This document shows, in pieces, positions 1-64,000 of a stretch of DNA of 64,000 nt. Origin of the DNA: a virus. Both the position numbers and the translations under genes were made by a program. The DNA lies in IMG/VR virus record IMGVR_UViG_3300020048_003770, positions 32,001 to 96,000 of that record, one strand, 5' to 3'. The notes under the pieces were generated by a model, which ran no database searches, was not told where the DNA came from, and saw only the letters and a list, made by a program, of their open reading frames with translations. Every line of letters starts with the position of its first letter. Within the stretch, counting starts at the first letter, position 1.

Positions 1-42
1 ATTATTGTTACAACTCCAAAAAGTGAAACAGAAAATTCTAGA

Positions 43-390
43 TTGGAAGCCGAGAAATGTATTGAGAATGGCGGCGGTTATTATTTCAGGACGATAGCAA
101 AACAGCCAAAAGATATTGAGCCATTTAAAAGTTTTATCTATTATGTTGAGGATGGATATGTTAGGGGAAGGGCGATTATAATGGGCGTTACTGGCGGAAT
201 TGAGGATTGCAGCGTAACAAATCGTGAATGGGGGGATAATAAATCAAAAAACATATGGATGCAGGCGAACACATGGGAGTGGATCAATCCTATTCCAATG
301 AAAGGTTTTCAAGGATGGAGATATTTTGACGATAAAGATGTTAAAGTTGTTGGCGGATGGAAAGATGAAAAGCCGTTGACAAACAATTGA
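43..390 (+). CDS. hypothetical protein (start uncertain, may extend beyond the window edge)
   Basis: ORF track; no recognisable motif. Confidence 0.5.
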   Translation: MEAEKCIENGGGYYFRTIAKQPKDIEPFKSFIYYVEDGYVRGRAIIMGVTGGIEDCSVTNREWGDNKSKNIWMQANTWEWINPIPMKGFQGWRYFDDKDVKVVGGWKDEKPLTNN

Positions 391-504
391 TTTTAAATTG
401 AAAGAAGGAATTATCATGGAATTGACGGAGAAGAAATATAAATAGAAAAGAAGGATAAAAATAGAACTTCCTAGAAATATATTGATAATGGAGGAAGTTC
501 TATT

Positions 505-1218
505 ATGATGAATGGACATGCTAAAAAAGATAATAATTATGCTTTACATTGGGCTAAAAAAATAAAATGTGTGCGACTTCTTGGAGGTCGATGTGAAAAA
601 TGTGGTGATTCCAATATTATACATTTAGAATTTCATCACGAAGACGGAAGTAAAAAAGAAGATAGCGTTAGCCGTTTGATAGACACTAAAAAATGGGATT
701 CTGTTGAATTAGAACTAAAAAAATGTAAATTGCTATGCTCTAATTGTCATATGGATTATCATTGTGGAAGTGGTAGAAAAACAACAATTAAGACTCGTTT
801 TCTCGATAACATCAATAAAACAAAATGTAATGTTTGTGGATATAGTAAAAATGTCGGCGTTTTATCTTTTCACCATGTTAACCCTATAGATAAGAAATAT
901 GGTATCGCAAAAATAATGGAAAGAAAAAAGAATGAAACTTCACTTAAGGAGTTGTCGGACGAAATCGATAAATGCGAACTCCTTTGTAGGAATTGCCATC
1001 GAGATAAGCATTTCGACATAAATAGATTTAAGCGTCTGGAGGCATATATATATCACAAGGTAGAAACTCATAAACAACACAAGGTTGTGGATGAAAACAA
1101 AGTAATAGAAATGGTTAGACTGGGCAAAAGACATTGCGAAATAGCAAAAGAAATTGACTGTTGCCAAACAACCGTCCGAGGCATTATTAACAGAATGAAA
1201 AGGAAACATAGATTATGA
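505..1218 (+). CDS. HNH endonuclease with two HNH/zinc-finger repeats and a C-terminal HTH
   Basis: CEKCG..LEFHH..K..C.LLCSNCH and CNVCG..LSFHH..CELLCRNCH; C-terminal EIAKEIDCCQTTVRGII HTH. Confidence 0.85.
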   Translation: MMNGHAKKDNNYALHWAKKIKCVRLLGGRCEKCGDSNIIHLEFHHEDGSKKEDSVSRLIDTKKWDSVELELKKCKLLCSNCHMDYHCGSGRKTTIKTRFLDNINKTKCNVCGYSKNVGVLSFHHVNPIDKKYGIAKIMERKKNETSLKELSDEIDKCELLCRNCHRDKHFDINRFKRLEAYIYHKVETHKQHKVVDENKVIEMVRLGKRHCEIAKEIDCCQTTVRGIINRMKRKHRL

Positions 1219-3530
1219 ACGAAATCCCCGTTATAATAGAATCGGTTAGGATGTTTGCTAATGGATGGTCATTAATGTCTTGTAACTTGAACCCATATTC
1301 AGAGTTATATTCAGACGCATTGGAAGAAATGGTTCAGCCATATATTGACAAGAAATATCATACCTTTACAGTTACCGGCACTATACCTGAAGATATGGGC
1401 AATATGCAAGGCGGTCAATTCGTCTTTATTGGCGATTTTTGCACACATCCTAAATACGGCAATCAATTTAAAGCGGACTTTTTCTATCAAGATGTTCCAG
1501 CTACCGAAGATGGATTAATTTGTTTTCTTATGTCTTTGCCCAACATTAAGGAATCTCGTTCTAAGGCAATTGTAAGTAAATTTGGGGTTCAAGGTACATT
1601 TGACATTCTAAATAACGACATTTATAGGTTGACAGAAATAAATGGCATTACTGTGCATAGAATTCCTGCGATAGAAAAAGCATGGCAAGAGAAAAAGTGT
1701 CTTAGAGAATTATATGAGTTTTTAGTTGAACATGGCATTTCTCACAAATTTGCAGAAGCTATTTATAAGAAATGGGGTCCATTGGCGAAACAAGTAATAA
1801 TCGAGAATCCTTATCGTTTCGTTGAATTGAGGGGAGTCGGGTTTGTAACGGCTGATAAATTGGCTCATCAGATAATGGATGTTGTATCTAATGAGTTTAG
1901 AACTATTGCTTGTTTAAAGTATATACTGGAAGATTTTGTAAACCAAAACAGCAATCTTTGCATTCCATATGAGCAATTAAAATCTAAGCTGAAAGAGATA
2001 ATTAGTGAATGTGATATTGCATTGGGTAATCAGCCGAATAATATGTGCGTTGATTTGATTCCGCATTGTATAAAAACAAATCTTGATGTTTTCATGGCCG
2101 TTAAAGATCTTGAAACAAAAATAACTTATGTTTATCTTAAGGATATTTGGGATAAGGAAGTGTTTATTTCTAGGGAATTGTATAAAAGAAGTAAATCAGA
2201 CCATAATAAGGGAGAATGTAGCGAAAATGACATAGAAAAAGCTGAAAAAGGATTGTCTCTTTTTTATGATAGAGAAATAAAATTAGACGAAACTCAAATA
2301 CAAGGGATAAGGACGGCGTTTGACCATAAGGTTTCTGTTATTACAGGTGGGGGTGGAACTGGGAAAAGTACTATTTGTCGTTGTATCTTTGAATTGGCGC
2401 AAGAAAAGGAGCTGTCAATAAGAATGATGTCTCCAACTGGTAAGGCTGCACAAGTATTGGAAGCTAAGACTGGTTGTGGGGCTTCTACAATTCATCGTGG
2501 TTTAAAAATGGTTCCTGGCGAAGACCTTCCTAGAGAAGATATTGTAGAAGATATATTGTTGATTGATGAAGCCAGTATGTGTGGTGTTGATACTATGTAC
2601 GCCATGCTAAAAGCAATGGAATCGAATATATGGGGAAATATTGTATTTGTTGGTGATAAAAATCAGCTTCCGTCTGTTGCTCCAGGTAACTTTTTGTCTG
2701 ATATTATAGAATCAGGATGTGCTAATGTGGTTACTTTGGATAAAATTCATCGACAAAGTGAAGACAGTTATATAAGTTTATTGGCGAATGATATAGCTAA
2801 GGGGAAGGTCGTTGGAATCCCTGTTAATGCTACAGATATAAAATGGCATAATATTGATGTTGATAATTTTGACGCTGATATTTTAAGATTTGTTGATAAT
2901 TATCTTAAAAAAGGTAATTCTATTGAAGATTTGCAGATAATGAGTCCGATGAAGAAAGGTTTGTGTGGAGTTTACAAGATTAACGAGATAGTTCAGAAAA
3001 GAATGGCTATTGTAAATGGAACAAATGACCATGGAATGAAATATAAATTTACTGAATTTTTTGTTGGTGACAGGGTTATACAGGTTGAAAATGATTATGA
3101 TAAGATGGTTTTCAATGGCGATATGGGAGTAATTACGGATTTGGGCGAAAAGGTGGTTGATTCGAAGAAAAGTGACAAAAAGGAGAAGTTCATAACGGTT
3201 TCTTTTTATGGCGACGAGATTTCTTTCTATGGAGATGAGATTGAACAAATTCATTTAGCTTGGGCGATAACCGTACATAAGTTCCAAGGCTCACAATGCC
3301 CTAATATATTGTTGGTTTTAGCGAGTGAGGCTAGTATGATGATGTCTAAAGAATTAGTTTATACGGCGTTCACAAGGGCTGAGAAGCAATTGGACATTTT
3401 TGGTAATAATTCTGTATTTAGAAATGCTCCGACTAAGAGCGCGATTAGAAAGCGATATACCAATTTTACTAGGATTGTTGACAGTTTTAAGCAGAATAAG
3501 AAAATTTTGTCATTGTTGGGTCAAAAATGA
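1215..3530 (+). CDS. recD2: RecD2-like SF1B DNA helicase
   Basis: HPKYGNQF N-terminal motif, HhH repeats, Walker A GGGGTGKS, IDEASM, VGDKNQLPSV, IHRQ, FNGDMG, AITVHKFQGS, YTAFTRA. Confidence 0.95.
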   Translation: MNEIPVIIESVRMFANGWSLMSCNLNPYSELYSDALEEMVQPYIDKKYHTFTVTGTIPEDMGNMQGGQFVFIGDFCTHPKYGNQFKADFFYQDVPATEDGLICFLMSLPNIKESRSKAIVSKFGVQGTFDILNNDIYRLTEINGITVHRIPAIEKAWQEKKCLRELYEFLVEHGISHKFAEAIYKKWGPLAKQVIIENPYRFVELRGVGFVTADKLAHQIMDVVSNEFRTIACLKYILEDFVNQNSNLCIPYEQLKSKLKEIISECDIALGNQPNNMCVDLIPHCIKTNLDVFMAVKDLETKITYVYLKDIWDKEVFISRELYKRSKSDHNKGECSENDIEKAEKGLSLFYDREIKLDETQIQGIRTAFDHKVSVITGGGGTGKSTICRCIFELAQEKELSIRMMSPTGKAAQVLEAKTGCGASTIHRGLKMVPGEDLPREDIVEDILLIDEASMCGVDTMYAMLKAMESNIWGNIVFVGDKNQLPSVAPGNFLSDIIESGCANVVTLDKIHRQSEDSYISLLANDIAKGKVVGIPVNATDIKWHNIDVDNFDADILRFVDNYLKKGNSIEDLQIMSPMKKGLCGVYKINEIVQKRMAIVNGTNDHGMKYKFTEFFVGDRVIQVENDYDKMVFNGDMGVITDLGEKVVDSKKSDKKEKFITVSFYGDEISFYGDEIEQIHLAWAITVHKFQGSQCPNILLVLASEASMMMSKELVYTAFTRAEKQLDIFGNNSVFRNAPTKSAIRKRYTNFTRIVDSFKQNKKILSLLGQK

Positions 3531-3799
3531 TATCTTGGAAAGAATTGGCAATAGAATACAGGAAGGAAATTGAATCATTATTGGATTATATTGAGGATGC
3601 TTGTATTGAATTTGAAAAGAAAGTTCCCAATTCTTATGCTCAAGGCTTGAAAATATTAGAAGAATGTCTTGATTTATCGACAGAAAACGTTAGAATATTG
3701 TCATGTTCGGAACCGATGGATTTATTTGAGGAAAAGATAGATATTCAAAAGTTTAAAATAGAGAGTAAAATAGAAGATGATGATTGGTTGTTTAATTAG
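3527..3799 (+). CDS. hypothetical protein
   Basis: ORF overlapping the recD2 stop (ATGA coupling). Confidence 0.55.
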   Translation: MISWKELAIEYRKEIESLLDYIEDACIEFEKKVPNSYAQGLKILEECLDLSTENVRILSCSEPMDLFEEKIDIQKFKIESKIEDDDWLFN

Positions 3800-3829
3800 G
3801 GGAAATGATTAAAAGAAAGTGAGGTTGTT

Positions 3830-4408
3830 ATCAAATACTGTTCAATTGATTTGGAGACATGTGGACTTGACCCTGAAACTTGTGATATTTTGGAATTTGG
3901 AGCAGTTTTAGATGATTTAAAGAACCAAAGACCGATAAAGATGCTTCCAACATTTCATTGTTATTTTTCTCAGCCAACATATAAGGGCGAACCATATGCG
4001 TTGTCTATGCATGGTAAGATATTTGAGAGGATAGCAAATAAAGAGAAAGGTTATGATTATTATGCCCCTACTAAATTCGGTATGGCGTTCAAACGGTTTC
4101 TTATGCAGAACGGATATGAGTGTGAGCGTGATTTAATAACGATAAATGTTGCAGGTAAGAATTTTGGAGCTTTTGATTTGCAATTTCTCAATCAGCAAAC
4201 AGATTTGAAAAAGCACGTAAAAATCAGTCATAAATTTTTAGATCCTGCTATTCTTTTTGTTGATAGAGATGACAATCGTTTGCCGGGTTTGTCTGATTGC
4301 AAAAAAAGAGCAGGAATGTCAGAACATGTAGCTCATACTGCTGTTGCTGATGCGATGGATGTTGTTCAATTGATACGTGAGGGATTGGTTGGTAAGTTTC
4401 CGTCTTAG
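3830..4408 (+). CDS. DEDDh 3'-5' exonuclease (DnaQ/oligoribonuclease-like), probable non-AUG start
   Basis: SIDLETCGLD (ExoI), GKNFGAFDLQFL (ExoII), HTAVADA (ExoIII); first catalytic Asp lies upstream of the ORF-track TTG at 3851. Confidence 0.85.
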   Translation: MKYCSIDLETCGLDPETCDILEFGAVLDDLKNQRPIKMLPTFHCYFSQPTYKGEPYALSMHGKIFERIANKEKGYDYYAPTKFGMAFKRFLMQNGYECERDLITINVAGKNFGAFDLQFLNQQTDLKKHVKISHKFLDPAILFVDRDDNRLPGLSDCKKRAGMSEHVAHTAVADAMDVVQLIREGLVGKFPS

Positions 4409-4416
4409 GAGATGTT

Positions 4417-4599
4417 ATGATGGTATTTGCAATTTTATATTTTTTAACTTGTTTGTTTTGGATGCTTTATACCTTGAGATGGCAATTGGAAATATATCCG
4501 CATTCTAGTTTAGCCAGATTAATCATTTGTGGGATTCTTAATTTTCTGTTTTGTCCTATGGCGATTGTAATGGCTCATTGCAATTTTGATCGAATCTAA
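4417..4599 (+). CDS. small membrane protein
   Basis: two hydrophobic segments; AGGAG RBS. Confidence 0.55.
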   Translation: MMVFAILYFLTCLFWMLYTLRWQLEIYPHSSLARLIICGILNFLFCPMAIVMAHCNFDRI

Positions 4600-4655
4600 T
4601 ACTTTATGGCATTCTGCAAAGGATTAATCTATTTAAATTGGCAAATATATAGATT

Positions 4656-4898
4656 ATGCCATTATATAATTCATCAGATTCATTTACCAAACAGTCTCCA
4701 CCTCCTGTAGATACTAGAGATGAGATTCCAAAAGAATTAAATATCTTTTATCGGAATGAAACTGCATTTTTGCCAGAAGGGAAGAAGGTTGAAGATTTGA
4801 CACCTGAAGAATTGCAAAAGGTGAAATCTCAATATCGATTTGATTATTTCGTTCCGGGGCTTTATCAAACGCTAACTGGAATAGGCAAAATGATTTGA
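4656..4898 (+). CDS. hypothetical protein
   Basis: ORF directly downstream of an AAAGGA-type promoter motif. Confidence 0.55.
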   Translation: MPLYNSSDSFTKQSPPPVDTRDEIPKELNIFYRNETAFLPEGKKVEDLTPEELQKVKSQYRFDYFVPGLYQTLTGIGKMI

Positions 4899-4987
4899 AA
4901 AACTTTTGTATAATAATCACATGATTTTTGATGACTGAAAAAACCTAATAACTCGAAAAATGTAGTTTTAGGAAAAAGGAGAATGAT

Positions 4988-6571
4988 ATGGACGAAACTA
5001 GAGGCGTAATATTGTTTAATAGAGGCGATAAGATGATTGTACGCGCTATTGTCACTCTTTATACTCTCAGGCAATATTGGGATGGTCCAGTGACGATGTA
5101 TTTGGAAGATCCTTATCCGCATGAATTTGACGAAGTATGCAAACATTTTAATGTAGATATTGTTTATAACGTTGAGAAGCATGAAATAAAAACATTGGCT
5201 CGAAAAACCGAAATGTTTTCAAATCCGCCTTATGATAGGACTTTATGGTTAGATATAGATACTGTTATCGTTGGTAAAATAGATGAAATGTTTGACTATT
5301 TAGATGAAAGCGATGTATCTATCCCTCATTTTTGTGGATGGGTTTCTAATGGTGGAACTATCTCAAAACGGATTAAAAGGTTCCATGGTATTGCAGATGA
5401 TAAGTATATGTCAAAAGCGTTAGAATGTCATCCTGCAATAAATACTGGTGTTTTATCTTTTAAAAAATCTGAAGCGTGGACGAAGTTTGTTGAATATTGG
5501 GTTGATTTGACGAATGAAGGCTTCAAAAATGGTGTTTTCATAAGTGATGAAGTGGCTTTTCAAATACTTTATCCGTCTATTTCAGATTGGGGGTTGAAAT
5601 GTCATATATCTCCGTCAAAATTCAACATTAGTGTAAAACATGACAATCATACAGAAGATAAAAGGTGCGTACATTTTCACGGCCAAAAACATTGTATGGA
5701 TTTTGGTCTTTGCTATATGTGGAAAGAAGTTTTTGAACATATGCGTAAAGAGAATATCGCTAACATAAATGCATTTTTAAAGTATGCTGATAAAAGATTG
5801 GTTTCTTATTTGCAAGGCGGTCAAGATGTAACTATTGTGACGGCTTGTGATGAAAAATATGTAGAAATATTAAGAGAGACATTCCCTAATTGGCGTAAAT
5901 ATAAGAATATTGATGATTATCCAGTGATTGTATTTGTACACGGAATAGAATTATTGGATTCAAGACTTGATTTTCTTCGTTTAAAAAATGTAAAGATTGT
6001 GCCATGGAAAATGGAAAATGCTGAAAGTCATAGGGCGGAGATGCTTAGTGCGTTTGTATTTGGGGCGGCAGAGCATGTTAAAACAGATTATTGGTTGAAA
6101 TTAGATGCAGATAGCTATGCAACTGATTCAAGACCATTTATAGATAACGAGATGAAGCAATATGCATTTTGTGGTCATAAATGGAGTTATAGCCGTCCTG
6201 AGCATATAAATAAGTTAGATGAATGGGCTAAAGGTCATTGGAAGAGGAAGCTTAGGAATGCTGAGCCTATGATAAAAGAGGGAAAAATTGAAGGGAATCG
6301 ATTTTATCATAATACAAGAAGGACGATTTCTTTTATCCAGTTGCACAAGACAAGATTTACTCAGTTTTGTATTAAATTATTGCGAGAGAGAAAATTACCT
6401 GCGCCTACCCAAGATACTTTTATGTTTTATGTTGCTAATAGATTTGATCCTCAAACTGTTGGAACTAGGAACTTCAAGAGAGATTATGGATTTACACAAG
6501 GGAATGGAAGAAGAGGATTTGAATCAATTAAAGAGGCGATTAAGTTAATAAACGAGACGAATGTTAATTAG
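4988..6571 (+). CDS. two-domain GT-A glycosyltransferase (GT8-like N-terminal domain)
   Basis: LWLDIDT, INTGVLSF, SDE, HFHG in domain 1; second DxD (KLDADSY) in domain 2. Confidence 0.75.
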   Translation: MDETRGVILFNRGDKMIVRAIVTLYTLRQYWDGPVTMYLEDPYPHEFDEVCKHFNVDIVYNVEKHEIKTLARKTEMFSNPPYDRTLWLDIDTVIVGKIDEMFDYLDESDVSIPHFCGWVSNGGTISKRIKRFHGIADDKYMSKALECHPAINTGVLSFKKSEAWTKFVEYWVDLTNEGFKNGVFISDEVAFQILYPSISDWGLKCHISPSKFNISVKHDNHTEDKRCVHFHGQKHCMDFGLCYMWKEVFEHMRKENIANINAFLKYADKRLVSYLQGGQDVTIVTACDEKYVEILRETFPNWRKYKNIDDYPVIVFVHGIELLDSRLDFLRLKNVKIVPWKMENAESHRAEMLSAFVFGAAEHVKTDYWLKLDADSYATDSRPFIDNEMKQYAFCGHKWSYSRPEHINKLDEWAKGHWKRKLRNAEPMIKEGKIEGNRFYHNTRRTISFIQLHKTRFTQFCIKLLRERKLPAPTQDTFMFYVANRFDPQTVGTRNFKRDYGFTQGNGRRGFESIKEAIKLINETNVN

Positions 6572-6593
6572 TCTATAAGTGGGAATTTTAAAT

Positions 6594-7220
6594 ATGGGAA
6601 TTTTAAATAGTTTGGGATTGAAGTACGGTACGGATAAATCCAGTTCTCGTCATGGTTATCTAGATATATATGAAAAGCATTTTTGTGAAATTAAAGATAG
6701 ACCGATTAAAATGTTGGAAATTGGAATATTCAATGGGGCTTCTTTAAAAATGTGGGAAGAGTATTTTTCTAACGCTCAAATATATGCCATTGATATAGAT
6801 CCGAAAAGAATGCAAAATTATGGCAGGGTAAGTTCTTTTATAGCGAATCAAGAGGACAGGCAAAGTTTATTGAATGTTATAAACAAAATTGGCGATTGTG
6901 ATATAATTATAGATGATGGTGGGCACACAATGCTTCAGCAGCAACTTACGTTAGGGTGTTTATTTCCATTTGTTAAAAGTGGAGGGATTTATTGCATAGA
7001 AGATTTGCATACTTCGTATTGGAAAAAGCGTCATGGTAACTTTAATCAAACTCAAACAAAAAATACGACATTAACAATAATAGAAAGTATTTCTAAAAAA
7101 GAAGATTTTGTTAGTGATTTTATGTCGGATGATGAAATTCAATATGTAAAAAACAATTGTGAATATTGTGTTGTTGGAAAAGGATTTAAATCAGAAATTG
7201 CTTTTATAAAAAAGAAATAA
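6594..7220 (+). CDS. class I SAM-dependent (sugar O-) methyltransferase
   Basis: YGTDK..HGY, MLEIGI, AIDID, IIDDGGH, GGIYCIEDLHTSY. Confidence 0.85.
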   Translation: MGILNSLGLKYGTDKSSSRHGYLDIYEKHFCEIKDRPIKMLEIGIFNGASLKMWEEYFSNAQIYAIDIDPKRMQNYGRVSSFIANQEDRQSLLNVINKIGDCDIIIDDGGHTMLQQQLTLGCLFPFVKSGGIYCIEDLHTSYWKKRHGNFNQTQTKNTTLTIIESISKKEDFVSDFMSDDEIQYVKNNCEYCVVGKGFKSEIAFIKKK

Positions 7221-7252
7221 ATTGAATTATTGTTTCATACAGGGGCGTTAAA

Positions 7253-7819
7253 ATGCAGATTGGAACACGTAATGATTTTGGAGAATTGTTAAAAATAAAA
7301 CAATTAAATGGATTTGGGGCTGAGATAGGAGTCGCGAATGGTTCGTATTCAGAGTTATTAATTAACAATACTCCAATTGGTAAGTTGTATTTGATTGATC
7401 CTTGGAAAGACTACCAAGACCCTACCGCAGATCGTGGCGATTGTTACGGTACACAATTGGAACAGGATAGGCGTTATGAATTTGTAGTTAATAAATTCAA
7501 GGTTTATGGCAATAGAGTTTCCGTTTTGAGAAAAGAGTCGTTAGAAGCCGCAAACGATTTTGAAGATGGACATTTTGATTTTATATATATTGATGCCAAC
7601 CACTCTTATGATTTTGTTAAAGCAGATATAAACGCTTGGTATTCTAAGTTAAATGTTAATGGGATTTTAGCTGGGCATGATTATTTGGTCGGAATACATG
7701 GAAGAGATGGCGTTAAAAAAGCAGTAGATGAATTTTGCTTTAAAAATAAACATAAGTTATACATAACTGGGGGGACTAAGAGATGTCCTCCGTCTTGGTA
7801 TTTTATAAAGGAGAGTTAA
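7253..7819 (+). CDS. SAM-dependent methyltransferase (Methyltransf_24-like)
   Basis: AEIGV, LIDPW, DFIYIDANHSY, GILAGHDY. Confidence 0.85.
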   Translation: MQIGTRNDFGELLKIKQLNGFGAEIGVANGSYSELLINNTPIGKLYLIDPWKDYQDPTADRGDCYGTQLEQDRRYEFVVNKFKVYGNRVSVLRKESLEAANDFEDGHFDFIYIDANHSYDFVKADINAWYSKLNVNGILAGHDYLVGIHGRDGVKKAVDEFCFKNKHKLYITGGTKRCPPSWYFIKES

Positions 7820-8568
7820 TGAAAAGAGGGTTTGTAAGAGGGTTGTGGGGGTCTTTTGATGTAACTAATCGTTTGACGGCAAGGAGATTTAATGTTGCAA
7901 ATGATATTTTAAATATAAAGAACAATAAATTTAATGAAAGGTTTGTAACTTATGTTATGGGGGTTGATAATTTTAAGATATTGAATGATCTTGGCATTGA
8001 AGATGTAGTTCTGATTGACAAAGAACCATTTAGATTTGATTTGACGGCTCATCAATATAGAAATAAGATAGAAGTTATTGCTCACGCTTTTTTAAATGAT
8101 GGATATGATGAATTGGTATATCTTGATTGGGATTGTGTTCCTCAAAAAAAACTACCCAATGATTTTTGGACAGAACTTGGCAAACGAGAGATGTTTCAGG
8201 CAAATTTACAAGCTTATAAGAAGAACAAGATAACATGGCGACAAACTGACAATCAAATAATCCCGAATGGCGGGTTCCTTTATCTACGCAATAAATCGAT
8301 ATGCGAATTGGCAATTGAAAAGTGGGAACCTATTGGGAAACCGGTGAATGATGAAGTTGTATGGGCGTCTATTACAGACGATATGGTTGGCGGATGGAAG
8401 GGCAGAGAAACATATAAGAATATTTTTGAATCTATGTACTCTAACTTGCATAAAAGTTCGCCTTTCCAAAAAGACTGGTTAAATTCAAAAGATGTTTGTT
8501 TTGTCCATTATCAAGGTGGTGGAACTAAAATCCCTGCTGATTTTGTAAATGCTAAAAATAACGGTTAA
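7819..8568 (+). CDS. putative nucleotide-sugar transferase (GT-A fold)
   Basis: VYLDWDC DxD motif, PNGGFLY, NDE, late HY; cluster context. Confidence 0.6.
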   Translation: MKRGFVRGLWGSFDVTNRLTARRFNVANDILNIKNNKFNERFVTYVMGVDNFKILNDLGIEDVVLIDKEPFRFDLTAHQYRNKIEVIAHAFLNDGYDELVYLDWDCVPQKKLPNDFWTELGKREMFQANLQAYKKNKITWRQTDNQIIPNGGFLYLRNKSICELAIEKWEPIGKPVNDEVVWASITDDMVGGWKGRETYKNIFESMYSNLHKSSPFQKDWLNSKDVCFVHYQGGGTKIPADFVNAKNNG

Positions 8569-8578
8569 TGGAGTTGAA

Positions 8579-9118
8579 ATGATAAATAATAGAAATGAGT
8601 TTGGTATCTTTGTTAAAGATAATTTATTAAATAATAACATTGTTGAGGTGGGCGTTAATAATGGGAATTTTTCTAAAGTTTTGATTGATAGTTCAAATGC
8701 ACAAAATATTTATCTTGTTGATCCATGGAAAGAGGATTCCCCTGATTCAATTGATATCGATAAATATGGAACCAAAGATGATCAGGACGGGAGATATAAT
8801 ATGGTTTTAGAACGGTTTAAAAACAATTTAAATGTGAAATTGGTAAGAAAGGAATCCTTAGAAGCTGCCAAGGCGTTTGAAGACGGATATTTTGCCTTCA
8901 TATATATTGATGCATTACACGAATATAAACATGTTAAAGATGATTTAAATGCATGGTATCCTAAATTAAAGGAAGGTGGTTTATTTGCCGGTCACGACTA
9001 TAAAAGGTCAAGATCAAAACGAGGACTATGTGTTGCAGTTGATGAATTTGCTGAATTAAACAATAAGATTATTATGACTACATGCGAAAGATGTCCGTCA
9101 TGGTATTTTTTTAAATAG
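8579..9118 (+). CDS. SAM-dependent methyltransferase (Methyltransf_24-like), paralog of 7253..7819
   Basis: VEVGV, LVDPW, FIYIDALHEY, GLFAGHDY. Confidence 0.85.
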   Translation: MINNRNEFGIFVKDNLLNNNIVEVGVNNGNFSKVLIDSSNAQNIYLVDPWKEDSPDSIDIDKYGTKDDQDGRYNMVLERFKNNLNVKLVRKESLEAAKAFEDGYFAFIYIDALHEYKHVKDDLNAWYPKLKEGGLFAGHDYKRSRSKRGLCVAVDEFAELNNKIIMTTCERCPSWYFFK

Positions 9119-9140
9119 ACTATCGTTCATTTGTATTGTT

Positions 9141-10013
9141 ATGATTAAGATAAAATATCACGGAAGATTAGGAAACCATTTGTTGCAATTCTGTTTTGCA
9201 AAAATATTGAGTTTGGAATTAAATCAATATCTTCCTTCTTATAAGATTGATTTCTTCCCATATACTGATAATGAATTCAATCTAGAATATAAACGACAAT
9301 GGGAGACGCCGTATCTGATTTTGAGAGGGCGAAACCTTTTTTCGATAGATAAAATAAAAAAACAAATGGAATCTATAGGGGCTGACAGTATATTATTGAG
9401 GGACTCTTGTGCTAATTATGGAAATTTTGTCAATTATAAAGACCAAATAAAAAACAGTTGGCTTAATATTAATCAGCCATATGATAAAAATAACCTCAGC
9501 AATAAACCGAAATTATTTATTAAAAAAAATGGCGTTATGGAGCCATGTGCGGTTAATGAAATTTGTGATGAAGATATAATAGTTAACGTTCGGCTTGGAG
9601 ACATTGAAAGTAAATATACAGACCGATTGCTTACTATAGATTATTTTAAAATTATTTTGGACAATATTAGGTATAATAAATTGTTCATTGCAGCGGAAGA
9701 TATGAATAGTAAATTGCTGTTGCCTTTTGAAAAATATAATCCGATTTATTTTATTCAAGACCATTATATGGATACTTTTAATTTTGCTCGTTTGTTTAAT
9801 CGTATTATCATTTCTCAAAGTAGTTATTGCTGGTGGATTGCATATTTATCTGATGCAAAAGAAATATATTATCCCGTTGTTCAAAATGGACCTTGGGTTG
9901 TTCCTTCTGTTGTCAATGAGGATTTAAGGGTTGATGAGGATAGATACATATATGTTAGTCAAAAAAACGAAAAAATATTAGGGCGATATTGTGAAATAAA
10001 AAAATGGGAATAA
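9141..10013 (+). CDS. GT11 (alpha-1,2-fucosyltransferase-like) glycosyltransferase
   Basis: GRLGNHLLQF, NVRLGD (HxRxxD-like), IISQSSYCWWIAYLS. Confidence 0.8.
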   Translation: MIKIKYHGRLGNHLLQFCFAKILSLELNQYLPSYKIDFFPYTDNEFNLEYKRQWETPYLILRGRNLFSIDKIKKQMESIGADSILLRDSCANYGNFVNYKDQIKNSWLNINQPYDKNNLSNKPKLFIKKNGVMEPCAVNEICDEDIIVNVRLGDIESKYTDRLLTIDYFKIILDNIRYNKLFIAAEDMNSKLLLPFEKYNPIYFIQDHYMDTFNFARLFNRIIISQSSYCWWIAYLSDAKEIYYPVVQNGPWVVPSVVNEDLRVDEDRYIYVSQKNEKILGRYCEIKKWE

Positions 10014-10045
10014 ATTTTGTATTGTAAAATTGAAGGAGTTTTAAC

Positions 10046-10714
10046 ATGGGCAATTTAAGAACTGTAGAAAAAAAAGATTCTAATTTTCGTAGAGTCAGAC
10101 GTTGTAAAGAAGGAAAGACTCCGAAACAAAATATATACGAGGCTATGGCGTTGCATTCAAAGAGTCGTTATCTTTTTGGATATCGTATAGAGCAAAATAT
10201 GCCTTCTATATGGGTTCTAGATCATTTGCTATCCTCTTATCGCCCAACTCTAATCGTAGAATTAGGAACTGGTATGGGAACATTATGTACTTATTTTTCT
10301 GTTTATGGAATGTTTTCTGATTTTAACGTTGAAGTCATATCTTTAGACTTAATTAAACCAGTCCTGCATGAAAAAATATGCGATATAAATAACAATAGGA
10401 CTTCTATATTAGATTGGGATATTTATGAGAAGGATACGATTGATTATCTTACTAAAAAAATAAATGAAGCAGAAAGACCATTTCTGCTTTCTGACGGTAA
10501 AGACCCAAAGAGTGATGAAGTTAATGTTTATTCTAAGAATTTAAGATCTGGCGTTCCGATTTTTGCCCATGATGCTATTTTAGATGGGAAACCAAAATTC
10601 AGGTGGGGATATACTGAAGATAAAATCGATTGGAATTACGTAAAGAGATACGAACCTTATTATTCTTGGTCTAAAGAAGGCGATACAAGAATGATGTGCA
10701 TGATGACGGTGTAA
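10046..10714 (+). CDS. putative methyltransferase (CmcI-like)
   Basis: RPTLIVELGTGMG motif I, SLD, HD. Confidence 0.65.
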   Translation: MGNLRTVEKKDSNFRRVRRCKEGKTPKQNIYEAMALHSKSRYLFGYRIEQNMPSIWVLDHLLSSYRPTLIVELGTGMGTLCTYFSVYGMFSDFNVEVISLDLIKPVLHEKICDINNNRTSILDWDIYEKDTIDYLTKKINEAERPFLLSDGKDPKSDEVNVYSKNLRSGVPIFAHDAILDGKPKFRWGYTEDKIDWNYVKRYEPYYSWSKEGDTRMMCMMTV

Positions 10715-10715
10715 T

Positions 10716-11429
10716 ATGGAATTAGAAATTTGTATACATTGTGTCGCTTACCAAAGACGGTTATGTTGGATGTTGAGTTCTATACTCCAACAAAAAGGAG
10801 ATTTGCCCAATATAGTTATCAATTTATCATACGCGAAAGACGAAGGTAATCCGAAAACCATAGATGTAATTGATTATTTCACTAATAAAGGATTGAATAT
10901 AATTCCTCTGGAGATGGAAGAAGAACCGGCGAAAAATAGAGCTATTGCGAGAAACATACAAACCAAAAACGCACACGCCGATTGGATTCTATTTGCCGAT
11001 TGCGATCATGTTTATGACCCGTATTTTTTCGAAGATATATATAGACAACTTTTAACCGACAAATTCAAGAACGAAACAAAAGTTATTGGAGCGGATAGAC
11101 ACTCTTTGGATATACCTTTTTGCGTTGATTATTTTGACAATGATACAAGAGTTTATCCATGTGAAATACCAGATGTTGCTAATTTAGTGTCTACTTGGCC
11201 GGTTATGTATGTCAATGGAAAGAAGATTGCTGCTGGTAATTTCCAATTGGCGAATGTAAAATCTATAAAAGAAAAAGGTGGCATTTATTCTGGGAGGCAA
11301 AGAGATGGCGGACGAAGATTTAAATCAGATAGACAATTTAGAAATCATATGGGCGGGAAAGTTCCAATGGATGTTAGACCGCAGTACCATTTAAACCACA
11401 ATAGAGACCTTATAGATATAAAACGATGA
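10716..11429 (+). CDS. GT2-family glycosyltransferase
   Basis: LSSILQQ, RAIARN, WILFADCDH, late YHLNH. Confidence 0.75.
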   Translation: MELEICIHCVAYQRRLCWMLSSILQQKGDLPNIVINLSYAKDEGNPKTIDVIDYFTNKGLNIIPLEMEEEPAKNRAIARNIQTKNAHADWILFADCDHVYDPYFFEDIYRQLLTDKFKNETKVIGADRHSLDIPFCVDYFDNDTRVYPCEIPDVANLVSTWPVMYVNGKKIAAGNFQLANVKSIKEKGGIYSGRQRDGGRRFKSDRQFRNHMGGKVPMDVRPQYHLNHNRDLIDIKR

Positions 11430-11497
11430 TTTTTTATTGTATAATATTCCTGTGATTAATCATATCGTTTGATTATATTTGAAAACAGGAGAAAAAA

Positions 11498-12568
11498 GTG
11501 AGAAGAAGAAGTTTGAATAAAGACGTAAATGATATAAAGAGATTTGATTCGGCAAGGGACAAGAATATGGGGATTTCAATATCTAATGAATTTTATCAAC
11601 AAGTCCCGATGTTCTTTACAAGAGAAAAATCCCCACTCAATCTAGTCGGACATTATAGAGGTGGTTCTATATTTATAATCGGCAATGGTCCTAGTCTAGC
11701 CAGTGGAAAATACGATCTCTCATTGCTAAAGAGACCCGGTGTAATGACCTATGGAATGAATAATGGGGCTAAAACCATCAGACCTAATTTCTGGTCGTGT
11801 GTCGATGATCCTAAAAGGTTCCTTAAATCAATATGGACAGACCCATGCATCACTAAATTCGTGCCTCACGCTCATGCAGAAAAAAGACTGTTCGATAATG
11901 AAAAATGGCAAGATATGGACTTGGTGGTTGGACAATGCCCTAACGTTATATATTTCCACCGTAATGAAAAATTTATGGCAAACAGATTCTTATTTGAAGA
12001 TACTATCAATTGGGGAAATAGCAAAGAGAATGGTGGTGGAAGATCCGTTATGCTACCTATTTTAAGAATTTGTTTTCTACTTGGATTCAGAAAAATTTAT
12101 TTGCTAGGTGTTGATTTTAAGATGAGTGCCGACTATACATACCATTTTGATGAACAAAGAGCTAATGGTGCGGTTAAAGGCAATATGAATACATATGACC
12201 GTTTAAACAATGAATATCTTCCTTCTTTAAAGCCTTATCTGGAAGCCGAAGGAGTTTCTGTTTTCAATTGTAATCCGGAAAGCCAACTTGATAAGTTTGA
12301 ATATGTGTCTTATGAACAAGCAATAAACGACGCTACTGCTTTATTGGGAGATGTTAAAAACGAAAGAACATGGGGATTGTATTCTAAGCCTGAAGAAAGA
12401 GTCAAGTGGAAGGACGAGCCTAGTGTTGAAGCTAAAACTCATTTGAACGCTATAAAGATAAATACGTCAGAAATTTCAACGTATGTTAATCCAGTTAGTT
12501 CTAATGAATGTTGCACCAATAACAATGCGTCCTTCAAACCAATAACTATTGAAGATGATGGAAATTAA
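11498..12568 (+). CDS. Maf/DUF115-like (sialyltransferase-fold) glycosyltransferase
   Basis: IFIIGNGPSL, GMNN, LGFRKIYLLGVDF, VFNCNPES. Confidence 0.7.
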   Translation: MRRRSLNKDVNDIKRFDSARDKNMGISISNEFYQQVPMFFTREKSPLNLVGHYRGGSIFIIGNGPSLASGKYDLSLLKRPGVMTYGMNNGAKTIRPNFWSCVDDPKRFLKSIWTDPCITKFVPHAHAEKRLFDNEKWQDMDLVVGQCPNVIYFHRNEKFMANRFLFEDTINWGNSKENGGGRSVMLPILRICFLLGFRKIYLLGVDFKMSADYTYHFDEQRANGAVKGNMNTYDRLNNEYLPSLKPYLEAEGVSVFNCNPESQLDKFEYVSYEQAINDATALLGDVKNERTWGLYSKPEERVKWKDEPSVEAKTHLNAIKINTSEISTYVNPVSSNECCTNNNASFKPITIEDDGN

Positions 12569-13485
12569 TGAAATATAAACTAAAAATAAATGGTCGTCAA
12601 ATTAATAAAAACGGCGGAATATTGGGTATGAGTTATCTTTTGACTTGCTTGAATGAAAGCCCGTTGTTTGAAATTGAATATCATCGAGAGTTTATTGATT
12701 CCAACAGAGGGAATGCAGGCTCCGTAATATACTTTGAAGATAAGAAAATATATTTGGATTTATGGGAATATGCGACTCCATCTCATACCGATATAGTATA
12801 TAACTCCAATTTCGATCTAATAATTAAAGCTCAACACAAAAAAATGTCACTTCAGGCGTATAGTCGATATTGTGACCGTAAAAAATTAATGTCAATAGAC
12901 CCAAGTTTAAGAGGACAGTGGCTTGAAAAATTTGTTCCTTGGACTTTTTTCCCAAGCAAAATGATGGATAGACTTAATGTTGAACGAATAATGACAGAAC
13001 CAAATAAATATCCTATTGAAAGAGATTGTTTTTTTTGCGGAAGGCATTGGAAAGGAAGACTTAAAATAATTGATTCGTTAAAAAAACAGGGGATAGAGTG
13101 TGAAGCAAGCGATCAATCAGGGGAGGTAGGCTTTAAAATTAGCGATGAGGAATTTCTCCATAAAATGCAAACAAGTCGATATGGACTCGTATTGGCAGGA
13201 AGAGCAACCCCGATAACCGATCCTAAGAACAGAAGAGAGATTGATTATCTTATGTTAGGGAAGCCATTACTAATAAATTACAAACCATTTTATTACAACG
13301 AATTTGAAGCGGGGAAGCATTATATATACATAGATGAAAATACTGATATAAAATCATTGGATAAAATGTATAATATAGATGAGATAGCAAAGAATGGGTA
13401 TGAATGGTATTTGCAAAACGCAACGCCAGAAGCAATCCCAAAAACGTTTGTTCAAATAATGCAAGAAAAACTAATAAAGGAGTAA
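12568..13485 (+). CDS. GT-B glycosyltransferase (CgeB/exostosin-like C-terminal domain)
   Basis: FFCG, SRYGLVLAG, RREIDYLMLG, FEAGKHYI, IAKNGYEWY. Confidence 0.65.
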   Translation: MKYKLKINGRQINKNGGILGMSYLLTCLNESPLFEIEYHREFIDSNRGNAGSVIYFEDKKIYLDLWEYATPSHTDIVYNSNFDLIIKAQHKKMSLQAYSRYCDRKKLMSIDPSLRGQWLEKFVPWTFFPSKMMDRLNVERIMTEPNKYPIERDCFFCGRHWKGRLKIIDSLKKQGIECEASDQSGEVGFKISDEEFLHKMQTSRYGLVLAGRATPITDPKNRREIDYLMLGKPLLINYKPFYYNEFEAGKHYIYIDENTDIKSLDKMYNIDEIAKNGYEWYLQNATPEAIPKTFVQIMQEKLIKE

Positions 13486-13488
13486 GCT

Positions 13489-13758
13489 ATGAATGAATTA
13501 AAAGAGTGCCAATGTAATTGTAATGAAAACCCATGTTCATGCGATTCTCGCGATCCAGAATACCTTGAACTCCAAAACAAGTATTTAAGAAATTCAGAAG
13601 ATGAAAGAAAAATTCGCAATAAAACAAATCGAATTGAACAGGCAAGATCGAATTTATATGCTTTGTTGGGATTTGTCGGCATTAATGTTGCGTCGGAAAT
13701 GGTTATTGAGTCTATTGAAAAAAACATTAAAATTATGGACGAGGTTGAAAAACTATGA
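13489..13758 (+). CDS. hypothetical protein
   Basis: AAGGAG RBS; Cys-rich N-terminus. Confidence 0.55.
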   Translation: MNELKECQCNCNENPCSCDSRDPEYLELQNKYLRNSEDERKIRNKTNRIEQARSNLYALLGFVGINVASEMVIESIEKNIKIMDEVEKL

Positions 13759-13791
13759 GACCATCCGACATATACAGCCAGCAAATATTGT

Positions 13792-14037
13792 TTGAAGAGT
13801 GTAATGAGCGCCAAAATGGAGATAGATAACGCCCCGGCTGACCGGGCGGCGGTAGCCGATACGGTCAAGCCGGTTGTTCGCCGGGACTGGTATCCATCTG
13901 GAACGATGGAACAAGCCTTGTCGCTTGAAGATCCCCCCGAGTTCCACGAAGGCGATACGGCGAACTGGATATGTCCCGCAACACCAGAAGCAATCCCAAA
14001 AAAGTTTGTTCAAATAATGCAAGAAAAACTAACATAG
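13792..14037 (+). CDS. chimeric ORF: GC-rich foreign segment fused to the duplicated GT C-terminus
   Basis: ends ATPEAIPKKFVQIMQEKLT, nearly identical to the C-terminus of 12568..13485. Confidence 0.4.
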   Translation: MKSVMSAKMEIDNAPADRAAVADTVKPVVRRDWYPSGTMEQALSLEDPPEFHEGDTANWICPATPEAIPKKFVQIMQEKLT

Positions 14038-14046
14038 GAGATAAAA

Positions 14047-14519
14047 ATGATTATTAAATTCATTCCAGAAACAGCATCGGAAAAGAAAGATTTTGAAAAT
14101 AGAGGTATTGACGATGTCACTCATTATGGCGTTAAAGAGTACATGATATTCGGAAATAAAATGGACGATGACGGTGGAATTGAGGACTTCCATGAATGGC
14201 ATGGGGGCATGGGGCTTATAAATTTTTGTTGGGAAGTCTTAAGTGTTTTTATGAAGTAATTAATGATAATCGTCGCGGACAACAAAACTCATCTCCCCTT
14301 CGAGTAGTTGATAACAAAACGGCAAAAAGTAAAGTTGCTCCTAATATGACGCCTATGATTAAACGTGGTGAGATAGCTCCTAATATTACTCCTCTTAATA
14401 TTGTTGATTTTGCTGGAGCTAAAGCAGAGAATGATGATGGCGATGAAGGTGTCCTCTCGCACCAGCCGCTAACACTTGCCGACTTTGCCGAACGAGATAT
14501 TAACGACGAAACTTGTTGA
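14047..14519 (+). pseudogene. hypothetical gene split by an 8-bp tandem duplication
   Basis: gcatgggg twice at 14199-14214; removing one copy fuses 14047..14259 with 14196..14519 (..HEWHGAYKFLLGS..). Confidence 0.7.
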
Positions 14520-14609
14520 AAAATAGTTCTTGATTTTTAAAATATTTCTGTTACAATTGGAAAATAAATAAAGGAATATTTAACAGAAATATAGAAACTA
14601 GATTGGAAC

Positions 14610-14702
14610 ATGAATATGAACAAGCAAATAATAGGTATAGGAATAGCGGGAGCCTGCGGCGGAGCTGCAAGGCTACGGACTTTCTATGTCTGTTTATGCT
14701 AA
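14610..14702 (+). CDS. attenuator leader peptide MNMNKQIIGIGIAGACGGAARLRTFYVCLC
   Basis: short ORF after promoter motifs; its 3' part overlaps the antiterminator strand; codons 7-20 are 13/14 Ile/Gly/Ala. Confidence 0.7.
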   Translation: MNMNKQIIGIGIAGACGGAARLRTFYVCLC

Positions 14703-14765
14703 ATGATATAACAGATTAAAAAATAGAGAGTCCGATAAACTAATGGTTTGTCGGACTTTTGCTTT
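14676..14765 (+). promoter_or_regulatory. transcription attenuator 1 (antiterminator/terminator)
   Basis: cggactttcta(14676) pairs tagagagtccg(14724), and tctgtt pairs aacaga; mutually exclusive with terminator agagtccgataaac/gtttgtcggactttt plus T-rich tail. Confidence 0.75.
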
Positions 14766-14970
14766 ATAAGGAGAAAATGGGTAGGAAAAAGAGTCAAAAA
14801 AGGAAAAACACGAATGTCGTAAAGAACGAAATGGTTTTTCTTAGGTGCTTTGAATTGCTGGGAGCATAAACGGTTCTGTCTTCTCTAAAACAAAGGCGGA
14901 ACCGAATGAAACAGGAAGGAAACAATTTTATGAATATCAAACGCAAGGACTGTATAAATGTGAAAGATGG

Positions 14971-15213
14971 ATGTCTGGTAAACTCGATCCGTACTTTTTT
15001 GTTCTTAAACATGGTAAACATCAATTTGATTTAATAACTAGCGAATATGAGCAGAGATACGAAAACGGTTTGGATTGGGATGGATTATATCAGCTATGGA
15101 TGGATTGGAAAGGAGATAGATGGTTGTTGAGGCACGTTTTGAAATGGATGAAAAATTTGCCAGATTGGATAGATAAGGAAAGTGAAGAAATAGATTTGAA
15201 TATGGGGGCGTAG
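14971..15213 (+). CDS. hypothetical protein
   Basis: ORF track; its stop lies inside the tRNA-Ala 5' end. Confidence 0.45.
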   Translation: MSGKLDPYFFVLKHGKHQFDLITSEYEQRYENGLDWDGLYQLWMDWKGDRWLLRHVLKWMKNLPDWIDKESEEIDLNMGA

Positions 15214-15277
15214 CTTAGTTGGCTAAAGCGTCTGATTTGCATTCAGAAGATCGTCGGTTCGACCCCGGTCGCCTCCA
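15204..15277 (+). tRNA. tRNA-Ala(UGC), CCA not encoded
   Basis: acceptor gggggcg/cgcctcc with G3:U70; anticodon arm tctga-tttgcat-tcaga; T-loop ttcgacc. Confidence 0.9.
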
Positions 15278-15371
15278 AGTTGACAAGCAGATTACTTCCA
15301 CGTAGTGTCAACTGGTAACTAAGAAATTAGGCTAAAATCTGCAAGTAACAAAAGAGAATAGAAAGGATAAT

Positions 15372-15620
15372 ATGAAGAAAGTTAATACATGTTTAACGGT
15401 ATATGATATGTTGGGACAGGCGTTGAACCATGAATGCAGCGGATCTAAAAGGTTTTCGCCTGATAATACCAAAGAGGATGTCGGAATAAAATGTCTGGAA
15501 TGTGACGACTCATTCAAGATATCCATTCGTAGACTGCGTAATACTATGAGAGATCCAAGATTGACTGAATTAGTTAAACAATATAAATACATGGATTTGT
15601 TGAAGAAGTTTGTTATTTAA
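15372..15620 (+). CDS. small zinc-ribbon-like protein
   Basis: HECSG..CLECD; AAGGA RBS. Confidence 0.55.
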   Translation: MKKVNTCLTVYDMLGQALNHECSGSKRFSPDNTKEDVGIKCLECDDSFKISIRRLRNTMRDPRLTELVKQYKYMDLLKKFVI

Positions 15621-15626
15621 AAATAT

Positions 15627-15701
15627 GCATCTTAGGTGTTTATGGACACACGCTAGGCTTCCAACCTTGAGTAATGGGATCGTTACCCATAAGATGCTCC
15701 A
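15627..15701 (+). tRNA. tRNA-Gly(UCC)
   Basis: acceptor gcatctt/aagatgc, U73-CCA; anticodon loop cttccaa. Confidence 0.85.
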
Positions 15702-15720
15702 ATTTTAAATTAAGGATATT

Positions 15721-15963
15721 ATGTTTAAATCATATAAGATCTTAAAAGAATGCAAATTAGAAGAGTCTAATTTGATTCAAATGTTGCGTGAAAATAAAGA
15801 AGGATTGACTATAGATAGGATTATGTTAATGGGTTTTGACAAATGGAACTCGCTTAACAAATTATTGGCTATGCAGAAGGTTAAAGGGATTAAACAAAAA
15901 AATGATCCTTTTGTTAAAGAGACTGTTATCGTTTCATGCGGGAGTAACTCACCAATCTTATGA
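15721..15963 (+). CDS. hypothetical protein
   Basis: ORF with AAGGA RBS; runs into the following tRNA-like gene. Confidence 0.5.
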   Translation: MFKSYKILKECKLEESNLIQMLRENKEGLTIDRIMLMGFDKWNSLNKLLAMQKVKGIKQKNDPFVKETVIVSCGSNSPIL

Positions 15964-16022
15964 ATTGGGCAGTATAATTAGAGTAATGGTGCATGTTGGT
16001 TCAAGTCCAATCTCCCGTACCA
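15938..16022 (+). tRNA. atypical tRNA-Ile(UAU)-like RNA (D-arm truncated, long variable region)
   Basis: acceptor gcgggag/ctcccgt plus ACCA; perfect anticodon arm ccaat-cttatga-attgg; T-arm ttgg-ttcaagt-ccaa. Confidence 0.6.
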
Positions 16023-16094
16023 ATTTTATTCAGAAATTCTATTTGTATTTTGTATAATAGAAATGTTGAAATAAAACATAAATTGGAGGTAATA

Positions 16095-16970
16095 ATGAAT
16101 GCAGATAGAACCGTTGAAGCGTTAAAGACTATATTGGATGGTAAAACGCCTGAAGAAATAGACGCTGTTGTCCGTGATTTGAAAGAAACATTAGATCAAG
16201 CTGCGGCAGATATAAAGGGAGAAATGGATATCGATTCTACTGCTGTAGTTAGTGATTTGAAAGATGAAATTAATCAATTAAGCACTATTGAATCTGCTAA
16301 AAACTTCTCTGTTCCTGATTGCGTTATTCCTTCAGAGTCGGATGTCAAAATTAAATCGTGCAATAGAGAGACCGATATGGCTTCCGTAGAAAAACGGTTT
16401 AAGTCTGTTGTAACTTTGGATTCCTCTTTTGTATGCGCTCCAGAGGGTTTGTTTGGAGATAAGTTGGAGTTTACTTGCGCTCCTATCGGAACGAGTTCTT
16501 GCAACAAAGGTGGAGACGCTTTTGAAAATTTAGAAGTTACTGAGTTAAATGAAGAGTTGTTGAGTAAAATTGAACGGGAAAGTTCGAGTGATGAAATACA
16601 ATTATTTACAGAACCGATTCAGCCTTTTGCAACTAGATTATTCAATAAAAAATTATCCAAAGTAGAATCTGAAATATATTCTAAATATAACGTTAAAAAG
16701 AATTTGAAAAAGATAAAAACAAAAGAAAAAATAAACGATATATTAAGGAAATTCCATTTATCTAGACTTTTTTCTTTTTCTACAGATTCTATTGACAAGC
16801 ATGAAAAACCGATTTACGATGCAATACAGGAAGTTATGTTGAAAGTAAACCACTTAGACGATGATTCAATTAATGAAAGATATGAGTTAGTCGCTTCTAA
16901 AATAGACAGTTGTAGACAAGCTGCTATAAGTAATAGAGAAGAACCCATTCTATATGCTCATCCATTATAA
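16095..16970 (+). CDS. hypothetical acidic/coiled-coil protein
   Basis: GGAGG RBS before MNADR. Confidence 0.6.
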   Translation: MNADRTVEALKTILDGKTPEEIDAVVRDLKETLDQAAADIKGEMDIDSTAVVSDLKDEINQLSTIESAKNFSVPDCVIPSESDVKIKSCNRETDMASVEKRFKSVVTLDSSFVCAPEGLFGDKLEFTCAPIGTSSCNKGGDAFENLEVTELNEELLSKIERESSSDEIQLFTEPIQPFATRLFNKKLSKVESEIYSKYNVKKNLKKIKTKEKINDILRKFHLSRLFSFSTDSIDKHEKPIYDAIQEVMLKVNHLDDDSINERYELVASKIDSCRQAAISNREEPILYAHPL

Positions 16971-16973
16971 ATC

Positions 16974-17324
16974 ATGAGAGAACCTTGTTTAGATTGTACG
17001 ATTAAGCATTTGGGACAGGCATACGCTTTACATGGAGAACTTAAGCAAGGATATCCGAAACATCTTTTGGGCGTTATTGGACATTTGGCGGAAGCTTCAG
17101 AAGAATGCATGTCTATGTCAAAAGAATTAGCTGATAAAATACGCCAATATAGATTATTACTATTAGAAAATGCAGTAGATATTGTGTTTAATGAAAAAGA
17201 TATTGATATTCCATATTTTGATTTATTCATGGAAGTCATGCAAATGAAAAAAGAGATCGGTTGCGGCAATTGTTCGAAAGCTTCGGATGATTTCAAAGAG
17301 AGATTGAAAAATAAATTAAAATAG
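16974..17324 (+). CDS. hypothetical Cys/His metal-binding protein
   Basis: PCLDCTIKHLGQA..GY..H..GHLAEA. Confidence 0.6.
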   Translation: MREPCLDCTIKHLGQAYALHGELKQGYPKHLLGVIGHLAEASEECMSMSKELADKIRQYRLLLLENAVDIVFNEKDIDIPYFDLFMEVMQMKKEIGCGNCSKASDDFKERLKNKLK

Positions 17325-17397
17325 TTCTTGATTTTTAAATTCTATATTGTATAGTCTAAATATCGTTTAAGAAAAAACAAAGAAATGGAGGTACATT

Positions 17398-17676
17398 ATG
17401 GCAGATGAAATGAATCAGTTGGATATTAATGAAGTTCGTAGAAATGAAGTTATTGTTACATTGGATGGACGTGATATTGCAACGCCTATGGGTTCTCTTG
17501 GGGTATCTATGGAATCAACTCCTAGAGAAATTCTAGATGCTGTTGGCGGTATTATCGAGGAAGCGGAAGGAACTCGCGACGGCTATCAGGATGCTTATGG
17601 CGATTTTACTTACACCGTTCGCAAGGCAATGAATTCAAATACTATTTATGTATATCCTAAGCCTGTTGCTGGATGA
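17398..17676 (+). CDS. ubiquitin-like (beta-grasp) protein with C-terminal Gly
   Basis: 92 aa, ends IYVYPKPVAG-stop (ThiS/MoaD-like terminal strand); first gene of the operon with the JAB protein, ThiF nearby. Confidence 0.65.
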   Translation: MADEMNQLDINEVRRNEVIVTLDGRDIATPMGSLGVSMESTPREILDAVGGIIEEAEGTRDGYQDAYGDFTYTVRKAMNSNTIYVYPKPVAG

Positions 17677-17719
17677 TTAAATAATTGTATTAAACTAAAA
17701 TAAAGAAAGAAGGCAAACT

Positions 17720-19321
17720 ATGGAAGCACAAACTATGAATGTTGACGCACTGAATGAATATTCTGATGAAAAGAGATTGAGTATCTACAAAATGCTTTCT
17801 GCGGCATGTACCCATTTATATTCAAAGGGTAAGTTGCAGGAAGATAAGTTTATTAAGGTATCGGAAGTGTTTGCTGATTTGGCAGTTAATGATCCTGTTT
17901 TCATGGCTCATTTGACTGCTTATTTGAGCAAGAAAGAATCTAAGGATTTGAAGGTTCTTTCTGTATTCTTCAATTCTTTGAATGATGCGAATGGAACTCC
18001 TTTCTTCAAGGGAGCAAAACAGTGCAAGCCTAACTATAGAGATGTTAGTTATTCCGTATTGCAGCAGTTTGATCCGCATTTGGCGTTGAGAGTATTGACG
18101 CTTGCGCATAAGAAGTTTGGAGTTAAGGGGGTATTGAATGAGGCTAGGCATTTCCCAACTGGATTAAAGACTGCTTTCCGTAAGTATATTGGATATCGTG
18201 AGTCTAATATTGAGTCTTTGCGTGGAATGAAGAAGAGTGGTTTGACAAAGAAGATGCAGCAGATTTATCGTTTGACTCATACAAAGCCTAGTGATAGTGC
18301 CGTTGCTATTCTTCGTTGGAGTCAGAAGGACGGTAGAGATGTACAGATGGAGAATTTGCCAGACTTTGCTAATATGACTTCTAGTGAAATCGCAAGCAAG
18401 TTGGGTGAGATTAAGCTTTCTCCAACGGTTGCTTTGTCAGTTATCCCACAGGAAAAGATTACAGCTAAAGTTGCGGAAGCTCTGTTGAAGGGATGTACCG
18501 GTAATCAGTCTATCATTCTTTATAATTGGTTTGCAAGTAATGGGTTCTTGGACGTTAAGAGCATTAAGTCTCTTTTCAAGGATAAGGTTTCAACTTCCAC
18601 TACCGCTGTGGATAGAATTGATACATTGACTAAGAATGCAGACGAAGAAGACAAGCAGGAAATGGCTGAAATTCGTTCGACTGTTAGAAAGAGAGCGGCA
18701 AAAACATCTGAACTTGGCAAGATTTATGTTCATATTGATGCAAGTGGTTCTATGCAAAACGCAATTCAGTTTGCTATGGATAATGCATCGACTATTGCAG
18801 AATGTGTAACTGAACCATCAAAGAACTTCGGTTGGGGTCTTTTTGCAAATCATGGACGGAAATTGCCAATCCCTACTAATTTTAAGAAGGAAGATTTCTA
18901 CAAGATCCTATATGGTGCTAAGGCGGGTGGTTCAACTGATTGTATTGCTCTATATGAAGATGCTAGGAAGATGGGGGCGGAAGTTGATATTTATATTACT
19001 GATCAAGGTCATAATGTTGGTACGATTTCCAAGAGGATTCTAGATTTTCATGCTAGTCATCCACAGTTTAGTAAGCCAAAAGCTGCTGTTATTATCGATT
19101 TCAGTGGCAATAGGAATGCTCAAATTGTAAATCAGTTGGAAGATGGATTGAAAAAGGCTGGAATTCCAGTTTCAATCATGTATCCTGAAGCTCTTAAGGA
19201 GTCAGCATTAATCTCTCAGAGTGTTGCAACTGCTATTAAGGGCGAATTGACGGTTATTGAAGAAATCTTGGAAACTCCATTGCCATCGCTTCCAAAGTGG
19301 TGGGACAAAGTTAACAAGTAG
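17720..19321 (+). CDS. Ro60/TROVE-like helical domain plus C-terminal vWA domain protein
   Basis: helical N-terminus (DPVFMAHLTAY, LYRLTH-like), MIDAS IDASGSM, GGSTD, IYITDQG; 533 aa as in Ro60/Rsr. Confidence 0.75.
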   Translation: MEAQTMNVDALNEYSDEKRLSIYKMLSAACTHLYSKGKLQEDKFIKVSEVFADLAVNDPVFMAHLTAYLSKKESKDLKVLSVFFNSLNDANGTPFFKGAKQCKPNYRDVSYSVLQQFDPHLALRVLTLAHKKFGVKGVLNEARHFPTGLKTAFRKYIGYRESNIESLRGMKKSGLTKKMQQIYRLTHTKPSDSAVAILRWSQKDGRDVQMENLPDFANMTSSEIASKLGEIKLSPTVALSVIPQEKITAKVAEALLKGCTGNQSIILYNWFASNGFLDVKSIKSLFKDKVSTSTTAVDRIDTLTKNADEEDKQEMAEIRSTVRKRAAKTSELGKIYVHIDASGSMQNAIQFAMDNASTIAECVTEPSKNFGWGLFANHGRKLPIPTNFKKEDFYKILYGAKAGGSTDCIALYEDARKMGAEVDIYITDQGHNVGTISKRILDFHASHPQFSKPKAAVIIDFSGNRNAQIVNQLEDGLKKAGIPVSIMYPEALKESALISQSVATAIKGELTVIEEILETPLPSLPKWWDKVNK

Positions 19322-19333
19322 AAAGTAATAATC

Positions 19334-19900
19334 GTGAATATAATTGATGCTCAAATATGTTATGCGGATACCTCTCTTGGATTTTTGAGAGAGGTATCTT
19401 GCTTTATAACTCCAGAACACGGACTTCTATCTTTGACAACAAATGATAGTGGTGGTTCAGTTGATTTCGGATGGGATAAGATATGGGATACATTACGTTC
19501 TAGTAAAATTAAATCTAGTTGTGTAATAATGATCCATTCACATCCAAATGGAATGCCTACGATGTCTTCAATTGATTTTAATATGGTACAGGGGTGGAGA
19601 TTAGCTTTGGGAGTGCCTATTTATTTCAATATTGTTACGCAAGGTCATGGATGGTTTAGAGGTTGGAATGGCGGATGGAGCTTGGGGAGAGTTTCATCTT
19701 GTAAAGTTGATCGTGATGAAAACAAAAAGATAGTTGTAAATAGTGAAATTTTCCATGAGGTTGAATATTTAAATCGCAGTTATAGAATTTTGTATGAAAT
19801 AATTTATGGACTGTCTAAGTATCCTTTTTTACGTGAAAGTGGTATATTAGAAATTGAAAATTATATCAAGGATTCTTCAATGATGGAGTTTGAATTATGA
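19334..19900 (+). CDS. JAB/MPN+ (JAMM) isopeptidase
   Basis: N-terminal Glu (REVSCF) and HSHPNGMPTMSSID, i.e. HxHx7Sx2D. Confidence 0.8.
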   Translation: MNIIDAQICYADTSLGFLREVSCFITPEHGLLSLTTNDSGGSVDFGWDKIWDTLRSSKIKSSCVIMIHSHPNGMPTMSSIDFNMVQGWRLALGVPIYFNIVTQGHGWFRGWNGGWSLGRVSSCKVDRDENKKIVVNSEIFHEVEYLNRSYRILYEIIYGLSKYPFLRESGILEIENYIKDSSMMEFEL

Positions 19901-20208
19901 TAAAATTCCTTTCTAAGCTGATAGAACGTATAAGACGCCCTGTTTATGTGGTTTCAAGCAATGATGACGAAATGGATCGACTTTTATATCAAATCAAAAA
20001 ACAAAGTAGTGAGATAGAAGAGCAAAAGTTAGAGATACAAACTCTAAAAAATCAGTTGTTTTCAAATAGAGTGGAGGTGAATCCTGATTGTAATTCGTTT
20101 GATAATATTATACAAATCAAACTGAGTACGCATGGAGTTGCTGGAAGAGATAGAGAAAAACTTTTAGAACATGTGGTGCATGAATTGGTAAAGAAAGCTG
20201 GTTGGTGA
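19897..20208 (+). CDS. hypothetical coiled-coil protein
   Basis: ORF coupled to the JAB gene. Confidence 0.55.
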   Translation: MIKFLSKLIERIRRPVYVVSSNDDEMDRLLYQIKKQSSEIEEQKLEIQTLKNQLFSNRVEVNPDCNSFDNIIQIKLSTHGVAGRDREKLLEHVVHELVKKAGW

Positions 20209-20209
20209 A

Positions 20210-20974
20210 ATGAATGTTTATGGAGTTATTTTAAATGGAATGTGGTATTCTAATCGTTCTGAATTTAGAATGAATGGAATCGCTAACGGCATTTATAGCA
20301 TGAATATGGATGCGGATGATTTTCGTTCAACCATATCTCCCGCCAACATAGATGATGCTCGTAAATTTTTTAGCAAGGCGTCAAAAGTGAAATTAATCAG
20401 AGGTATATCGTTTCATGATGGTATTATCCCTGAAAATCCAATCTCTTACAAGTCTATTCCATTAAAGGTGAATGATTCTACCTATGATGAATTTGAAGAG
20501 ATTGAAGTTGCTCATTTGAAAGATAAGGTTTGTTATTACCTGCAAACAGTGTATACAAATAAATCTTATGCTTTATTGGACGTTAAGACTGCATATGAAG
20601 AGAAAAAGCCTTTAGATGGAGTTAAGGACGTTACTCCAGAGATGAGAATGGTTTATACATTCCATTGCTTTGAAAGAAAACAGGAAGAGATTAGAAAGGC
20701 GGTTTTGGAGCCTGAGCAAATCATTCGGAGATCTATGTCTGAGGGCGGTGCTGAAGTTGAGTATGTCAAGAAGAACAATAGAGGATTTGAAGTTCAGTGG
20801 AGTTCTGGAGGACATACTATCAATACTCAGTTGGATTCTAATTATAGAGTTGTTGAAGCTGGTTTTTGTGTTAGTAATTGGGATGGAACTCAATCTGCTA
20901 GGTCTTTGGTAAATGTATTGGATGATTATGTTGACGGTGGTGATTACATTCATAAAACAAGAACAGTGAGATGA
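20210..20974 (+). CDS. conserved hypothetical protein, candidate E2-like Ubl carrier
   Basis: C-terminal beta-rich domain with AGFCVSNWD..SARSLVNVL; operon context. Confidence 0.45.
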   Translation: MNVYGVILNGMWYSNRSEFRMNGIANGIYSMNMDADDFRSTISPANIDDARKFFSKASKVKLIRGISFHDGIIPENPISYKSIPLKVNDSTYDEFEEIEVAHLKDKVCYYLQTVYTNKSYALLDVKTAYEEKKPLDGVKDVTPEMRMVYTFHCFERKQEEIRKAVLEPEQIIRRSMSEGGAEVEYVKKNNRGFEVQWSSGGHTINTQLDSNYRVVEAGFCVSNWDGTQSARSLVNVLDDYVDGGDYIHKTRTVR

Positions 20975-20977
20975 TAA

Positions 20978-21382
20978 ATGGAAAAGCCCAATAAGATACA
21001 CGATAGCTTCTTTTGCGGAGGGATGTCAAACGAAGAAATTAATGAATTAGTTGGTTTTTTAGATTACAAATATTCTGTTGGGACTATGGTTCTGGTACAT
21101 GGTTCATTTAGTTCCTTTTCGGCTAAAGTGGTTGAACAAACTTATGGTTTTTGGGGAAGTTTTGGGAATATGTTACGTCAAGAATATATTGTTGAGACAG
21201 AGCAAGGAACTTTGGTTAGATATCCTGAGAATTGGTTAGAAACAGAAGAAGAAAGATCTGATAAAAGGTCAAAAATACGTAGGTTAATGGAAAAAGCGAA
21301 AACTCAAAATGATAATGACGTTAAAGAGGCACTTGTTTTTTGGGCGAATGCAATAGATGAAAGAATGTATCCTCAATTTTAG
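20978..21382 (+). CDS. hypothetical protein (SH3/KOW-like N-terminal part)
   Basis: KYSVGTMV..YIVE pattern. Confidence 0.5.
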   Translation: MEKPNKIHDSFFCGGMSNEEINELVGFLDYKYSVGTMVLVHGSFSSFSAKVVEQTYGFWGSFGNMLRQEYIVETEQGTLVRYPENWLETEEERSDKRSKIRRLMEKAKTQNDNDVKEALVFWANAIDERMYPQF

Positions 21383-21418
21383 AAAGGATTGTTTTAAAGA
21401 AAATTTGAAAACAGATTA

Positions 21419-21988
21419 ATGAAAATCTATAAAATAGCTCAAGAAAAATCTTATGAAGCCGAGTTTTTATCTACATTTAAACCGCAAAGTTTAGTTGGAT
21501 TGGCTTCTGAGGCATTAAAGTGTGAAAACTTTGAAAACTTTGAATCTGATTATCTTGGGGATATTAAACATGGAACTTATTGGCATGTAACAGATAATCC
21601 TAATTTTGCCATAGATTTATCTAAAGGTTCCAGAGATATGTCGTCTATGGCTGGCGGTGGAGAAAATGCGGGATCTTTAATGGTGACTTCTGATTTAACC
21701 CATTGGGCAAACTATTATGGAGATAGTCGTGGATATGCCGCTGAAATTGATTTAAGCGGGTTGAAACGTGACGAGTATAAGCAAATAAGCAGAGGTTTTG
21801 GAAATGAATTTTATATTAATGATGCATCAAAAGTTAAAGTGAAACAGGTTCTTCCCATTAAAAACGCTTTAAAAATAGATTCATATAGAAATTCAAGAAT
21901 TCCCAACAGCCAAGAGGAATTGAAACGATTTTATAATCAAGTCAACGATAGATATAAACAGTTTGTTGAATCTAAAAATAAATATTGA
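21419..21988 (+). CDS. putative ADP-ribosyltransferase-fold protein with MKIYKIAQ N-terminus
   Basis: YWHVTD, LMVTSD, GNEFYI ordered like the ART catalytic strands. Confidence 0.4.
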   Translation: MKIYKIAQEKSYEAEFLSTFKPQSLVGLASEALKCENFENFESDYLGDIKHGTYWHVTDNPNFAIDLSKGSRDMSSMAGGGENAGSLMVTSDLTHWANYYGDSRGYAAEIDLSGLKRDEYKQISRGFGNEFYINDASKVKVKQVLPIKNALKIDSYRNSRIPNSQEELKRFYNQVNDRYKQFVESKNKY

Positions 21989-22058
21989 TTTTTAACTTCA
22001 GATGTTGTATAATATAAACAGTTCAGGACAAGATTTGATCTTTGATCTTTGAGATTAT

Positions 22059-22192
22059 GGGGAAGTAGCCAAATGGAAAGGCACTATTATTCGGAAATAG
22101 CAAACAGCGATTATTACTTAAATTGTTTAATAGCAATTTCTTATCTAAACGCTTACAAACTTTTGGGGGTTCGATTCCCTCCTTCCCCACCA
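22059..22192 (+). ncRNA. tRNA-like RNA 1 (loop attcgga, UCG) with a ~60-nt module in the variable loop
   Basis: ggggaag/cttcccc plus ACCA, D-arm gcc..ggc, arm ctatt/aatag, T-loop ttcgatt; own TTGATT-N17-TATAAT promoter. Confidence 0.8.
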
Positions 22193-22282
22193 CTTTAAAA
22201 TAATTAAAATAAATATTGATTTTTGAAATAATATTTGTATAATAATGATACGAAACGATTTACTTGATCTTTAATAATTTAT

Positions 22283-22418
22283 GGAGAGGACGCCTAACGG
22301 TAGGGCACTATTCAGTTAAAATAGCAAAAATACAGCGATTATGCCTTCAATTGTTTAACCGCAATTGCTTTATGAACGCTTACAAACATATTAGGTTCGA
22401 CTCCTAAACTCTCCACCA
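22283..22418 (+). ncRNA. tRNA-like RNA 2 (loop cagttaa, GUU) with the same variable-loop module
   Basis: ggagag/ctctcc plus ACCA, D-arm, arm ctatt/aatag, T-arm ttagg-ttcgact-cctaa; own promoter. Confidence 0.8.
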
Positions 22419-22427
22419 CTTTTAATT

Positions 22428-22568
22428 TAGCGTATGAAATATGACGCAAGCCGAACCGAATATGCTCCTTGAGATAGTTAATGGGTTAGGCTTAGATAGC
22501 GAAGTTGTAAGGATTATATGCATGTAATTCTTTGAACATGGTCTTAAGTCCAAATGCCTATCTTGAGA
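22428..22568 (+). ncRNA. candidate structured RNA 3
   Basis: stems gcgt/acgc, aagcc.aacc/ggtt.ggctt, agatag/ctatct, aaggattata/tgtaattctt; no ORF. Confidence 0.45.
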
Positions 22569-22589
22569 TTTCTGTTCTTTTATAATTTA

Positions 22590-22707
22590 AAGCGATCCCT
22601 TATGAAATACTTACACGCAAGTTCATTTGGTTGAACAAATCACTATTAATGATTCGGATCTGGTTCAAATCCAGAGCAAAAAATAGTATTGCTAACTTGG
22701 ATCGCTT
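22590..22707 (+). ncRNA. Y RNA (YrlA)-like RNA 4: closing stem enclosing D, anticodon and T arms
   Basis: aagcgatcc/ggatcgctt outer stem, aatact/agtatt inner stem, gttc/gaac, aatca-ctattaa-tgatt, tctgg-ttcaaat-ccaga. Confidence 0.75.
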
Positions 22708-22730
22708 CTTTTTCTTGTTCTTTTATATTT

Positions 22731-22862
22731 TGACTTGTGGTTTACGAACAATGCCCGACATTTTTTTGTAAACGTAAGCCTTCAACTGCTGCTAAAAACA
22801 AATAACATTACTGTCTCAGGTTCGCAGTAGTCGGCGTAGAGTAGACATTCTCTACCAAGTCA
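22731..22862 (+). ncRNA. candidate structured RNA 5 (long closing stem, large single-stranded loop)
   Basis: tgacttg/caagtca, ccgac/gtcgg, tactg/cagta; boxA-like element upstream. Confidence 0.55.
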
Positions 22863-22869
22863 TTTCATT

Positions 22870-23013
22870 TTCCCAACAATCCCTTATTCAATGCTTACAA
22901 ACCGCGAATATAGCTCATTTGGTTAGAGCATTGTCCTTAAAAAACAAACGTAGAGGGTTCAAATCCTTCTATTTGCACCAAAAATAAAGCATTTACAACT
23001 TGGATTGTTGGAA
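22870..23013 (+). ncRNA. Y RNA-like RNA 6 enclosing a complete tRNA body (22904-22980, loop cttaaaa, UAA)
   Basis: ccaacaatcc/ggattgttgg outer stem, aatgctt/aagcatt inner stem; tRNA gcgaata/tatttgc plus ACCA. Confidence 0.75.
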
Positions 23014-23020
23014 TTTTTTT

Positions 23021-23053
23021 AAAAAGCGTATTATTAATTTAATACGCTTTTTT
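23021..23053 (+). terminator. intrinsic terminator closing the ncRNA array
   Basis: aaaaagcgtatta/taatacgcttttt plus T-tract. Confidence 0.85.
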
Positions 23054-23120
23054 GTTTTTTATCTTGATTATTGTACTTAATGGAGTATAATATTAAAAAT
23101 AGAAATTAGAAAGGATTAAT

Positions 23121-23420
23121 ATGTATAACGATTATAAAGACCTATGGTTGTCTTTTAACGGAATTTTAGATAATAGTTCTAAGGATTTTCAATATTCTTT
23201 GGATAGTAACAAAAATCCAAAGCCTAGAATGGTAATGGGCTGGAATCATTGTCATAGATGCAGCCGTTCATTTAGTAGATTTTGGTTTTACTCCAAAGAA
23301 CAGTTTGATAAAGAGGTTTCTGAAAATATAAAATGTCCTTGGTGTGACGGAGAAACAAAAGTATTTCATGAGACGGATGAAGAGATAATGCCCCAGTCTG
23401 AATTTGGAGTCGATATATGA
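23121..23420 (+). CDS. zinc-ribbon protein
   Basis: CHRC...CPWC. Confidence 0.6.
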   Translation: MYNDYKDLWLSFNGILDNSSKDFQYSLDSNKNPKPRMVMGWNHCHRCSRSFSRFWFYSKEQFDKEVSENIKCPWCDGETKVFHETDEEIMPQSEFGVDI

Positions 23421-23442
23421 GAACAAAATAGAAAGGATTAAC

Positions 23443-24051
23443 ATGGAAACAAAAATCGAAAACTTTTTAATTTGTGGAATAGGGGCGGCAGGGGCAAATA
23501 TCTTCATGAACTTGCTATATGCCTACCCTAATGCCACATTCACTGTAGTTGATTTTGATAAAGTGGAAGATAGAAATGTCAGTCCAGGAACTCAACCTTA
23601 CACTAAAGCTGATATAAATCGCCCTAAAACGCAAGCCTTGCAGAGAATAGCTCAAATGTTAAAACAAAAAAGAATTGATGCAGCGAATATAAAAATTGCA
23701 TCGAAGTTGGATATAACAGATAGAGTTAAAGACCCAAAAACAACATTGATAATTGATGCTTTCGATAATGCGGAATCTAGGAATCTATTTTTAGAATTAC
23801 CGAAGAAGTATAATGTATTGCATGTTGGATTTAGTGCCTTATTAAGTGGGGAAGCGGCTTGGAATGAGATTTATGAACCAATGACTAAATCAAAGTCGGA
23901 TGGTGAGATTGACGTTTGCGAAATGTCTATAGCTCGCCCTTTCATTATGTCATTAACTGGTATGGCATCTATCGTTATTGCTAATTTCATTGAGAGTGGC
24001 AAGAAAATCAATATGTATTTTGATAAGCATTTGAATGTTAAGAAGTTCTAA
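23443..24051 (+). CDS. ThiF/MoeB-family (E1-like) adenylyltransferase
   Basis: ICGIGAAG, VVDFDKVEDRNV, K..AL, IIDAFDN..SR; lone Cys in DVCE, no CxxC zinc pairs. Confidence 0.9.
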   Translation: METKIENFLICGIGAAGANIFMNLLYAYPNATFTVVDFDKVEDRNVSPGTQPYTKADINRPKTQALQRIAQMLKQKRIDAANIKIASKLDITDRVKDPKTTLIIDAFDNAESRNLFLELPKKYNVLHVGFSALLSGEAAWNEIYEPMTKSKSDGEIDVCEMSIARPFIMSLTGMASIVIANFIESGKKINMYFDKHLNVKKF

Positions 24052-24063
24052 AGAAAGGATTAA

Positions 24064-24478
24064 TATGCATTATGGATATTTGGAAGAAGGCGATAAGTGT
24101 CCAGAAAAAGAGTGTAAAGGTATATTGGAATATCCTCATCCTAAGAATTGTTCGTGTCATATAAGTCCGCCGTGTCACGCATGTACTTCTGTCGTTTTGA
24201 CCTGTAATGAGTGTGGATGGGAAGATGAGTCAGAACCAGTTGACTATGTGGCATGTTGTCCGGGACTTTATCTGGTAGTTAACAAACCACAACCATTAGA
24301 TAATACAAAGGTTAGCTATAGATGTGAATTGCATTCTAATTCTTCTATGATAAAGAAGGGCGTTTATCCTGAACATATGAGTTGGGAAGATGTTCGAAAA
24401 GAGGTAGATGGAACATTTGGTGGAAGGTTTGAGTATTTTAATGATGGGAAGTTTAAATTTATAGCATACACTGATTGA
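24064..24478 (+). CDS. Cys-rich hypothetical phage protein
   Basis: CPEKEC, CSCHISPPCHAC, CNECG; GTFGGRF C-terminus. Confidence 0.6.
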
Positions 24479-24488
24479 AAGGAGAATT

Positions 24489-24913
24489 ATGAAAATTAAT
24501 GTTGAAATTGAAAAACTTTATCAGGATTCCGAAATTCCAGAATATAAATCGGATGGAAGAGTAGAATATGATTTGAAGGCGTATGTAAAGACATCGAATA
24601 ATATGCCTTGGAGTTTTTTGTGACAGAGGGGATGAGAAGTGTTCCAATTCCAACAGGATTGAAAATTTCTATACCTGACAATTATTGTGCAGTTATAACA
24701 ACGGGACGTAAATTATTGGAAAATACAACGATTAGAGTTTCTGGTGGGGCTATTATTTTAAATGGAAGTTACAATGACGAGTTAGCCATTTATATTGATA
24801 ATATTGGCGAATGCGAAAGAGATGACGTATCGATTAAACACGGTGACGTTATTGCACAATTAACATTTCTCCCATATCATATCGCTAAATTTATAGTTAA
24901 AGGAGAATTATGA
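24489..24913 (+). pseudogene. dUTPase-like gene split by a -1 frameshift
   Basis: frame A MKINVEIEKLYQDSEIPEYKSDGRVEYDLKA (stop 24621-24623); frame B IPTGLKISIPDNY..IKHGDVIAQL. Confidence 0.7.
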
Positions 24914-25161
24914 TAATTAATACGCAACTATGACTTGATGAATGCGCTTCAAAATTTTTGGGTAAAACGGTATTCTTTTTAGATTCATTTGGTTTGCCGT
25001 GTAAAGGCGTCGTATCTAATTATGATGCTCGCCAGTTATTCGTTGGGAAGAATCGCAGCTTGATTTATGGGCAATCTGAATTCTTTTTTTCAATAGAAGA
25101 ATTGTGTAAGTGGGTTAAAGATAATGTTAGAGAAGTATAAAGCTGATTGAAAGGTAAAATA

Positions 25162-25947
25162 ATGAGCGATTTAAACATAAGCTCTCTAGAAACATATAAT
25201 CGAAGAATGTCCACCAGCCTAATCGACAAGATATTCTTCCTAGATAAGGTCAATGTCAAAAACTTTTTAGATTTTGGATGTGCGAATGGAGAATTACTAT
25301 CTTTTATGGTTACTATTGTTGATGGTGACGTTCATCTGATCGGATATGATAAATATCCTGAAATGATAAAACTAGCCAAAAATAGATTGGGCGGATTAAA
25401 AAGCGTTACTTTAAGTGATTCATTTGAAGAATTAGAAAAAATCGACTTTAGCGAAACTTGTTTGGTTCTAAGTTCTGTTTTGCATGAGATTTACCATTAT
25501 GGAACTCCAAAAGATATAGAAGATTTTTGGGAAATGGTATGGAAGTCGAATTTCAAGAATATTGTCATTAGAGATACAATTCCCTCATCGACTATTGAAA
25601 GGTTATCTCATGTAAATGATATCCGTTCAGTTATGACTCATGATTTGTTGCATAGATGTCTGTTAAGAGACTTTGAGGATAATTTCGGCAGTATATCTAG
25701 TAATAAGAACTTAATCCATCTATTGCTTAAATATCAATATATCGAGCCAAATTGGAAGCGAGAAGTCAAGGAGAACTATTTTCCTATATATTATGAGAAT
25801 TTACTTAGGTTAATCCCTTCCAAATATGAAACTATATATAGCAATCATTATGTGTTGCCTTATTTTTATCGTCATATTAAGAATGAGTTTGGAATAACGA
25901 TAAAAGACAATACGCATTTACAATTGATACTTGAAAGGACAACATGA
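25162..25947 (+). CDS. class I SAM-dependent methyltransferase
   Basis: FLDFGCANG, IGYD, LSSVLHEIY, IVIRD. Confidence 0.8.
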   Translation: MSDLNISSLETYNRRMSTSLIDKIFFLDKVNVKNFLDFGCANGELLSFMVTIVDGDVHLIGYDKYPEMIKLAKNRLGGLKSVTLSDSFEELEKIDFSETCLVLSSVLHEIYHYGTPKDIEDFWEMVWKSNFKNIVIRDTIPSSTIERLSHVNDIRSVMTHDLLHRCLLRDFEDNFGSISSNKNLIHLLLKYQYIEPNWKREVKENYFPIYYENLLRLIPSKYETIYSNHYVLPYFYRHIKNEFGITIKDNTHLQLILERTT

Positions 25948-26141
25948 TTGAAGAATTAGCAGAAATTAAATCGGAATTAGCGAAAATTAATAACGATCCA
26001 GATGTGATGTTTTTAGAATGTCATTGTTTTGAGATTGAAAACATTAAAACTATAGGGCGGAAAGCCGAACAGTGCAAGAAATGTCCTGCTTATATTAGTT
26101 TTGCTTCACAATATCCAAAGCACTTCCCCAATTATTATTAA
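25944..26141 (+). CDS. hypothetical protein
   Basis: ORF track. Confidence 0.45.
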   Translation: MIEELAEIKSELAKINNDPDVMFLECHCFEIENIKTIGRKAEQCKKCPAYISFASQYPKHFPNYY

Positions 26142-26244
26142 AGCGGAATTGACAAAGCCACTATTTAAAATTGCAAAAGGAATCTGTTTCACTTTTTACG
26201 AATTAGTAATCTGTTCAATTTTTAACTAGCATAAAGGAGAATAG

Positions 26245-26640
26245 ATGAAAATAGTAAAGACAGCATCAGGCAAACAAACAATAAAGATTTCCAAAAAAGA
26301 ATGGACATCTCTTGGTAAAAAAGCTGGTTGGATAAAAACGGCGACATCCAGTAGAGAAAAAGTGATGCATGATTTGAGATCTATCCTTGGCGATAAGGCT
26401 TTTATTAGACCAACTGAAGAATTTGATGGGACTCCAGACGGGATATGGTTCTCAAATGAAGAAGATGGTATTGACGGACTTCCAACATTTGATACCAATG
26501 GAGAAACGGAGATGCTCGCTAATTTCGGTATAGAAGCATATCCATATCAAGCTCACCCTAAACTCGAAGCTCTAATGAATAGTCATAATTGGTATATTGA
26601 ACCATATGACGGTGGAACATTAATGGCTTGGACAAGATAA
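26245..26640 (+). CDS. protein with conserved N-terminal KTASGK..EW..GKKAGW motif (paralog 1)
   Basis: shared ~33-aa N-terminus. Confidence 0.75.
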   Translation: MKIVKTASGKQTIKISKKEWTSLGKKAGWIKTATSSREKVMHDLRSILGDKAFIRPTEEFDGTPDGIWFSNEEDGIDGLPTFDTNGETEMLANFGIEAYPYQAHPKLEALMNSHNWYIEPYDGGTLMAWTR

Positions 26641-26655
26641 ATTCAAGGAGAATAT

Positions 26656-27174
26656 ATGAGAGTTACAAAAACAGCAAATAAATCAAAAATCACTTTGTCT
26701 CAAAAAGAATGGCAAAACATAGGTCAGAAAGCAGGATGGATGAAAACTGCTCAATTTGGTAGTGGAATGGAAACTGTCGAAATAGGTAGCACTCCAAACG
26801 ACGAACCATGCGCTCAAGTTGGATCAGATAACTATAGGCAACTAGCTCAAATGGAAATAAAAGCATTTGCAAAACAATGTCAAAGAATGTTCCCGAATAA
26901 GCCACAAGGTGCTAGATTCGTAGTAACTAATAACCCACACGATTTTGGTACTTATTATGAGTTAGGAGTAAAATTTAGAACGGATGATGAAGAAGCTGAA
27001 AATTATGCTTATGAAGTTCAAAATAGCATGCCTTCTAATTGGGATGATCAAGCGAGAGCAGAATTAGAACAACAAGGGTATTTTCAATTGTTAGATGGCA
27101 ATAAAGAAAATGATTCTGAGATGCCAGGTTTTGAAGGCACTAATGATTCTCTCAATAATTTAGGAATACGATAA
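26656..27174 (+). CDS. N-terminal-motif protein (paralog 2)
   Basis: MRVTKTANKSKITLSQKEWQNIGQKAGWMKTAQ; body has E.CAQVG..Y and PHDFGTYYE. Confidence 0.75.
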   Translation: MRVTKTANKSKITLSQKEWQNIGQKAGWMKTAQFGSGMETVEIGSTPNDEPCAQVGSDNYRQLAQMEIKAFAKQCQRMFPNKPQGARFVVTNNPHDFGTYYELGVKFRTDDEEAENYAYEVQNSMPSNWDDQARAELEQQGYFQLLDGNKENDSEMPGFEGTNDSLNNLGIR

Positions 27175-27176
27175 TT

Positions 27177-27719
27177 GTGAAAATAGTAAAAACAGCTAGT
27201 GGTAAGCAAAATATAAGATTGAGTAGAAGCGAATGGCAATCCATTGGAGAACGTGCTGGATGGATAAAAACAGCCAAACAGTATGAAGTCAGTTATTCTG
27301 TTGGTTTCTCCCCTGAAATAAAAAAGAAAACTGTTTTTGTCAATCCCTCCAAGCTTCCAGAAGGTGTTACAGAAAAAGATTTTATTGCTAAACAATTGAG
27401 CAAAAAAGAGGGGAAGAATGTAATTATAGTGAAATCAATACCGATAGGTTCTGTTAGTAAAAAGCATGGACCGAATGTAAAAGATTTGCAAAGGGCTCGT
27501 GGCGAAGAAATGAGGAAAGAACGCCAACGTATAAAAAACAGGGAAGACCATGAAAATTGGTTGAAACAGAAATTGAAAGAAAATGATTTGCCAGAAGATA
27601 TAGATGAGGAAAGAGCACTCCCATTGATTGAAGAATTCGAACAAGTTAAAGGATTGGGTGAAGAAGAAAAAGAACTTTCATTAATTGAACAATTGGAACG
27701 GAAAAAGAAAAACATATGA
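27177..27719 (+). CDS. N-terminal-motif protein (paralog 3)
   Basis: MKIVKTASGKQNIRLSRSEWQSIGERAGWIKTA. Confidence 0.75.
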   Translation: MKIVKTASGKQNIRLSRSEWQSIGERAGWIKTAKQYEVSYSVGFSPEIKKKTVFVNPSKLPEGVTEKDFIAKQLSKKEGKNVIIVKSIPIGSVSKKHGPNVKDLQRARGEEMRKERQRIKNREDHENWLKQKLKENDLPEDIDEERALPLIEEFEQVKGLGEEEKELSLIEQLERKKKNI

Positions 27720-28129
27720 AAATAACTAAAACAGCAAGCGGTAAACAAACGATTAAGATTTCCAAGAAAGAATGGGCAAGTATTGGTAAAAAAGCGGGTT
27801 GGTTGGATGGAGACGTTATGAAAGTTGTAAAAGAAGACATTCAGTATCAAGCCGCTCCATATGGTTATATCGCTACTATACCAAAAGGAACCGCCGTTGT
27901 ACCTGCATCTAATCTAGAGATGGGTGGATATTGGGCTGAAGAGTGGGATGGAATGGACGAAAAGGCAAGATCATGGTTGGATAATTATGGCTTTCATCTT
28001 TTAGAAAGCGATGTCGAAGATGTTGACGATACTTATCACTCAGAACCTAATCACCAAGATGTTTTAGATAGAAGAGCGGATGCAGAAGATGAGGCGGAAT
28101 ATAATAAATGGATGTCAGAACGAGGATAA
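27716..28129 (+). CDS. N-terminal-motif protein (paralog 4)
   Basis: MKITKTASGKQTIKISKKEWASIGKKAGW. Confidence 0.75.
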   Translation: MKITKTASGKQTIKISKKEWASIGKKAGWLDGDVMKVVKEDIQYQAAPYGYIATIPKGTAVVPASNLEMGGYWAEEWDGMDEKARSWLDNYGFHLLESDVEDVDDTYHSEPNHQDVLDRRADAEDEAEYNKWMSERG

Positions 28130-28209
28130 TTATTTAAAATAGTTCTTGATTTTAAAACAGAACAAGCCCTTGACATACTCCCCATGAATAAATTCAGGGG
28201 ATTCTAGGC

Positions 28210-29382
28210 TCAAGCGAGGGCAGCTTGACTCACGTCAAGTCTGACACCCTCTCGCCAGCAGGATGATGTCCCATCCTTTAAATCATTTAAACCTCTCTTA
28301 ACTATATTTATAGCTGCGTTCATATCTCTATTATGAGAAGTCAAACACTCAGGACAAACCCACTCTCTATCTTTTTGAGTTAATTCATTGTTCTTATATC
28401 CACAGGAACTGCATGTTTTCGTACTGGCAAACCATTTATCAATATGGTGAATAATTTTTCCATATTCCAAAGCTTTATTTTCCAATATTCCCATGAAATT
28501 AGAAAATCCAAGATCATTTATCTTCTTCCCATGTTCTTTTTTCATTGAACTGATATCCAAAGTTTCAAAAAACATAACATCATAAGTTTCACATAATTGT
28601 TTTGCAAGTTTGAAATGATAATCTAATCTTTTATTTGCAACTTTCTTATGTAATTTAGCCAATTGATGTTTTGCTTGTTGGTAATTATTTGAACCTTCAG
28701 TCTTTCTTGATAATGTCTTGTTCGCTTTGGATATCTTGTTTCTATTTTGTTTGAAAAATAGTGGAGCTTTTATTTTGGTTCCATCATCTTTAACTAGAAA
28801 ATCCGTACATCCGAAATCAAAGCCTGCGGTTTCACCCGTCATGGAAATTAATTCAGAATCATTTTCTAATTCGCAAACAATATAAACATACCAATCCTCT
28901 GATTTATCTTTTTTAAGTGTAATGCATTTTATTTCTCCTTTTGTTTCTCTTGATTTCCAGTATTTGTAAATTCTGTTATTTATTTTGATTTGGTTGAACG
29001 GCAATATTTTGTATCCATCTTGTTTGAAGGTAATGCTTGCATAGGATCTAACTTTTTTGAATGATGGAGGGCTTACTTTTCTAGTTTTGTTTTTCTTTTT
29101 GCAATTATCAAAGAATGCCTTGTATCCTTTTTGGATTCTATCTGTAATTTCTTGAATAGCTTGAGCGTTTACTTTTTTCCAGAATGAATATTTTTCTAAT
29201 TTTTTCAGTTTTGTGATATGTTTTTGGAGTTGAAATTTATTGAGGGATTTTCCGAATAGTTTGTAATATCTATAGTGGAGAGCGATGCAGTGGTTATAGA
29301 TATTGCCTGCTATTTTGGTTTGTTCATTCAGGAATTTGTTTTTCTTTGAATGATATAATTTATATTTGAATGTCTTTATCAT
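28210..29382 (-). CDS. tnpB: RNA-guided endonuclease TnpB
   Basis: KTFKYKLY HTH start; RuvC GFDFG / FFETLD / RDMNAAINI; zinc ribbon CSSCG..CPEC. Confidence 0.95.
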   Translation of the reverse strand: MIKTFKYKLYHSKKNKFLNEQTKIAGNIYNHCIALHYRYYKLFGKSLNKFQLQKHITKLKKLEKYSFWKKVNAQAIQEITDRIQKGYKAFFDNCKKKNKTRKVSPPSFKKVRSYASITFKQDGYKILPFNQIKINNRIYKYWKSRETKGEIKCITLKKDKSEDWYVYIVCELENDSELISMTGETAGFDFGCTDFLVKDDGTKIKAPLFFKQNRNKISKANKTLSRKTEGSNNYQQAKHQLAKLHKKVANKRLDYHFKLAKQLCETYDVMFFETLDISSMKKEHGKKINDLGFSNFMGILENKALEYGKIIHHIDKWFASTKTCSSCGYKNNELTQKDREWVCPECLTSHNRDMNAAINIVKRGLNDLKDGTSSCWREGVRLDVSQAALA

Positions 29383-29539
29383 TATCTTTTAGAACCTTGA
29401 GGTATTTTTTCAGGAACATTTTAAATGCGCCTGAAATATTTATGGCGTAATTATTTTTAAGTTCTTCCATGGCGTCGAAGTCTTCTTGATTTAATCTGAA
29501 GGCATATGGGTATTGTTTTTTAACATAATTATTTTTCAT
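29360..29539 (-). CDS. small ribbon-helix-helix-like DNA-binding protein (59 aa, not in ORF track)
   Basis: MKNNYVKKQYPYAFRLNQEDFDAMEELKNNYAINISGAFKMFLKKYL..; overlaps the tnpB start. Confidence 0.6.
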   Translation of the reverse strand: MKNNYVKKQYPYAFRLNQEDFDAMEELKNNYAINISGAFKMFLKKYLKVLKDNDKDIQI

Positions 29540-29682
29540 GTTTATTTATTCAATACTTTTCAAATAATTCCTTTATTTGTAAATGAGAAAATAATTTAAA
29601 ATAGTTCTTGATTATTAAAAGGAGTTATGTATAATGATTAGGAACATTAAATAGATTCGAGATTTGGAGAAGGAATAAAATT

Positions 29683-29760
29683 ATGTATATTAAAACGAAA
29701 ACAGTAGAAAAAGCAACGGTATTCAAAAAAACCGTTATGGGCTTATTCTGTTTTGTTTAA
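29683..29760 (+). CDS. attenuator leader peptide MYIKTKTVEKATVFKKTVMGLFCFV
   Basis: AAGGA RBS after a TTGATT-N17-TATAAT promoter; codons 4-18 are 12/15 Lys/Thr/Val. Confidence 0.75.
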   Translation: MYIKTKTVEKATVFKKTVMGLFCFV

Positions 29761-29810
29761 GTACAAAATAGATTTTTAAAAGCCCGTAAGTGTTACTTGC
29801 GGGCTTTTTT
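29739..29810 (+). promoter_or_regulatory. transcription attenuator 2 (antiterminator/terminator)
   Basis: gggctt..tctgttttgt pairs acaaaataga..aagccc; mutually exclusive with terminator aaaagcccgtaag/cttgcgggctttttt. Confidence 0.8.
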
Positions 29811-29847
29811 GTTTTATTTAATGGTAATTTGGGGGATAGAATAAAAT

Positions 29848-29922
29848 GGAAGTGTAGTTCAACGGTAGAACAACGGTCTTTTAAACCGTGAAATGATGGT
29901 TCGATTCCATCCACTTCTACCA
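29848..29922 (+). tRNA. tRNA-Lys(UUU)
   Basis: acggt-cttttaa-accgt; cloverleaf; CCA. Confidence 0.92.
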
Positions 29923-29964
29923 TTTTTAAAGGAAACGATAAGAAGGAATATGATATAATATAAT

Positions 29965-30038
29965 GGGCGATTAGTTCAATGGTAGAACTCTGTCTTTACA
30001 CGGCAGTTACGGGAGTTCGATTCTCTCATCGCCTACCA
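29965..30038 (+). tRNA. tRNA-Val(UAC)
   Basis: ctgtc-tttacac-ggcag; CCA. Confidence 0.92.
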
Positions 30039-30062
30039 TTTTAAAAAAGAAAGGGAGTTGTA

Positions 30063-30242
30063 ATGAAAATATTAAATGTAGATACTAAGATCCACGAAGC
30101 GATAGGAATGACTATATTGACGAAAGAAGATGTCGCTAGCAGAAGATTGGGAGAACCTATGGAGATATGGCCGAAAGACTGTTCATTTAATCCATCGGGA
30201 ATCTCTTTGGAAGAAGCTAGAGGAGCAATGAGGAAAATGTAA
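30063..30242 (+). CDS. small hypothetical protein (59 aa)
   Basis: GGGAG RBS; MKILNVDTKIHEAIG.. Confidence 0.45.
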   Translation: MKILNVDTKIHEAIGMTILTKEDVASRRLGEPMEIWPKDCSFNPSGISLEEARGAMRKM

Positions 30243-30297
30243 AGAACATAGAGGGGAGAAGGTTGTAGTTGAAGAAATTAAAACATTATTTAAAAAC

Positions 30298-30373
30298 GCC
30301 GGTTTAGCTCAGTTGGTAGAGCAATAGTTTTGTAAACTATAGGTCGTCGGATCGTACCCGTCAACCGGCTCCA
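30298..30373 (+). tRNA. tRNA-Thr(UGU)
   Basis: atagt-tttgtaa-actat; CCA. Confidence 0.92.
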
Positions 30374-30382
30374 TTTTTTAAT

Positions 30383-30458
30383 GCCACCATAGCTCAGTTG
30401 GTAGAGCAATAGTTTCGTAAACTTTAGGTCGCAGGTTCGATGCTTGCTGGTGGCTCCA
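30383..30458 (+). tRNA. tRNA-Thr(CGU)
   Basis: anticodon loop ttcgtaa; gccacca/tggtggc; CCA. Confidence 0.9.
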
Positions 30459-30497
30459 TAAAAGAAAATAACCGTATAAGATAAAAGATTTTAAAAC

Positions 30498-31264
30498 GAT
30501 GGTATGGCGGAAAATGGTTATGCGCCTTACTTATTTTTATATTTATAAAGGATTTTTATTTTGTTTATAGAATAAATATTTATGAATGAAATAAAAATAG
30601 AAAATATTCAAAAATATTATAATGACGGACATTCTTGGAGAGAAGTAATTGAAGAATTCCATACGGGCTGGAAAACGATACAGAAACTAGTTAGAAGTGG
30701 GAAGTTGATTTCTAGAAGTTTATCTGAGAGTACTAAGCTGGCATATAAAATTGGGAAAATAGTAAAAGTGCATACAGAAGAAAGTAAGAAGCATCTATCG
30801 GCAATTGCAAAGAAAAGGGGATTGGGTGGCGATAGACCGAGTAAGCATATTGAATATAACGGCTTTAAATTATGTTCGACATATGAATTGAGAGTTGCAA
30901 AAATTTTAGATAAAAGTGAAATAAAATGGATAAAACCAAAAACTACGTTTGGGTGGACTGATTTAAATAACGAAAAACACACATACCATCCGGACTTTTT
31001 TTTGCCGGATTTTAATGTCTATTTAGATCCGAAAAACAGTTATTGCATAGAAAGAGATAAAGAAAAAATTAAAAGGGTTAGAATGGAGAATATGGTTAGC
31101 GTTTTTATTATTCCGATAGAAGTTATAAAAAAATGGGAAAATAAAATAATAATAAGCATACAAGATATAAATCAAGATACGGAAGGTTTGTAGTTCTAAG
31201 GTGAAGGACATATGTCAAAATTTGTAATAAGAACTATGGGGTTTCGATACCTCTGCCGGCTCCA
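30498..31264 (+). pseudogene. tRNA-like gene split at the anticodon loop by an endonuclease ORF
   Basis: 5' half gatggtatggcggaaaatggttatgcgccttactt; 3' half gatacggaagg..ggggtttcgatacctctgccggctcca. Confidence 0.55.
30582..31193 (+). CDS. putative homing endonuclease (NUMOD3-like plus PD-(D/E)xK)
   Basis: HTEESKKHLS; STYELRVA..YHPDFFL..YLDPKN. Confidence 0.75.
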   Translation: MNEIKIENIQKYYNDGHSWREVIEEFHTGWKTIQKLVRSGKLISRSLSESTKLAYKIGKIVKVHTEESKKHLSAIAKKRGLGGDRPSKHIEYNGFKLCSTYELRVAKILDKSEIKWIKPKTTFGWTDLNNEKHTYHPDFFLPDFNVYLDPKNSYCIERDKEKIKRVRMENMVSVFIIPIEVIKKWENKIIISIQDINQDTEGL

Positions 31265-31270
31265 TTTTTT

Positions 31271-31390
31271 GCCAAAGATGCTTAGGAGTTCGATTCTCCT
31301 TCGTTCCATTTGACGGGACGGATGGTTCACAAAGTGCTACGGTGACACGGTTCGCTACTGTATCGGGTTCGATTCCCGACTTTGGCTCCA
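31271..31390 (+). ncRNA. atypical 120-nt tRNA-like RNA with two T-loop hairpins
   Basis: gccaaag/ctttggc plus UCCA; aggag-ttcgatt-ctcct and tcggg-ttcgatt-cccga. Confidence 0.6.
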
Positions 31391-31406
31391 TTTTTAGAGG
31401 AATGAT

Positions 31407-31580
31407 ATGAATATAAAAAACGAGATAGAACTTGATGCCGCCCTTGAACACATAAATGATAATTGGCATTTATTAGATATTCCAGATGATGCCGATTCTG
31501 AATTGGTTACTAAACGCGATAATCTTCTTAAATTAATTTATGATGCTGAAGAGTACGAGAAGAAATATGTTTTTGATTAA
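31407..31580 (+). CDS. small helical protein resembling the HigA antitoxin N-terminal domain (57 aa)
   Basis: IKNEIELDAALEHI..RDNLLKLIYDAEEYEKKY; GAGG RBS. Confidence 0.4.
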   Translation: MNIKNEIELDAALEHINDNWHLLDIPDDADSELVTKRDNLLKLIYDAEEYEKKYVFD

Positions 31581-31591
31581 TATAAGTGCAT

Positions 31592-31666
31592 GGATTGCAA
31601 GCTTTTATGGTGAAGCAATAGATTCTTAATCTTTGGAACGGGGTTCAAGTCCCTGGAGATCTACCA
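31592..31666 (+). tRNA. tRNA-Lys(CUU)
   Basis: anticodon loop ttcttaa; T-arm cgggg-ttcaagt-ccctg; CCA; imperfect stems. Confidence 0.8.
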
Positions 31667-31740
31667 ATTTTTATCTTGATTTTCTATTCCTCTTATTGTA
31701 TAATATAACATCGATTAGAATAATTATGGAAAGGGAAATT

Positions 31741-32016
31741 ATGGAATTAAAATGTTTTGAAGATATTGATGAAATGATGACGATACCAGCAGGGCATTTT
31801 GTAAACCATGTTGATTTAGATTGTGATACTCCATATTGTCAAGTGTGTCGAGAAAGTGACATGAAAGATTTTGACGATAAGATATTCGTTCCGAAAGCAC
31901 TGGCGTATTATTTGCGGACTCATTTTTGTGGAAGTGAAAGAATGCATAAATCTCTTAAGGAAGACGGAAGAAGATCTTGTCAGAATGAAATAAAAGAAGC
32001 ATTAGGAATAAAATAG
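31741..32016 (+). CDS. hypothetical protein
   Basis: ORF after a sigma70-type promoter. Confidence 0.55.
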   Translation: MELKCFEDIDEMMTIPAGHFVNHVDLDCDTPYCQVCRESDMKDFDDKIFVPKALAYYLRTHFCGSERMHKSLKEDGRRSCQNEIKEALGIK

Positions 32017-32026
32017 AAGGTAAATC

Positions 32027-32812
32027 ATGAAATTAAAATTTTTAGGAGTTGGTGGAGCTTTTTGTGATTCAAATCAGTATCAGTCTAATTGTGCGATTGA
32101 AATAGATGATAAATTGTTTTTAATTGATTGTGGGTCGGATATTAGATTCTCTTTGAAAGAACAATATCCACTTATAAATAATGGCAATATTTCTGATTAT
32201 GTTAAGTGGGTTTATATTTCTCATTTGCATGGAGATCATTGTCACGGATTGGAATGGTTAGGATATTGTACTTACTTTAATCCATCAGCCAGTAAGCCTA
32301 TTCTAATTGGAGATAGTAATGTCATTCATTCGTTATGGGATTATACACTGAAAGGTACAATGGGCGATGTAAAAGGTAAAGAGTTAAAGTTGAATGATTT
32401 CTTTGAGATTATGGATTCTGATTGTTCAAATCGAAATCTTATGATTGGGGATAAAGAGCAAATGTTATTGACGTTAGTTGAATCTCCTCATGTTGATCCT
32501 TATAAAAAGTCATTTGGATTATTTATTGAGACCCCACGCAGAAAAACGTATTATACTTCCGATGTCAATGATTCTAATATGGTTGTCAATAAAAAATATT
32601 ATGAACATGCGGATATTATATTTCATGATTGCGAGACATACAAGTTTCATTCAGGCGTTCATGCTCATTATGAATCGCTTAAAAATTTGCCATATAATAT
32701 AAAGGAGAAAATTTGGTTGTATCATTACAGTGACGATGCGATAGATAAATATGATCCGGTTTTTGATGGGTTTAGTGGATTTTGCAAGAAAGGGGATTGG
32801 TTTCAGATATGA
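32027..32812 (+). CDS. MBL-fold metallo-hydrolase, Apyc1/RNase Z-like
   Basis: FLGVGGAF, LIDCG, SHLHGDH, LWDYTLKG, YTSD, FHDC, VHA..L, LYHYSD. Confidence 0.85.
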   Translation: MKLKFLGVGGAFCDSNQYQSNCAIEIDDKLFLIDCGSDIRFSLKEQYPLINNGNISDYVKWVYISHLHGDHCHGLEWLGYCTYFNPSASKPILIGDSNVIHSLWDYTLKGTMGDVKGKELKLNDFFEIMDSDCSNRNLMIGDKEQMLLTLVESPHVDPYKKSFGLFIETPRRKTYYTSDVNDSNMVVNKKYYEHADIIFHDCETYKFHSGVHAHYESLKNLPYNIKEKIWLYHYSDDAIDKYDPVFDGFSGFCKKGDWFQI

Positions 32813-33147
32813 ATGGTTTATGGAAAAACCAATATGAAGTTTCATGGTGTGGGCTTTGCGAGGTAGCTTCAATAGTTTGTCCTGTTTGCAAAGCTACATC
32901 TTGTAATGGGACTTCTTGTTCGGTTTGCCATGAAGATTTCAGTGAGTTTTGTTCCTCAGTTAGTTATTGTTATGAAGATTATTGTTCAGACAAAGAAATT
33001 AACGCTTATAATAAAGTGAGAAGAATTCAATCATTAATTGTCAGTTCAATCCAAATGGGTGATGATAAAATAAATTGGGAACATATGGAAGAGCAAGGGC
33101 GGCTTTGCGAAAATGACCGTGAAATATTCAATCTAAAATCAGAGTAA
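32809..33147 (+). CDS. Cys-rich hypothetical protein
   Basis: several CxxC motifs. Confidence 0.55.
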   Translation: MNGLWKNQYEVSWCGLCEVASIVCPVCKATSCNGTSCSVCHEDFSEFCSSVSYCYEDYCSDKEINAYNKVRRIQSLIVSSIQMGDDKINWEHMEEQGRLCENDREIFNLKSE

Positions 33148-33151
33148 TGAA

Positions 33152-33484
33152 ATGAAAAACAAAATAATTAATGATCATATGAAATGGGCGAAAGATAATG
33201 GATTTTGTACACAATGTATTCATCCATGGTTTGATGGTCTATGTAGTTGCGGGAATTATGCGAAATATGCCAACAGAATAGATGCAATAACTATATTGGC
33301 TTTGGAAGAGCTTGATGAAGATTGGGATAAGAAAAGGCAAAAATATAATGAGCAAATAAAAAAACGTATGAAAATTGTAAAAAAGAAAACCGTGGATAAT
33401 CCCAAATGGATGACTAAGCTGAAAGATTATATGATGAGTAAAATGATTGAAAATATTTGTAAGGAAGATTACAATGCAAATTAA
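33152..33484 (+). CDS. hypothetical protein
   Basis: ORF track. Confidence 0.5.
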   Translation: MKNKIINDHMKWAKDNGFCTQCIHPWFDGLCSCGNYAKYANRIDAITILALEELDEDWDKKRQKYNEQIKKRMKIVKKKTVDNPKWMTKLKDYMMSKMIENICKEDYNAN

Positions 33485-34091
33485 GTTAGAAAATGATAAA
33501 ACAATTCATATTTGTTTAGGAGACATTACTAGAGTCGCTGCTGTAGATGTCATAGTTAACGCTGCACATAGAGCTTTACTTGGCGGTGGAGGGGTAGATG
33601 GAGCAATTCATAGGGCGGCTGGAGAAGAGCTTTTAATGGAATGTAGAGATATTCCATGCGATAAAAATGGAGTTAGATGCAAAACTGGAGAAGCTCATAT
33701 AACAAAAGGATATAATCTTCCTGCAAAATATGTAATCCACACTGTTGCTCCTATTTTTGTAGGTGGAATAATCAGAAGGAATATTGATGGAGTAATGACG
33801 CCAATTTTTAATAACGTTAGCCCAGAAGACGGTAATTTGCAAATGGCTGAATGTTATAAGAATTGTATTGAGTTGGCAGAGACGCACAGTCTTAAGTCTA
33901 TAGCGTTTCCTTCATTGGGTACTGGAGGTCATGCTTATCCGATAGAGATTGCATGTCCAATTGCTATAAAAACGGTTATTGAAGCTCTTAAAAATACAAA
34001 ATCTGTTAAAGATGTTGTATTTGTTTGTTTCAGTTCTGAGGATTGGGAATTTTATGAGGAAACGGCAACTGGAATAATGAAGACTAACTGA
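33474..34091 (+). CDS. macrodomain ADP-ribose hydrolase (YmdB/MacroD-like)
   Basis: GDIT, IVNAAH..LLGGGGVDGAIHRAAG, VIHTVAP, SIAFPSLGTG. Confidence 0.92.
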   Translation: MQIKLENDKTIHICLGDITRVAAVDVIVNAAHRALLGGGGVDGAIHRAAGEELLMECRDIPCDKNGVRCKTGEAHITKGYNLPAKYVIHTVAPIFVGGIIRRNIDGVMTPIFNNVSPEDGNLQMAECYKNCIELAETHSLKSIAFPSLGTGGHAYPIEIACPIAIKTVIEALKNTKSVKDVVFVCFSSEDWEFYEETATGIMKTN

Positions 34092-34320
34092 TAATTGGTA
34101 TCCAGTCTTTATAAAAACTGAAAATGTATGCTTGCCCTTTCAGTTTTTCTTTAATATCTTCAGAAATATTTGAATTTATTGATATTTTACCATCTAAAAT
34201 ATCATTTGGATCTATCATTGTATTTTCAGCAGGATGTGACCCGTCAAGATTACAATAAGTCGATGGATTAAAAACATAATCCTCAACTTCTTTCATTACT
34301 GGTGCTTTTTTTATTATCAT
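34084..34320 (-). CDS. hypothetical protein
   Basis: ORF track. Confidence 0.45.
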   Translation of the reverse strand: MIIKKAPVMKEVEDYVFNPSTYCNLDGSHPAENTMIDPNDILDGKISINSNISEDIKEKLKGQAYIFSFYKDWIPIIS

Positions 34321-34357
34321 AGGAATATTATATGGCTTTAAAAATAAAAGTCAAGAA

Positions 34358-35095
34358 TTATTTTGCATTTGGGAATATTTCTTTTATTCTTTTCAAATAG
34401 ATATCAACAATTTGTCGTTCAACATGCTCTGCCATTGTTTCGCCTACTGTTTTTTTTATCAGTTGCTCTTCTTTGTTGTTATTTGAGAATAATTGTTCAT
34501 GGATAAATTGAGTTATGTTATCGTTTATTGGCACATTCCGTTTTTTGCTTTGTAACATGAAGCCTTTTATAAATGGAACTTGTTCGGATTGGTCGATGAG
34601 ATATTGCGCCATACTTTCGAATTGTATTTTGATGTCTTTAGACCTTAATCCTTCCTGTGAATATTTTGGTTTTAAAAGTCCATTAAGGTCGTCGGCATAA
34701 TGTTGCAATTCGTGCCTTATGACATTTACGGCGTCCATATAAAAATCATTATAGATATTGTGGTCGAAAGAAGGACTGAATTTGATATTTACGGTAATTT
34801 CTCGAATGAATATAGTTATTTTATTACTAAGTTGCATTTCGCGTCTGACATATTTTGCTTCAATTAAATATGGGGGATTTATATAGGTGTCTATAACTTC
34901 CATTTTTATTGTATATAACAGGTTTGTTTTGATTCCATCATAGTTTAGATTATCTGTGCTAGAATAGCCGTTTAGATATTCTTTTGTAATTTTCCCTTGT
35001 GCATTTAGTCGTCGAATTTTTGAAGATATTTCTTTTGCTAAGGTATTGGTTATTGTATCCAGAGCGTTGCGGAAAGCTATTTTGTAAATTTTCAT
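34358..35095 (-). CDS. HExxH zincin-like protein with MKIYKIAF N-terminus
   Basis: VIRHELQH..Y....SE; AGGA-type promoter upstream. Confidence 0.6.
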   Translation of the reverse strand: MKIYKIAFRNALDTITNTLAKEISSKIRRLNAQGKITKEYLNGYSSTDNLNYDGIKTNLLYTIKMEVIDTYINPPYLIEAKYVRREMQLSNKITIFIREITVNIKFSPSFDHNIYNDFYMDAVNVIRHELQHYADDLNGLLKPKYSQEGLRSKDIKIQFESMAQYLIDQSEQVPFIKGFMLQSKKRNVPINDNITQFIHEQLFSNNNKEEQLIKKTVGETMAEHVERQIVDIYLKRIKEIFPNAK

Positions 35096-35202
35096 ATTCA
35101 TTATAATTCTTGGTTTGAAAATTGAACTCCTGCATTTTTGTAGTTGCTTCCAGTCTAATTTAATGTATAATATTATCGTAACCAAATTAGAAAGGAGATA
35201 GG

Positions 35203-35460
35203 ATGAAATATTACATACAGCGGCATGCAAGTGGATATGTTGGCAATTGTTTATTGTGGTGGAGGAAAGGTGGACATGGATATACCTGTGACTTAGATGA
35301 TGCTGAAGTTTTTGAGTCAGAGTCTGAGGAATTTAAATCCGCTTCAAGAGATAAATCAACATTTACAGCTTGGGAAAAAGATTATGTTGATTCAGTTTCT
35401 CAAAGGCATGCGGTTTGTGAGAGTTTGGATTTCAAGAAACATTCATTATTTAAGGAGTAA
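35203..35460 (+). CDS. conserved small phage protein
   Basis: YVGNCLLWW..GYTCDLDDA. Confidence 0.6.
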   Translation: MKYYIQRHASGYVGNCLLWWRKGGHGYTCDLDDAEVFESESEEFKSASRDKSTFTAWEKDYVDSVSQRHAVCESLDFKKHSLFKE

Positions 35461-35461
35461 A

Positions 35462-35722
35462 ATGATAACAATAAGAGATTTTTATACCAGTAGATGTGTT
35501 CCATGTCAGCAATTAGCTCCTGTTTTGGAAAAAATTGCTAATGAGAATGATGATGTTAAGTTAGTTAAAATTGATTGTGAGAAGAATCTTGAGTTAGCTA
35601 TTGCAGAAGGAATCCGTTCAGTCCCAGTTTTAATTATTGAATCAGATAATGGTGACGTAGTTAGATTAAATGGTATGCAAACGGAAGCTGCTATTTTAAA
35701 AGAGATTGATTTGATGCGTTAA
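35462..35722 (+). CDS. thioredoxin
   Basis: DFYTSRCVPCQQLAP, GIRSVP. Confidence 0.85.
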   Translation: MITIRDFYTSRCVPCQQLAPVLEKIANENDDVKLVKIDCEKNLELAIAEGIRSVPVLIIESDNGDVVRLNGMQTEAAILKEIDLMR

Positions 35723-35725
35723 AAT

Positions 35726-36166
35726 ATGCATAAGTTAATTGTATATATTGATATGGATGGCGTTTTATGTGATTTCAAATCTGCATATGACGCTAAAAAA
35801 CATATTATTAAGTATCCTCAGGCGGAATTTGATTTTTTCAGAAAATTAAAGCCAATTGAAGGGGCGATAGACGCTTTCAATGCCTTATTTGAAAAATTCG
35901 ATACCTATATATTGACAGCTCCATCTATTTATAATCCGATTTGTTATATGGAAAAAAGGTTGTGGGTAGAAGATTATTTAGGGCTAAGGGCGGTTGAAAA
36001 ATTGATATTAAGCAATCATAAAGAGTTGTTGATCGGCGATTATTTAATAGATGATAATTGCAAAGGTCAAGGACAAGATGGATTCAAGGGGAAATTGATT
36101 CATTTTGGTTCGGATAAGGTTAAATCATGGTCAGATGTTATGATGTATTTTAAGTCAAAGGAGTAA
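35726..36166 (+). CDS. HAD-family 5'(3')-deoxyribonucleotidase (NT5C-like)
   Basis: YIDMDGVLCDF, EKRLWV, GDYLIDD. Confidence 0.9.
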   Translation: MHKLIVYIDMDGVLCDFKSAYDAKKHIIKYPQAEFDFFRKLKPIEGAIDAFNALFEKFDTYILTAPSIYNPICYMEKRLWVEDYLGLRAVEKLILSNHKELLIGDYLIDDNCKGQGQDGFKGKLIHFGSDKVKSWSDVMMYFKSKE

Positions 36167-36168
36167 TT

Positions 36169-36732
36169 ATGATTAGAGAGATTTTGGGCAAAACATATGG
36201 CGACGATCTTAGGTTTATGGATGGTTTCGATGATTGTATAGAAGGGGTAGTTGAATGTTTCGGTCAACCCAATATTGTCTGTTATGATAAGGCTAAGGTA
36301 ATTGCGAAACTTATGGAAGACGGAATAGAGGAAGAAGAGGCTGAAGAATATTTTAATTTTAATCAACTCGGCGCATATGTTGGAGAAACAACTCCGTGTT
36401 TTTTGACTAAAATAAATTACAATAAGCCAAAATTAGATAATAAGCAGGAGTTGTGCAAGAAAATAATGTTAGTTTGGGACGAATTGTGTAAACACGAACC
36501 AAAAATAATTCAAGACGCAAAGAAACTTGAATATTCTTTTATTGATGATATAGGGAATAAGATGTTGACCTTATCCATAAAGGAATTGAATTCAACAAGT
36601 AAATATGTTGTTGAACATTTTTGTAATGAAAACCTTTGTGCAGAAAAAGCAATGGCAGACATAGGACTGTGGGCGTTCACAGAGTCTGACGATAGTACTT
36701 ATGATGAAGTGATGGATCTATTGAAAAAATAA
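36169..36732 (+). CDS. hypothetical phage protein
   Basis: DGFDDCIEG..YD..EEAEEYFNFN..GAYVGETTP. Confidence 0.6.
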   Translation: MIREILGKTYGDDLRFMDGFDDCIEGVVECFGQPNIVCYDKAKVIAKLMEDGIEEEEAEEYFNFNQLGAYVGETTPCFLTKINYNKPKLDNKQELCKKIMLVWDELCKHEPKIIQDAKKLEYSFIDDIGNKMLTLSIKELNSTSKYVVEHFCNENLCAEKAMADIGLWAFTESDDSTYDEVMDLLKK

Positions 36733-36997
36733 GGTTTGAATATGAAATTAAAAAACATAAAAATGTCAATGAGTCGTATGATTGTAATTGGAATTGCGTT
36801 GTTTTTTGTGTTTATAGGTAGTGGATGTTGTGTTTTTCGTGGGTTGGCTGAAATGGGATTTATGGGGGCGGGATGGAAATCTTCTGATATTCCGACAGAA
36901 TCCAATGACTTAATTGAAGATAACTCAAATTAATTATTGAAATTTAGAATTTATCGCATATAATGTTATTAGTTTGACGGAATTAGAAAGGATGGTT

Positions 36998-37396
36998 TAT
37001 ATGGGGTTAGGAATTGGATTTGGAAAGTATAACAGGAGTCATTGTGTGTCTTACAAAAGTTCTGGAAACTATGGGAACTGGGTGAATTCTCAACCTGCTA
37101 AACCTGAAAATTTGGATGTTGTTTTGCCTAATCCAGATCCAGAGAGATTTACTATTATTTCAACAATACAAATAGGAAAATCTTTGGTTGTTGAAGTCAA
37201 TTATCCTGATTGCATTAATTATGAAGGGAATAAGATTCTAGTGTTCAGCGATTGCGAAGAAAGAGAACTAAGAAGTAGGAAGACGCTAGACCCTCATTTT
37301 TCTCCCGATAATGGACCGATTGCCAGATTTGCTCCAACGGTTGAAGGTCTTCGATTGGCTGTTAAATTGGCTCATTTGATTAAGGAAACAAAATGA
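36998..37396 (+). CDS. hypothetical phage protein
   Basis: PNPDP..VNYPDCINYEGNKIL..LDPHF..PIARF. Confidence 0.6.
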   Translation, partial: YMGLGIGFGKYNRSHCVSYKSSGNYGNWVNSQPAKPENLDVVLPNPDPERFTIISTIQIGKSLVVEVNYPDCINYEGNKILVFSDCEERELRSRKTLDPHFSPDNGPIARFAPTVEGLRLAVKLAHLIKETK

Positions 37397-37842
37397 CTGA
37401 CGAAACTGAATCTATTAATTTAGACACCTACGATATGCCTAGAAGAGAAAAGGCTAAAGAATTGGGATGGACGGATGTTGCATGGACTTATGATGATATA
37501 TATGGTGGAATATATCTTGGGGGAGTAAACCCATTAACAAAAGAGTGGGATAAAGTTCCGCATATGAATATTAATATAACAATAGAAGGATGTTGTTCAA
37601 TGCATAAGTCTGAAATTGCTAAAATAATTGGGGAAAGACTTAAGGAAACAGGATTTGGTACGGTATTTATAATTGGCACCGATTACAAAGGGGAATATTT
37701 CAAGGGATTGTTAAGTGACGAATCTGTAACAATAGAAGTCGTGCCAGAAAAATTTCAGATTAGAGACGGTTTTGAGGGTAATATGGAATACGTACTGAAG
37801 AGCAGAGAACGAAACAAAATTGAACTAAATACAATTATATAG
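37393..37842 (+). CDS. hypothetical protein
   Basis: ORF track; ATGA coupling. Confidence 0.5.
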   Translation: MTDETESINLDTYDMPRREKAKELGWTDVAWTYDDIYGGIYLGGVNPLTKEWDKVPHMNINITIEGCCSMHKSEIAKIIGERLKETGFGTVFIIGTDYKGEYFKGLLSDESVTIEVVPEKFQIRDGFEGNMEYVLKSRERNKIELNTII

Positions 37843-37850
37843 ATGATAAC

Positions 37851-38096
37851 ATGATTGCGATTGAACGAATAGAAGATGGATATAGGATAACTATTACTGA
37901 GTTTAGATGGACATATTGGGTTTATCCTGATCTGCATGAAATATATAACAATGGCGAAAGATTTAAGGCTAGGAGTGCTCCAGTTTCTCCACGATTAACC
38001 CTTTTAGGTAATTGGACGATGGGTACAGTCTTAGACCAAATATTAATACAATGTCAAAAAAAGGAAAAACAAGACGAGATAGAAAGGGCAACATGA
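37851..38096 (+). CDS. hypothetical protein
   Basis: ORF track. Confidence 0.45.
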   Translation: MIAIERIEDGYRITITEFRWTYWVYPDLHEIYNNGERFKARSAPVSPRLTLLGNWTMGTVLDQILIQCQKKEKQDEIERAT

Positions 38097-38200
38097 ATAC
38101 GCTAAAAGAACAGATTCAAGATGACGTACTCCATCGGCTAAAGCACAATGGTTTCTTACTCCCATTAATGCTATAACTTAGGATTTCAATTTTCATGACA

Positions 38201-39487
38201 TCAAACGCTTTCTCTTTCAAGATCACGTCTGAAGGATAAATTGATATTTGGTTTATACTTCACCCCAAATATCAATGGAAGCGTCATTCTTCCTATTACG
38301 TCCAAACTATAAAGCCCAAACGATACTTGCGATGCACTTTCATTAATATATAAATTGTATATGTTAATAGCACCAACTCCATCCCTGTCAAAAACAAATC
38401 CACATTTATCACATTTGAAAACTCTTCCTTTCGGAGAAGATTCCTTAATATGATTGCAACTAGGACATGTTCTCGATGTGTTGTATTCTGGAATAATTTC
38501 ACATTTCCCACCAACACTCTCAAATTTATACCTGATATATTCCTTTAACTTCTGTTCAGGATTTTGCGTTATTTTCTGGTTATTCGCTTTCCCTAAATTC
38601 GTATCCTTGTGAGTACTTGAATTATTTCCAATAACAATTGTATTTATATTGTTTCCAATAGCATCATTGACAATTCTTCTTGCATATTTATGAAGAATAT
38701 CTTTTTCTTTGTTCTTTATCTTTTTCACATTACTTCTATATGCTCTTTTAAGATATTTCCTTCGTCTTGATTCCTTCCCGGCATTTGCATATTTGGATTG
38801 AGTTTTTGCCAATAATTTATTCCTCAATTTTCCTAATGCAAGAAACTCCTTACCTGAATATGTGTTTATTGCGTCAGGAGTGCATGTTGTGGCAATCCTT
38901 TTAACTCCTAAATCAATTGACATTACTTCTTCTGATTTGTTTATGGTATTTTGGAGTTTTGTATTGCAAACCATATTGATTTTCCAACCAGTGAAACAAT
39001 CATAGGAAATCGTTATGTATTTCGGAATTGGAAGATCGTCGCCCCACTTTATCTTGATTGGTTCAAATGGTTTCTTGACCGACAACAATAAATACCCATT
39101 TCGTCTTCTAATCGCTTCCTCTTTGAATATAACAGATCTAAGATATTTTTCCTTATGTGGAGGTTTTGGTTGTCCTGTGAAATTAGATGGGTTTGCCTTA
39201 TATGCTTTTAATGCTTTCGTGAAATTTTTGAAATCGTTTATGTACGCTTCATAAGATCCTTGCAATGATTGGGCGATTAGGAATTTTGGTTTATAAGTAT
39301 TGTAAATGGTTTTCCCAATAGCCTTGAAATCATTTCCTTCCGAATGAAGTTTCATAGCCATATTATATATCTCAGATGATTCATGGGACATATCGAATAT
39401 AAATGCGTTTGGTTTGTATGTCTGTGAATATGTTCTTGTATCATATTCCTTGACATTATCTATTTTTATATTGTCTTTTTTATACAT
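38201..39487 (-). CDS. tnpB: TnpB RNA-guided endonuclease
   Basis: SIDLGV, EYNTSRTCPSC..CDKC, DRDGVGAINI. Confidence 0.9.
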   Translation of the reverse strand: MYKKDNIKIDNVKEYDTRTYSQTYKPNAFIFDMSHESSEIYNMAMKLHSEGNDFKAIGKTIYNTYKPKFLIAQSLQGSYEAYINDFKNFTKALKAYKANPSNFTGQPKPPHKEKYLRSVIFKEEAIRRRNGYLLLSVKKPFEPIKIKWGDDLPIPKYITISYDCFTGWKINMVCNTKLQNTINKSEEVMSIDLGVKRIATTCTPDAINTYSGKEFLALGKLRNKLLAKTQSKYANAGKESRRRKYLKRAYRSNVKKIKNKEKDILHKYARRIVNDAIGNNINTIVIGNNSSTHKDTNLGKANNQKITQNPEQKLKEYIRYKFESVGGKCEIIPEYNTSRTCPSCNHIKESSPKGRVFKCDKCGFVFDRDGVGAINIYNLYINESASQVSFGLYSLDVIGRMTLPLIFGVKYKPNINLSFRRDLERESV

Positions 39488-39893
39488 TTTTCTGATCTTC
39501 TATATATTTCTTGACTATTTCCAATGATACGCTTCCAACGGTTGATATGAATTTTGATCTTGTCCATAACGTGGGGAGTCTGGATTTCAAATATGGGAAT
39601 TCCGATCTAAGTGTATTTGAAGTATATCCTTTGATTTTTGCGATTTGATTATTAATTCCTAGTTTTGGGTTGCAATCAATTAAGAGGTGAACGTGGTCTG
39701 GCATGATTTCTATTTCTATTATTTTGTATTGATATTCTGTTTGTTTTTCTAGGATAAGTTCTTTGAGTCGTTTTGCGATATTTTCGTCGAGGACTTTTCT
39801 TCTATATTTTGGGCAGAAGATAACGTGATATTGACATGAGTATACGGAGTTGCAGTCTTTGTTATATTCTTTATGGTTATTTACCAGTTCCAT
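39480..39893 (-). CDS. tnpA: Y1 transposase TnpA (IS200/IS605)
   Basis: YHVIFCPKYRR, MPDHVHLL (HUH), LWTRS, KKYIEDQ. Confidence 0.95.
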   Translation of the reverse strand: MELVNNHKEYNKDCNSVYSCQYHVIFCPKYRRKVLDENIAKRLKELILEKQTEYQYKIIEIEIMPDHVHLLIDCNPKLGINNQIAKIKGYTSNTLRSEFPYLKSRLPTLWTRSKFISTVGSVSLEIVKKYIEDQKNV

Positions 39894-40091
39894 TATATTT
39901 TCTCCTATTTATTACTTAACACAATATATTGTACAATAAAAGATAATGAAATTCCTTCTTGATTTTGAAAATATTTTTGTTATAATAAGAAAAATGGAAT
40001 AAGTATTGAAGATATTTGGTTTATAGTTGCGAAATTCATCCACGCGCTAAAGCATCGTGGTTCTCTTTCGAAAGTTCCTATAGAAAACAAA

Positions 40092-40406
40092 ATGAATAAC
40101 AGTTTAAAAGCAAGTTTTTGTGAACATTCAGATGAGTCTTCTGGTGTCGCTTATATTTGTTGGGGTGATTGTCAAAATTGGCATATTGGGTATATCCACC
40201 AAGAAGCAACTGAAATGTTTGGAGAGTCTGAAGTCGGGTCTCTTAAACGAGATGATAATCAGGTTTTATATTTTGAATTTTCAGATAATGTTGATTTTGT
40301 TGCTTTGGGAAATAAAATTGGCGTTAGACGGTCTACAATATCATGGTCAAGTTCTTCAGAGCGTCCTGTTCGAACATATGACCATAAAATAAAAAGGAAA
40401 TTATGA
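40092..40406 (+). CDS. hypothetical protein (possibly the 3' part of the IS-interrupted gene)
   Basis: ORF track. Confidence 0.45.
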   Translation: MNNSLKASFCEHSDESSGVAYICWGDCQNWHIGYIHQEATEMFGESEVGSLKRDDNQVLYFEFSDNVDFVALGNKIGVRRSTISWSSSSERPVRTYDHKIKRKL

Positions 40407-40840
40407 AATTTAGAGTATGGGATAAATTAAGAAAAGCGCATATATATTATGATCCTAAAAAATACCAAGGGCATTTCAATATATCTTTAAATGGTAGATT
40501 TTTTGATTCACACAATGGTAGTGGCGGAGATGAATATATTGTTCAACTTTGTTCCGATGTAAAGGATGCTAATGGGATTGAAATTTATGAAGGGGATATA
40601 GTTCGTACACTTAGGGGAGAAATGCATCCTAATATTGGACATGTTTATTTCGTGGCAGGAACATTTATGATTGATGGTGCAGGAACATTATATGAAGAAG
40701 TTACATCTAATGCGCCTGATCAAGCTATGGATATAGAAGTAATAGGGAATGCGTTTGAGGAATATATTGGTTGTAATCATAAGTTTGGGTCAGATGGCGG
40801 ACAATGCGAATATTGCGGGTGCCAAGGAGGTTTGTTGTGA
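40403..40840 (+). CDS. YopX-family protein
   Basis: MKFRVWDK..KDANGIEIYEGDIV..EVIGNAFE. Confidence 0.85.
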   Translation: MKFRVWDKLRKAHIYYDPKKYQGHFNISLNGRFFDSHNGSGGDEYIVQLCSDVKDANGIEIYEGDIVRTLRGEMHPNIGHVYFVAGTFMIDGAGTLYEEVTSNAPDQAMDIEVIGNAFEEYIGCNHKFGSDGGQCEYCGCQGGLL

Positions 40841-41133
40841 GTGAAAATACTGCAAGGATATATACAATTACTGGTATAACTAAAGATTTCCCAAAAGGAC
40901 GGGTTAGAAATTTTGGGTGGTTTCCATTTTTTGAAGAAGCGGAATCTGCGGTTTTGAATAATAGTTGCGGTATGGACGAAGGTGGATTTTATTCAACTAT
41001 TGTAATTGAAGAATGCGAAAGTGGAGTATACGTTATCGGAAATTATGAAACATCAAATGAATGGGATGGCGAAAAATATAATAAGTCGGAAAAACCATTA
41101 CGGTGTAAAGGTATTGTGAATTTTAGTTTTTGA
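40837..41133 (+). CDS. hypothetical protein
   Basis: ORF track. Confidence 0.5.
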   Translation: MSENTARIYTITGITKDFPKGRVRNFGWFPFFEEAESAVLNNSCGMDEGGFYSTIVIEECESGVYVIGNYETSNEWDGEKYNKSEKPLRCKGIVNFSF

Positions 41134-41150
41134 TTCTTTTAAGGAGCGAT

Positions 41151-41939
41151 ATGATTGGTTCTATAATTGGAGATGTTGTTGGAAGTTGTTTTGAATTTGA
41201 TAATACGGACGATCCTAATTTTGAATTATTTAGCGAAACAAGTACATTCACAGATGATACAGTTCTCACGGTAGCTACAGCAGATGTCATACGATTTGGT
41301 GGCAATTTCCTTGAAGAGTATCAAAAAGCTTTCAACAACTATCCTAATCGGGGTTGGGGAGGTATGTTTCTTTCTATTGCGTCAAAAGGAGAATTAGCGC
41401 CTTATAACAGCTTTGGGAATGGTTCTGCTATGCGAGTTTCTCCTGTTGGATGGGTTTGTGATAATATAAATGATACAATGGACTTGGCGAAGGAAACATC
41501 TATTGTAACCCATGATCATCCTGAAGGTGTAAAGGGCGCTCAAGCAGTAGCTATTGCGATTTATTTGGCTAGGAATGGCTATAATAAAAAATATATAATT
41601 GATGCTGTTAGTGAACTTGGTTATGATTTATCTAAGCCTTTAAATGAGTTTGATCATTCTTTTGATGTCACATGTCAAGGTACTATTCCTATATGTATGG
41701 CTTTATTTAATGAGACTAAAGATTTTGAAGAAGCGATACGTGTAACTGTTGCTCAGGGCGGAGATTGTGATACGAACGCTTGTATAGTTGGAGGTATTGC
41801 GGAAGCGTTTTATGGAATGCCACCAAAATATATGATTGAAGAAACACTTAATAGGCTTCCCGTTGAAATGCAGTTCACAGTTTGTAAATTTGTTGAGAAA
41901 TTTTGTTATAATAGTTTTGAAGATATGTTCATAAGATAA
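41151..41939 (+). CDS. ADP-ribosylglycohydrolase (DraG/ARH family)
   Basis: GSIIGDVVGS, FTDDT, SFGNGSAMRVSP, THDHPEG, GGDCDT. Confidence 0.92.
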   Translation: MIGSIIGDVVGSCFEFDNTDDPNFELFSETSTFTDDTVLTVATADVIRFGGNFLEEYQKAFNNYPNRGWGGMFLSIASKGELAPYNSFGNGSAMRVSPVGWVCDNINDTMDLAKETSIVTHDHPEGVKGAQAVAIAIYLARNGYNKKYIIDAVSELGYDLSKPLNEFDHSFDVTCQGTIPICMALFNETKDFEEAIRVTVAQGGDCDTNACIVGGIAEAFYGMPPKYMIEETLNRLPVEMQFTVCKFVEKFCYNSFEDMFIR

Positions 41940-41959
41940 ACAAAACAAGGAGGTGGGAA

Positions 41960-42202
41960 ATGGCTAAGCTAGTTGATAAGGTGTCGATTAAGAATGGTAG
42001 ATTAGTTAAGGTTTGGAATACTCTGAGGAAGAAGTTTTCAAATGCAAAAATGATTTATTTTGTCATTTGGGTAGAAGACGCTAATGGTAAGAATGAGCGG
42101 TGTTTGTTGTTCACGGAATCTGAAATCGCAAGAGCAGAGCATAGAGCACAGAATAAAGAGGATTTAACTAAGAAAAGTCTTTTAACTAATCTATTAGACT
42201 AA
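41960..42202 (+). CDS. hypothetical protein
   Basis: GGAGG RBS. Confidence 0.6.
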   Translation: MAKLVDKVSIKNGRLVKVWNTLRKKFSNAKMIYFVIWVEDANGKNERCLLFTESEIARAEHRAQNKEDLTKKSLLTNLLD

Positions 42203-42223
42203 TTTTAAATATAAAGGAGAAAA

Positions 42224-42769
42224 ATGGCAAGAAAGACAAGATCGTATTCAAGAGTTGGTGACGCTACAGATATTATTAACAAGCTTTATGATAAATATAC
42301 CGATGTTTTTTGGTGTATCAATCCATCTTCAATTGCGGTAATGGGAATTGATAATATGGAAAGATCAGAAAAGGCGGTAGAGAAACAGCCGATTTGGTCG
42401 AGAATGAGAAATGTAAAGGGCGTAGAAAAGGCTATCTTTCAGGAACATAATATTGGCGAACGATACATTTTGGAGGTTTACTGGTCGGACTGGCAGGGGT
42501 GGAGCGATTCAGTTCGTGCGGCTGTAATTGCCAATCATCTATTGGAAATTACGCCTGAAGTTGAAGTGAAGAACAGTCCTGATTGTGTAGGCTTCAAGAT
42601 TCTTTATAAGGCGTTGGGAGTTAATTGGGAACATGATATCACTCATATTCCGAATCTTTTGACTTCTGATATTGAGTTTGATTTGGATTTGCGTCCCGGT
42701 CTTTCGGAGATTGAGACAATGGAAGAGGATGGCGGACCAGAAGATCCAGGTGATGGGGATGACATCTAA
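42224..42769 (+). CDS. hypothetical protein (weak resemblance to a degenerate phage metallopeptidase)
   Basis: YILEVY..W..W...R.AVIANHLLEI. Confidence 0.5.
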   Translation: MARKTRSYSRVGDATDIINKLYDKYTDVFWCINPSSIAVMGIDNMERSEKAVEKQPIWSRMRNVKGVEKAIFQEHNIGERYILEVYWSDWQGWSDSVRAAVIANHLLEITPEVEVKNSPDCVGFKILYKALGVNWEHDITHIPNLLTSDIEFDLDLRPGLSEIETMEEDGGPEDPGDGDDI

Positions 42770-42996
42770 TGACAGTTAGAGCAATTGGTAGAAAAACGGA
42801 GATTGAGATCAAACCTGCAAAGGAGGTCTCAATCTCTAAAATAATTATTGGTAAAATCGAGCAAGACCTGTCAGATAGGGCGGGTCTTGCTGATCAATGG
42901 CATGAGATTGATGATGACATTAAACAAGAGATTAGAAACTCATGGATGGAAATAATTGAGAAAGAGATTGTAGCGGATTATAATAGTTGGACTTGA
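42769..42996 (+). CDS. hypothetical protein
   Basis: DLSDRAGL..W..ID..I..W. Confidence 0.55.
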   Translation: MTVRAIGRKTEIEIKPAKEVSISKIIIGKIEQDLSDRAGLADQWHEIDDDIKQEIRNSWMEIIEKEIVADYNSWT

Positions 42997-43162
42997 AATG
43001 TTTTTTGAGTTAATTCATGAATCGTCGAAAAGAATTTGGTAAAACATGTGAATTGTGTCGAAAGAAACGCGAAAGTCACATGTTCCCGTTTTTGATTAAT
43101 GAGAAATATATCAGATTATGCAAACAGTGTTGGGATGATCTGATTGCGAAAAGGACAACAAT

Positions 43163-43774
43163 ATGACGGAATCTATTGACGATTTTAATTTGGAATGGCA
43201 AAGTTCAAAATTCAAAGATACTATAACTGTATCTAAAAGTTATTTTGAGCATTTGTTGAGCTGTTTGGCTAATCAAAAGTTTATCGGCGATATAAATGCA
43301 GACGCTTTAGAATTAGATAAAAAAGAATACGAAAAGATACAGATTGAAAACCAAGATGTTATCGATAAGGCGTGGCGTAATGGTATGTTTATGCTTTGTC
43401 TAGAGCATAAAATGGAAGAATCTTGTAAAGAAATACATAAAAAATATTGTGATTTTTGGAACAGTCACGTAGATTTTATAAATAATCTAATGGCGGAAGA
43501 TAAAAAGTTATTTCCAGAAGATGAGAATATTACTTTCAAATGGGTGCATCTAGTCCAACAAGAAATCGAGATGTGGATTTCTTTATGTTCTTCTTCGAGT
43601 AATTCTAATCTTATCATAGACTGTAAAAACGAGATATATAAACACGGATATGTTGAGATTGACGACTTTGATTTTATTTGCAACAGAAGAGGATTTACGC
43701 CAGCAATGATTGATTTTTTGGTTGATATTTTAAAAGAAATCGGAATCGGAGAGAAATTAAATTATAGTTCTTGA
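43163..43774 (+). CDS. hypothetical protein
   Basis: ORF track. Confidence 0.55.
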   Translation: MTESIDDFNLEWQSSKFKDTITVSKSYFEHLLSCLANQKFIGDINADALELDKKEYEKIQIENQDVIDKAWRNGMFMLCLEHKMEESCKEIHKKYCDFWNSHVDFINNLMAEDKKLFPEDENITFKWVHLVQQEIEMWISLCSSSSNSNLIIDCKNEIYKHGYVEIDDFDFICNRRGFTPAMIDFLVDILKEIGIGEKLNYSS

Positions 43775-43816
43775 AAAACAACTATGGATAAACTATAATT
43801 TAGCATTGGAGGAATT

Positions 43817-44047
43817 ATGGCAGAGGGATTTATAGAAAAAATTGTAATTGAGGATGAATGGACTAGTGGCGGTGAACAGTTTAGGTTGATTGATGTTGGT
43901 GCCGGTCCAATGCGTTTGCAGGTTCTCAAAGATGGAGAGTGGGTTAAAGAAAGCGAACATTATGAGTGGGGAGTTTTAACCCATAGGATTAAGTCACTTG
44001 CGGCAATTACAAACAATTTTATTAGCGACGGAGGAGACGTTTTCTAA
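43817..44047 (+). CDS. hypothetical protein
   Basis: GGAGG RBS; promoter upstream. Confidence 0.55.
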   Translation: MAEGFIEKIVIEDEWTSGGEQFRLIDVGAGPMRLQVLKDGEWVKESEHYEWGVLTHRIKSLAAITNNFISDGGDVF

Positions 44048-44069
44048 AAAGACATTTGAAAGGGGAATT

Positions 44070-44975
44070 ATGGGCGACAAGTTAAAAGAAATAAGTAAAA
44101 TGCTATCGTTGGTTCTAAGGCATGATCCGAAGAAGATTGGCATAGAATTAGACAATAATGGGTGGACAAGTGTTGACAATTTGATCACAAAGGTTAATCT
44201 ATCTTTTAATGGTCGATACTTTATTACAAAAGATATACTTGACGAAATCGTTAGAACAAACAACAAGAAGCGTTTCGAGTATAGTTCTGATGGGTCAATG
44301 ATTAGGGCAAGACAGGGACATTCTGTTTCTGTTGATTTGGGCTATAAACCAGTTACTCCTCCAGAGGTCTTATATCATGGAACGTCCGAAGATGTCGTTG
44401 ATTCTATTTTCGAGAATGGAATTGAAAAACGAAGTCGTCACCATGTCCATCTTTCGGAAAATCATGAAACCGCTATGGCTGTAGGTAAGAGACATGGAAA
44501 GCCTTGTGCATTGACGATAGATTGCAAGAGTATGGTCGCGGATGGATATGAATTTTTCAAGACGGATAACGGAGTCTGGTTAGTAGATCATGTTCCGTCT
44601 ATTTATATCTACTCTGAATTACGATTTAAGTCAAAATCTAAGCAAAGCAACGAAAGAATTCAAAGTTATTTTAACGAAACAGAATCTGAAATTGAAAAAA
44701 AATTAGAAAAAGATGATGGCATAAGCAGGTATAGGTTCGAACAAAATCCTGCTGAAAGAATTTTCGTTGAAGAATTTATGGAACAAGATAAGTGGAGTAA
44801 TACTTTGGAATATATATTGTCCAGCTATTCTAATATAAGACAAGATGTAACAGATGAACAAAGAGCTGTTGCAATGACGATTATTCAGTGGATGGGTTCT
44901 CCTTGTGGTCAATCGTTCCTTCAAGTAGTTGCAGAAAGATGTAAAAAAGAAGGATGTAAGTTGCGAGGTTTTTAA
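44070..44975 (+). CDS. kptA: RNA 2'-phosphotransferase (Tpt1/KptA) fused to an extra C-terminal domain
   Basis: SKMLSLVLRH, NKKRFE, IRARQGHS, LYHGT, RHHVHLS, NGVWL. Confidence 0.92.
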   Translation: MGDKLKEISKMLSLVLRHDPKKIGIELDNNGWTSVDNLITKVNLSFNGRYFITKDILDEIVRTNNKKRFEYSSDGSMIRARQGHSVSVDLGYKPVTPPEVLYHGTSEDVVDSIFENGIEKRSRHHVHLSENHETAMAVGKRHGKPCALTIDCKSMVADGYEFFKTDNGVWLVDHVPSIYIYSELRFKSKSKQSNERIQSYFNETESEIEKKLEKDDGISRYRFEQNPAERIFVEEFMEQDKWSNTLEYILSSYSNIRQDVTDEQRAVAMTIIQWMGSPCGQSFLQVVAERCKKEGCKLRGF

Positions 44976-44979
44976 AAAA

Positions 44980-45234
44980 ATGAAAACCGAAAAAGGAATA
45001 CCGATTTTAAATGATAATCATGATATAGAAAAACTATATTTGTCTATTCTTTCTAATGCTTTCAGGGAGATGACTAATTCTTTGGTTGAAATGGAAATAC
45101 AAGACGCGAATCCAAAAGATATGATGGAAAAATGCGTGTGGCCAATTCTACATGAAGCTGGAAGAAGGGTTTCAACTATATTGAGTGGTGATTTGGATGT
45201 TCCTGATGGCGGCTTTGATTTGGTGGTTGGTTAA
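44980..45234 (+). CDS. hypothetical protein
   Basis: ORF track. Confidence 0.45.
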   Translation: MKTEKGIPILNDNHDIEKLYLSILSNAFREMTNSLVEMEIQDANPKDMMEKCVWPILHEAGRRVSTILSGDLDVPDGGFDLVVG

Positions 45235-45313
45235 TTGAAGGAATAGTAGAAAAAATATTTGAAATATCATTAAATGTAGTTATAATATAGTTATATTTGA
45301 TCTTTGATTCAAT

Positions 45314-45673
45314 GGGAGCGCTAGGAATCGATTGGCGTTTGAAAAAGTATTATTGCATGCAGAAGATCATGGCTGGCTTCTATAAATATCCATGAAAAAC
45401 AAGTAAACGGCGAAAGTCTTAAACTTGCTGCCTAATTAAAGGTAGCCAGAAACGGAGCAAGATAGTCTTGGTAGCTCTTAGTACTGTTGATTACAAGGCG
45501 GCGATTTGATTAAGCCTAATGGTCATGGCAAGAACGGGAAGACGTTCTGCGACTCATAATAAGCAATGAGAAGGTTTCTTTTGTTGAGCCTTTTAAATCA
45601 GCACAACAAGCATGTGAAGAAGTAATATCGTTTCTCGCACAACACGGGAGTTCGACTCTCCCCGCTTCCACCA
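45314..45673 (+). ncRNA. ssrA: tmRNA; tag (A)GESLKLAA at 45409-45435
   Basis: gggagcg/cgcttcc with G3:U70 plus ACCA; gcatgc/gcatgt helix; T-loop ttcgact; tag ORF ending LAA-stop. Confidence 0.92.
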
Positions 45674-45721
45674 TTTTTTGAGTGTTAGATTAAGTGTGTT
45701 CAATAAAAAAAGGAGGGAATA

Positions 45722-46984
45722 ATGTTGAAATTATCAATTGTGTCGTTGGTTGTTGTGTTATCGTTGGTTTGTCCAAGTGGGGCTAGACCAGCTAAATTTG
45801 ATTATAATGGCGATGGTCGGTCGGAACTTGTTGTCGTAGCCAATGGAACATGGTCGGCAATTACGCACGATTCATCTTATTTCGTAACAAAAAAAATAGG
45901 TGACAACAGTTCAATCCCATTGACTGGTAATTATTTGTATAGTGATGGAGTCAAGAGTGATTTCGCAATTTATAATAACGTAAATGCGAATTGGCAAATA
46001 CAAAGAACATCAGATCTAATATGGACTAGGAATAGTACATTTGGATTTAGCGGCGTTTATCCAATTCCAGCAGATTATGACGGAGACGGTATTACTGATT
46101 TAGCTGTTTATTATGACAAAAAATGGTATTTGCAGAGAACTAAGTCTAAATTTATAATTATAGATTTTGGCGATGAAAACAGCCTCCCTGCTGTAGGGGA
46201 TTTCAATGGAGATGGGACGGATGACATTGCTGTGGTTGCAAACAATAAGGACACGATGAAAATGAAATGGAAGGTTTATCTGTCTGCAACTAATATTGTA
46301 GAGTTTGAATTTGGAGAATTAGATTCCGTTCCAATACCTGGTTATTACATAAATCGTTCTAATGTTACTCCTGCTGTTTGGTCTGTGGACAAATCTACGG
46401 GTGATGGTTATTTCGTTCTATCGAAAGTGTTTGGTGCTGATGAATCTCCATTTAAAATAAAATTTGGAAAAGCAACTGACATCCCAATTGCCGGATGTGA
46501 TTTTGATGGTGATGGTAAAACGGATATGGCAACATATGACAATAATGGTGTATGGTCTATTTGGTTGAGCAGATCGGGTGGCAAGAAAATCAATTTTGGA
46601 CACAAAGGTGCTAGAGCGGCCGGTGAATATAGATATAGCATTCATATGCCCATTATCGAGCCGAAAGATTTCAAAGGAACCTTATGGAAAGCCACAAACC
46701 ATAATAAAGATGGTGTAGCTATTCTTTTTGCCAAAAAATACCGAGCCGAGTATGACGCGCAATTGTGGTCTGGACTTGTTGTCTCTACCGATCCTACTGG
46801 CAAAAACGTATTACCTGGCGGAGTAGGTCGAATCGTACCACCATACGCAGATGGAAGACCAATTATACGGGTTGATAAGGATGGTTCATATTTTGGTACG
46901 AATGCGGTATATATGGTTTTGCTTTATAAAGACGGCAGGAAACAACCTTGGCTTATTCCAAATCCTAGTTTAAGAACTGAATGA
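45722..46984 (+). CDS. secreted FG-GAP/VCBS-repeat beta-propeller protein
   Basis: signal peptide; DYNGDG, DYDGDG, DFNGDG, DFDGDG repeats. Confidence 0.85.
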   Translation: MLKLSIVSLVVVLSLVCPSGARPAKFDYNGDGRSELVVVANGTWSAITHDSSYFVTKKIGDNSSIPLTGNYLYSDGVKSDFAIYNNVNANWQIQRTSDLIWTRNSTFGFSGVYPIPADYDGDGITDLAVYYDKKWYLQRTKSKFIIIDFGDENSLPAVGDFNGDGTDDIAVVANNKDTMKMKWKVYLSATNIVEFEFGELDSVPIPGYYINRSNVTPAVWSVDKSTGDGYFVLSKVFGADESPFKIKFGKATDIPIAGCDFDGDGKTDMATYDNNGVWSIWLSRSGGKKINFGHKGARAAGEYRYSIHMPIIEPKDFKGTLWKATNHNKDGVAILFAKKYRAEYDAQLWSGLVVSTDPTGKNVLPGGVGRIVPPYADGRPIIRVDKDGSYFGTNAVYMVLLYKDGRKQPWLIPNPSLRTE

Positions 46985-47009
46985 AATATTTAAAACGACG
47001 AAAGGAACA

Positions 47010-47297
47010 ATGAGATATAACATCGGAGATACGGTCAACTATCATTCCATGGTTGGCGGAACAATAACAAGTACGGGGCATGTCATAGAATTAATAGATT
47101 TAGCTCCTAATAATTTCGGGTGTAATGTTGCATGGATTACTGGAAAATCAGGATGTGTCTGTCTTGATAATTTATCCAACAAACAAAATCCCATGAAACC
47201 ATATGTGAAGTTATCTAGAAGCAAAAAGAGATATCAGGAATATCTTAAATCTGAAGAATTGGGTGGTTTTGCAGAATGGCTGGGAATTGAAAAATAA
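47010..47297 (+). CDS. hypothetical protein
   Basis: ORF track. Confidence 0.55.
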   Translation: MRYNIGDTVNYHSMVGGTITSTGHVIELIDLAPNNFGCNVAWITGKSGCVCLDNLSNKQNPMKPYVKLSRSKKRYQEYLKSEELGGFAEWLGIEK

Positions 47298-47354
47298 CAA
47301 TGAAGGAATAATATGACAAATTGAAAAATAACAATGAAGGAATAATATGACAAA
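47285..47354 (+). repeat. 34-bp perfect tandem duplication spanning stop, RBS and start codon
   Basis: aattgaaaaataacaatgaaggaataatatgaca twice. Confidence 0.9.
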
Positions 47355-47763
47355 AAGCATTAAGATTGTATATGAAGATTGGAGTATTTCAGCGAGTAGC
47401 GTTTTTGCAACAGGTAACATTTTTGCAAGTAAAATTAAAGAAGCGATTGTTGAGTTTGACGGGAATAATACGCCCTATGTAGAATCCATGAGTTATTCTG
47501 ATAATTTTGATAGTTTTGTTCATGATGTATTTAATTCTGGTTTCGTTTATATTAATCAAAGAAAAGCCGTTTCAATTTTACAGATTAAATGTTTTGAATT
47601 TAATGATGTTGAAGGCGTAAAAGATACTACTTCTGTGAATGCAACTCCGCAACAAGCTTCTCAAAACACTTTAAAGCGCAAATCTAATAAGCGGAATATA
47701 AGAAAACAAAGAAAACCTATTGAAAAGAAAAACGCAGTAAACGATGGAGTAAAAAATGAATGA
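47347..47763 (+). CDS. hypothetical protein with basic C-terminus
   Basis: ORF track. Confidence 0.55.
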   Translation: MTKSIKIVYEDWSISASSVFATGNIFASKIKEAIVEFDGNNTPYVESMSYSDNFDSFVHDVFNSGFVYINQRKAVSILQIKCFEFNDVEGVKDTTSVNATPQQASQNTLKRKSNKRNIRKQRKPIEKKNAVNDGVKNE

Positions 47764-48583
47764 TGATATGGGAGACCGCATAAAAGAATACGAATCTATT
47801 TCAAAAATTCGTATGACAAAAAGGGTTCCTGTTATAATCAGATGTGATGGGAAATCATTTAGTAATTTTTGTAAACGTTTTGAATTGCCCTATGATATTT
47901 ATTTTAATACATATATGAATAATGTCATGAAATATCTTTGTGCGAATATACAAGGAGCAAAGTTGGCGGAACGACATTCTGATGAGATATCTATTCTAGT
48001 TACAGATTACGATAATATAAACACAGACTCTTATTTCGATTATCAAGTTCAAAAGATATGTTCTATTGTTTCAAGCATGGCAACGGCAGAGTTTTGTAGA
48101 CAGTTAATGCTAAAGGATATTATAATAAAAAAATATATGTATTATGGTACAGATTCTGTCGATATTGAAGTGCCCAATAAAATCTGTTTAACAACTGATG
48201 AGCCATTTCCGTCCTTTGATTGTAGGTGCTTTAATTTGCCAGAATCAGAAATATCTAATTATTTTTATTGGCGTTTAAAAGATGCCGTTAGAAATTCTAT
48301 AAATATGACTGCTCAATCTAAATTCAGCCACAAACAGTTGCAAGGCGTATCTTGTAATCAAATGCAGGAAATGTTATTCAAGGAACATAATTTCAATTGG
48401 AATAATTTGCCTTCGGGACAGAAAACGGGCTTTATCTGCTTAAAAAGGAAAATCAACAGTGAAATTCCTGACGGACCATATAAGGGCGTTCTATTTGAAA
48501 GAAACTCATGGATTGTTGATCCTGCACCATCTCAGCTACAGGATTTGCGAGATATTGTTTATTCTATTTTCGGCAAAGAATAG
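47756..48583 (+). CDS. tRNA(His) guanylyltransferase Thg1-like protein
   Basis: IIRCDGKSFSNF, HSDEISIL, FDCRCF, YFYWRLKDAVRNSI. Confidence 0.9.
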   Translation: MNDDMGDRIKEYESISKIRMTKRVPVIIRCDGKSFSNFCKRFELPYDIYFNTYMNNVMKYLCANIQGAKLAERHSDEISILVTDYDNINTDSYFDYQVQKICSIVSSMATAEFCRQLMLKDIIIKKYMYYGTDSVDIEVPNKICLTTDEPFPSFDCRCFNLPESEISNYFYWRLKDAVRNSINMTAQSKFSHKQLQGVSCNQMQEMLFKEHNFNWNNLPSGQKTGFICLKRKINSEIPDGPYKGVLFERNSWIVDPAPSQLQDLRDIVYSIFGKE

Positions 48584-48618
48584 TTCTTGTAAAAGTAAAA
48601 GTTGTATAATATTGAATA

Positions 48619-48894
48619 ATGAAAATAAGAAATGTCGATTTTTGTTTTGATGGCGGCACAGCGATTATAGATACGGATGAAGGATTCTATTACGTGGATC
48701 GTCGATTGGGCACAAATACATGTGGTTATATTTATAAATGTGCTTATCCAGACGAAGAAGGTTCTATTATCGCAAATGACGTTAAAGATGAATTGTTATT
48801 GGCTCTGCAAAGTAATAGAGACGCAATGTGTCCTGCAACAATAGATGCTTTGATTTTAAACGCTCTGATTTTAGATATTAAAAAATGTAATTGA
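48619..48894 (+). CDS. hypothetical protein
   Basis: starts right after a TATAAT box. Confidence 0.5.
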   Translation: MKIRNVDFCFDGGTAIIDTDEGFYYVDRRLGTNTCGYIYKCAYPDEEGSIIANDVKDELLLALQSNRDAMCPATIDALILNALILDIKKCN

Positions 48895-48923
48895 ATTTAA
48901 ACAACAAATGTCAAGGAGTAGCT

Positions 48924-49535
48924 ATGGGTTTCTTTTGCTGCGTGGAAGGTCCAAATGGAAGTGGGAAAACGTCTTTAATAAAATCATTATCTGAAAAAGG
49001 ATATAATACCTTATCAAGTCCAAATGGAACACCTTTGGCTCAGATGTTGCGTTCTGCATGTAGGGGAACTGAACCATGGACGGATATTGACAAACAAGTT
49101 CAGTTCATGCTTTTTAGTGCGGCTCGTTTGGATGAATATATAAGATTAGTCCATAATGTAGATAAAATTGTTTTTGCAGATAGATGGTGGACTTCTACAT
49201 ATGTTTATCAGGTTGTACTTCAGGGTCTTCCAGCAGAGTTTCTTGAACATACCATCCATCCAGAGGAAAAAGTCGATCTGGTTGTTCTGTTGGATGGAGA
49301 AGATGATGTATTGATTAATCGAGTATTCGCTGAAAGGTCTTTAAATCCTGAACATGGTAAATGCAGATGGACGCAAGATGCCGAGATGATGAAACAACTT
49401 ATACGCATCTACAGAGAGGATTTGCCTATATATCTTGCGAGTAAAGGGATAAAAACTTGCAGAATTGATACAACCAATTTGGATAGAGATATGGTTTCTG
49501 AAAAAGTTATTGAAATTGTCAAAAAAAATGAATAA
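48924..49535 (+). CDS. tmk: thymidylate kinase
   Basis: VEGPNGSGKTS, LFSAAR, ADRWWTSTYVYQ. Confidence 0.85.
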   Translation: MGFFCCVEGPNGSGKTSLIKSLSEKGYNTLSSPNGTPLAQMLRSACRGTEPWTDIDKQVQFMLFSAARLDEYIRLVHNVDKIVFADRWWTSTYVYQVVLQGLPAEFLEHTIHPEEKVDLVVLLDGEDDVLINRVFAERSLNPEHGKCRWTQDAEMMKQLIRIYREDLPIYLASKGIKTCRIDTTNLDRDMVSEKVIEIVKKNE

Positions 49536-50247
49536 AGTAATACAAGGCGATTGTTTAGAAGTTATGAAGGAGATGCCATCAAATAGCGTTAATTTGGTGT
49601 TTACATCTCCACCATACAATATGCGGACTAGAATCAGTAAAGGTAAATATATTACTCGCGAAAAGACAGAACATTTCAGCAAAAAATACAAGCACTTTGA
49701 TGACGCTCTGCCTATTGATGAATTTTATTCCTTTCATAAATCTTGTATAATGGAAATGTTAAGAATATCGCCAATCGTAGTTTATAATTTTCAAATTGTA
49801 ACTGGCAGTAAAGAAGCTTTTTTCAAAATTATTGGCGATTTCAATCAGGATATAAAAGATATTATCATATGGGATAAGGGGCATGGACAACCAGCGATGC
49901 ATGCTAATATATTAAATAGCGCATATGAGATGATTTTGGTATTGGAAGGAGATAAAAAATGCGGTCGTTTAATCCAAAATGCAAAATTCAAGCGTGGAGA
50001 AATGCAGAATATTTTGAGAATAGGTAGGGGTAAAAAAGTCTCCAAGATTCATTCCGCTACATTTCCAGATAAATTGGCTGAGGAAATAATTACTAATTTT
50101 TCAAATGAAGGAGATATTGTTCTTGATCCATTCGCAGGAAGCGGTACAGTAGGCAAAGTAGCTGAAAGATTGAAAAGGAATTATATTCTTATTGAAAAAG
50201 AGCCTGAATACATAGATATAATTAATCAACAAATCGAAAAAGGATAA
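49528..50247 (+). CDS. beta-class N4-C/N6-A DNA methyltransferase (orphan)
   Basis: GDCLEVM, TSPPY, HSATFP, LDPFAGSGT. Confidence 0.9.
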   Translation: MNKVIQGDCLEVMKEMPSNSVNLVFTSPPYNMRTRISKGKYITREKTEHFSKKYKHFDDALPIDEFYSFHKSCIMEMLRISPIVVYNFQIVTGSKEAFFKIIGDFNQDIKDIIIWDKGHGQPAMHANILNSAYEMILVLEGDKKCGRLIQNAKFKRGEMQNILRIGRGKKVSKIHSATFPDKLAEEIITNFSNEGDIVLDPFAGSGTVGKVAERLKRNYILIEKEPEYIDIINQQIEKG

Positions 50248-50250
50248 ATC

Positions 50251-50727
50251 ATGCAACATCTTAATTTACCATTTATAAAAGAACGAGTAAAAGCGGCTCA
50301 TCTTAATTTTATTGAGTCTGTTGGTGAAATGCCAGAAAAAATGTCAGCGGATCATCAGTTTTTGTTGAAGAGGATGGAAGCAAGACTATCTTCAATATTG
50401 AAATGTTTTATAGATTTAGGAGTTATTGATAGCGCGACATTAATAAAAGATAGTTCGTTAGATTCGTCATGTTCTTGTACTAAATTGAATAAGAAAGCAT
50501 ATGATAAAGCCGTATACATATGGACGAACGGAATTAATATAGTAATAAAGTCGGTTAATTACCCGTCTTGGTCGGGATTAGATTTAGGGGACTCAATTAC
50601 CGTTAGTGTAATTGATTTTGAGACTCATAATTGGATTGAGTTTTCGGACAATTTATTGCATTTTATTCATAAGGTTATTTATGCTAGAACTAAATCTATA
50701 GAAGCGCAGATATTTGAGACCAATTAA
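50251..50727 (+). CDS. hypothetical protein
   Basis: ORF track. Confidence 0.55.
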   Translation: MQHLNLPFIKERVKAAHLNFIESVGEMPEKMSADHQFLLKRMEARLSSILKCFIDLGVIDSATLIKDSSLDSSCSCTKLNKKAYDKAVYIWTNGINIVIKSVNYPSWSGLDLGDSITVSVIDFETHNWIEFSDNLLHFIHKVIYARTKSIEAQIFETN

Positions 50728-50736
50728 AGGAGAAAA

Positions 50737-51333
50737 ATGAAAGCATATAAAGCAACTTACAACATGAAATGCAGAGACATGGAATATGAAGTCGGTAAAA
50801 CCTACATTCACGATGGAGAACTCATAATATGCGAACAAGGTTTCCACTTCTGTAAGAAAGCAATAGACACATTAAATTATTATTATTACGATAAAAATTT
50901 TAAACTCATGGAGATTGATGTTATAGGTGATATTATTGATGAAGGTATTAAATCAGTTACTAATAAATTAACAGTTATTAGAGTTATCCCTAAATCTGAA
51001 TATCCTGAATTAATTGGATTTACTCTTGACGAAAATGATAATATTATTAAACGGGTGTATCCAGATGGTGAAACCTCATTGTTTGAATATGACCAAAACA
51101 ATAACATGATAAAAGAAGTATGTTCAAATGGTGAAACTTTGTTTGAATATGATCAAAACAATAACCAAATTAAAGCAGTATATCCAAACGGTAATGTTTG
51201 GTCTTCCGAATATGACGAAAACAATAATAGGACAAAACTAGTATACCCAGATGGAACGACTTATTTGTGCGTATATGACGAAAACAATAATTTAATTCAA
51301 GAATTTTATGGAGACGGACAGTTAAGGAGTTAA
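50737..51333 (+). CDS. phage protein with C-terminal YD-like repeats
   Basis: AYKAT..CR..YEVGKTY..C..GFHFC N-terminal domain; five (E)YDxNNN..YPxG repeats. Confidence 0.75.
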   Translation: MKAYKATYNMKCRDMEYEVGKTYIHDGELIICEQGFHFCKKAIDTLNYYYYDKNFKLMEIDVIGDIIDEGIKSVTNKLTVIRVIPKSEYPELIGFTLDENDNIIKRVYPDGETSLFEYDQNNNMIKEVCSNGETLFEYDQNNNQIKAVYPNGNVWSSEYDENNNRTKLVYPDGTTYLCVYDENNNLIQEFYGDGQLRS

Positions 51334-51353
51334 TTAATGATTGAATTCATTGA

Positions 51354-51770
51354 TTGATGTTATTGGAGAATATGACAAAAGAAGAATTGGATGCAGAGTA
51401 TGAAGAGAGACTTTATGAGTTGCAACAAAAATGCGACCACGTATTGATTAATGTAAGTGCAGGTTCATATGGTTCAGATTGTTATGGGACGTGTAAGTTT
51501 TGCGATGTGGAGATTCAATTTGATGCCAGAATCGCTAGAGATCAAAATGAAGCAGAGTCGGTTGAACTAATTTCATGGAATCGTATTGGGAGTAGGGAGA
51601 AGAACGAAGCCGTTTTGCACCGTTTTGGTATAATACTGTCACATTCCGATGTTGAAAAATATTATTCAGATGCTAGGTTATTTAAAACGCGCAATACATT
51701 GGCTGAAGTTATTCTTAACCTTATAAAAGAAAAGCCATATACAACATGGGCGAAATGTATAAATCGTTAG
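51354..51770 (+). CDS. hypothetical protein
   Basis: ORF track. Confidence 0.5.
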   Translation: MMLLENMTKEELDAEYEERLYELQQKCDHVLINVSAGSYGSDCYGTCKFCDVEIQFDARIARDQNEAESVELISWNRIGSREKNEAVLHRFGIILSHSDVEKYYSDARLFKTRNTLAEVILNLIKEKPYTTWAKCINR

Positions 51771-51792
51771 AGATTGGTTACTTGGAGAAAAT

Positions 51793-54700
51793 ATGATTGA
51801 ATTTACTGGCGAAAAATATGTTAATCTGCACAACCATTCATATTATAGCGCATTAGATGGATTATCTTCTCCTGAGGATATGGTTGATGCCTGTATCGCT
51901 AATGGTTCAAGAGCTTTGGCAATTACAGACCATGGAACTTGTGGCGGATGGTATAATTTTCAAAAAGTATGTCTAGCTAAAGGTGTAAAACCTATACTTG
52001 GCAATGAAGTATATATTTCTCCAGACCACACTTCTGTAGACCCTAAAGACCCACGTTATCATCTAGTTCTTTTAGCTAAGAATCATTTAGGTGTTCAGAA
52101 CCTCATGGAACTATCAACTATCGCAGAAACAAAAGGTAAATATAAGAAGCCGCGTATTGACTTTAAATTATTACAAGCTCATCACGAAGGGCTAATATGC
52201 ATGAGTGCTTGTTGCATTGGAGAATTGCCGTCTAAGCTATGGCAGGGGGATAATGATGGCGCTGTCAAGATGGCTAATGAATATAAGGATTTATTTGGCG
52301 ACGATTACTATATTGAAATCATGATGCATAAATACAATCAGAATGCACAAGAACAAGAAAAAAGAGAAAAAGTTCTTGCTAAACAATTGTATTCATTAGC
52401 GAAGAAACTGAATATAAAAACGGTTTGCAGTAACGACGCTCATTACGCTAATCGGTCAGATGCACCTTATCATGACGTTATGTTGTCAATGCAAACTCAT
52501 GATCATATTAAAAATCCAGATCGTTTTACATTCAACGGAGAACAGTTCTATTTGAGACCATATGAAGAGATGTATGATTTATATAAGAGTGCGCCTGAAA
52601 TGTTACTTCATACTGTTGAAATAGCGGAGAAGATAGAGAGTGATGCGATATTGTTGCCTTCAAAAGATTTGCTTCCGATATTTAATGTTCCGCAAGGGGT
52701 TACTAGTGAAACTGCTTATTTAAAGGAATTAGTTAAAGAGGGTATGAAGTTACATGGTTTCATTAACGATCCAATATATAGAGAACGTATAAAGATGGAA
52801 ATGGAACTTATTGTAAGATGCGGATTCGTGCGATATTTCTTAACTTTGTGGGATATTATAAATTATGCGAAACAACAAGGGGTTCGCACCGGAATTGGTC
52901 GCGGAAGCGGAGCGGGTAGTTTGTGTTTGTATTGTTTAGGAATCACGAAACTAGATCCGATTAAGTATGGTTTATTGTTTGAACGATTCATTAATCCGGA
53001 ACGTGTAAGTCCGCCAGATGTAGATATTGACTTTGATTATTCCCGTAGAGATGAGATATTTGACTATATCATCAGAAAATATGGGACTGATTATTGTTGT
53101 AAAATTGGCACATACAATACGTTTAAAGCTAAGGGGGCGATTAGATACGCAGCCAAAGCATTAGACATAGGCAATGATTGGGAAACATATCAAGCTGCCA
53201 AGAAACGAAATCCAAATGCAAAAATAGAAATGACCAAGAAGAGTCTGGATTTGGCTGATTTTATCGCTAAACAGATTCCAGAGGTTCCAGGTACAACAAT
53301 CGAATCAGCTTTGAAAGATGATGAATCGTTCCGTAGTGCTATGCAGAAATATCCTAAGCTTTTAGATGCAGTAAGACATGTTGAGAACACTGTATCTTCT
53401 GCTGGCGTTCATCCTGCTGGTATTATTATCTGCAAAGACCCTATTGCCAAACATATCCCCTTACGTGAATCTAAGGGTGCGATATGTTCTCAATTCGTAA
53501 TGTCTGAGGTAGATGAGTTGGGATTGCTTAAATTGGATATGCTTGCTCTAAAGACATTGACGGTTATTGAAGATACTGTCCAAATGATTAAAAAGCGATA
53601 TGGAATTGATATTGACATTGACAATTTAGATCCAACAGACAAAAATGTTTTTAAGTTGTTTAATGGCGGATATAAAAATATGGACAATAGGGGTATATTC
53701 CAATTTGAAGCGCATGGCATTTCTAAACTATTAAAAAGTATTAGAGTGGATACGTTCAATGATTTGGTTGTTTGCAACGCCCTCTATCGTCCTGGTCCTT
53801 TGGGCGCAGGAGTTCATGAGTTATATAGCGACTACAAGCATGGTCGTAAAAAGATTGAATATTTGCATCCAAAGATGGGAGAGGTGCTAAAAGATACCTA
53901 TGGGATTATGTGTTTTTCAAAGGATCAAATAGTTTATACAAATAATGGTCCAAAATGTATTGAAGAAATATGCAAGCAACCGGTGTATTGCTTGGACAAT
54001 GGTAAATTAAACAAATATCCTTCTGTTAATGGGGCGTTTAAAAGTGGAGTGCGAGAAATTTTCGAATATACGTTGTCGAATGGAGCTATTATAAAAAGCA
54101 CTAACGACCATCCAATTTTTAATGGAGAAAATTATATTGCTATGGATGAAATATTTTATAAAAAATTACCTATCCATTATACGTTGGGGAATATAAAGGA
54201 TTCAACCGAGAATGAAAAAATGGAGAAGAAAGCTTATTTATGGGGGGCTTTAATCGGCGACGGGACTACGAAGCCTTCAACTCCTATATTGTGTGTTGGT
54301 AAAAATAAAAGTTATGGCGAAATGGTAATAAACTTATTTTCCGATGTATATGGGGAGGACGGTGACGCAAATTTGTTTTATTCTACAAGATCTTGGTATG
54401 TAAGATTTTCTTTTAAAAGTAATTCTTGCAAATGGGGAACGAATAAAACTAATCAATTAAAGAATGAACTTGAATCTATGAATTTAAGGTGTTTGTCCAT
54501 TGATAAATTTTTGCCGTTTGACAGTCTTAAACCAAATCGTCGAATCTATTTATCGTTGTTGGCAGGGCTTGTAGACACTGACGGCAGTATACAAAAAGAT
54601 ATTTATTATTCATCGTCAAGTAAACAGTTGTTAATTGATGTTGAATATGTTTTATGGAGGCTTGGATATACGACATACAGAAGTCATCATATGGTTCATG

Positions 54701-55905
54701 TGTATGAGAGTATTGACCTATTTAATGAACTTCAGCCGTATCTTATTAATAAAAAAGGTGCAAATCGACTATATTGCAATGGAGGCAATATTCGTTTGAA
54801 TTCAAAAATGGTTGCTGAATTGCTAAAAAATAAAATAGGCAATATGTCGGTTCGAAAGTTTTGCGAGATAAACAAGTTGAATAGATGTACCGTTATGAGG
54901 ATTATGTCGCAGAAGAATACATGGTGCAAAAAAAGCGGCGTCGAAAGAGTATTGAATAAAGATGAAATTAATGCTTGCAAATGCATTTTTGTTGAGCGTC
55001 GTAAGTCATTGGGGATGCAGGATGTATATGACTTAAGTATGCCACATGACGATCACAATTTCATTGTTAATTCAGGCGTTTCTGTTCATAACTGTTTTCA
55101 AGAAAATATTATGAAAGTTGTTCAGGTTCTTGCTGGATTCACTTTAGGACAGGCGGATTGGCTCAGAAAGGTTATTGGCAAGAAAAAGCCAGAACTTATA
55201 AAGAAAGAAAATCTTGACACTTTATTTATAGAGGGTTGTAAAAAGCATTCTGATATCGACCCGAAAGTTGCAAAAGCTATATTTGATCAGATTGAATATT
55301 TCGGTGGATATGGCTTCAACCTATCCCACGCGGCGAGCTATTCCCTGATTTCTTATCAAACAGCTTGGCTTAAAGTTTACTATCCGCTTGAGTATATGTG
55401 TAATCTTTTGTCTTCGGAAATAAATAACAGCGACAAAGGATTTAAATTAAACTCTTACCTAAGTGAAGCACGGAGAATGAATTTAGTTGTTAAAGGGGCA
55501 GATATTAACAAGAGCGGTCTAAAATATAGTATCGCCAGTTTTAGAGATGAAATTTCTGGAGAAGAAAAGGATGGGATTAGAACGCCTTTGACGATTTTAA
55601 ATGGGGTTGGCGAGAAAGCGGTAGAAAGTATTGTTGCAAATCAACCTTTTGCCAATTTAAAAGAGTTTTTGCATTCAGTTGATACTAGAAAAGTTACTAG
55701 TCGGGTGTTTACCGCTTTAGTAGAAAACGGATGCATGAGGGACAGTTGGGGGATTGGAGATGAAGCTTTGTTGAATCAATATGTGGATGTAAAGGCAGAA
55801 GTCGATAAGGAAAAGAAACAGAAGAAGAAAAAGGAAGAACAAATGGATCAATATGGAGGTGTTTCAATATTTTCTGCATTTGGTTCTGAAGGATTAGAAA
55901 TTTAA
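51793..55905 (+). CDS. dnaE: DNA polymerase III alpha subunit (family C) with intein
   Basis: PHP HNHSYYSALDG, AITDHG; GRGSGAGSL; PPDVDIDF; GVHPAG; KLDMLAL; YGFNLSHA. Confidence 0.97.
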   Translation: MIEFTGEKYVNLHNHSYYSALDGLSSPEDMVDACIANGSRALAITDHGTCGGWYNFQKVCLAKGVKPILGNEVYISPDHTSVDPKDPRYHLVLLAKNHLGVQNLMELSTIAETKGKYKKPRIDFKLLQAHHEGLICMSACCIGELPSKLWQGDNDGAVKMANEYKDLFGDDYYIEIMMHKYNQNAQEQEKREKVLAKQLYSLAKKLNIKTVCSNDAHYANRSDAPYHDVMLSMQTHDHIKNPDRFTFNGEQFYLRPYEEMYDLYKSAPEMLLHTVEIAEKIESDAILLPSKDLLPIFNVPQGVTSETAYLKELVKEGMKLHGFINDPIYRERIKMEMELIVRCGFVRYFLTLWDIINYAKQQGVRTGIGRGSGAGSLCLYCLGITKLDPIKYGLLFERFINPERVSPPDVDIDFDYSRRDEIFDYIIRKYGTDYCCKIGTYNTFKAKGAIRYAAKALDIGNDWETYQAAKKRNPNAKIEMTKKSLDLADFIAKQIPEVPGTTIESALKDDESFRSAMQKYPKLLDAVRHVENTVSSAGVHPAGIIICKDPIAKHIPLRESKGAICSQFVMSEVDELGLLKLDMLALKTLTVIEDTVQMIKKRYGIDIDIDNLDPTDKNVFKLFNGGYKNMDNRGIFQFEAHGISKLLKSIRVDTFNDLVVCNALYRPGPLGAGVHELYSDYKHGRKKIEYLHPKMGEVLKDTYGIMCFSKDQIVYTNNGPKCIEEICKQPVYCLDNGKLNKYPSVNGAFKSGVREIFEYTLSNGAIIKSTNDHPIFNGENYIAMDEIFYKKLPIHYTLGNIKDSTENEKMEKKAYLWGALIGDGTTKPSTPILCVGKNKSYGEMVINLFSDVYGEDGDANLFYSTRSWYVRFSFKSNSCKWGTNKTNQLKNELESMNLRCLSIDKFLPFDSLKPNRRIYLSLLAGLVDTDGSIQKDIYYSSSSKQLLIDVEYVLWRLGYTTYRSHHMVHVYESIDLFNELQPYLINKKGANRLYCNGGNIRLNSKMVAELLKNKIGNMSVRKFCEINKLNRCTVMRIMSQKNTWCKKSGVERVLNKDEINACKCIFVERRKSLGMQDVYDLSMPHDDHNFIVNSGVSVHNCFQENIMKVVQVLAGFTLGQADWLRKVIGKKKPELIKKENLDTLFIEGCKKHSDIDPKVAKAIFDQIEYFGGYGFNLSHAASYSLISYQTAWLKVYYPLEYMCNLLSSEINNSDKGFKLNSYLSEARRMNLVVKGADINKSGLKYSIASFRDEISGEEKDGIRTPLTILNGVGEKAVESIVANQPFANLKEFLHSVDTRKVTSRVFTALVENGCMRDSWGIGDEALLNQYVDVKAEVDKEKKQKKKKEEQMDQYGGVSIFSAFGSEGLEI
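53911..55092 (+). mobile_element. 394-aa intein with LAGLIDADG homing endonuclease in dnaE
   Basis: YGIM|CFSKDQ..T.DH..LWGALIGDG..LAGLVDTDG..VYDLS..SVHN|CFQE. Confidence 0.95.
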
Positions 55906-55949
55906 TTGTATAATAGATGTATCAAAGTTAAAATCAATAGGAGTAAAAC

Positions 55950-56564
55950 ATGTCACAAAGAAAAATATCAGAATGCATTAATGTAAGAATTAACGTTGGT
56001 AATTATCAGCATATTGAATTAAGTAAATATGCAGAAGAAACGATTGAATATTCTTCCAAAGAGGAGCTTATTCAAAAGGAAGATTCGTTGAGGGATGACC
56101 TTATCGCAAGTGTAATCCGTAGTATGAAGTCTATTCCAGAAAGATTGGGTAAAGGTGTTGAAGCTGCAATCGAGGTGGAAGAGTCCATTAAGAAAGCAAT
56201 CCCTTCATGGCTTGAAAACGGTGCGGTTCCTAACATTGCCAATCTTCCTAAGAAAAACAATCTAAAGGATGCGGCTGAGCAAAAGAACAAGAAGGACGAA
56301 GCTGCTAAAAATCTTGTTGAAGTTACAGATACAGTTATTCCTGAAGTAAAAGCTGAAGTAAAAAAATCAACAGTGGCTGTCGTGACTACAAAAACTCCCG
56401 TTAGTTCAGATGATCTTTTTGAAGATGACTCTGTTGTAACTACATTTGAATCGGCTAATGTTCTTCCAATAGATAATACTGAGACAAAGAAGGTTGATAA
56501 AAGTGCAGAGTTAGATGGATTTTTTGACGGTGATGATGACGATTTGTTTGGCGACATATCATAA
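55950..56564 (+). CDS. hypothetical protein with acidic DDLF tail
   Basis: VRINVGNYQHIE; replication cluster. Confidence 0.6.
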   Translation: MSQRKISECINVRINVGNYQHIELSKYAEETIEYSSKEELIQKEDSLRDDLIASVIRSMKSIPERLGKGVEAAIEVEESIKKAIPSWLENGAVPNIANLPKKNNLKDAAEQKNKKDEAAKNLVEVTDTVIPEVKAEVKKSTVAVVTTKTPVSSDDLFEDDSVVTTFESANVLPIDNTETKKVDKSAELDGFFDGDDDDLFGDIS

Positions 56565-56577
56565 AATAAGGAGAAAA

Positions 56578-56916
56578 ATGAAAGAAATGAAGTTAGAAAG
56601 AGTTAGTAGTGAAGAATTGATTTCAATGTTTGAAGAGGCTTTTGAACATCAAGTGGCTCAACTGAATGATATTGAATCTTTTGGTGTCGAATGCAATGAG
56701 CGGGGTATGGGTAAGCCTGTACAAATTAACGTTGACATTTCCGGTCATGCAGGTACGCCAACTGTAGATCAGTTCAAGCGTGGCGAGGTTGAAGGTAGTG
56801 AGTCTGTAACTATATCTCGCGATGATATTGGCGAGAAAACATTCAAACTAGTAAATAGTCTTACAACTTATGTTAGTGGAAATGATTATTTGGTTGTATA
56901 CGAAGCATCAGTATAA
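56578..56916 (+). CDS. hypothetical protein
   Basis: AGGAG RBS. Confidence 0.6.
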   Translation: MKEMKLERVSSEELISMFEEAFEHQVAQLNDIESFGVECNERGMGKPVQINVDISGHAGTPTVDQFKRGEVEGSESVTISRDDIGEKTFKLVNSLTTYVSGNDYLVVYEASV

Positions 56917-56936
56917 AAATATCTTAGGTTAATAAA

Positions 56937-57713
56937 ATGGCTAAAGACGACATATTGGGTGATGATTTTTTCGATGAGCTTAATGCTGATGAAACTATCA
57001 TTAATGAGGCTGAACCATTGGAAGAAGATATTCCAGAATCAAAATATTCAATACCAGTGGTTGACATATCTAGCCATTTGCCAAAACTGGTTGGAGATAA
57101 TGTACCTAAAGATTATCAATGCGTAATTGATAGGTTTATCTCTATGTATATGACTTTGCCAATTATTAATTATGACGCCATCCATAAGGAACTTTCTGAA
57201 TTAAATGTTGATTCAAGTCCTACGCCAACGTTGCAATTAATTAATCTTAAATTGCAAAGGGTACAGGCCAGTAAAGATAGATTGGCTGAAATATATCAAC
57301 AGGTAATTAGATGTTATACGTTTAAGAAGAGAGCGGTAAACGTTTTAAGTGAAGCATGGAATAAATTTGCGGAAGGTTCGAGTGCAGATAAAAGAAAATC
57401 TGATTCGTCTTTTAGATTAAGCGAATTTCATGCTGATTTAGCTCAAGTAGAAGCATTATATAGTGTTTGCGAGCATATTCTTAGGAATTTGGATAGTCAA
57501 AGTAATTCTATCTCTAGGCAGATAACAATTATACAGTCGCAATTGAAAATGTTTGATATGGGTCGCGGCGCATTGCCTGATTTTGATTTCAATAAATCGG
57601 CACTTAATGAGGGATTTGAATCATTAGGTACGCCTGTTGAATCTGAAAACAACGAAAACAATAATGAAGTAGATGTAACGGAAAGAAGAAGTGCAGAAGA
57701 ATTATCTTTTTGA
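56937..57713 (+). CDS. coiled-coil protein (possible recombination mediator)
   Basis: long helical core; next to SSB and RecA. Confidence 0.5.
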   Translation: MAKDDILGDDFFDELNADETIINEAEPLEEDIPESKYSIPVVDISSHLPKLVGDNVPKDYQCVIDRFISMYMTLPIINYDAIHKELSELNVDSSPTPTLQLINLKLQRVQASKDRLAEIYQQVIRCYTFKKRAVNVLSEAWNKFAEGSSADKRKSDSSFRLSEFHADLAQVEALYSVCEHILRNLDSQSNSISRQITIIQSQLKMFDMGRGALPDFDFNKSALNEGFESLGTPVESENNENNNEVDVTERRSAEELSF

Positions 57714-57809
57714 AAATTTTTCTGAAAAAGTGAAAAATTTTCTGAAAAAAAATGTATAATTAAGATGTAAACAAACGACGAGTGGAGCAACAAAAAAAGG
57801 AGGTTCAGT

Positions 57810-58568
57810 ATGAGCGACAAGCAGCAAGCTAATGTAGGTAGTTGGGATAGCGATTTTCCACCAGAAGACGAAAAGAAGGGTGGCGGAGAAGGTGGCGAAT
57901 TGAAACGTTTGCCATTTATGAAGTTCGAAAAGCCAGGTAATTATACGATTCGCTTGGTTGGCAATCATGTTAAGTTTCGTAGACACTGGCAACCGTTTAC
58001 TGATCGAGTGATTACGCATGATGATTACAAAGATCAAGATCCAGCTTGGCAGGCAGGTTTCTATCCTCGTGAAACATTTGCGATTCATGTTATTGACAGA
58101 GCTGACGGCAAGTTGAAGATTCTTGAAAAGGGTCGTAGTTTGTTTAAGCAGTTCGCCAGTTATAAGATCGTAAATGAGATTAATCCCGCTGGCAAGGAAG
58201 GTCCAGATTGGGTGATTACGCTGGAATGGCCACAGGGGAATAAGCGTCAAGCTAAGTATTCTGCAACGGCAAAGGCAAAACCAGCGCCATTTACAGCAGA
58301 AGAAGTTGAAATGATTAAGTCTTCAAAAGCGCCTTTAATTGAGATTTACGCTTCAACACCATTGGCGAAGATTCAGGAACTTTGGGATGCCCTTCCTGAT
58401 GAAGCTAAGATTCCGCCGAAGAAGGACGAGAATGGTAATGAGCATGAGGATAAGCCAAAGTCAAAGCCAGCAGCAAGCAAGCAAGCAAAGGTAGAAGAGA
58501 CGATGACTGATTCTCCAGCCGAATCTGATGATTTGTTTGGGGATAACGAAGATGACACGTCGTTTTAA
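57810..58568 (+). CDS. phage single-stranded DNA-binding protein (gp32-like)
   Basis: FMKF..G..TIRLVG, HW, VIDRADG.LKIL, acidic tail DDLFGDNEDDTSF. Confidence 0.75.
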   Translation: MSDKQQANVGSWDSDFPPEDEKKGGGEGGELKRLPFMKFEKPGNYTIRLVGNHVKFRRHWQPFTDRVITHDDYKDQDPAWQAGFYPRETFAIHVIDRADGKLKILEKGRSLFKQFASYKIVNEINPAGKEGPDWVITLEWPQGNKRQAKYSATAKAKPAPFTAEEVEMIKSSKAPLIEIYASTPLAKIQELWDALPDEAKIPPKKDENGNEHEDKPKSKPAASKQAKVEETMTDSPAESDDLFGDNEDDTSF

Positions 58569-58575
58569 GTAATGT

Positions 58576-58614
58576 AATAGCTGAGTTGGATTTTACGCCA
58601 ACTCAGCTATTTTT
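58576..58614 (+). terminator. intrinsic terminator
   Basis: aatagctgagttgg/ccaactcagctatt plus T-tract. Confidence 0.85.
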
Positions 58615-58637
58615 ATATTGATTAATTAAGGAGAAAA

Positions 58638-59882
58638 ATGGCAACTGTAAAACAAAGTGCTGTTACGAATGCAAAAAAGCCAAAGTCTATCGATACTATT
58701 TTGGCTAATATTGAAAAGTCTATGAAGAATATTGGTGCTCCAGTTGTAGTAAAAGCCCCAACTATGAAGGATTTTTCTATGGTCCCTGTTATATCCTTCG
58801 GCTTTGCTGATGTTGATGCGGCTAGTTTTTGTGGAGGAATTCCACAAGGCAAATTGGTAGAAATATTTGGTCCAGAATCTGGTGGTAAATCACTTCTGTC
58901 ATTGAATTTAATTGCTTCGGCTCAAAAATCTGGAATGGTATGTTGTTTGGTTGATGCTGAAAATTCATATGATCCTATTTGGGCTGATTCGCATGGAGTT
59001 TGCACCGATGACCTTTATATCATGAGGAGTCCTATTTCGGCAGAGCAAATTCTTGAATATGTAGATAAGCTTTGCGAGAGTGGAGTGTTTGGTTTGATTG
59101 TTGTTGACTCAACTGCTGCTTTGATTCCTCAAAAAGAGTTGGAAGGCAGTATCTCAGACCAAAATTATGCGCTGCTTGCGAGAGCTATGTCAACAGCATG
59201 CCGTAAAATCGTATCTAATTGTTCTGTAACTAATACTACATGTGTGTTTTTAAACCAGATTCGAGATAAGATGGGTGTCGTTTTTGGTTCTTCTGAAACT
59301 ACACCTGGAGGTAGAGCTTTGAAGTTTTATTCACATCAAAGAATTAGGGTTACTCCTGGTAAGAAGATTAAGGTTCAAGAGGGCGATAAGGAAATTATTA
59401 TCGCAAGACAGAGTTTTATTCAATTCGTTAAGAATAAAGCGGCCAGACCTTTCGGCGAATGTATTATGGAGATTGTTTTCGATAAGACTGCTAGAAATCC
59501 TGTCGTTAAGCTTTGTAAGGTAGCCAAGGATTATAAAGTTGTTTCTTTGAGAGAAGGAACTTTCCGTATTTCCAAAGAGCTATTCGAGGGATGTAAGAAG
59601 AACGTTGATACTGGCGCAAAGACTTCTGTTGAACTGGCAGATTATCTAGTTAAGGAAGAACTTGTCAATGTCGTTCTTGAAGCGTTCGTTTCAAATTACA
59701 CGGATGAACATGGTAGCGAAGATAAGATTGACAAAGACATATTAGCGTTAAGAGACGATCCTACGTTAATTGTTTCGCCTTTGAACGGTGCGATTGTTGA
59801 TACTATTAATAATGATGCTCCATCTATTACAAATCAAGATATCGAGGACACAGATGGTGGACTTGATCTTGGCAATGAATAA
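58638..59882 (+). CDS. recA: RecA/UvsX recombinase
   Basis: GGIPQGKLVEIFGPESGGKS, VDAE, IVVDS, NQIRDKMGV.FG..ETTPGGRALKFY. Confidence 0.95.
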   Translation: MATVKQSAVTNAKKPKSIDTILANIEKSMKNIGAPVVVKAPTMKDFSMVPVISFGFADVDAASFCGGIPQGKLVEIFGPESGGKSLLSLNLIASAQKSGMVCCLVDAENSYDPIWADSHGVCTDDLYIMRSPISAEQILEYVDKLCESGVFGLIVVDSTAALIPQKELEGSISDQNYALLARAMSTACRKIVSNCSVTNTTCVFLNQIRDKMGVVFGSSETTPGGRALKFYSHQRIRVTPGKKIKVQEGDKEIIIARQSFIQFVKNKAARPFGECIMEIVFDKTARNPVVKLCKVAKDYKVVSLREGTFRISKELFEGCKKNVDTGAKTSVELADYLVKEELVNVVLEAFVSNYTDEHGSEDKIDKDILALRDDPTLIVSPLNGAIVDTINNDAPSITNQDIEDTDGGLDLGNE

Positions 59883-59891
59883 AGGAGAAAA

Positions 59892-60089
59892 ATGACAGTT
59901 GAAGAAACAAAGCGATTCAGTTTGGAGGTTCAGGCTAAGGAAGTTGAAATTAAAATATTGGAGCAACAAGTCGAATTGTTGAAGGCTCAGGTTGAATATA
60001 CTAAGGCTCAAACAAAATCAATTGGATACAACGATTCGGTTAGGTATGCGTCAGGTGGCACTAATTCATATAGTGCAACATCTAATTGA
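59892..60089 (+). CDS. small coiled-coil protein
   Basis: AAGGAG RBS. Confidence 0.55.
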   Translation: MTVEETKRFSLEVQAKEVEIKILEQQVELLKAQVEYTKAQTKSIGYNDSVRYASGGTNSYSATSN

Positions 60090-60105
60090 ATTATAGAGGA
60101 TTAAT

Positions 60106-60909
60106 ATGTCGGACTTGCTCCCATTTTTGCAATCGTGTAACAATGATTTATTGAATGGGACAAGTCAGGGCATAGATTCTGCTAGAAAATATTTGTTAAA
60201 TGACAGAAAAATACTTGAAGAAAGCATAAAATGTCATACAATAGGGTATTGCAGTAAAGATATTGAGATACCAGATGAAGTTCGTTTTTTTGGAACTATT
60301 GATAAAGAAAACAAATGGGACATTTCTAGTAGGGTAAAAGGTAGGATTATCGTACCTATATATTCGGAGAGCGGTAAGGCTGTAGCATTCGCAACGAGAG
60401 TTCCTACAACCGAACCCGGAAATCCTTGGTGGAATTTGCCAAGTCCATTCCAAAAAGGTAATCATTTATTTTTGTTTGACAAGGCGAAAAAAGAGATTTA
60501 TACAAAGAACAAGCTATATGTTGTCGAGGGCTATATAGACGCATTAATGTTATATCAGCATGGTCTTAGGAATGTATCGGCTATCATGGGTACAGCATAT
60601 ACCTTAAGAAAGCTTGGTTTGACGGCTAGATACTGCAATAATGTATGTTTATGTTTTGATACGGATGCAAATGAAGCTGGCACGAAAGCGAAAAAGATGT
60701 CAATTGCTATTTTAAACAAGTATTCATTTTGTGAGTCTATTAGTACGATTGACGGTTTGCCAACAGGAGACGACCCAGCTTCATTTGTTGGACGAGAAGG
60801 TATTGCTAAATTTTTAGAGATGGAAAGAGTTATCGATGAAGAAGAAATTGTAAGAACATGCATTGAAATTTCGAAAGGCAAAAGCGGTAAACTTCTTGAT
60901 GCAAAATGA
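60106..60909 (+). CDS. dnaG: DnaG-type primase catalytic core (no zinc-binding domain)
   Basis: GRIIVPI..AFATR, VVEGYIDAL, MGTA, CFDTD..AG, DDP. Confidence 0.88.
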   Translation: MSDLLPFLQSCNNDLLNGTSQGIDSARKYLLNDRKILEESIKCHTIGYCSKDIEIPDEVRFFGTIDKENKWDISSRVKGRIIVPIYSESGKAVAFATRVPTTEPGNPWWNLPSPFQKGNHLFLFDKAKKEIYTKNKLYVVEGYIDALMLYQHGLRNVSAIMGTAYTLRKLGLTARYCNNVCLCFDTDANEAGTKAKKMSIAILNKYSFCESISTIDGLPTGDDPASFVGREGIAKFLEMERVIDEEEIVRTCIEISKGKSGKLLDAK

Positions 60910-61571
60910 AATATATAAATCAATCTACTAAATTATTGTCCGCTGTAGAATTATCTATAAAGTCCGAAATAAAAAGAGGAAATTCAGACTTTAATCACGA
61001 AGTATTTAATATTCTGCATTTAACGGAATGCCCACGTCGAATGATGTATCGGGCTAATAATTGTGAAGTCGAAAATAAAAATATTTTAGTTGATTTTCAT
61101 TCAAAATGTCATAGAATCAAATGGTTGGATATATTTTCGAATTCAAAAGGAATAACTGTTTTAGATAAAAATATTTTAGCAGCGGATTCGGAATATAACA
61201 TAGTTGGCAAAGTCGATGCGATAATCTCATGCGAAGGTTACGTTAGCGTACTGATGATAGATTCAATTGATGAATGTTCATATGAGATTGCAATTAAGAA
61301 TGGAGGTCTACGACAACAAATAGTAGCATTGATGACATCGATGTGGCTTACTGAAGTCCAAAATGGTGTATTGTTATGTGAGAACAAAAATACGAATGAT
61401 TATTTTTTATCACATGTTATAATTAGTAATGCAATTATTAATGGGGTAAAAACAAAATGTAGAAAATTAATGGAAAATAAAATTTTACAACAACTTCCTT
61501 CCAGACCTTATAAAACAAATGATTGTGAGGAATGTAAAGGTTGCGAGTATAAAGATAAATGTTGGGAATAA
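60906..61571 (+). CDS. Cas4-like / PD-(D/E)xK-fold protein with Fe-S cysteines
   Basis: ECPR, GKVDAII, QI...M, CKGCEYKDKC. Confidence 0.7.
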   Translation: MKYINQSTKLLSAVELSIKSEIKRGNSDFNHEVFNILHLTECPRRMMYRANNCEVENKNILVDFHSKCHRIKWLDIFSNSKGITVLDKNILAADSEYNIVGKVDAIISCEGYVSVLMIDSIDECSYEIAIKNGGLRQQIVALMTSMWLTEVQNGVLLCENKNTNDYFLSHVIISNAIINGVKTKCRKLMENKILQQLPSRPYKTNDCEECKGCEYKDKCWE

Positions 61572-61592
61572 ACAAAAAGGAGTAGCAGGGAT

Positions 61593-62486
61593 ATGGTTAT
61601 TAACAAGACGATAGAAAGTGTCAAAACCCATGAAGATAAATTTGTTGATGTAATTGATGAAACGGTTTCTATTGATAGATACCAAGAAGATGCGGCAGTT
61701 GAGGAGTTCCAGAAAACGGGTGATTTAAAAATATTAGAAGAAGTATACAAGGCTAGGATACCAACCATTAGGAGTTGGGCGAATAAACATTATTATCCAG
61801 GACTTACATTCAGTGTAGAAGATTTGTTTTCAGATTTTTCAGTTGTATTTGTTAAGGCGGCTGAAAAATATAATAGAAGCAGAGGGGCGTTCAACACATG
61901 TTTGTTTACATTTTTGTTAAATAGATTGAAGAATATTAAAAATAGTAAACATGCAAAGAAAAGGCTTTCGGAAGAGTACAGCGGTCCAGCGGTTGGAATG
62001 ATTCTTTCATTAGATTATTCATACAATACAAGCGATGGTTCCGAAGTTACTCTCAAAGACGTTATCCCATCTGACAATCCAACTGAGACCGATTATGTTT
62101 TAACAAATACTTATATGGATGAAACTTTAAATGTTTTGTCTAATAATGATGAAAATTTCAAACAGTTTTTATCTAAGATAGGAGATGGAAACAGTTTGGT
62201 GTCTTTAATTAGAGAGTATAAGACTAGACAAGGTACTATTAAACTTTCTTCTGATGATGCCAAGAGATTTTCATCAAGGAAATGCAACCGTTTAGTGACT
62301 GATTTGATTAAGGATAAAATTTCTGATGACTTTAAACTCTTGGGTTACAAAATTGAAGGGACTAGCCACCTTAGATATGAAGTCGAATTGAAAAGAACAG
62401 AAGAAACAGATAAGTTCATGAAATCACTTCGTGAAATTCGTAAGAACAAAGAATCTTATATGGACAAATTAGAACGAGTTTGTTAA
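61593..62486 (+). CDS. phage sigma70-family RNA polymerase sigma factor
   Basis: region-2-like VEDLFSD..FVKAAEKYNRSRGAFNTCLF..NRLKN; SLD..TLKDVI. Confidence 0.75.
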   Translation: MVINKTIESVKTHEDKFVDVIDETVSIDRYQEDAAVEEFQKTGDLKILEEVYKARIPTIRSWANKHYYPGLTFSVEDLFSDFSVVFVKAAEKYNRSRGAFNTCLFTFLLNRLKNIKNSKHAKKRLSEEYSGPAVGMILSLDYSYNTSDGSEVTLKDVIPSDNPTETDYVLTNTYMDETLNVLSNNDENFKQFLSKIGDGNSLVSLIREYKTRQGTIKLSSDDAKRFSSRKCNRLVTDLIKDKISDDFKLLGYKIEGTSHLRYEVELKRTEETDKFMKSLREIRKNKESYMDKLERVC

Positions 62487-62509
62487 AAAGAATTTATCAT
62501 ATGTTTGCT

Positions 62510-62543
62510 AAAAAGAGACTGAATCAATTCAGTCTCTTTTTTT
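62510..62543 (+). terminator. intrinsic terminator
   Basis: aaaagagactgaa/ttcagtctctttt plus T-tract. Confidence 0.85.
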
Positions 62544-62634
62544 GTGCACAAGTTTTCCACATTTTATGTATAATAGATTTATATAAATTGTTTTTATATA
62601 AATTGAATACAAAAATCGTAAAAAGGAGGACACA

Positions 62635-63315
62635 ATGCATGAAGGAATTGATGTAGATTTTGATAACGTAAAGATGGCGGAAATTATTGACGATAAACCG
62701 TCTTTGAAAGTCGCGGCAGACCCACACGATATCAGTCCAGAAGATCGTAAGAGAAATGTCAAGAAGTTGGCTGGAGCTATCAGTCATTCTTTAAGAACTG
62801 GTGGCGAGATTAATGTTAGATGCTTTGGTAGTGCAAGTATAGGGAAAGCATGTAAAGCGTTGGCAATTGCAAAATCATATATTGCGGACACTCACAACCT
62901 ACAATTGGCTTATTCTCCAGCTTTTTTGACGGCTCAAATCGGAGATAGCACTTTGACAGGGATTTGCTTCGTGACCTTTTGTAATGAAAAGTACGATCCT
63001 AACCTTTTCAAAGATATAAAAACAGTATTGATGGTGAAAGCCGACCCTAAAGACATAAGTTCAGAAGACCGCAAGAGAAATGTTAAGAAGTTGGCTGGAG
63101 CTATCTCCCATGCAGTTGAAGAAAATAAAATTTGTTCTATTCGTTGCTTTGGGAATGCGAGTATTGGCAAAGCATGTAAAGCATTGGCAATCGCAAGGGG
63201 TTTTACGGCAACTAGAGGGTCAGACCTTTATTGCTGGAATGATTTTATCGTAACAACAATGGGCGACAATGAACGCACTGGAATTTGCTTTACGGCGTTT
63301 TCAAACGAATTGTAA
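62635..63315 (+). CDS. spoVS: tandem two-domain SpoVS-family (Alba-like) protein
   Basis: two copies of LKV.A..NVKKLAGAISH..RCFG.ASIGKACKALAIA..F..TGICF. Confidence 0.85.
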   Translation: MHEGIDVDFDNVKMAEIIDDKPSLKVAADPHDISPEDRKRNVKKLAGAISHSLRTGGEINVRCFGSASIGKACKALAIAKSYIADTHNLQLAYSPAFLTAQIGDSTLTGICFVTFCNEKYDPNLFKDIKTVLMVKADPKDISSEDRKRNVKKLAGAISHAVEENKICSIRCFGNASIGKACKALAIARGFTATRGSDLYCWNDFIVTTMGDNERTGICFTAFSNEL

Positions 63316-63407
63316 AATAAATAGGTTTTGTATATCGTCTTACAACATTTAGCAAAATATTTTAATTTTTATAAAGGATTGTTTACTTTTATTTTGTATA
63401 ATGTATT

Positions 63408-63609
63408 TATGAACTTTATCATCATAAGAAAAGAGGTTCTTTTGTTTTGATGAACATTTATATGTTGTTCATAGCGGGATAGTATTTGAATGACTTTCTA
63501 AGTTGTTGCAAATAATATTTATTCATAAGGATAAATATGGTGAGGAGTTTAGAGTCCCTCGTTCTAGTGAAAAGGAGGTAAATCTTTTATTTGATAATAA
63601 AAGTTTATA
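63408..63609 (+). ncRNA. candidate multibranch structured RNA
   Basis: closing helix tatgaacttt/aaagtttata; internal hairpins atgaac/gttcat, aatgactt/aagttgtt, atttatt/gataaat, gagg/cctc; promoter upstream, terminator downstream. Confidence 0.4.
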
Positions 63610-63645
63610 GTTCACCCAACTCTTTAGATTAATACTAAATTACAA

Positions 63646-63677
63646 AAAAAAGGAGTAACGCTTGTTGCTCCTTTTTT
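63646..63677 (+). terminator. intrinsic terminator
   Basis: aaaaaaggagtaac/gttgctcctttttt. Confidence 0.8.
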
Positions 63678-63689
63678 GTATAATAAAAA

Positions 63690-64000
63690 ATGAAAATATC
63701 CGTAATATCTGATTGCCATTTAAACAAGTCTCTATACAACATTTTTGACAAGGACAATCCATCATTGCCATTCAGAACTGTTGACTATATGGTGGCATTC
63801 AATTCAATAATAGAGCAGAACTTGAATGAAATAAAACCAGACCTTATCGTTATAGCCGGTGATGTTTATGATAGTTTCGATCCTTCTAATGACTTGAGGG
63901 CTTTTTTTAATGTCCAATGCAAGAAAGTAATTGATAAAGGGATTAAATTAATCGTATTGGTAGGCAATCATGATATTTGCAAAAAGCACCACGCATTGTT
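63690..64000 (+). CDS. SbcD/Mre11-like metallophosphoesterase nuclease (partial, runs off the window)
   Basis: MKISVISDCHL, IAGDVYD, LVGNHD read directly from the sequence. Confidence 0.85.
   Translation, partial: MKISVISDCHLNKSLYNIFDKDNPSLPFRTVDYMVAFNSIIEQNLNEIKPDLIVIAGDVYDSFDPSNDLRAFFNVQCKKVIDKGIKLIVLVGNHDICKKHHAL

Follow-up and report, generated by a model that had tools for sequence, protein, structure and literature searches.

Predicted leader-peptide attenuators upstream of tRNA genes in a phage genome

We found that a phage operon encoding tRNA-Lys, tRNA-Val and tRNA-Thr is preceded by an element which, judged from its sequence, is a likely ribosome-mediated (leader-peptide) transcription attenuator in the style of trp and thr, giving feedback control of phage tRNA supply; we put the probability of this reading at roughly 0.8. 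Production of the Lys, Val and Thr tRNAs is thus probably limited to times when the corresponding codons are translated slowly. The original prediction had proposed a leader-peptide attenuator with codons corresponding to the gated tRNAs, and this proposal is now backed by five parallel cassettes in one genome and by conservation in relatives.

Genome and relatives

The window, the whole stretch of 64,000 nucleotides that was analysed, comprised bases 32001-96000 of IMG/VR virus record IMGVR_UViG_3300020048_003770. The record is 161,288 bp long with ~34% G+C and is estimated to be 87% complete. Because the contig of a close relative reaches 367,912 bp, the phage studied here is probably giant. 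Metagenomic relatives were reached through homologues of two neighbouring proteins. No close relatives were found by DNA search of a cultured-phage collection, or in IMG/VR when it was searched with the MBL protein, the terminator sequence, RecA or the leader pattern of cassette E, and a topoisomerase-like 673-aa protein used as query matched only unrelated or contaminated records. Scanning metagenomes for the pattern of E-type leaders yielded just one further, near-identical variant.

Five cassettes share a layout and match their tRNAs

Surveying the whole record revealed five cassettes on the + strand, which had a common layout (promoter, ORF of 25-30 codons, strong terminator, tRNAs) and unrelated sequences. 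Cassettes A-D are listed in genome coordinates, from which the window coordinate is obtained by subtracting 32000; cassette E is listed in window coordinates.

Cassette A, 7797-7889 (genome), + strand: leader ..INQQNNQQNQN.., then tRNA-Asn, Gln, Asn
Cassette B, 18755-18844 (genome), + strand: leader ..IHIPEHIEIPEPI.., then tRNA-His, Ile(GAU), Glu, Pro
Cassette C, 26108-26191 (genome), + strand: leader ..FSFFSF.., then tRNA-Phe
Cassette D, 46610-46702 (genome), + strand: leader ..IIGIGIAGACGGAA.., then tRNA-Ala(UGC), Gly(UCC) and a tRNA-like RNA with a UAU anticodon
Cassette E, 29683-29760 (window), + strand: leader KTKTVEKATVFKKTV, then tRNA-Lys, Val, Thr, Thr

The tRNA-like RNA of cassette D carried the anticodon loop CTTATGA (UAU) and scored 31.1 bits with the Rfam tRNA model. 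A promoter class of the form AAAATAGTTCTTGAYT...TAtAAT was present 5' of B, D and E, and TTGATT-16-TATAAT was present 5' of A. The stop codon preceded the terminator by 17-24 nt in all five cassettes (17 nt in E). The gap from the terminator to the first tRNA was only 8 nt in the Phe cassette and 17 nt in the corresponding region of relative L013, too little for a separate promoter. Leu(UAA) and some other phage tRNAs had no visible leader.

In each leader the amino acids of the tRNAs that follow it were over-represented, namely Asn/Gln in A, Ile/His/Pro/Glu in B, Phe in C, Ile/Gly/Ala in D and Lys/Thr/Val in E. When leaders and tRNA sets of the five cassettes were permuted (120 permutations), the true pairing was the single best, both by amino acid (57 matched residues vs a mean of 23.8) and by codon (48 matches vs a mean of 17.8). 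The leaders were also compared with 774 other short ATG ORFs of 20-40 aa from all six frames of the genome. For the tRNA set of its own cassette, each of leaders A, B, D and E ranked first among the 775 short ORFs, with leader C (Phe) being weaker against this background (p ~0.06-0.1). The Lys/Thr/Val count of E, taken over 13 or 15 codons, was matched by none of the 774.

Ile codons told cassettes apart, all of them being ATA in D (4/4, as read by its UAU tRNA) and ATC or ATT in the run of B (5/5, as read by its GAU tRNA). The joint chance of this split was ~0.002, given a genome ATA usage of 0.36. Matching of leader to tRNA at the level of the codon itself appears to hold only for Ile.

Anatomy of cassette E

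The promoter, ribosome-binding site, leader, terminator and four tRNAs of the original prediction were all recovered at their places, the promoter and terminator by a scan and the tRNAs by ARAGORN and Rfam. Their coordinates in the window are as follows.

29598..29635, + strand: promoter-like site with conserved upstream motif AAAATAGTTC, -35 TTGATT at 29608-29613, 16-nt spacer and -10 TATAAT at 29630-29635 (10/12 matches in the promoter scan)
29666..29674, + strand: Shine-Dalgarno-like GGAGAAGGA, 8 nt 5' of the ATG, read from the sequence
29683..29760, + strand: leader ORF of 25 codons plus TAA, MYIKTKTVEKATVFKKTVMGLFCFV, start ATG at 29683
29692..29736, + strand: sensor run, codons 4-18, Lys/Thr/Val in 12/15
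29711..29744, + strand: region 1:2 hairpin (anti-antiterminator), AAGC+AACGGT with ACCGTT+GCTT, from the MFE fold
29734..29745, + strand: region 2, 5' strand of the antiterminator, GTTATGGGCTTA, complementary to the 5' arm of the terminator
29747..29772, + strand: inner hairpin of the antiterminator, 29747-29756 with 29763-29772, TAA (29758-29760) in the loop, from constrained folds
29778..29815, + strand: intrinsic terminator with a 14-bp stem, region 3 (29778-29791), loop, region 4 (29795-29808) and T tract
29848..29922, + strand: tRNA-Lys(UUU), ARAGORN, 73.1 bits with the Rfam tRNA model
29965..30038, + strand: tRNA-Val(UAC), ARAGORN and Rfam
30063..30242, + strand: 59-aa ORF between tRNAs, no Pfam family, with a homologous ORF 3' of tRNA-Val in relative L026
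30298..30373, + strand: tRNA-Thr(UGU), ARAGORN and Rfam
30383..30458, + strand: tRNA-Thr(CGU), ARAGORN and Rfam, missing from the relatives examined
31592..31666, + strand: tRNA-Lys(CUU), from the tRNA search

The promoter of cassette E is predicted to be of the sigma-70 type. Codons 4-18 of the leader read AAA ACG AAA ACA GTA GAA AAA GCA ACG GTA TTC AAA AAA ACC GTT, and a recount reproduced exactly the 12 of 15 Lys, Thr or Val codons first reported. Being interrupted by Glu, Ala, Phe and Met, the run was less pure than the leaders of relatives. The 59-aa ORF is presumably co-transcribed with the tRNAs. The hairpin at 29778-29808 (-19.5 kcal/mol alone) was the single terminator-like site between 28500 and 32000. 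Since no terminator-like site intervened and the next promoter appeared only at 31676-31704, tRNA-Lys(CUU) is possibly the last gene of the cassette E transcription unit. Six nucleotides 5' of tRNA-Lys there was a -10-like TAGAAT (TATAAT in L015), which could give some basal, attenuator-independent transcription. A TnpB gene lay on the opposite strand just 5' of cassette E; in L008, TnpB flanks matching attenuators were not found.

The leader end is predicted to compete for the terminator

Region 2 of cassette E (29734-29745) paired with 29780-29791 at -14.7 kcal/mol in RNAduplex (z = -4.6), and 1 of 200 shuffles was as good. Pairing of the leader end with the 5' strand of the terminator thus held as originally predicted, but its extent did not: the segment had been given as 29739-29756, of which 29747-29756 belongs to the inner hairpin. 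A complement to the 5' arm of the terminator was found in the 3' part of the leader in all five cassettes (-11.4 to -18.4 kcal/mol). Eight strong terminators elsewhere in the genome, used as controls, gave duplexes of only -4.0 to -11.3 kcal/mol, so that cassettes and controls were fully separated (Mann-Whitney p = 0.0008); by an energy-difference measure the separation was less clean than by direct duplex energy. In predicted folds with the 3' arm of the terminator blocked, each cassette formed a long antiterminator around a small hairpin holding the stop codon. In the free RNA, region 2 was predicted to be partly sequestered by a hairpin that overlaps the sensor codons, at 29711-29744 in cassette E.

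MFE folding with ribosome masking was uninformative, because the terminator always won thermodynamically once its 3' arm was present. The decision between terminator and antiterminator would instead be kinetic. From a ribosome footprint of ~-15/+13 nt and the predicted helices, a ribosome would seem to spare region 2 only if it stalled on about codons 4-12 of the E leader.

We infer the following sequence of events, in which leader translation, stalling, read-through and the cause of tRNA depletion are all proposed steps. Host RNA polymerase would start at the sigma-70-type promoter and transcribe the 25-codon leader. If Lys, Thr and Val codons were decoded fast, the ribosome would keep up with the polymerase, cross region 2 and reach the stop codon inside the inner hairpin's loop, where it would melt both region 2 and that hairpin and leave regions 3 and 4 free; region 3 would then pair with region 4, and transcription would terminate 5' of the tRNA genes. 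If matching aminoacyl-tRNAs were scarce, the ribosome would stall on the early Lys/Thr/Val codons, disrupting the 1:2 hairpin and freeing region 2, which would pair with region 3, block the terminator and allow tRNA-Lys, Val, Thr and Thr to be transcribed. The new tRNAs would speed leader translation and shut the operon again, thereby closing a negative-feedback loop of supply. Each of the five cassettes would be tuned to its own tRNA set.

Conservation in relatives

E-type leaders were identified in five relatives, as MYYKTKTVKTVKVVKTTATGLFCFV in L013, L014 and L026, as MYIKTKTVKTVKVVKTTATGLLCFV in L015, and as MYYKTKTVKTVKVVKTTATGFFCF in L022, whose neighbouring protein was only 57% identical. 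In each of these Val, Thr and Lys tRNAs followed the leader in varying order. Among relatives the promoter was retained and the Shine-Dalgarno sequence was kept as GAAAGGA/GAGAAGGA. Reading frame and length of the leader were retained in L013, L014, L015 and L022. The middle of the leader differed from that of the relatives at many nucleotides yet remained Lys/Thr/Val (e.g. EKATVFKKTVM vs KTVKVVKTTAT), which suggests that composition, not sequence, is under selection. At the 1:2 position the relatives had a different predicted helix (GTAGTC/GACTGCTAC and CCGT/ACGG).

The other leader types were conserved to varying extents. B-type leaders retained Ile/His/Pro/Glu in four relatives, and the Phe run of C-type leaders was kept in L009, L010 and L012, with two Phe codons only in the more distant L024. 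In a more distant phage, the A-type leader MKVLFNQNNQQNNSSFT was followed by Asn, Gln and Asn tRNAs. L008 had lost both its Phe leader and the tRNA-Phe body and kept the terminator that lies between them.

Across five homologues of the E antiterminator, 96% of cells were paired, with nearly invariant sequence, 1 compensatory pair and 2 mismatched cells; for the E terminator, 98.6% of cells were paired, with 2 compensatory pairs. Within the E family, covariation of the antiterminator is thus weak, and it is the parallel, non-homologous cassettes that supply the structural support. Where relatives had unrelated replacement terminators (L010_B, L017_A, L024_B and L024_C), the upstream complement had changed alongside (z -2.0 to -4.5).

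A correlation between leader and tRNA content among homologous loci had been set as a test of the original prediction. It held at the level of the amino acid and failed at the level of the codon. Gain of tRNA-Thr(CGU) was not tracked, as relatives without this tRNA still have two ACG codons, so that the relatives do not support an exact match of leader codons to tRNAs. Gain of tRNA-Glu(CUC) was likewise not tracked, this extra tRNA having no counterpart in GAG codons.

Alternative readings

Many large phages carry tRNA genes, and these have been proposed to compensate for codon usage, to replace host tRNAs that were degraded or to evade anticodon nucleases. Demand-driven supply and counter-defence are both compatible with cassette E. 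Nearly all tRNAs of this phage carry U34 in their anticodons and decode the A-ending codons favoured by its A+T-rich genome, which fits demand-driven supply. The genome also codes for an Rnl1-like RNA ligase, a Tpt1/KptA 2'-phosphotransferase and a tmRNA, together with macro and ADP-ribosylglycohydrolase domains and an Apyc1-like MBL protein, all of which fit a setting of RNA damage and counter-defence. We consider, tentatively, that the five cassettes might form an inducible counter-defence, in which leaders would sense loss of host tRNAs to anticodon nucleases or infection-induced decay and switch on the exact replacements, acting alongside the RNA ligase, the 2'-phosphotransferase and tmRNA. 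The trigger suggested in the original prediction, tRNA cleavage by PrrC- or PARIS-type defences, would be a conjectural case of this kind.

A real attenuator might instead read general translation status or amino-acid starvation, serving as a timer or stress switch for early genes that include the tRNAs. Attenuators respond to aminoacyl-tRNA levels, and hence to charging as well as to tRNA abundance (established for trp, his and thr), and several of the cassettes contain protein ORFs. However, a general timer has no use for five leaders with amino acids matched to five different tRNA sets, and extra tRNA does not relieve amino-acid starvation, which makes this explanation unlikely.

The switch could also work independently of ribosomes, with tRNAs (as in a T-box) or a protein (as with TRAP or PyrR) binding the codon-rich RNA directly and the ORF being incidental. 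The terminator/antiterminator alternative exists without translation, and Shine-Dalgarno sequences, good in A and E, were weak in B and D, with none in C. Nevertheless, the codon runs lie in frame with an ATG, and the stop codon keeps its distance of 17-24 nt from the terminator, in all cassettes and in the relatives; the leaders change in sequence but keep their amino-acid composition; and no T-box or other riboswitch family was detected, the T-box Rfam model giving no match at E <= 10 in 29600-29860, nor at E <= 1 in 28000-32500. We consider a ribosome-independent switch very improbable.

A last rival, scarcely tenable, takes the leader for a separate small gene or sRNA that ends at the terminator, the tRNAs having promoters of their own and Lys/Thr/Val richness reflecting an A-rich sequence. 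In its favour are the 34% G+C of the genome, Lys as its commonest residue and the weak -10-like hexamer 5' of tRNA-Lys. Against it stand the composition match in five unrelated cassettes (including the non-A-rich Ile/His/Pro/Glu and Ile/Gly/Ala), leader scores that no other short ORF of the genome reaches, an antiterminator complement specific to the cassettes, and the lack of promoter room 3' of the terminator in the Phe cassette and L013.

Significance and comparison with known systems

If leader-peptide attenuation is indeed at work here, phage tRNAs would be made on demand and not constitutively, and an attenuator spelled in the codons of the tRNAs under its control would sense tRNA supply directly and correct itself. 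Classical attenuation would be extended to tRNAs themselves, and the leaders would mark the codons that the phage handles as limiting. The cassettes would also be compact, portable reporters of specific tRNA availability that could serve as biosensors. As promoters and terminators of the genome are of ordinary bacterial type, the mechanism is testable outside the native host.

Textbooks confine classical attenuation to the metabolism of amino acids and pyrimidines and to a synthetase operon. Nothing on tRNA genes controlled by a leader peptide turned up in a full-text search of the literature outside subscription journals. The mechanism itself is known; what would be new is a leader-peptide attenuator gating tRNA genes. 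E. coli K-12 pheU and pheV were considered as a precedent and rejected, as a promoter is all that lies directly upstream of either gene, leader ORF and terminator both being absent.

T-box elements resemble the phage cassettes in that a choice between terminator and antiterminator is set by the state of a specific tRNA and acts on translation-related genes. They differ in binding uncharged tRNA directly, without a ribosome, and in having a conserved specifier loop and T-box sequence. As the nearest functional analogue we take the pheM leader of the pheST operon (phenylalanyl-tRNA synthetase), in which leader-peptide attenuation likewise controls a component of translation according to the supply of a specific aminoacyl-tRNA. 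There the gene is a host gene, the product is a synthetase and not a tRNA, and the specificity is for a single amino acid.

The closest likeness in architecture is to the enterobacterial attenuators thrL (Thr/Ile), ilvL of ilvGMEDA (Ile/Leu/Val), trpL, hisL, pheL and leuL, with which the phage element shares a promoter, a short leader, a run of regulatory codons, 1:2, 2:3 and 3:4 hairpins and an intrinsic terminator, the geometry here being in silico. The runs of thrL and ilvL are multivalent, covering more than one amino acid, as is that of cassette E. Cassette E had no sequence homology to Thr_leader (RF00506; 28.2 bits vs a gathering threshold of 55), and His_leader (26.8 vs 49) and Trp_leader (17.9 vs 41) also stayed below threshold; membership of a curated Rfam leader family was rejected on these scores and because the alignments were driven by the terminator. 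No Rfam leader family reached threshold in the first 96 kb. The stop codon of the phage leaders lies in the loop of the antiterminator, whereas that of the enterobacterial attenuators lies between regions 1 and 2. Unlike the attenuators of enterobacterial amino-acid operons, the phage element occurs as five parallel cassettes. Finally, enterobacterial attenuators gate biosynthetic enzymes and the phage cassettes gate tRNAs, so that the phage product would act directly on its own sensor, making a short feedback loop.

TnpB elements beside tRNA cassettes

The TnpB element (window 28125-29619) next to cassette E, the Lys/Val/Thr attenuator and its tRNA genes, was bracketed by 33-nt direct repeats (28125-28157 and 29587-29619, 88% identical), and this repeat was the promoter-upstream motif of the E cassette. 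Read on the minus strand, ...GTCAA is followed by 16 nt (28169-28154, GGGCTTGTTCTGTTTT) that matched 29739-29754, within region 2 (the 5' strand of the antiterminator) and the inner hairpin of the E leader, at 15 of 16 positions. An E-type attenuator may be a former site of the TnpB element, or its guided target. In L008, a relative on a 368-kb contig, the locus at L008:9640-10000 has lost the Phe leader, along with the bulk of the tRNA-Phe gene, by deletion; the intervening terminator was retained, and a TnpB gene was inserted immediately next to it. No similar match to an attenuator was found for the L008 TnpB element.

Further cassette and genome features

Besides E, the window held another leader, terminator and tRNA cassette (cassette D, 14610-16019):

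14610-14702, leader MNMNKQIIGIGIAGACGGAARLRTFYVCLC
14727-14759, terminator
15203, tRNA-Ala(UGC)
15627, tRNA-Gly(UCC)
15938-16019, unusual tRNA-like RNA with UAU anticodon and long variable region (Rfam, 31.1 bits)

Other features of the phage genome, with window coordinates unless another sequence is named, were:

38201-39893, second IS200/IS605 element, which carries TnpA(Y1) as well as TnpB
43998-44975, Tpt1/KptA RNA 2'-phosphotransferase gene
45314-45673, phage-encoded tmRNA (Rfam, 66 bits), immediately after the Tpt1/KptA gene
51793-55905, DnaE-type polymerase split by a LAGLIDADG domain-containing intein
L006:5170-6366, Rnl1-like RNA ligase
L002:11984-12955, phage-encoded LpxR lipid A deacylase

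Since the phage encodes LpxR, a Gram-negative host is indicated.

Surroundings of the tRNA operon

Four tandem genes at 26245-28129 shared an N-terminus of ~33 residues (MKIVKTASGKQ.IK.SKKEW..IG.KAGW...) and had C-terminal parts unrelated to one another; relatives also carried this MKIVKTASGKQ-type family upstream of the E cassette. Downstream of the cassette, three elements (31190-31395) terminated in a T-arm, an acceptor 3' strand and a CCA-like tail, GGGTTCGATTCCCGACTTTGGCTCCA being one example. None of the three was called as a tRNA by ARAGORN or by Rfam; they are possibly tRNA-like RNAs in split or permuted form. The tRNA operon was followed by genes for an MBL-fold protein, a macro-domain protein and an ADP-ribosylglycohydrolase (32027-34091 and 41130-41939), a set that resembles an island for counter-defence or RNA processing; the MBL-fold protein matched Anti-Pycsar Apyc1, and JGI records also label it ribonuclease BN.
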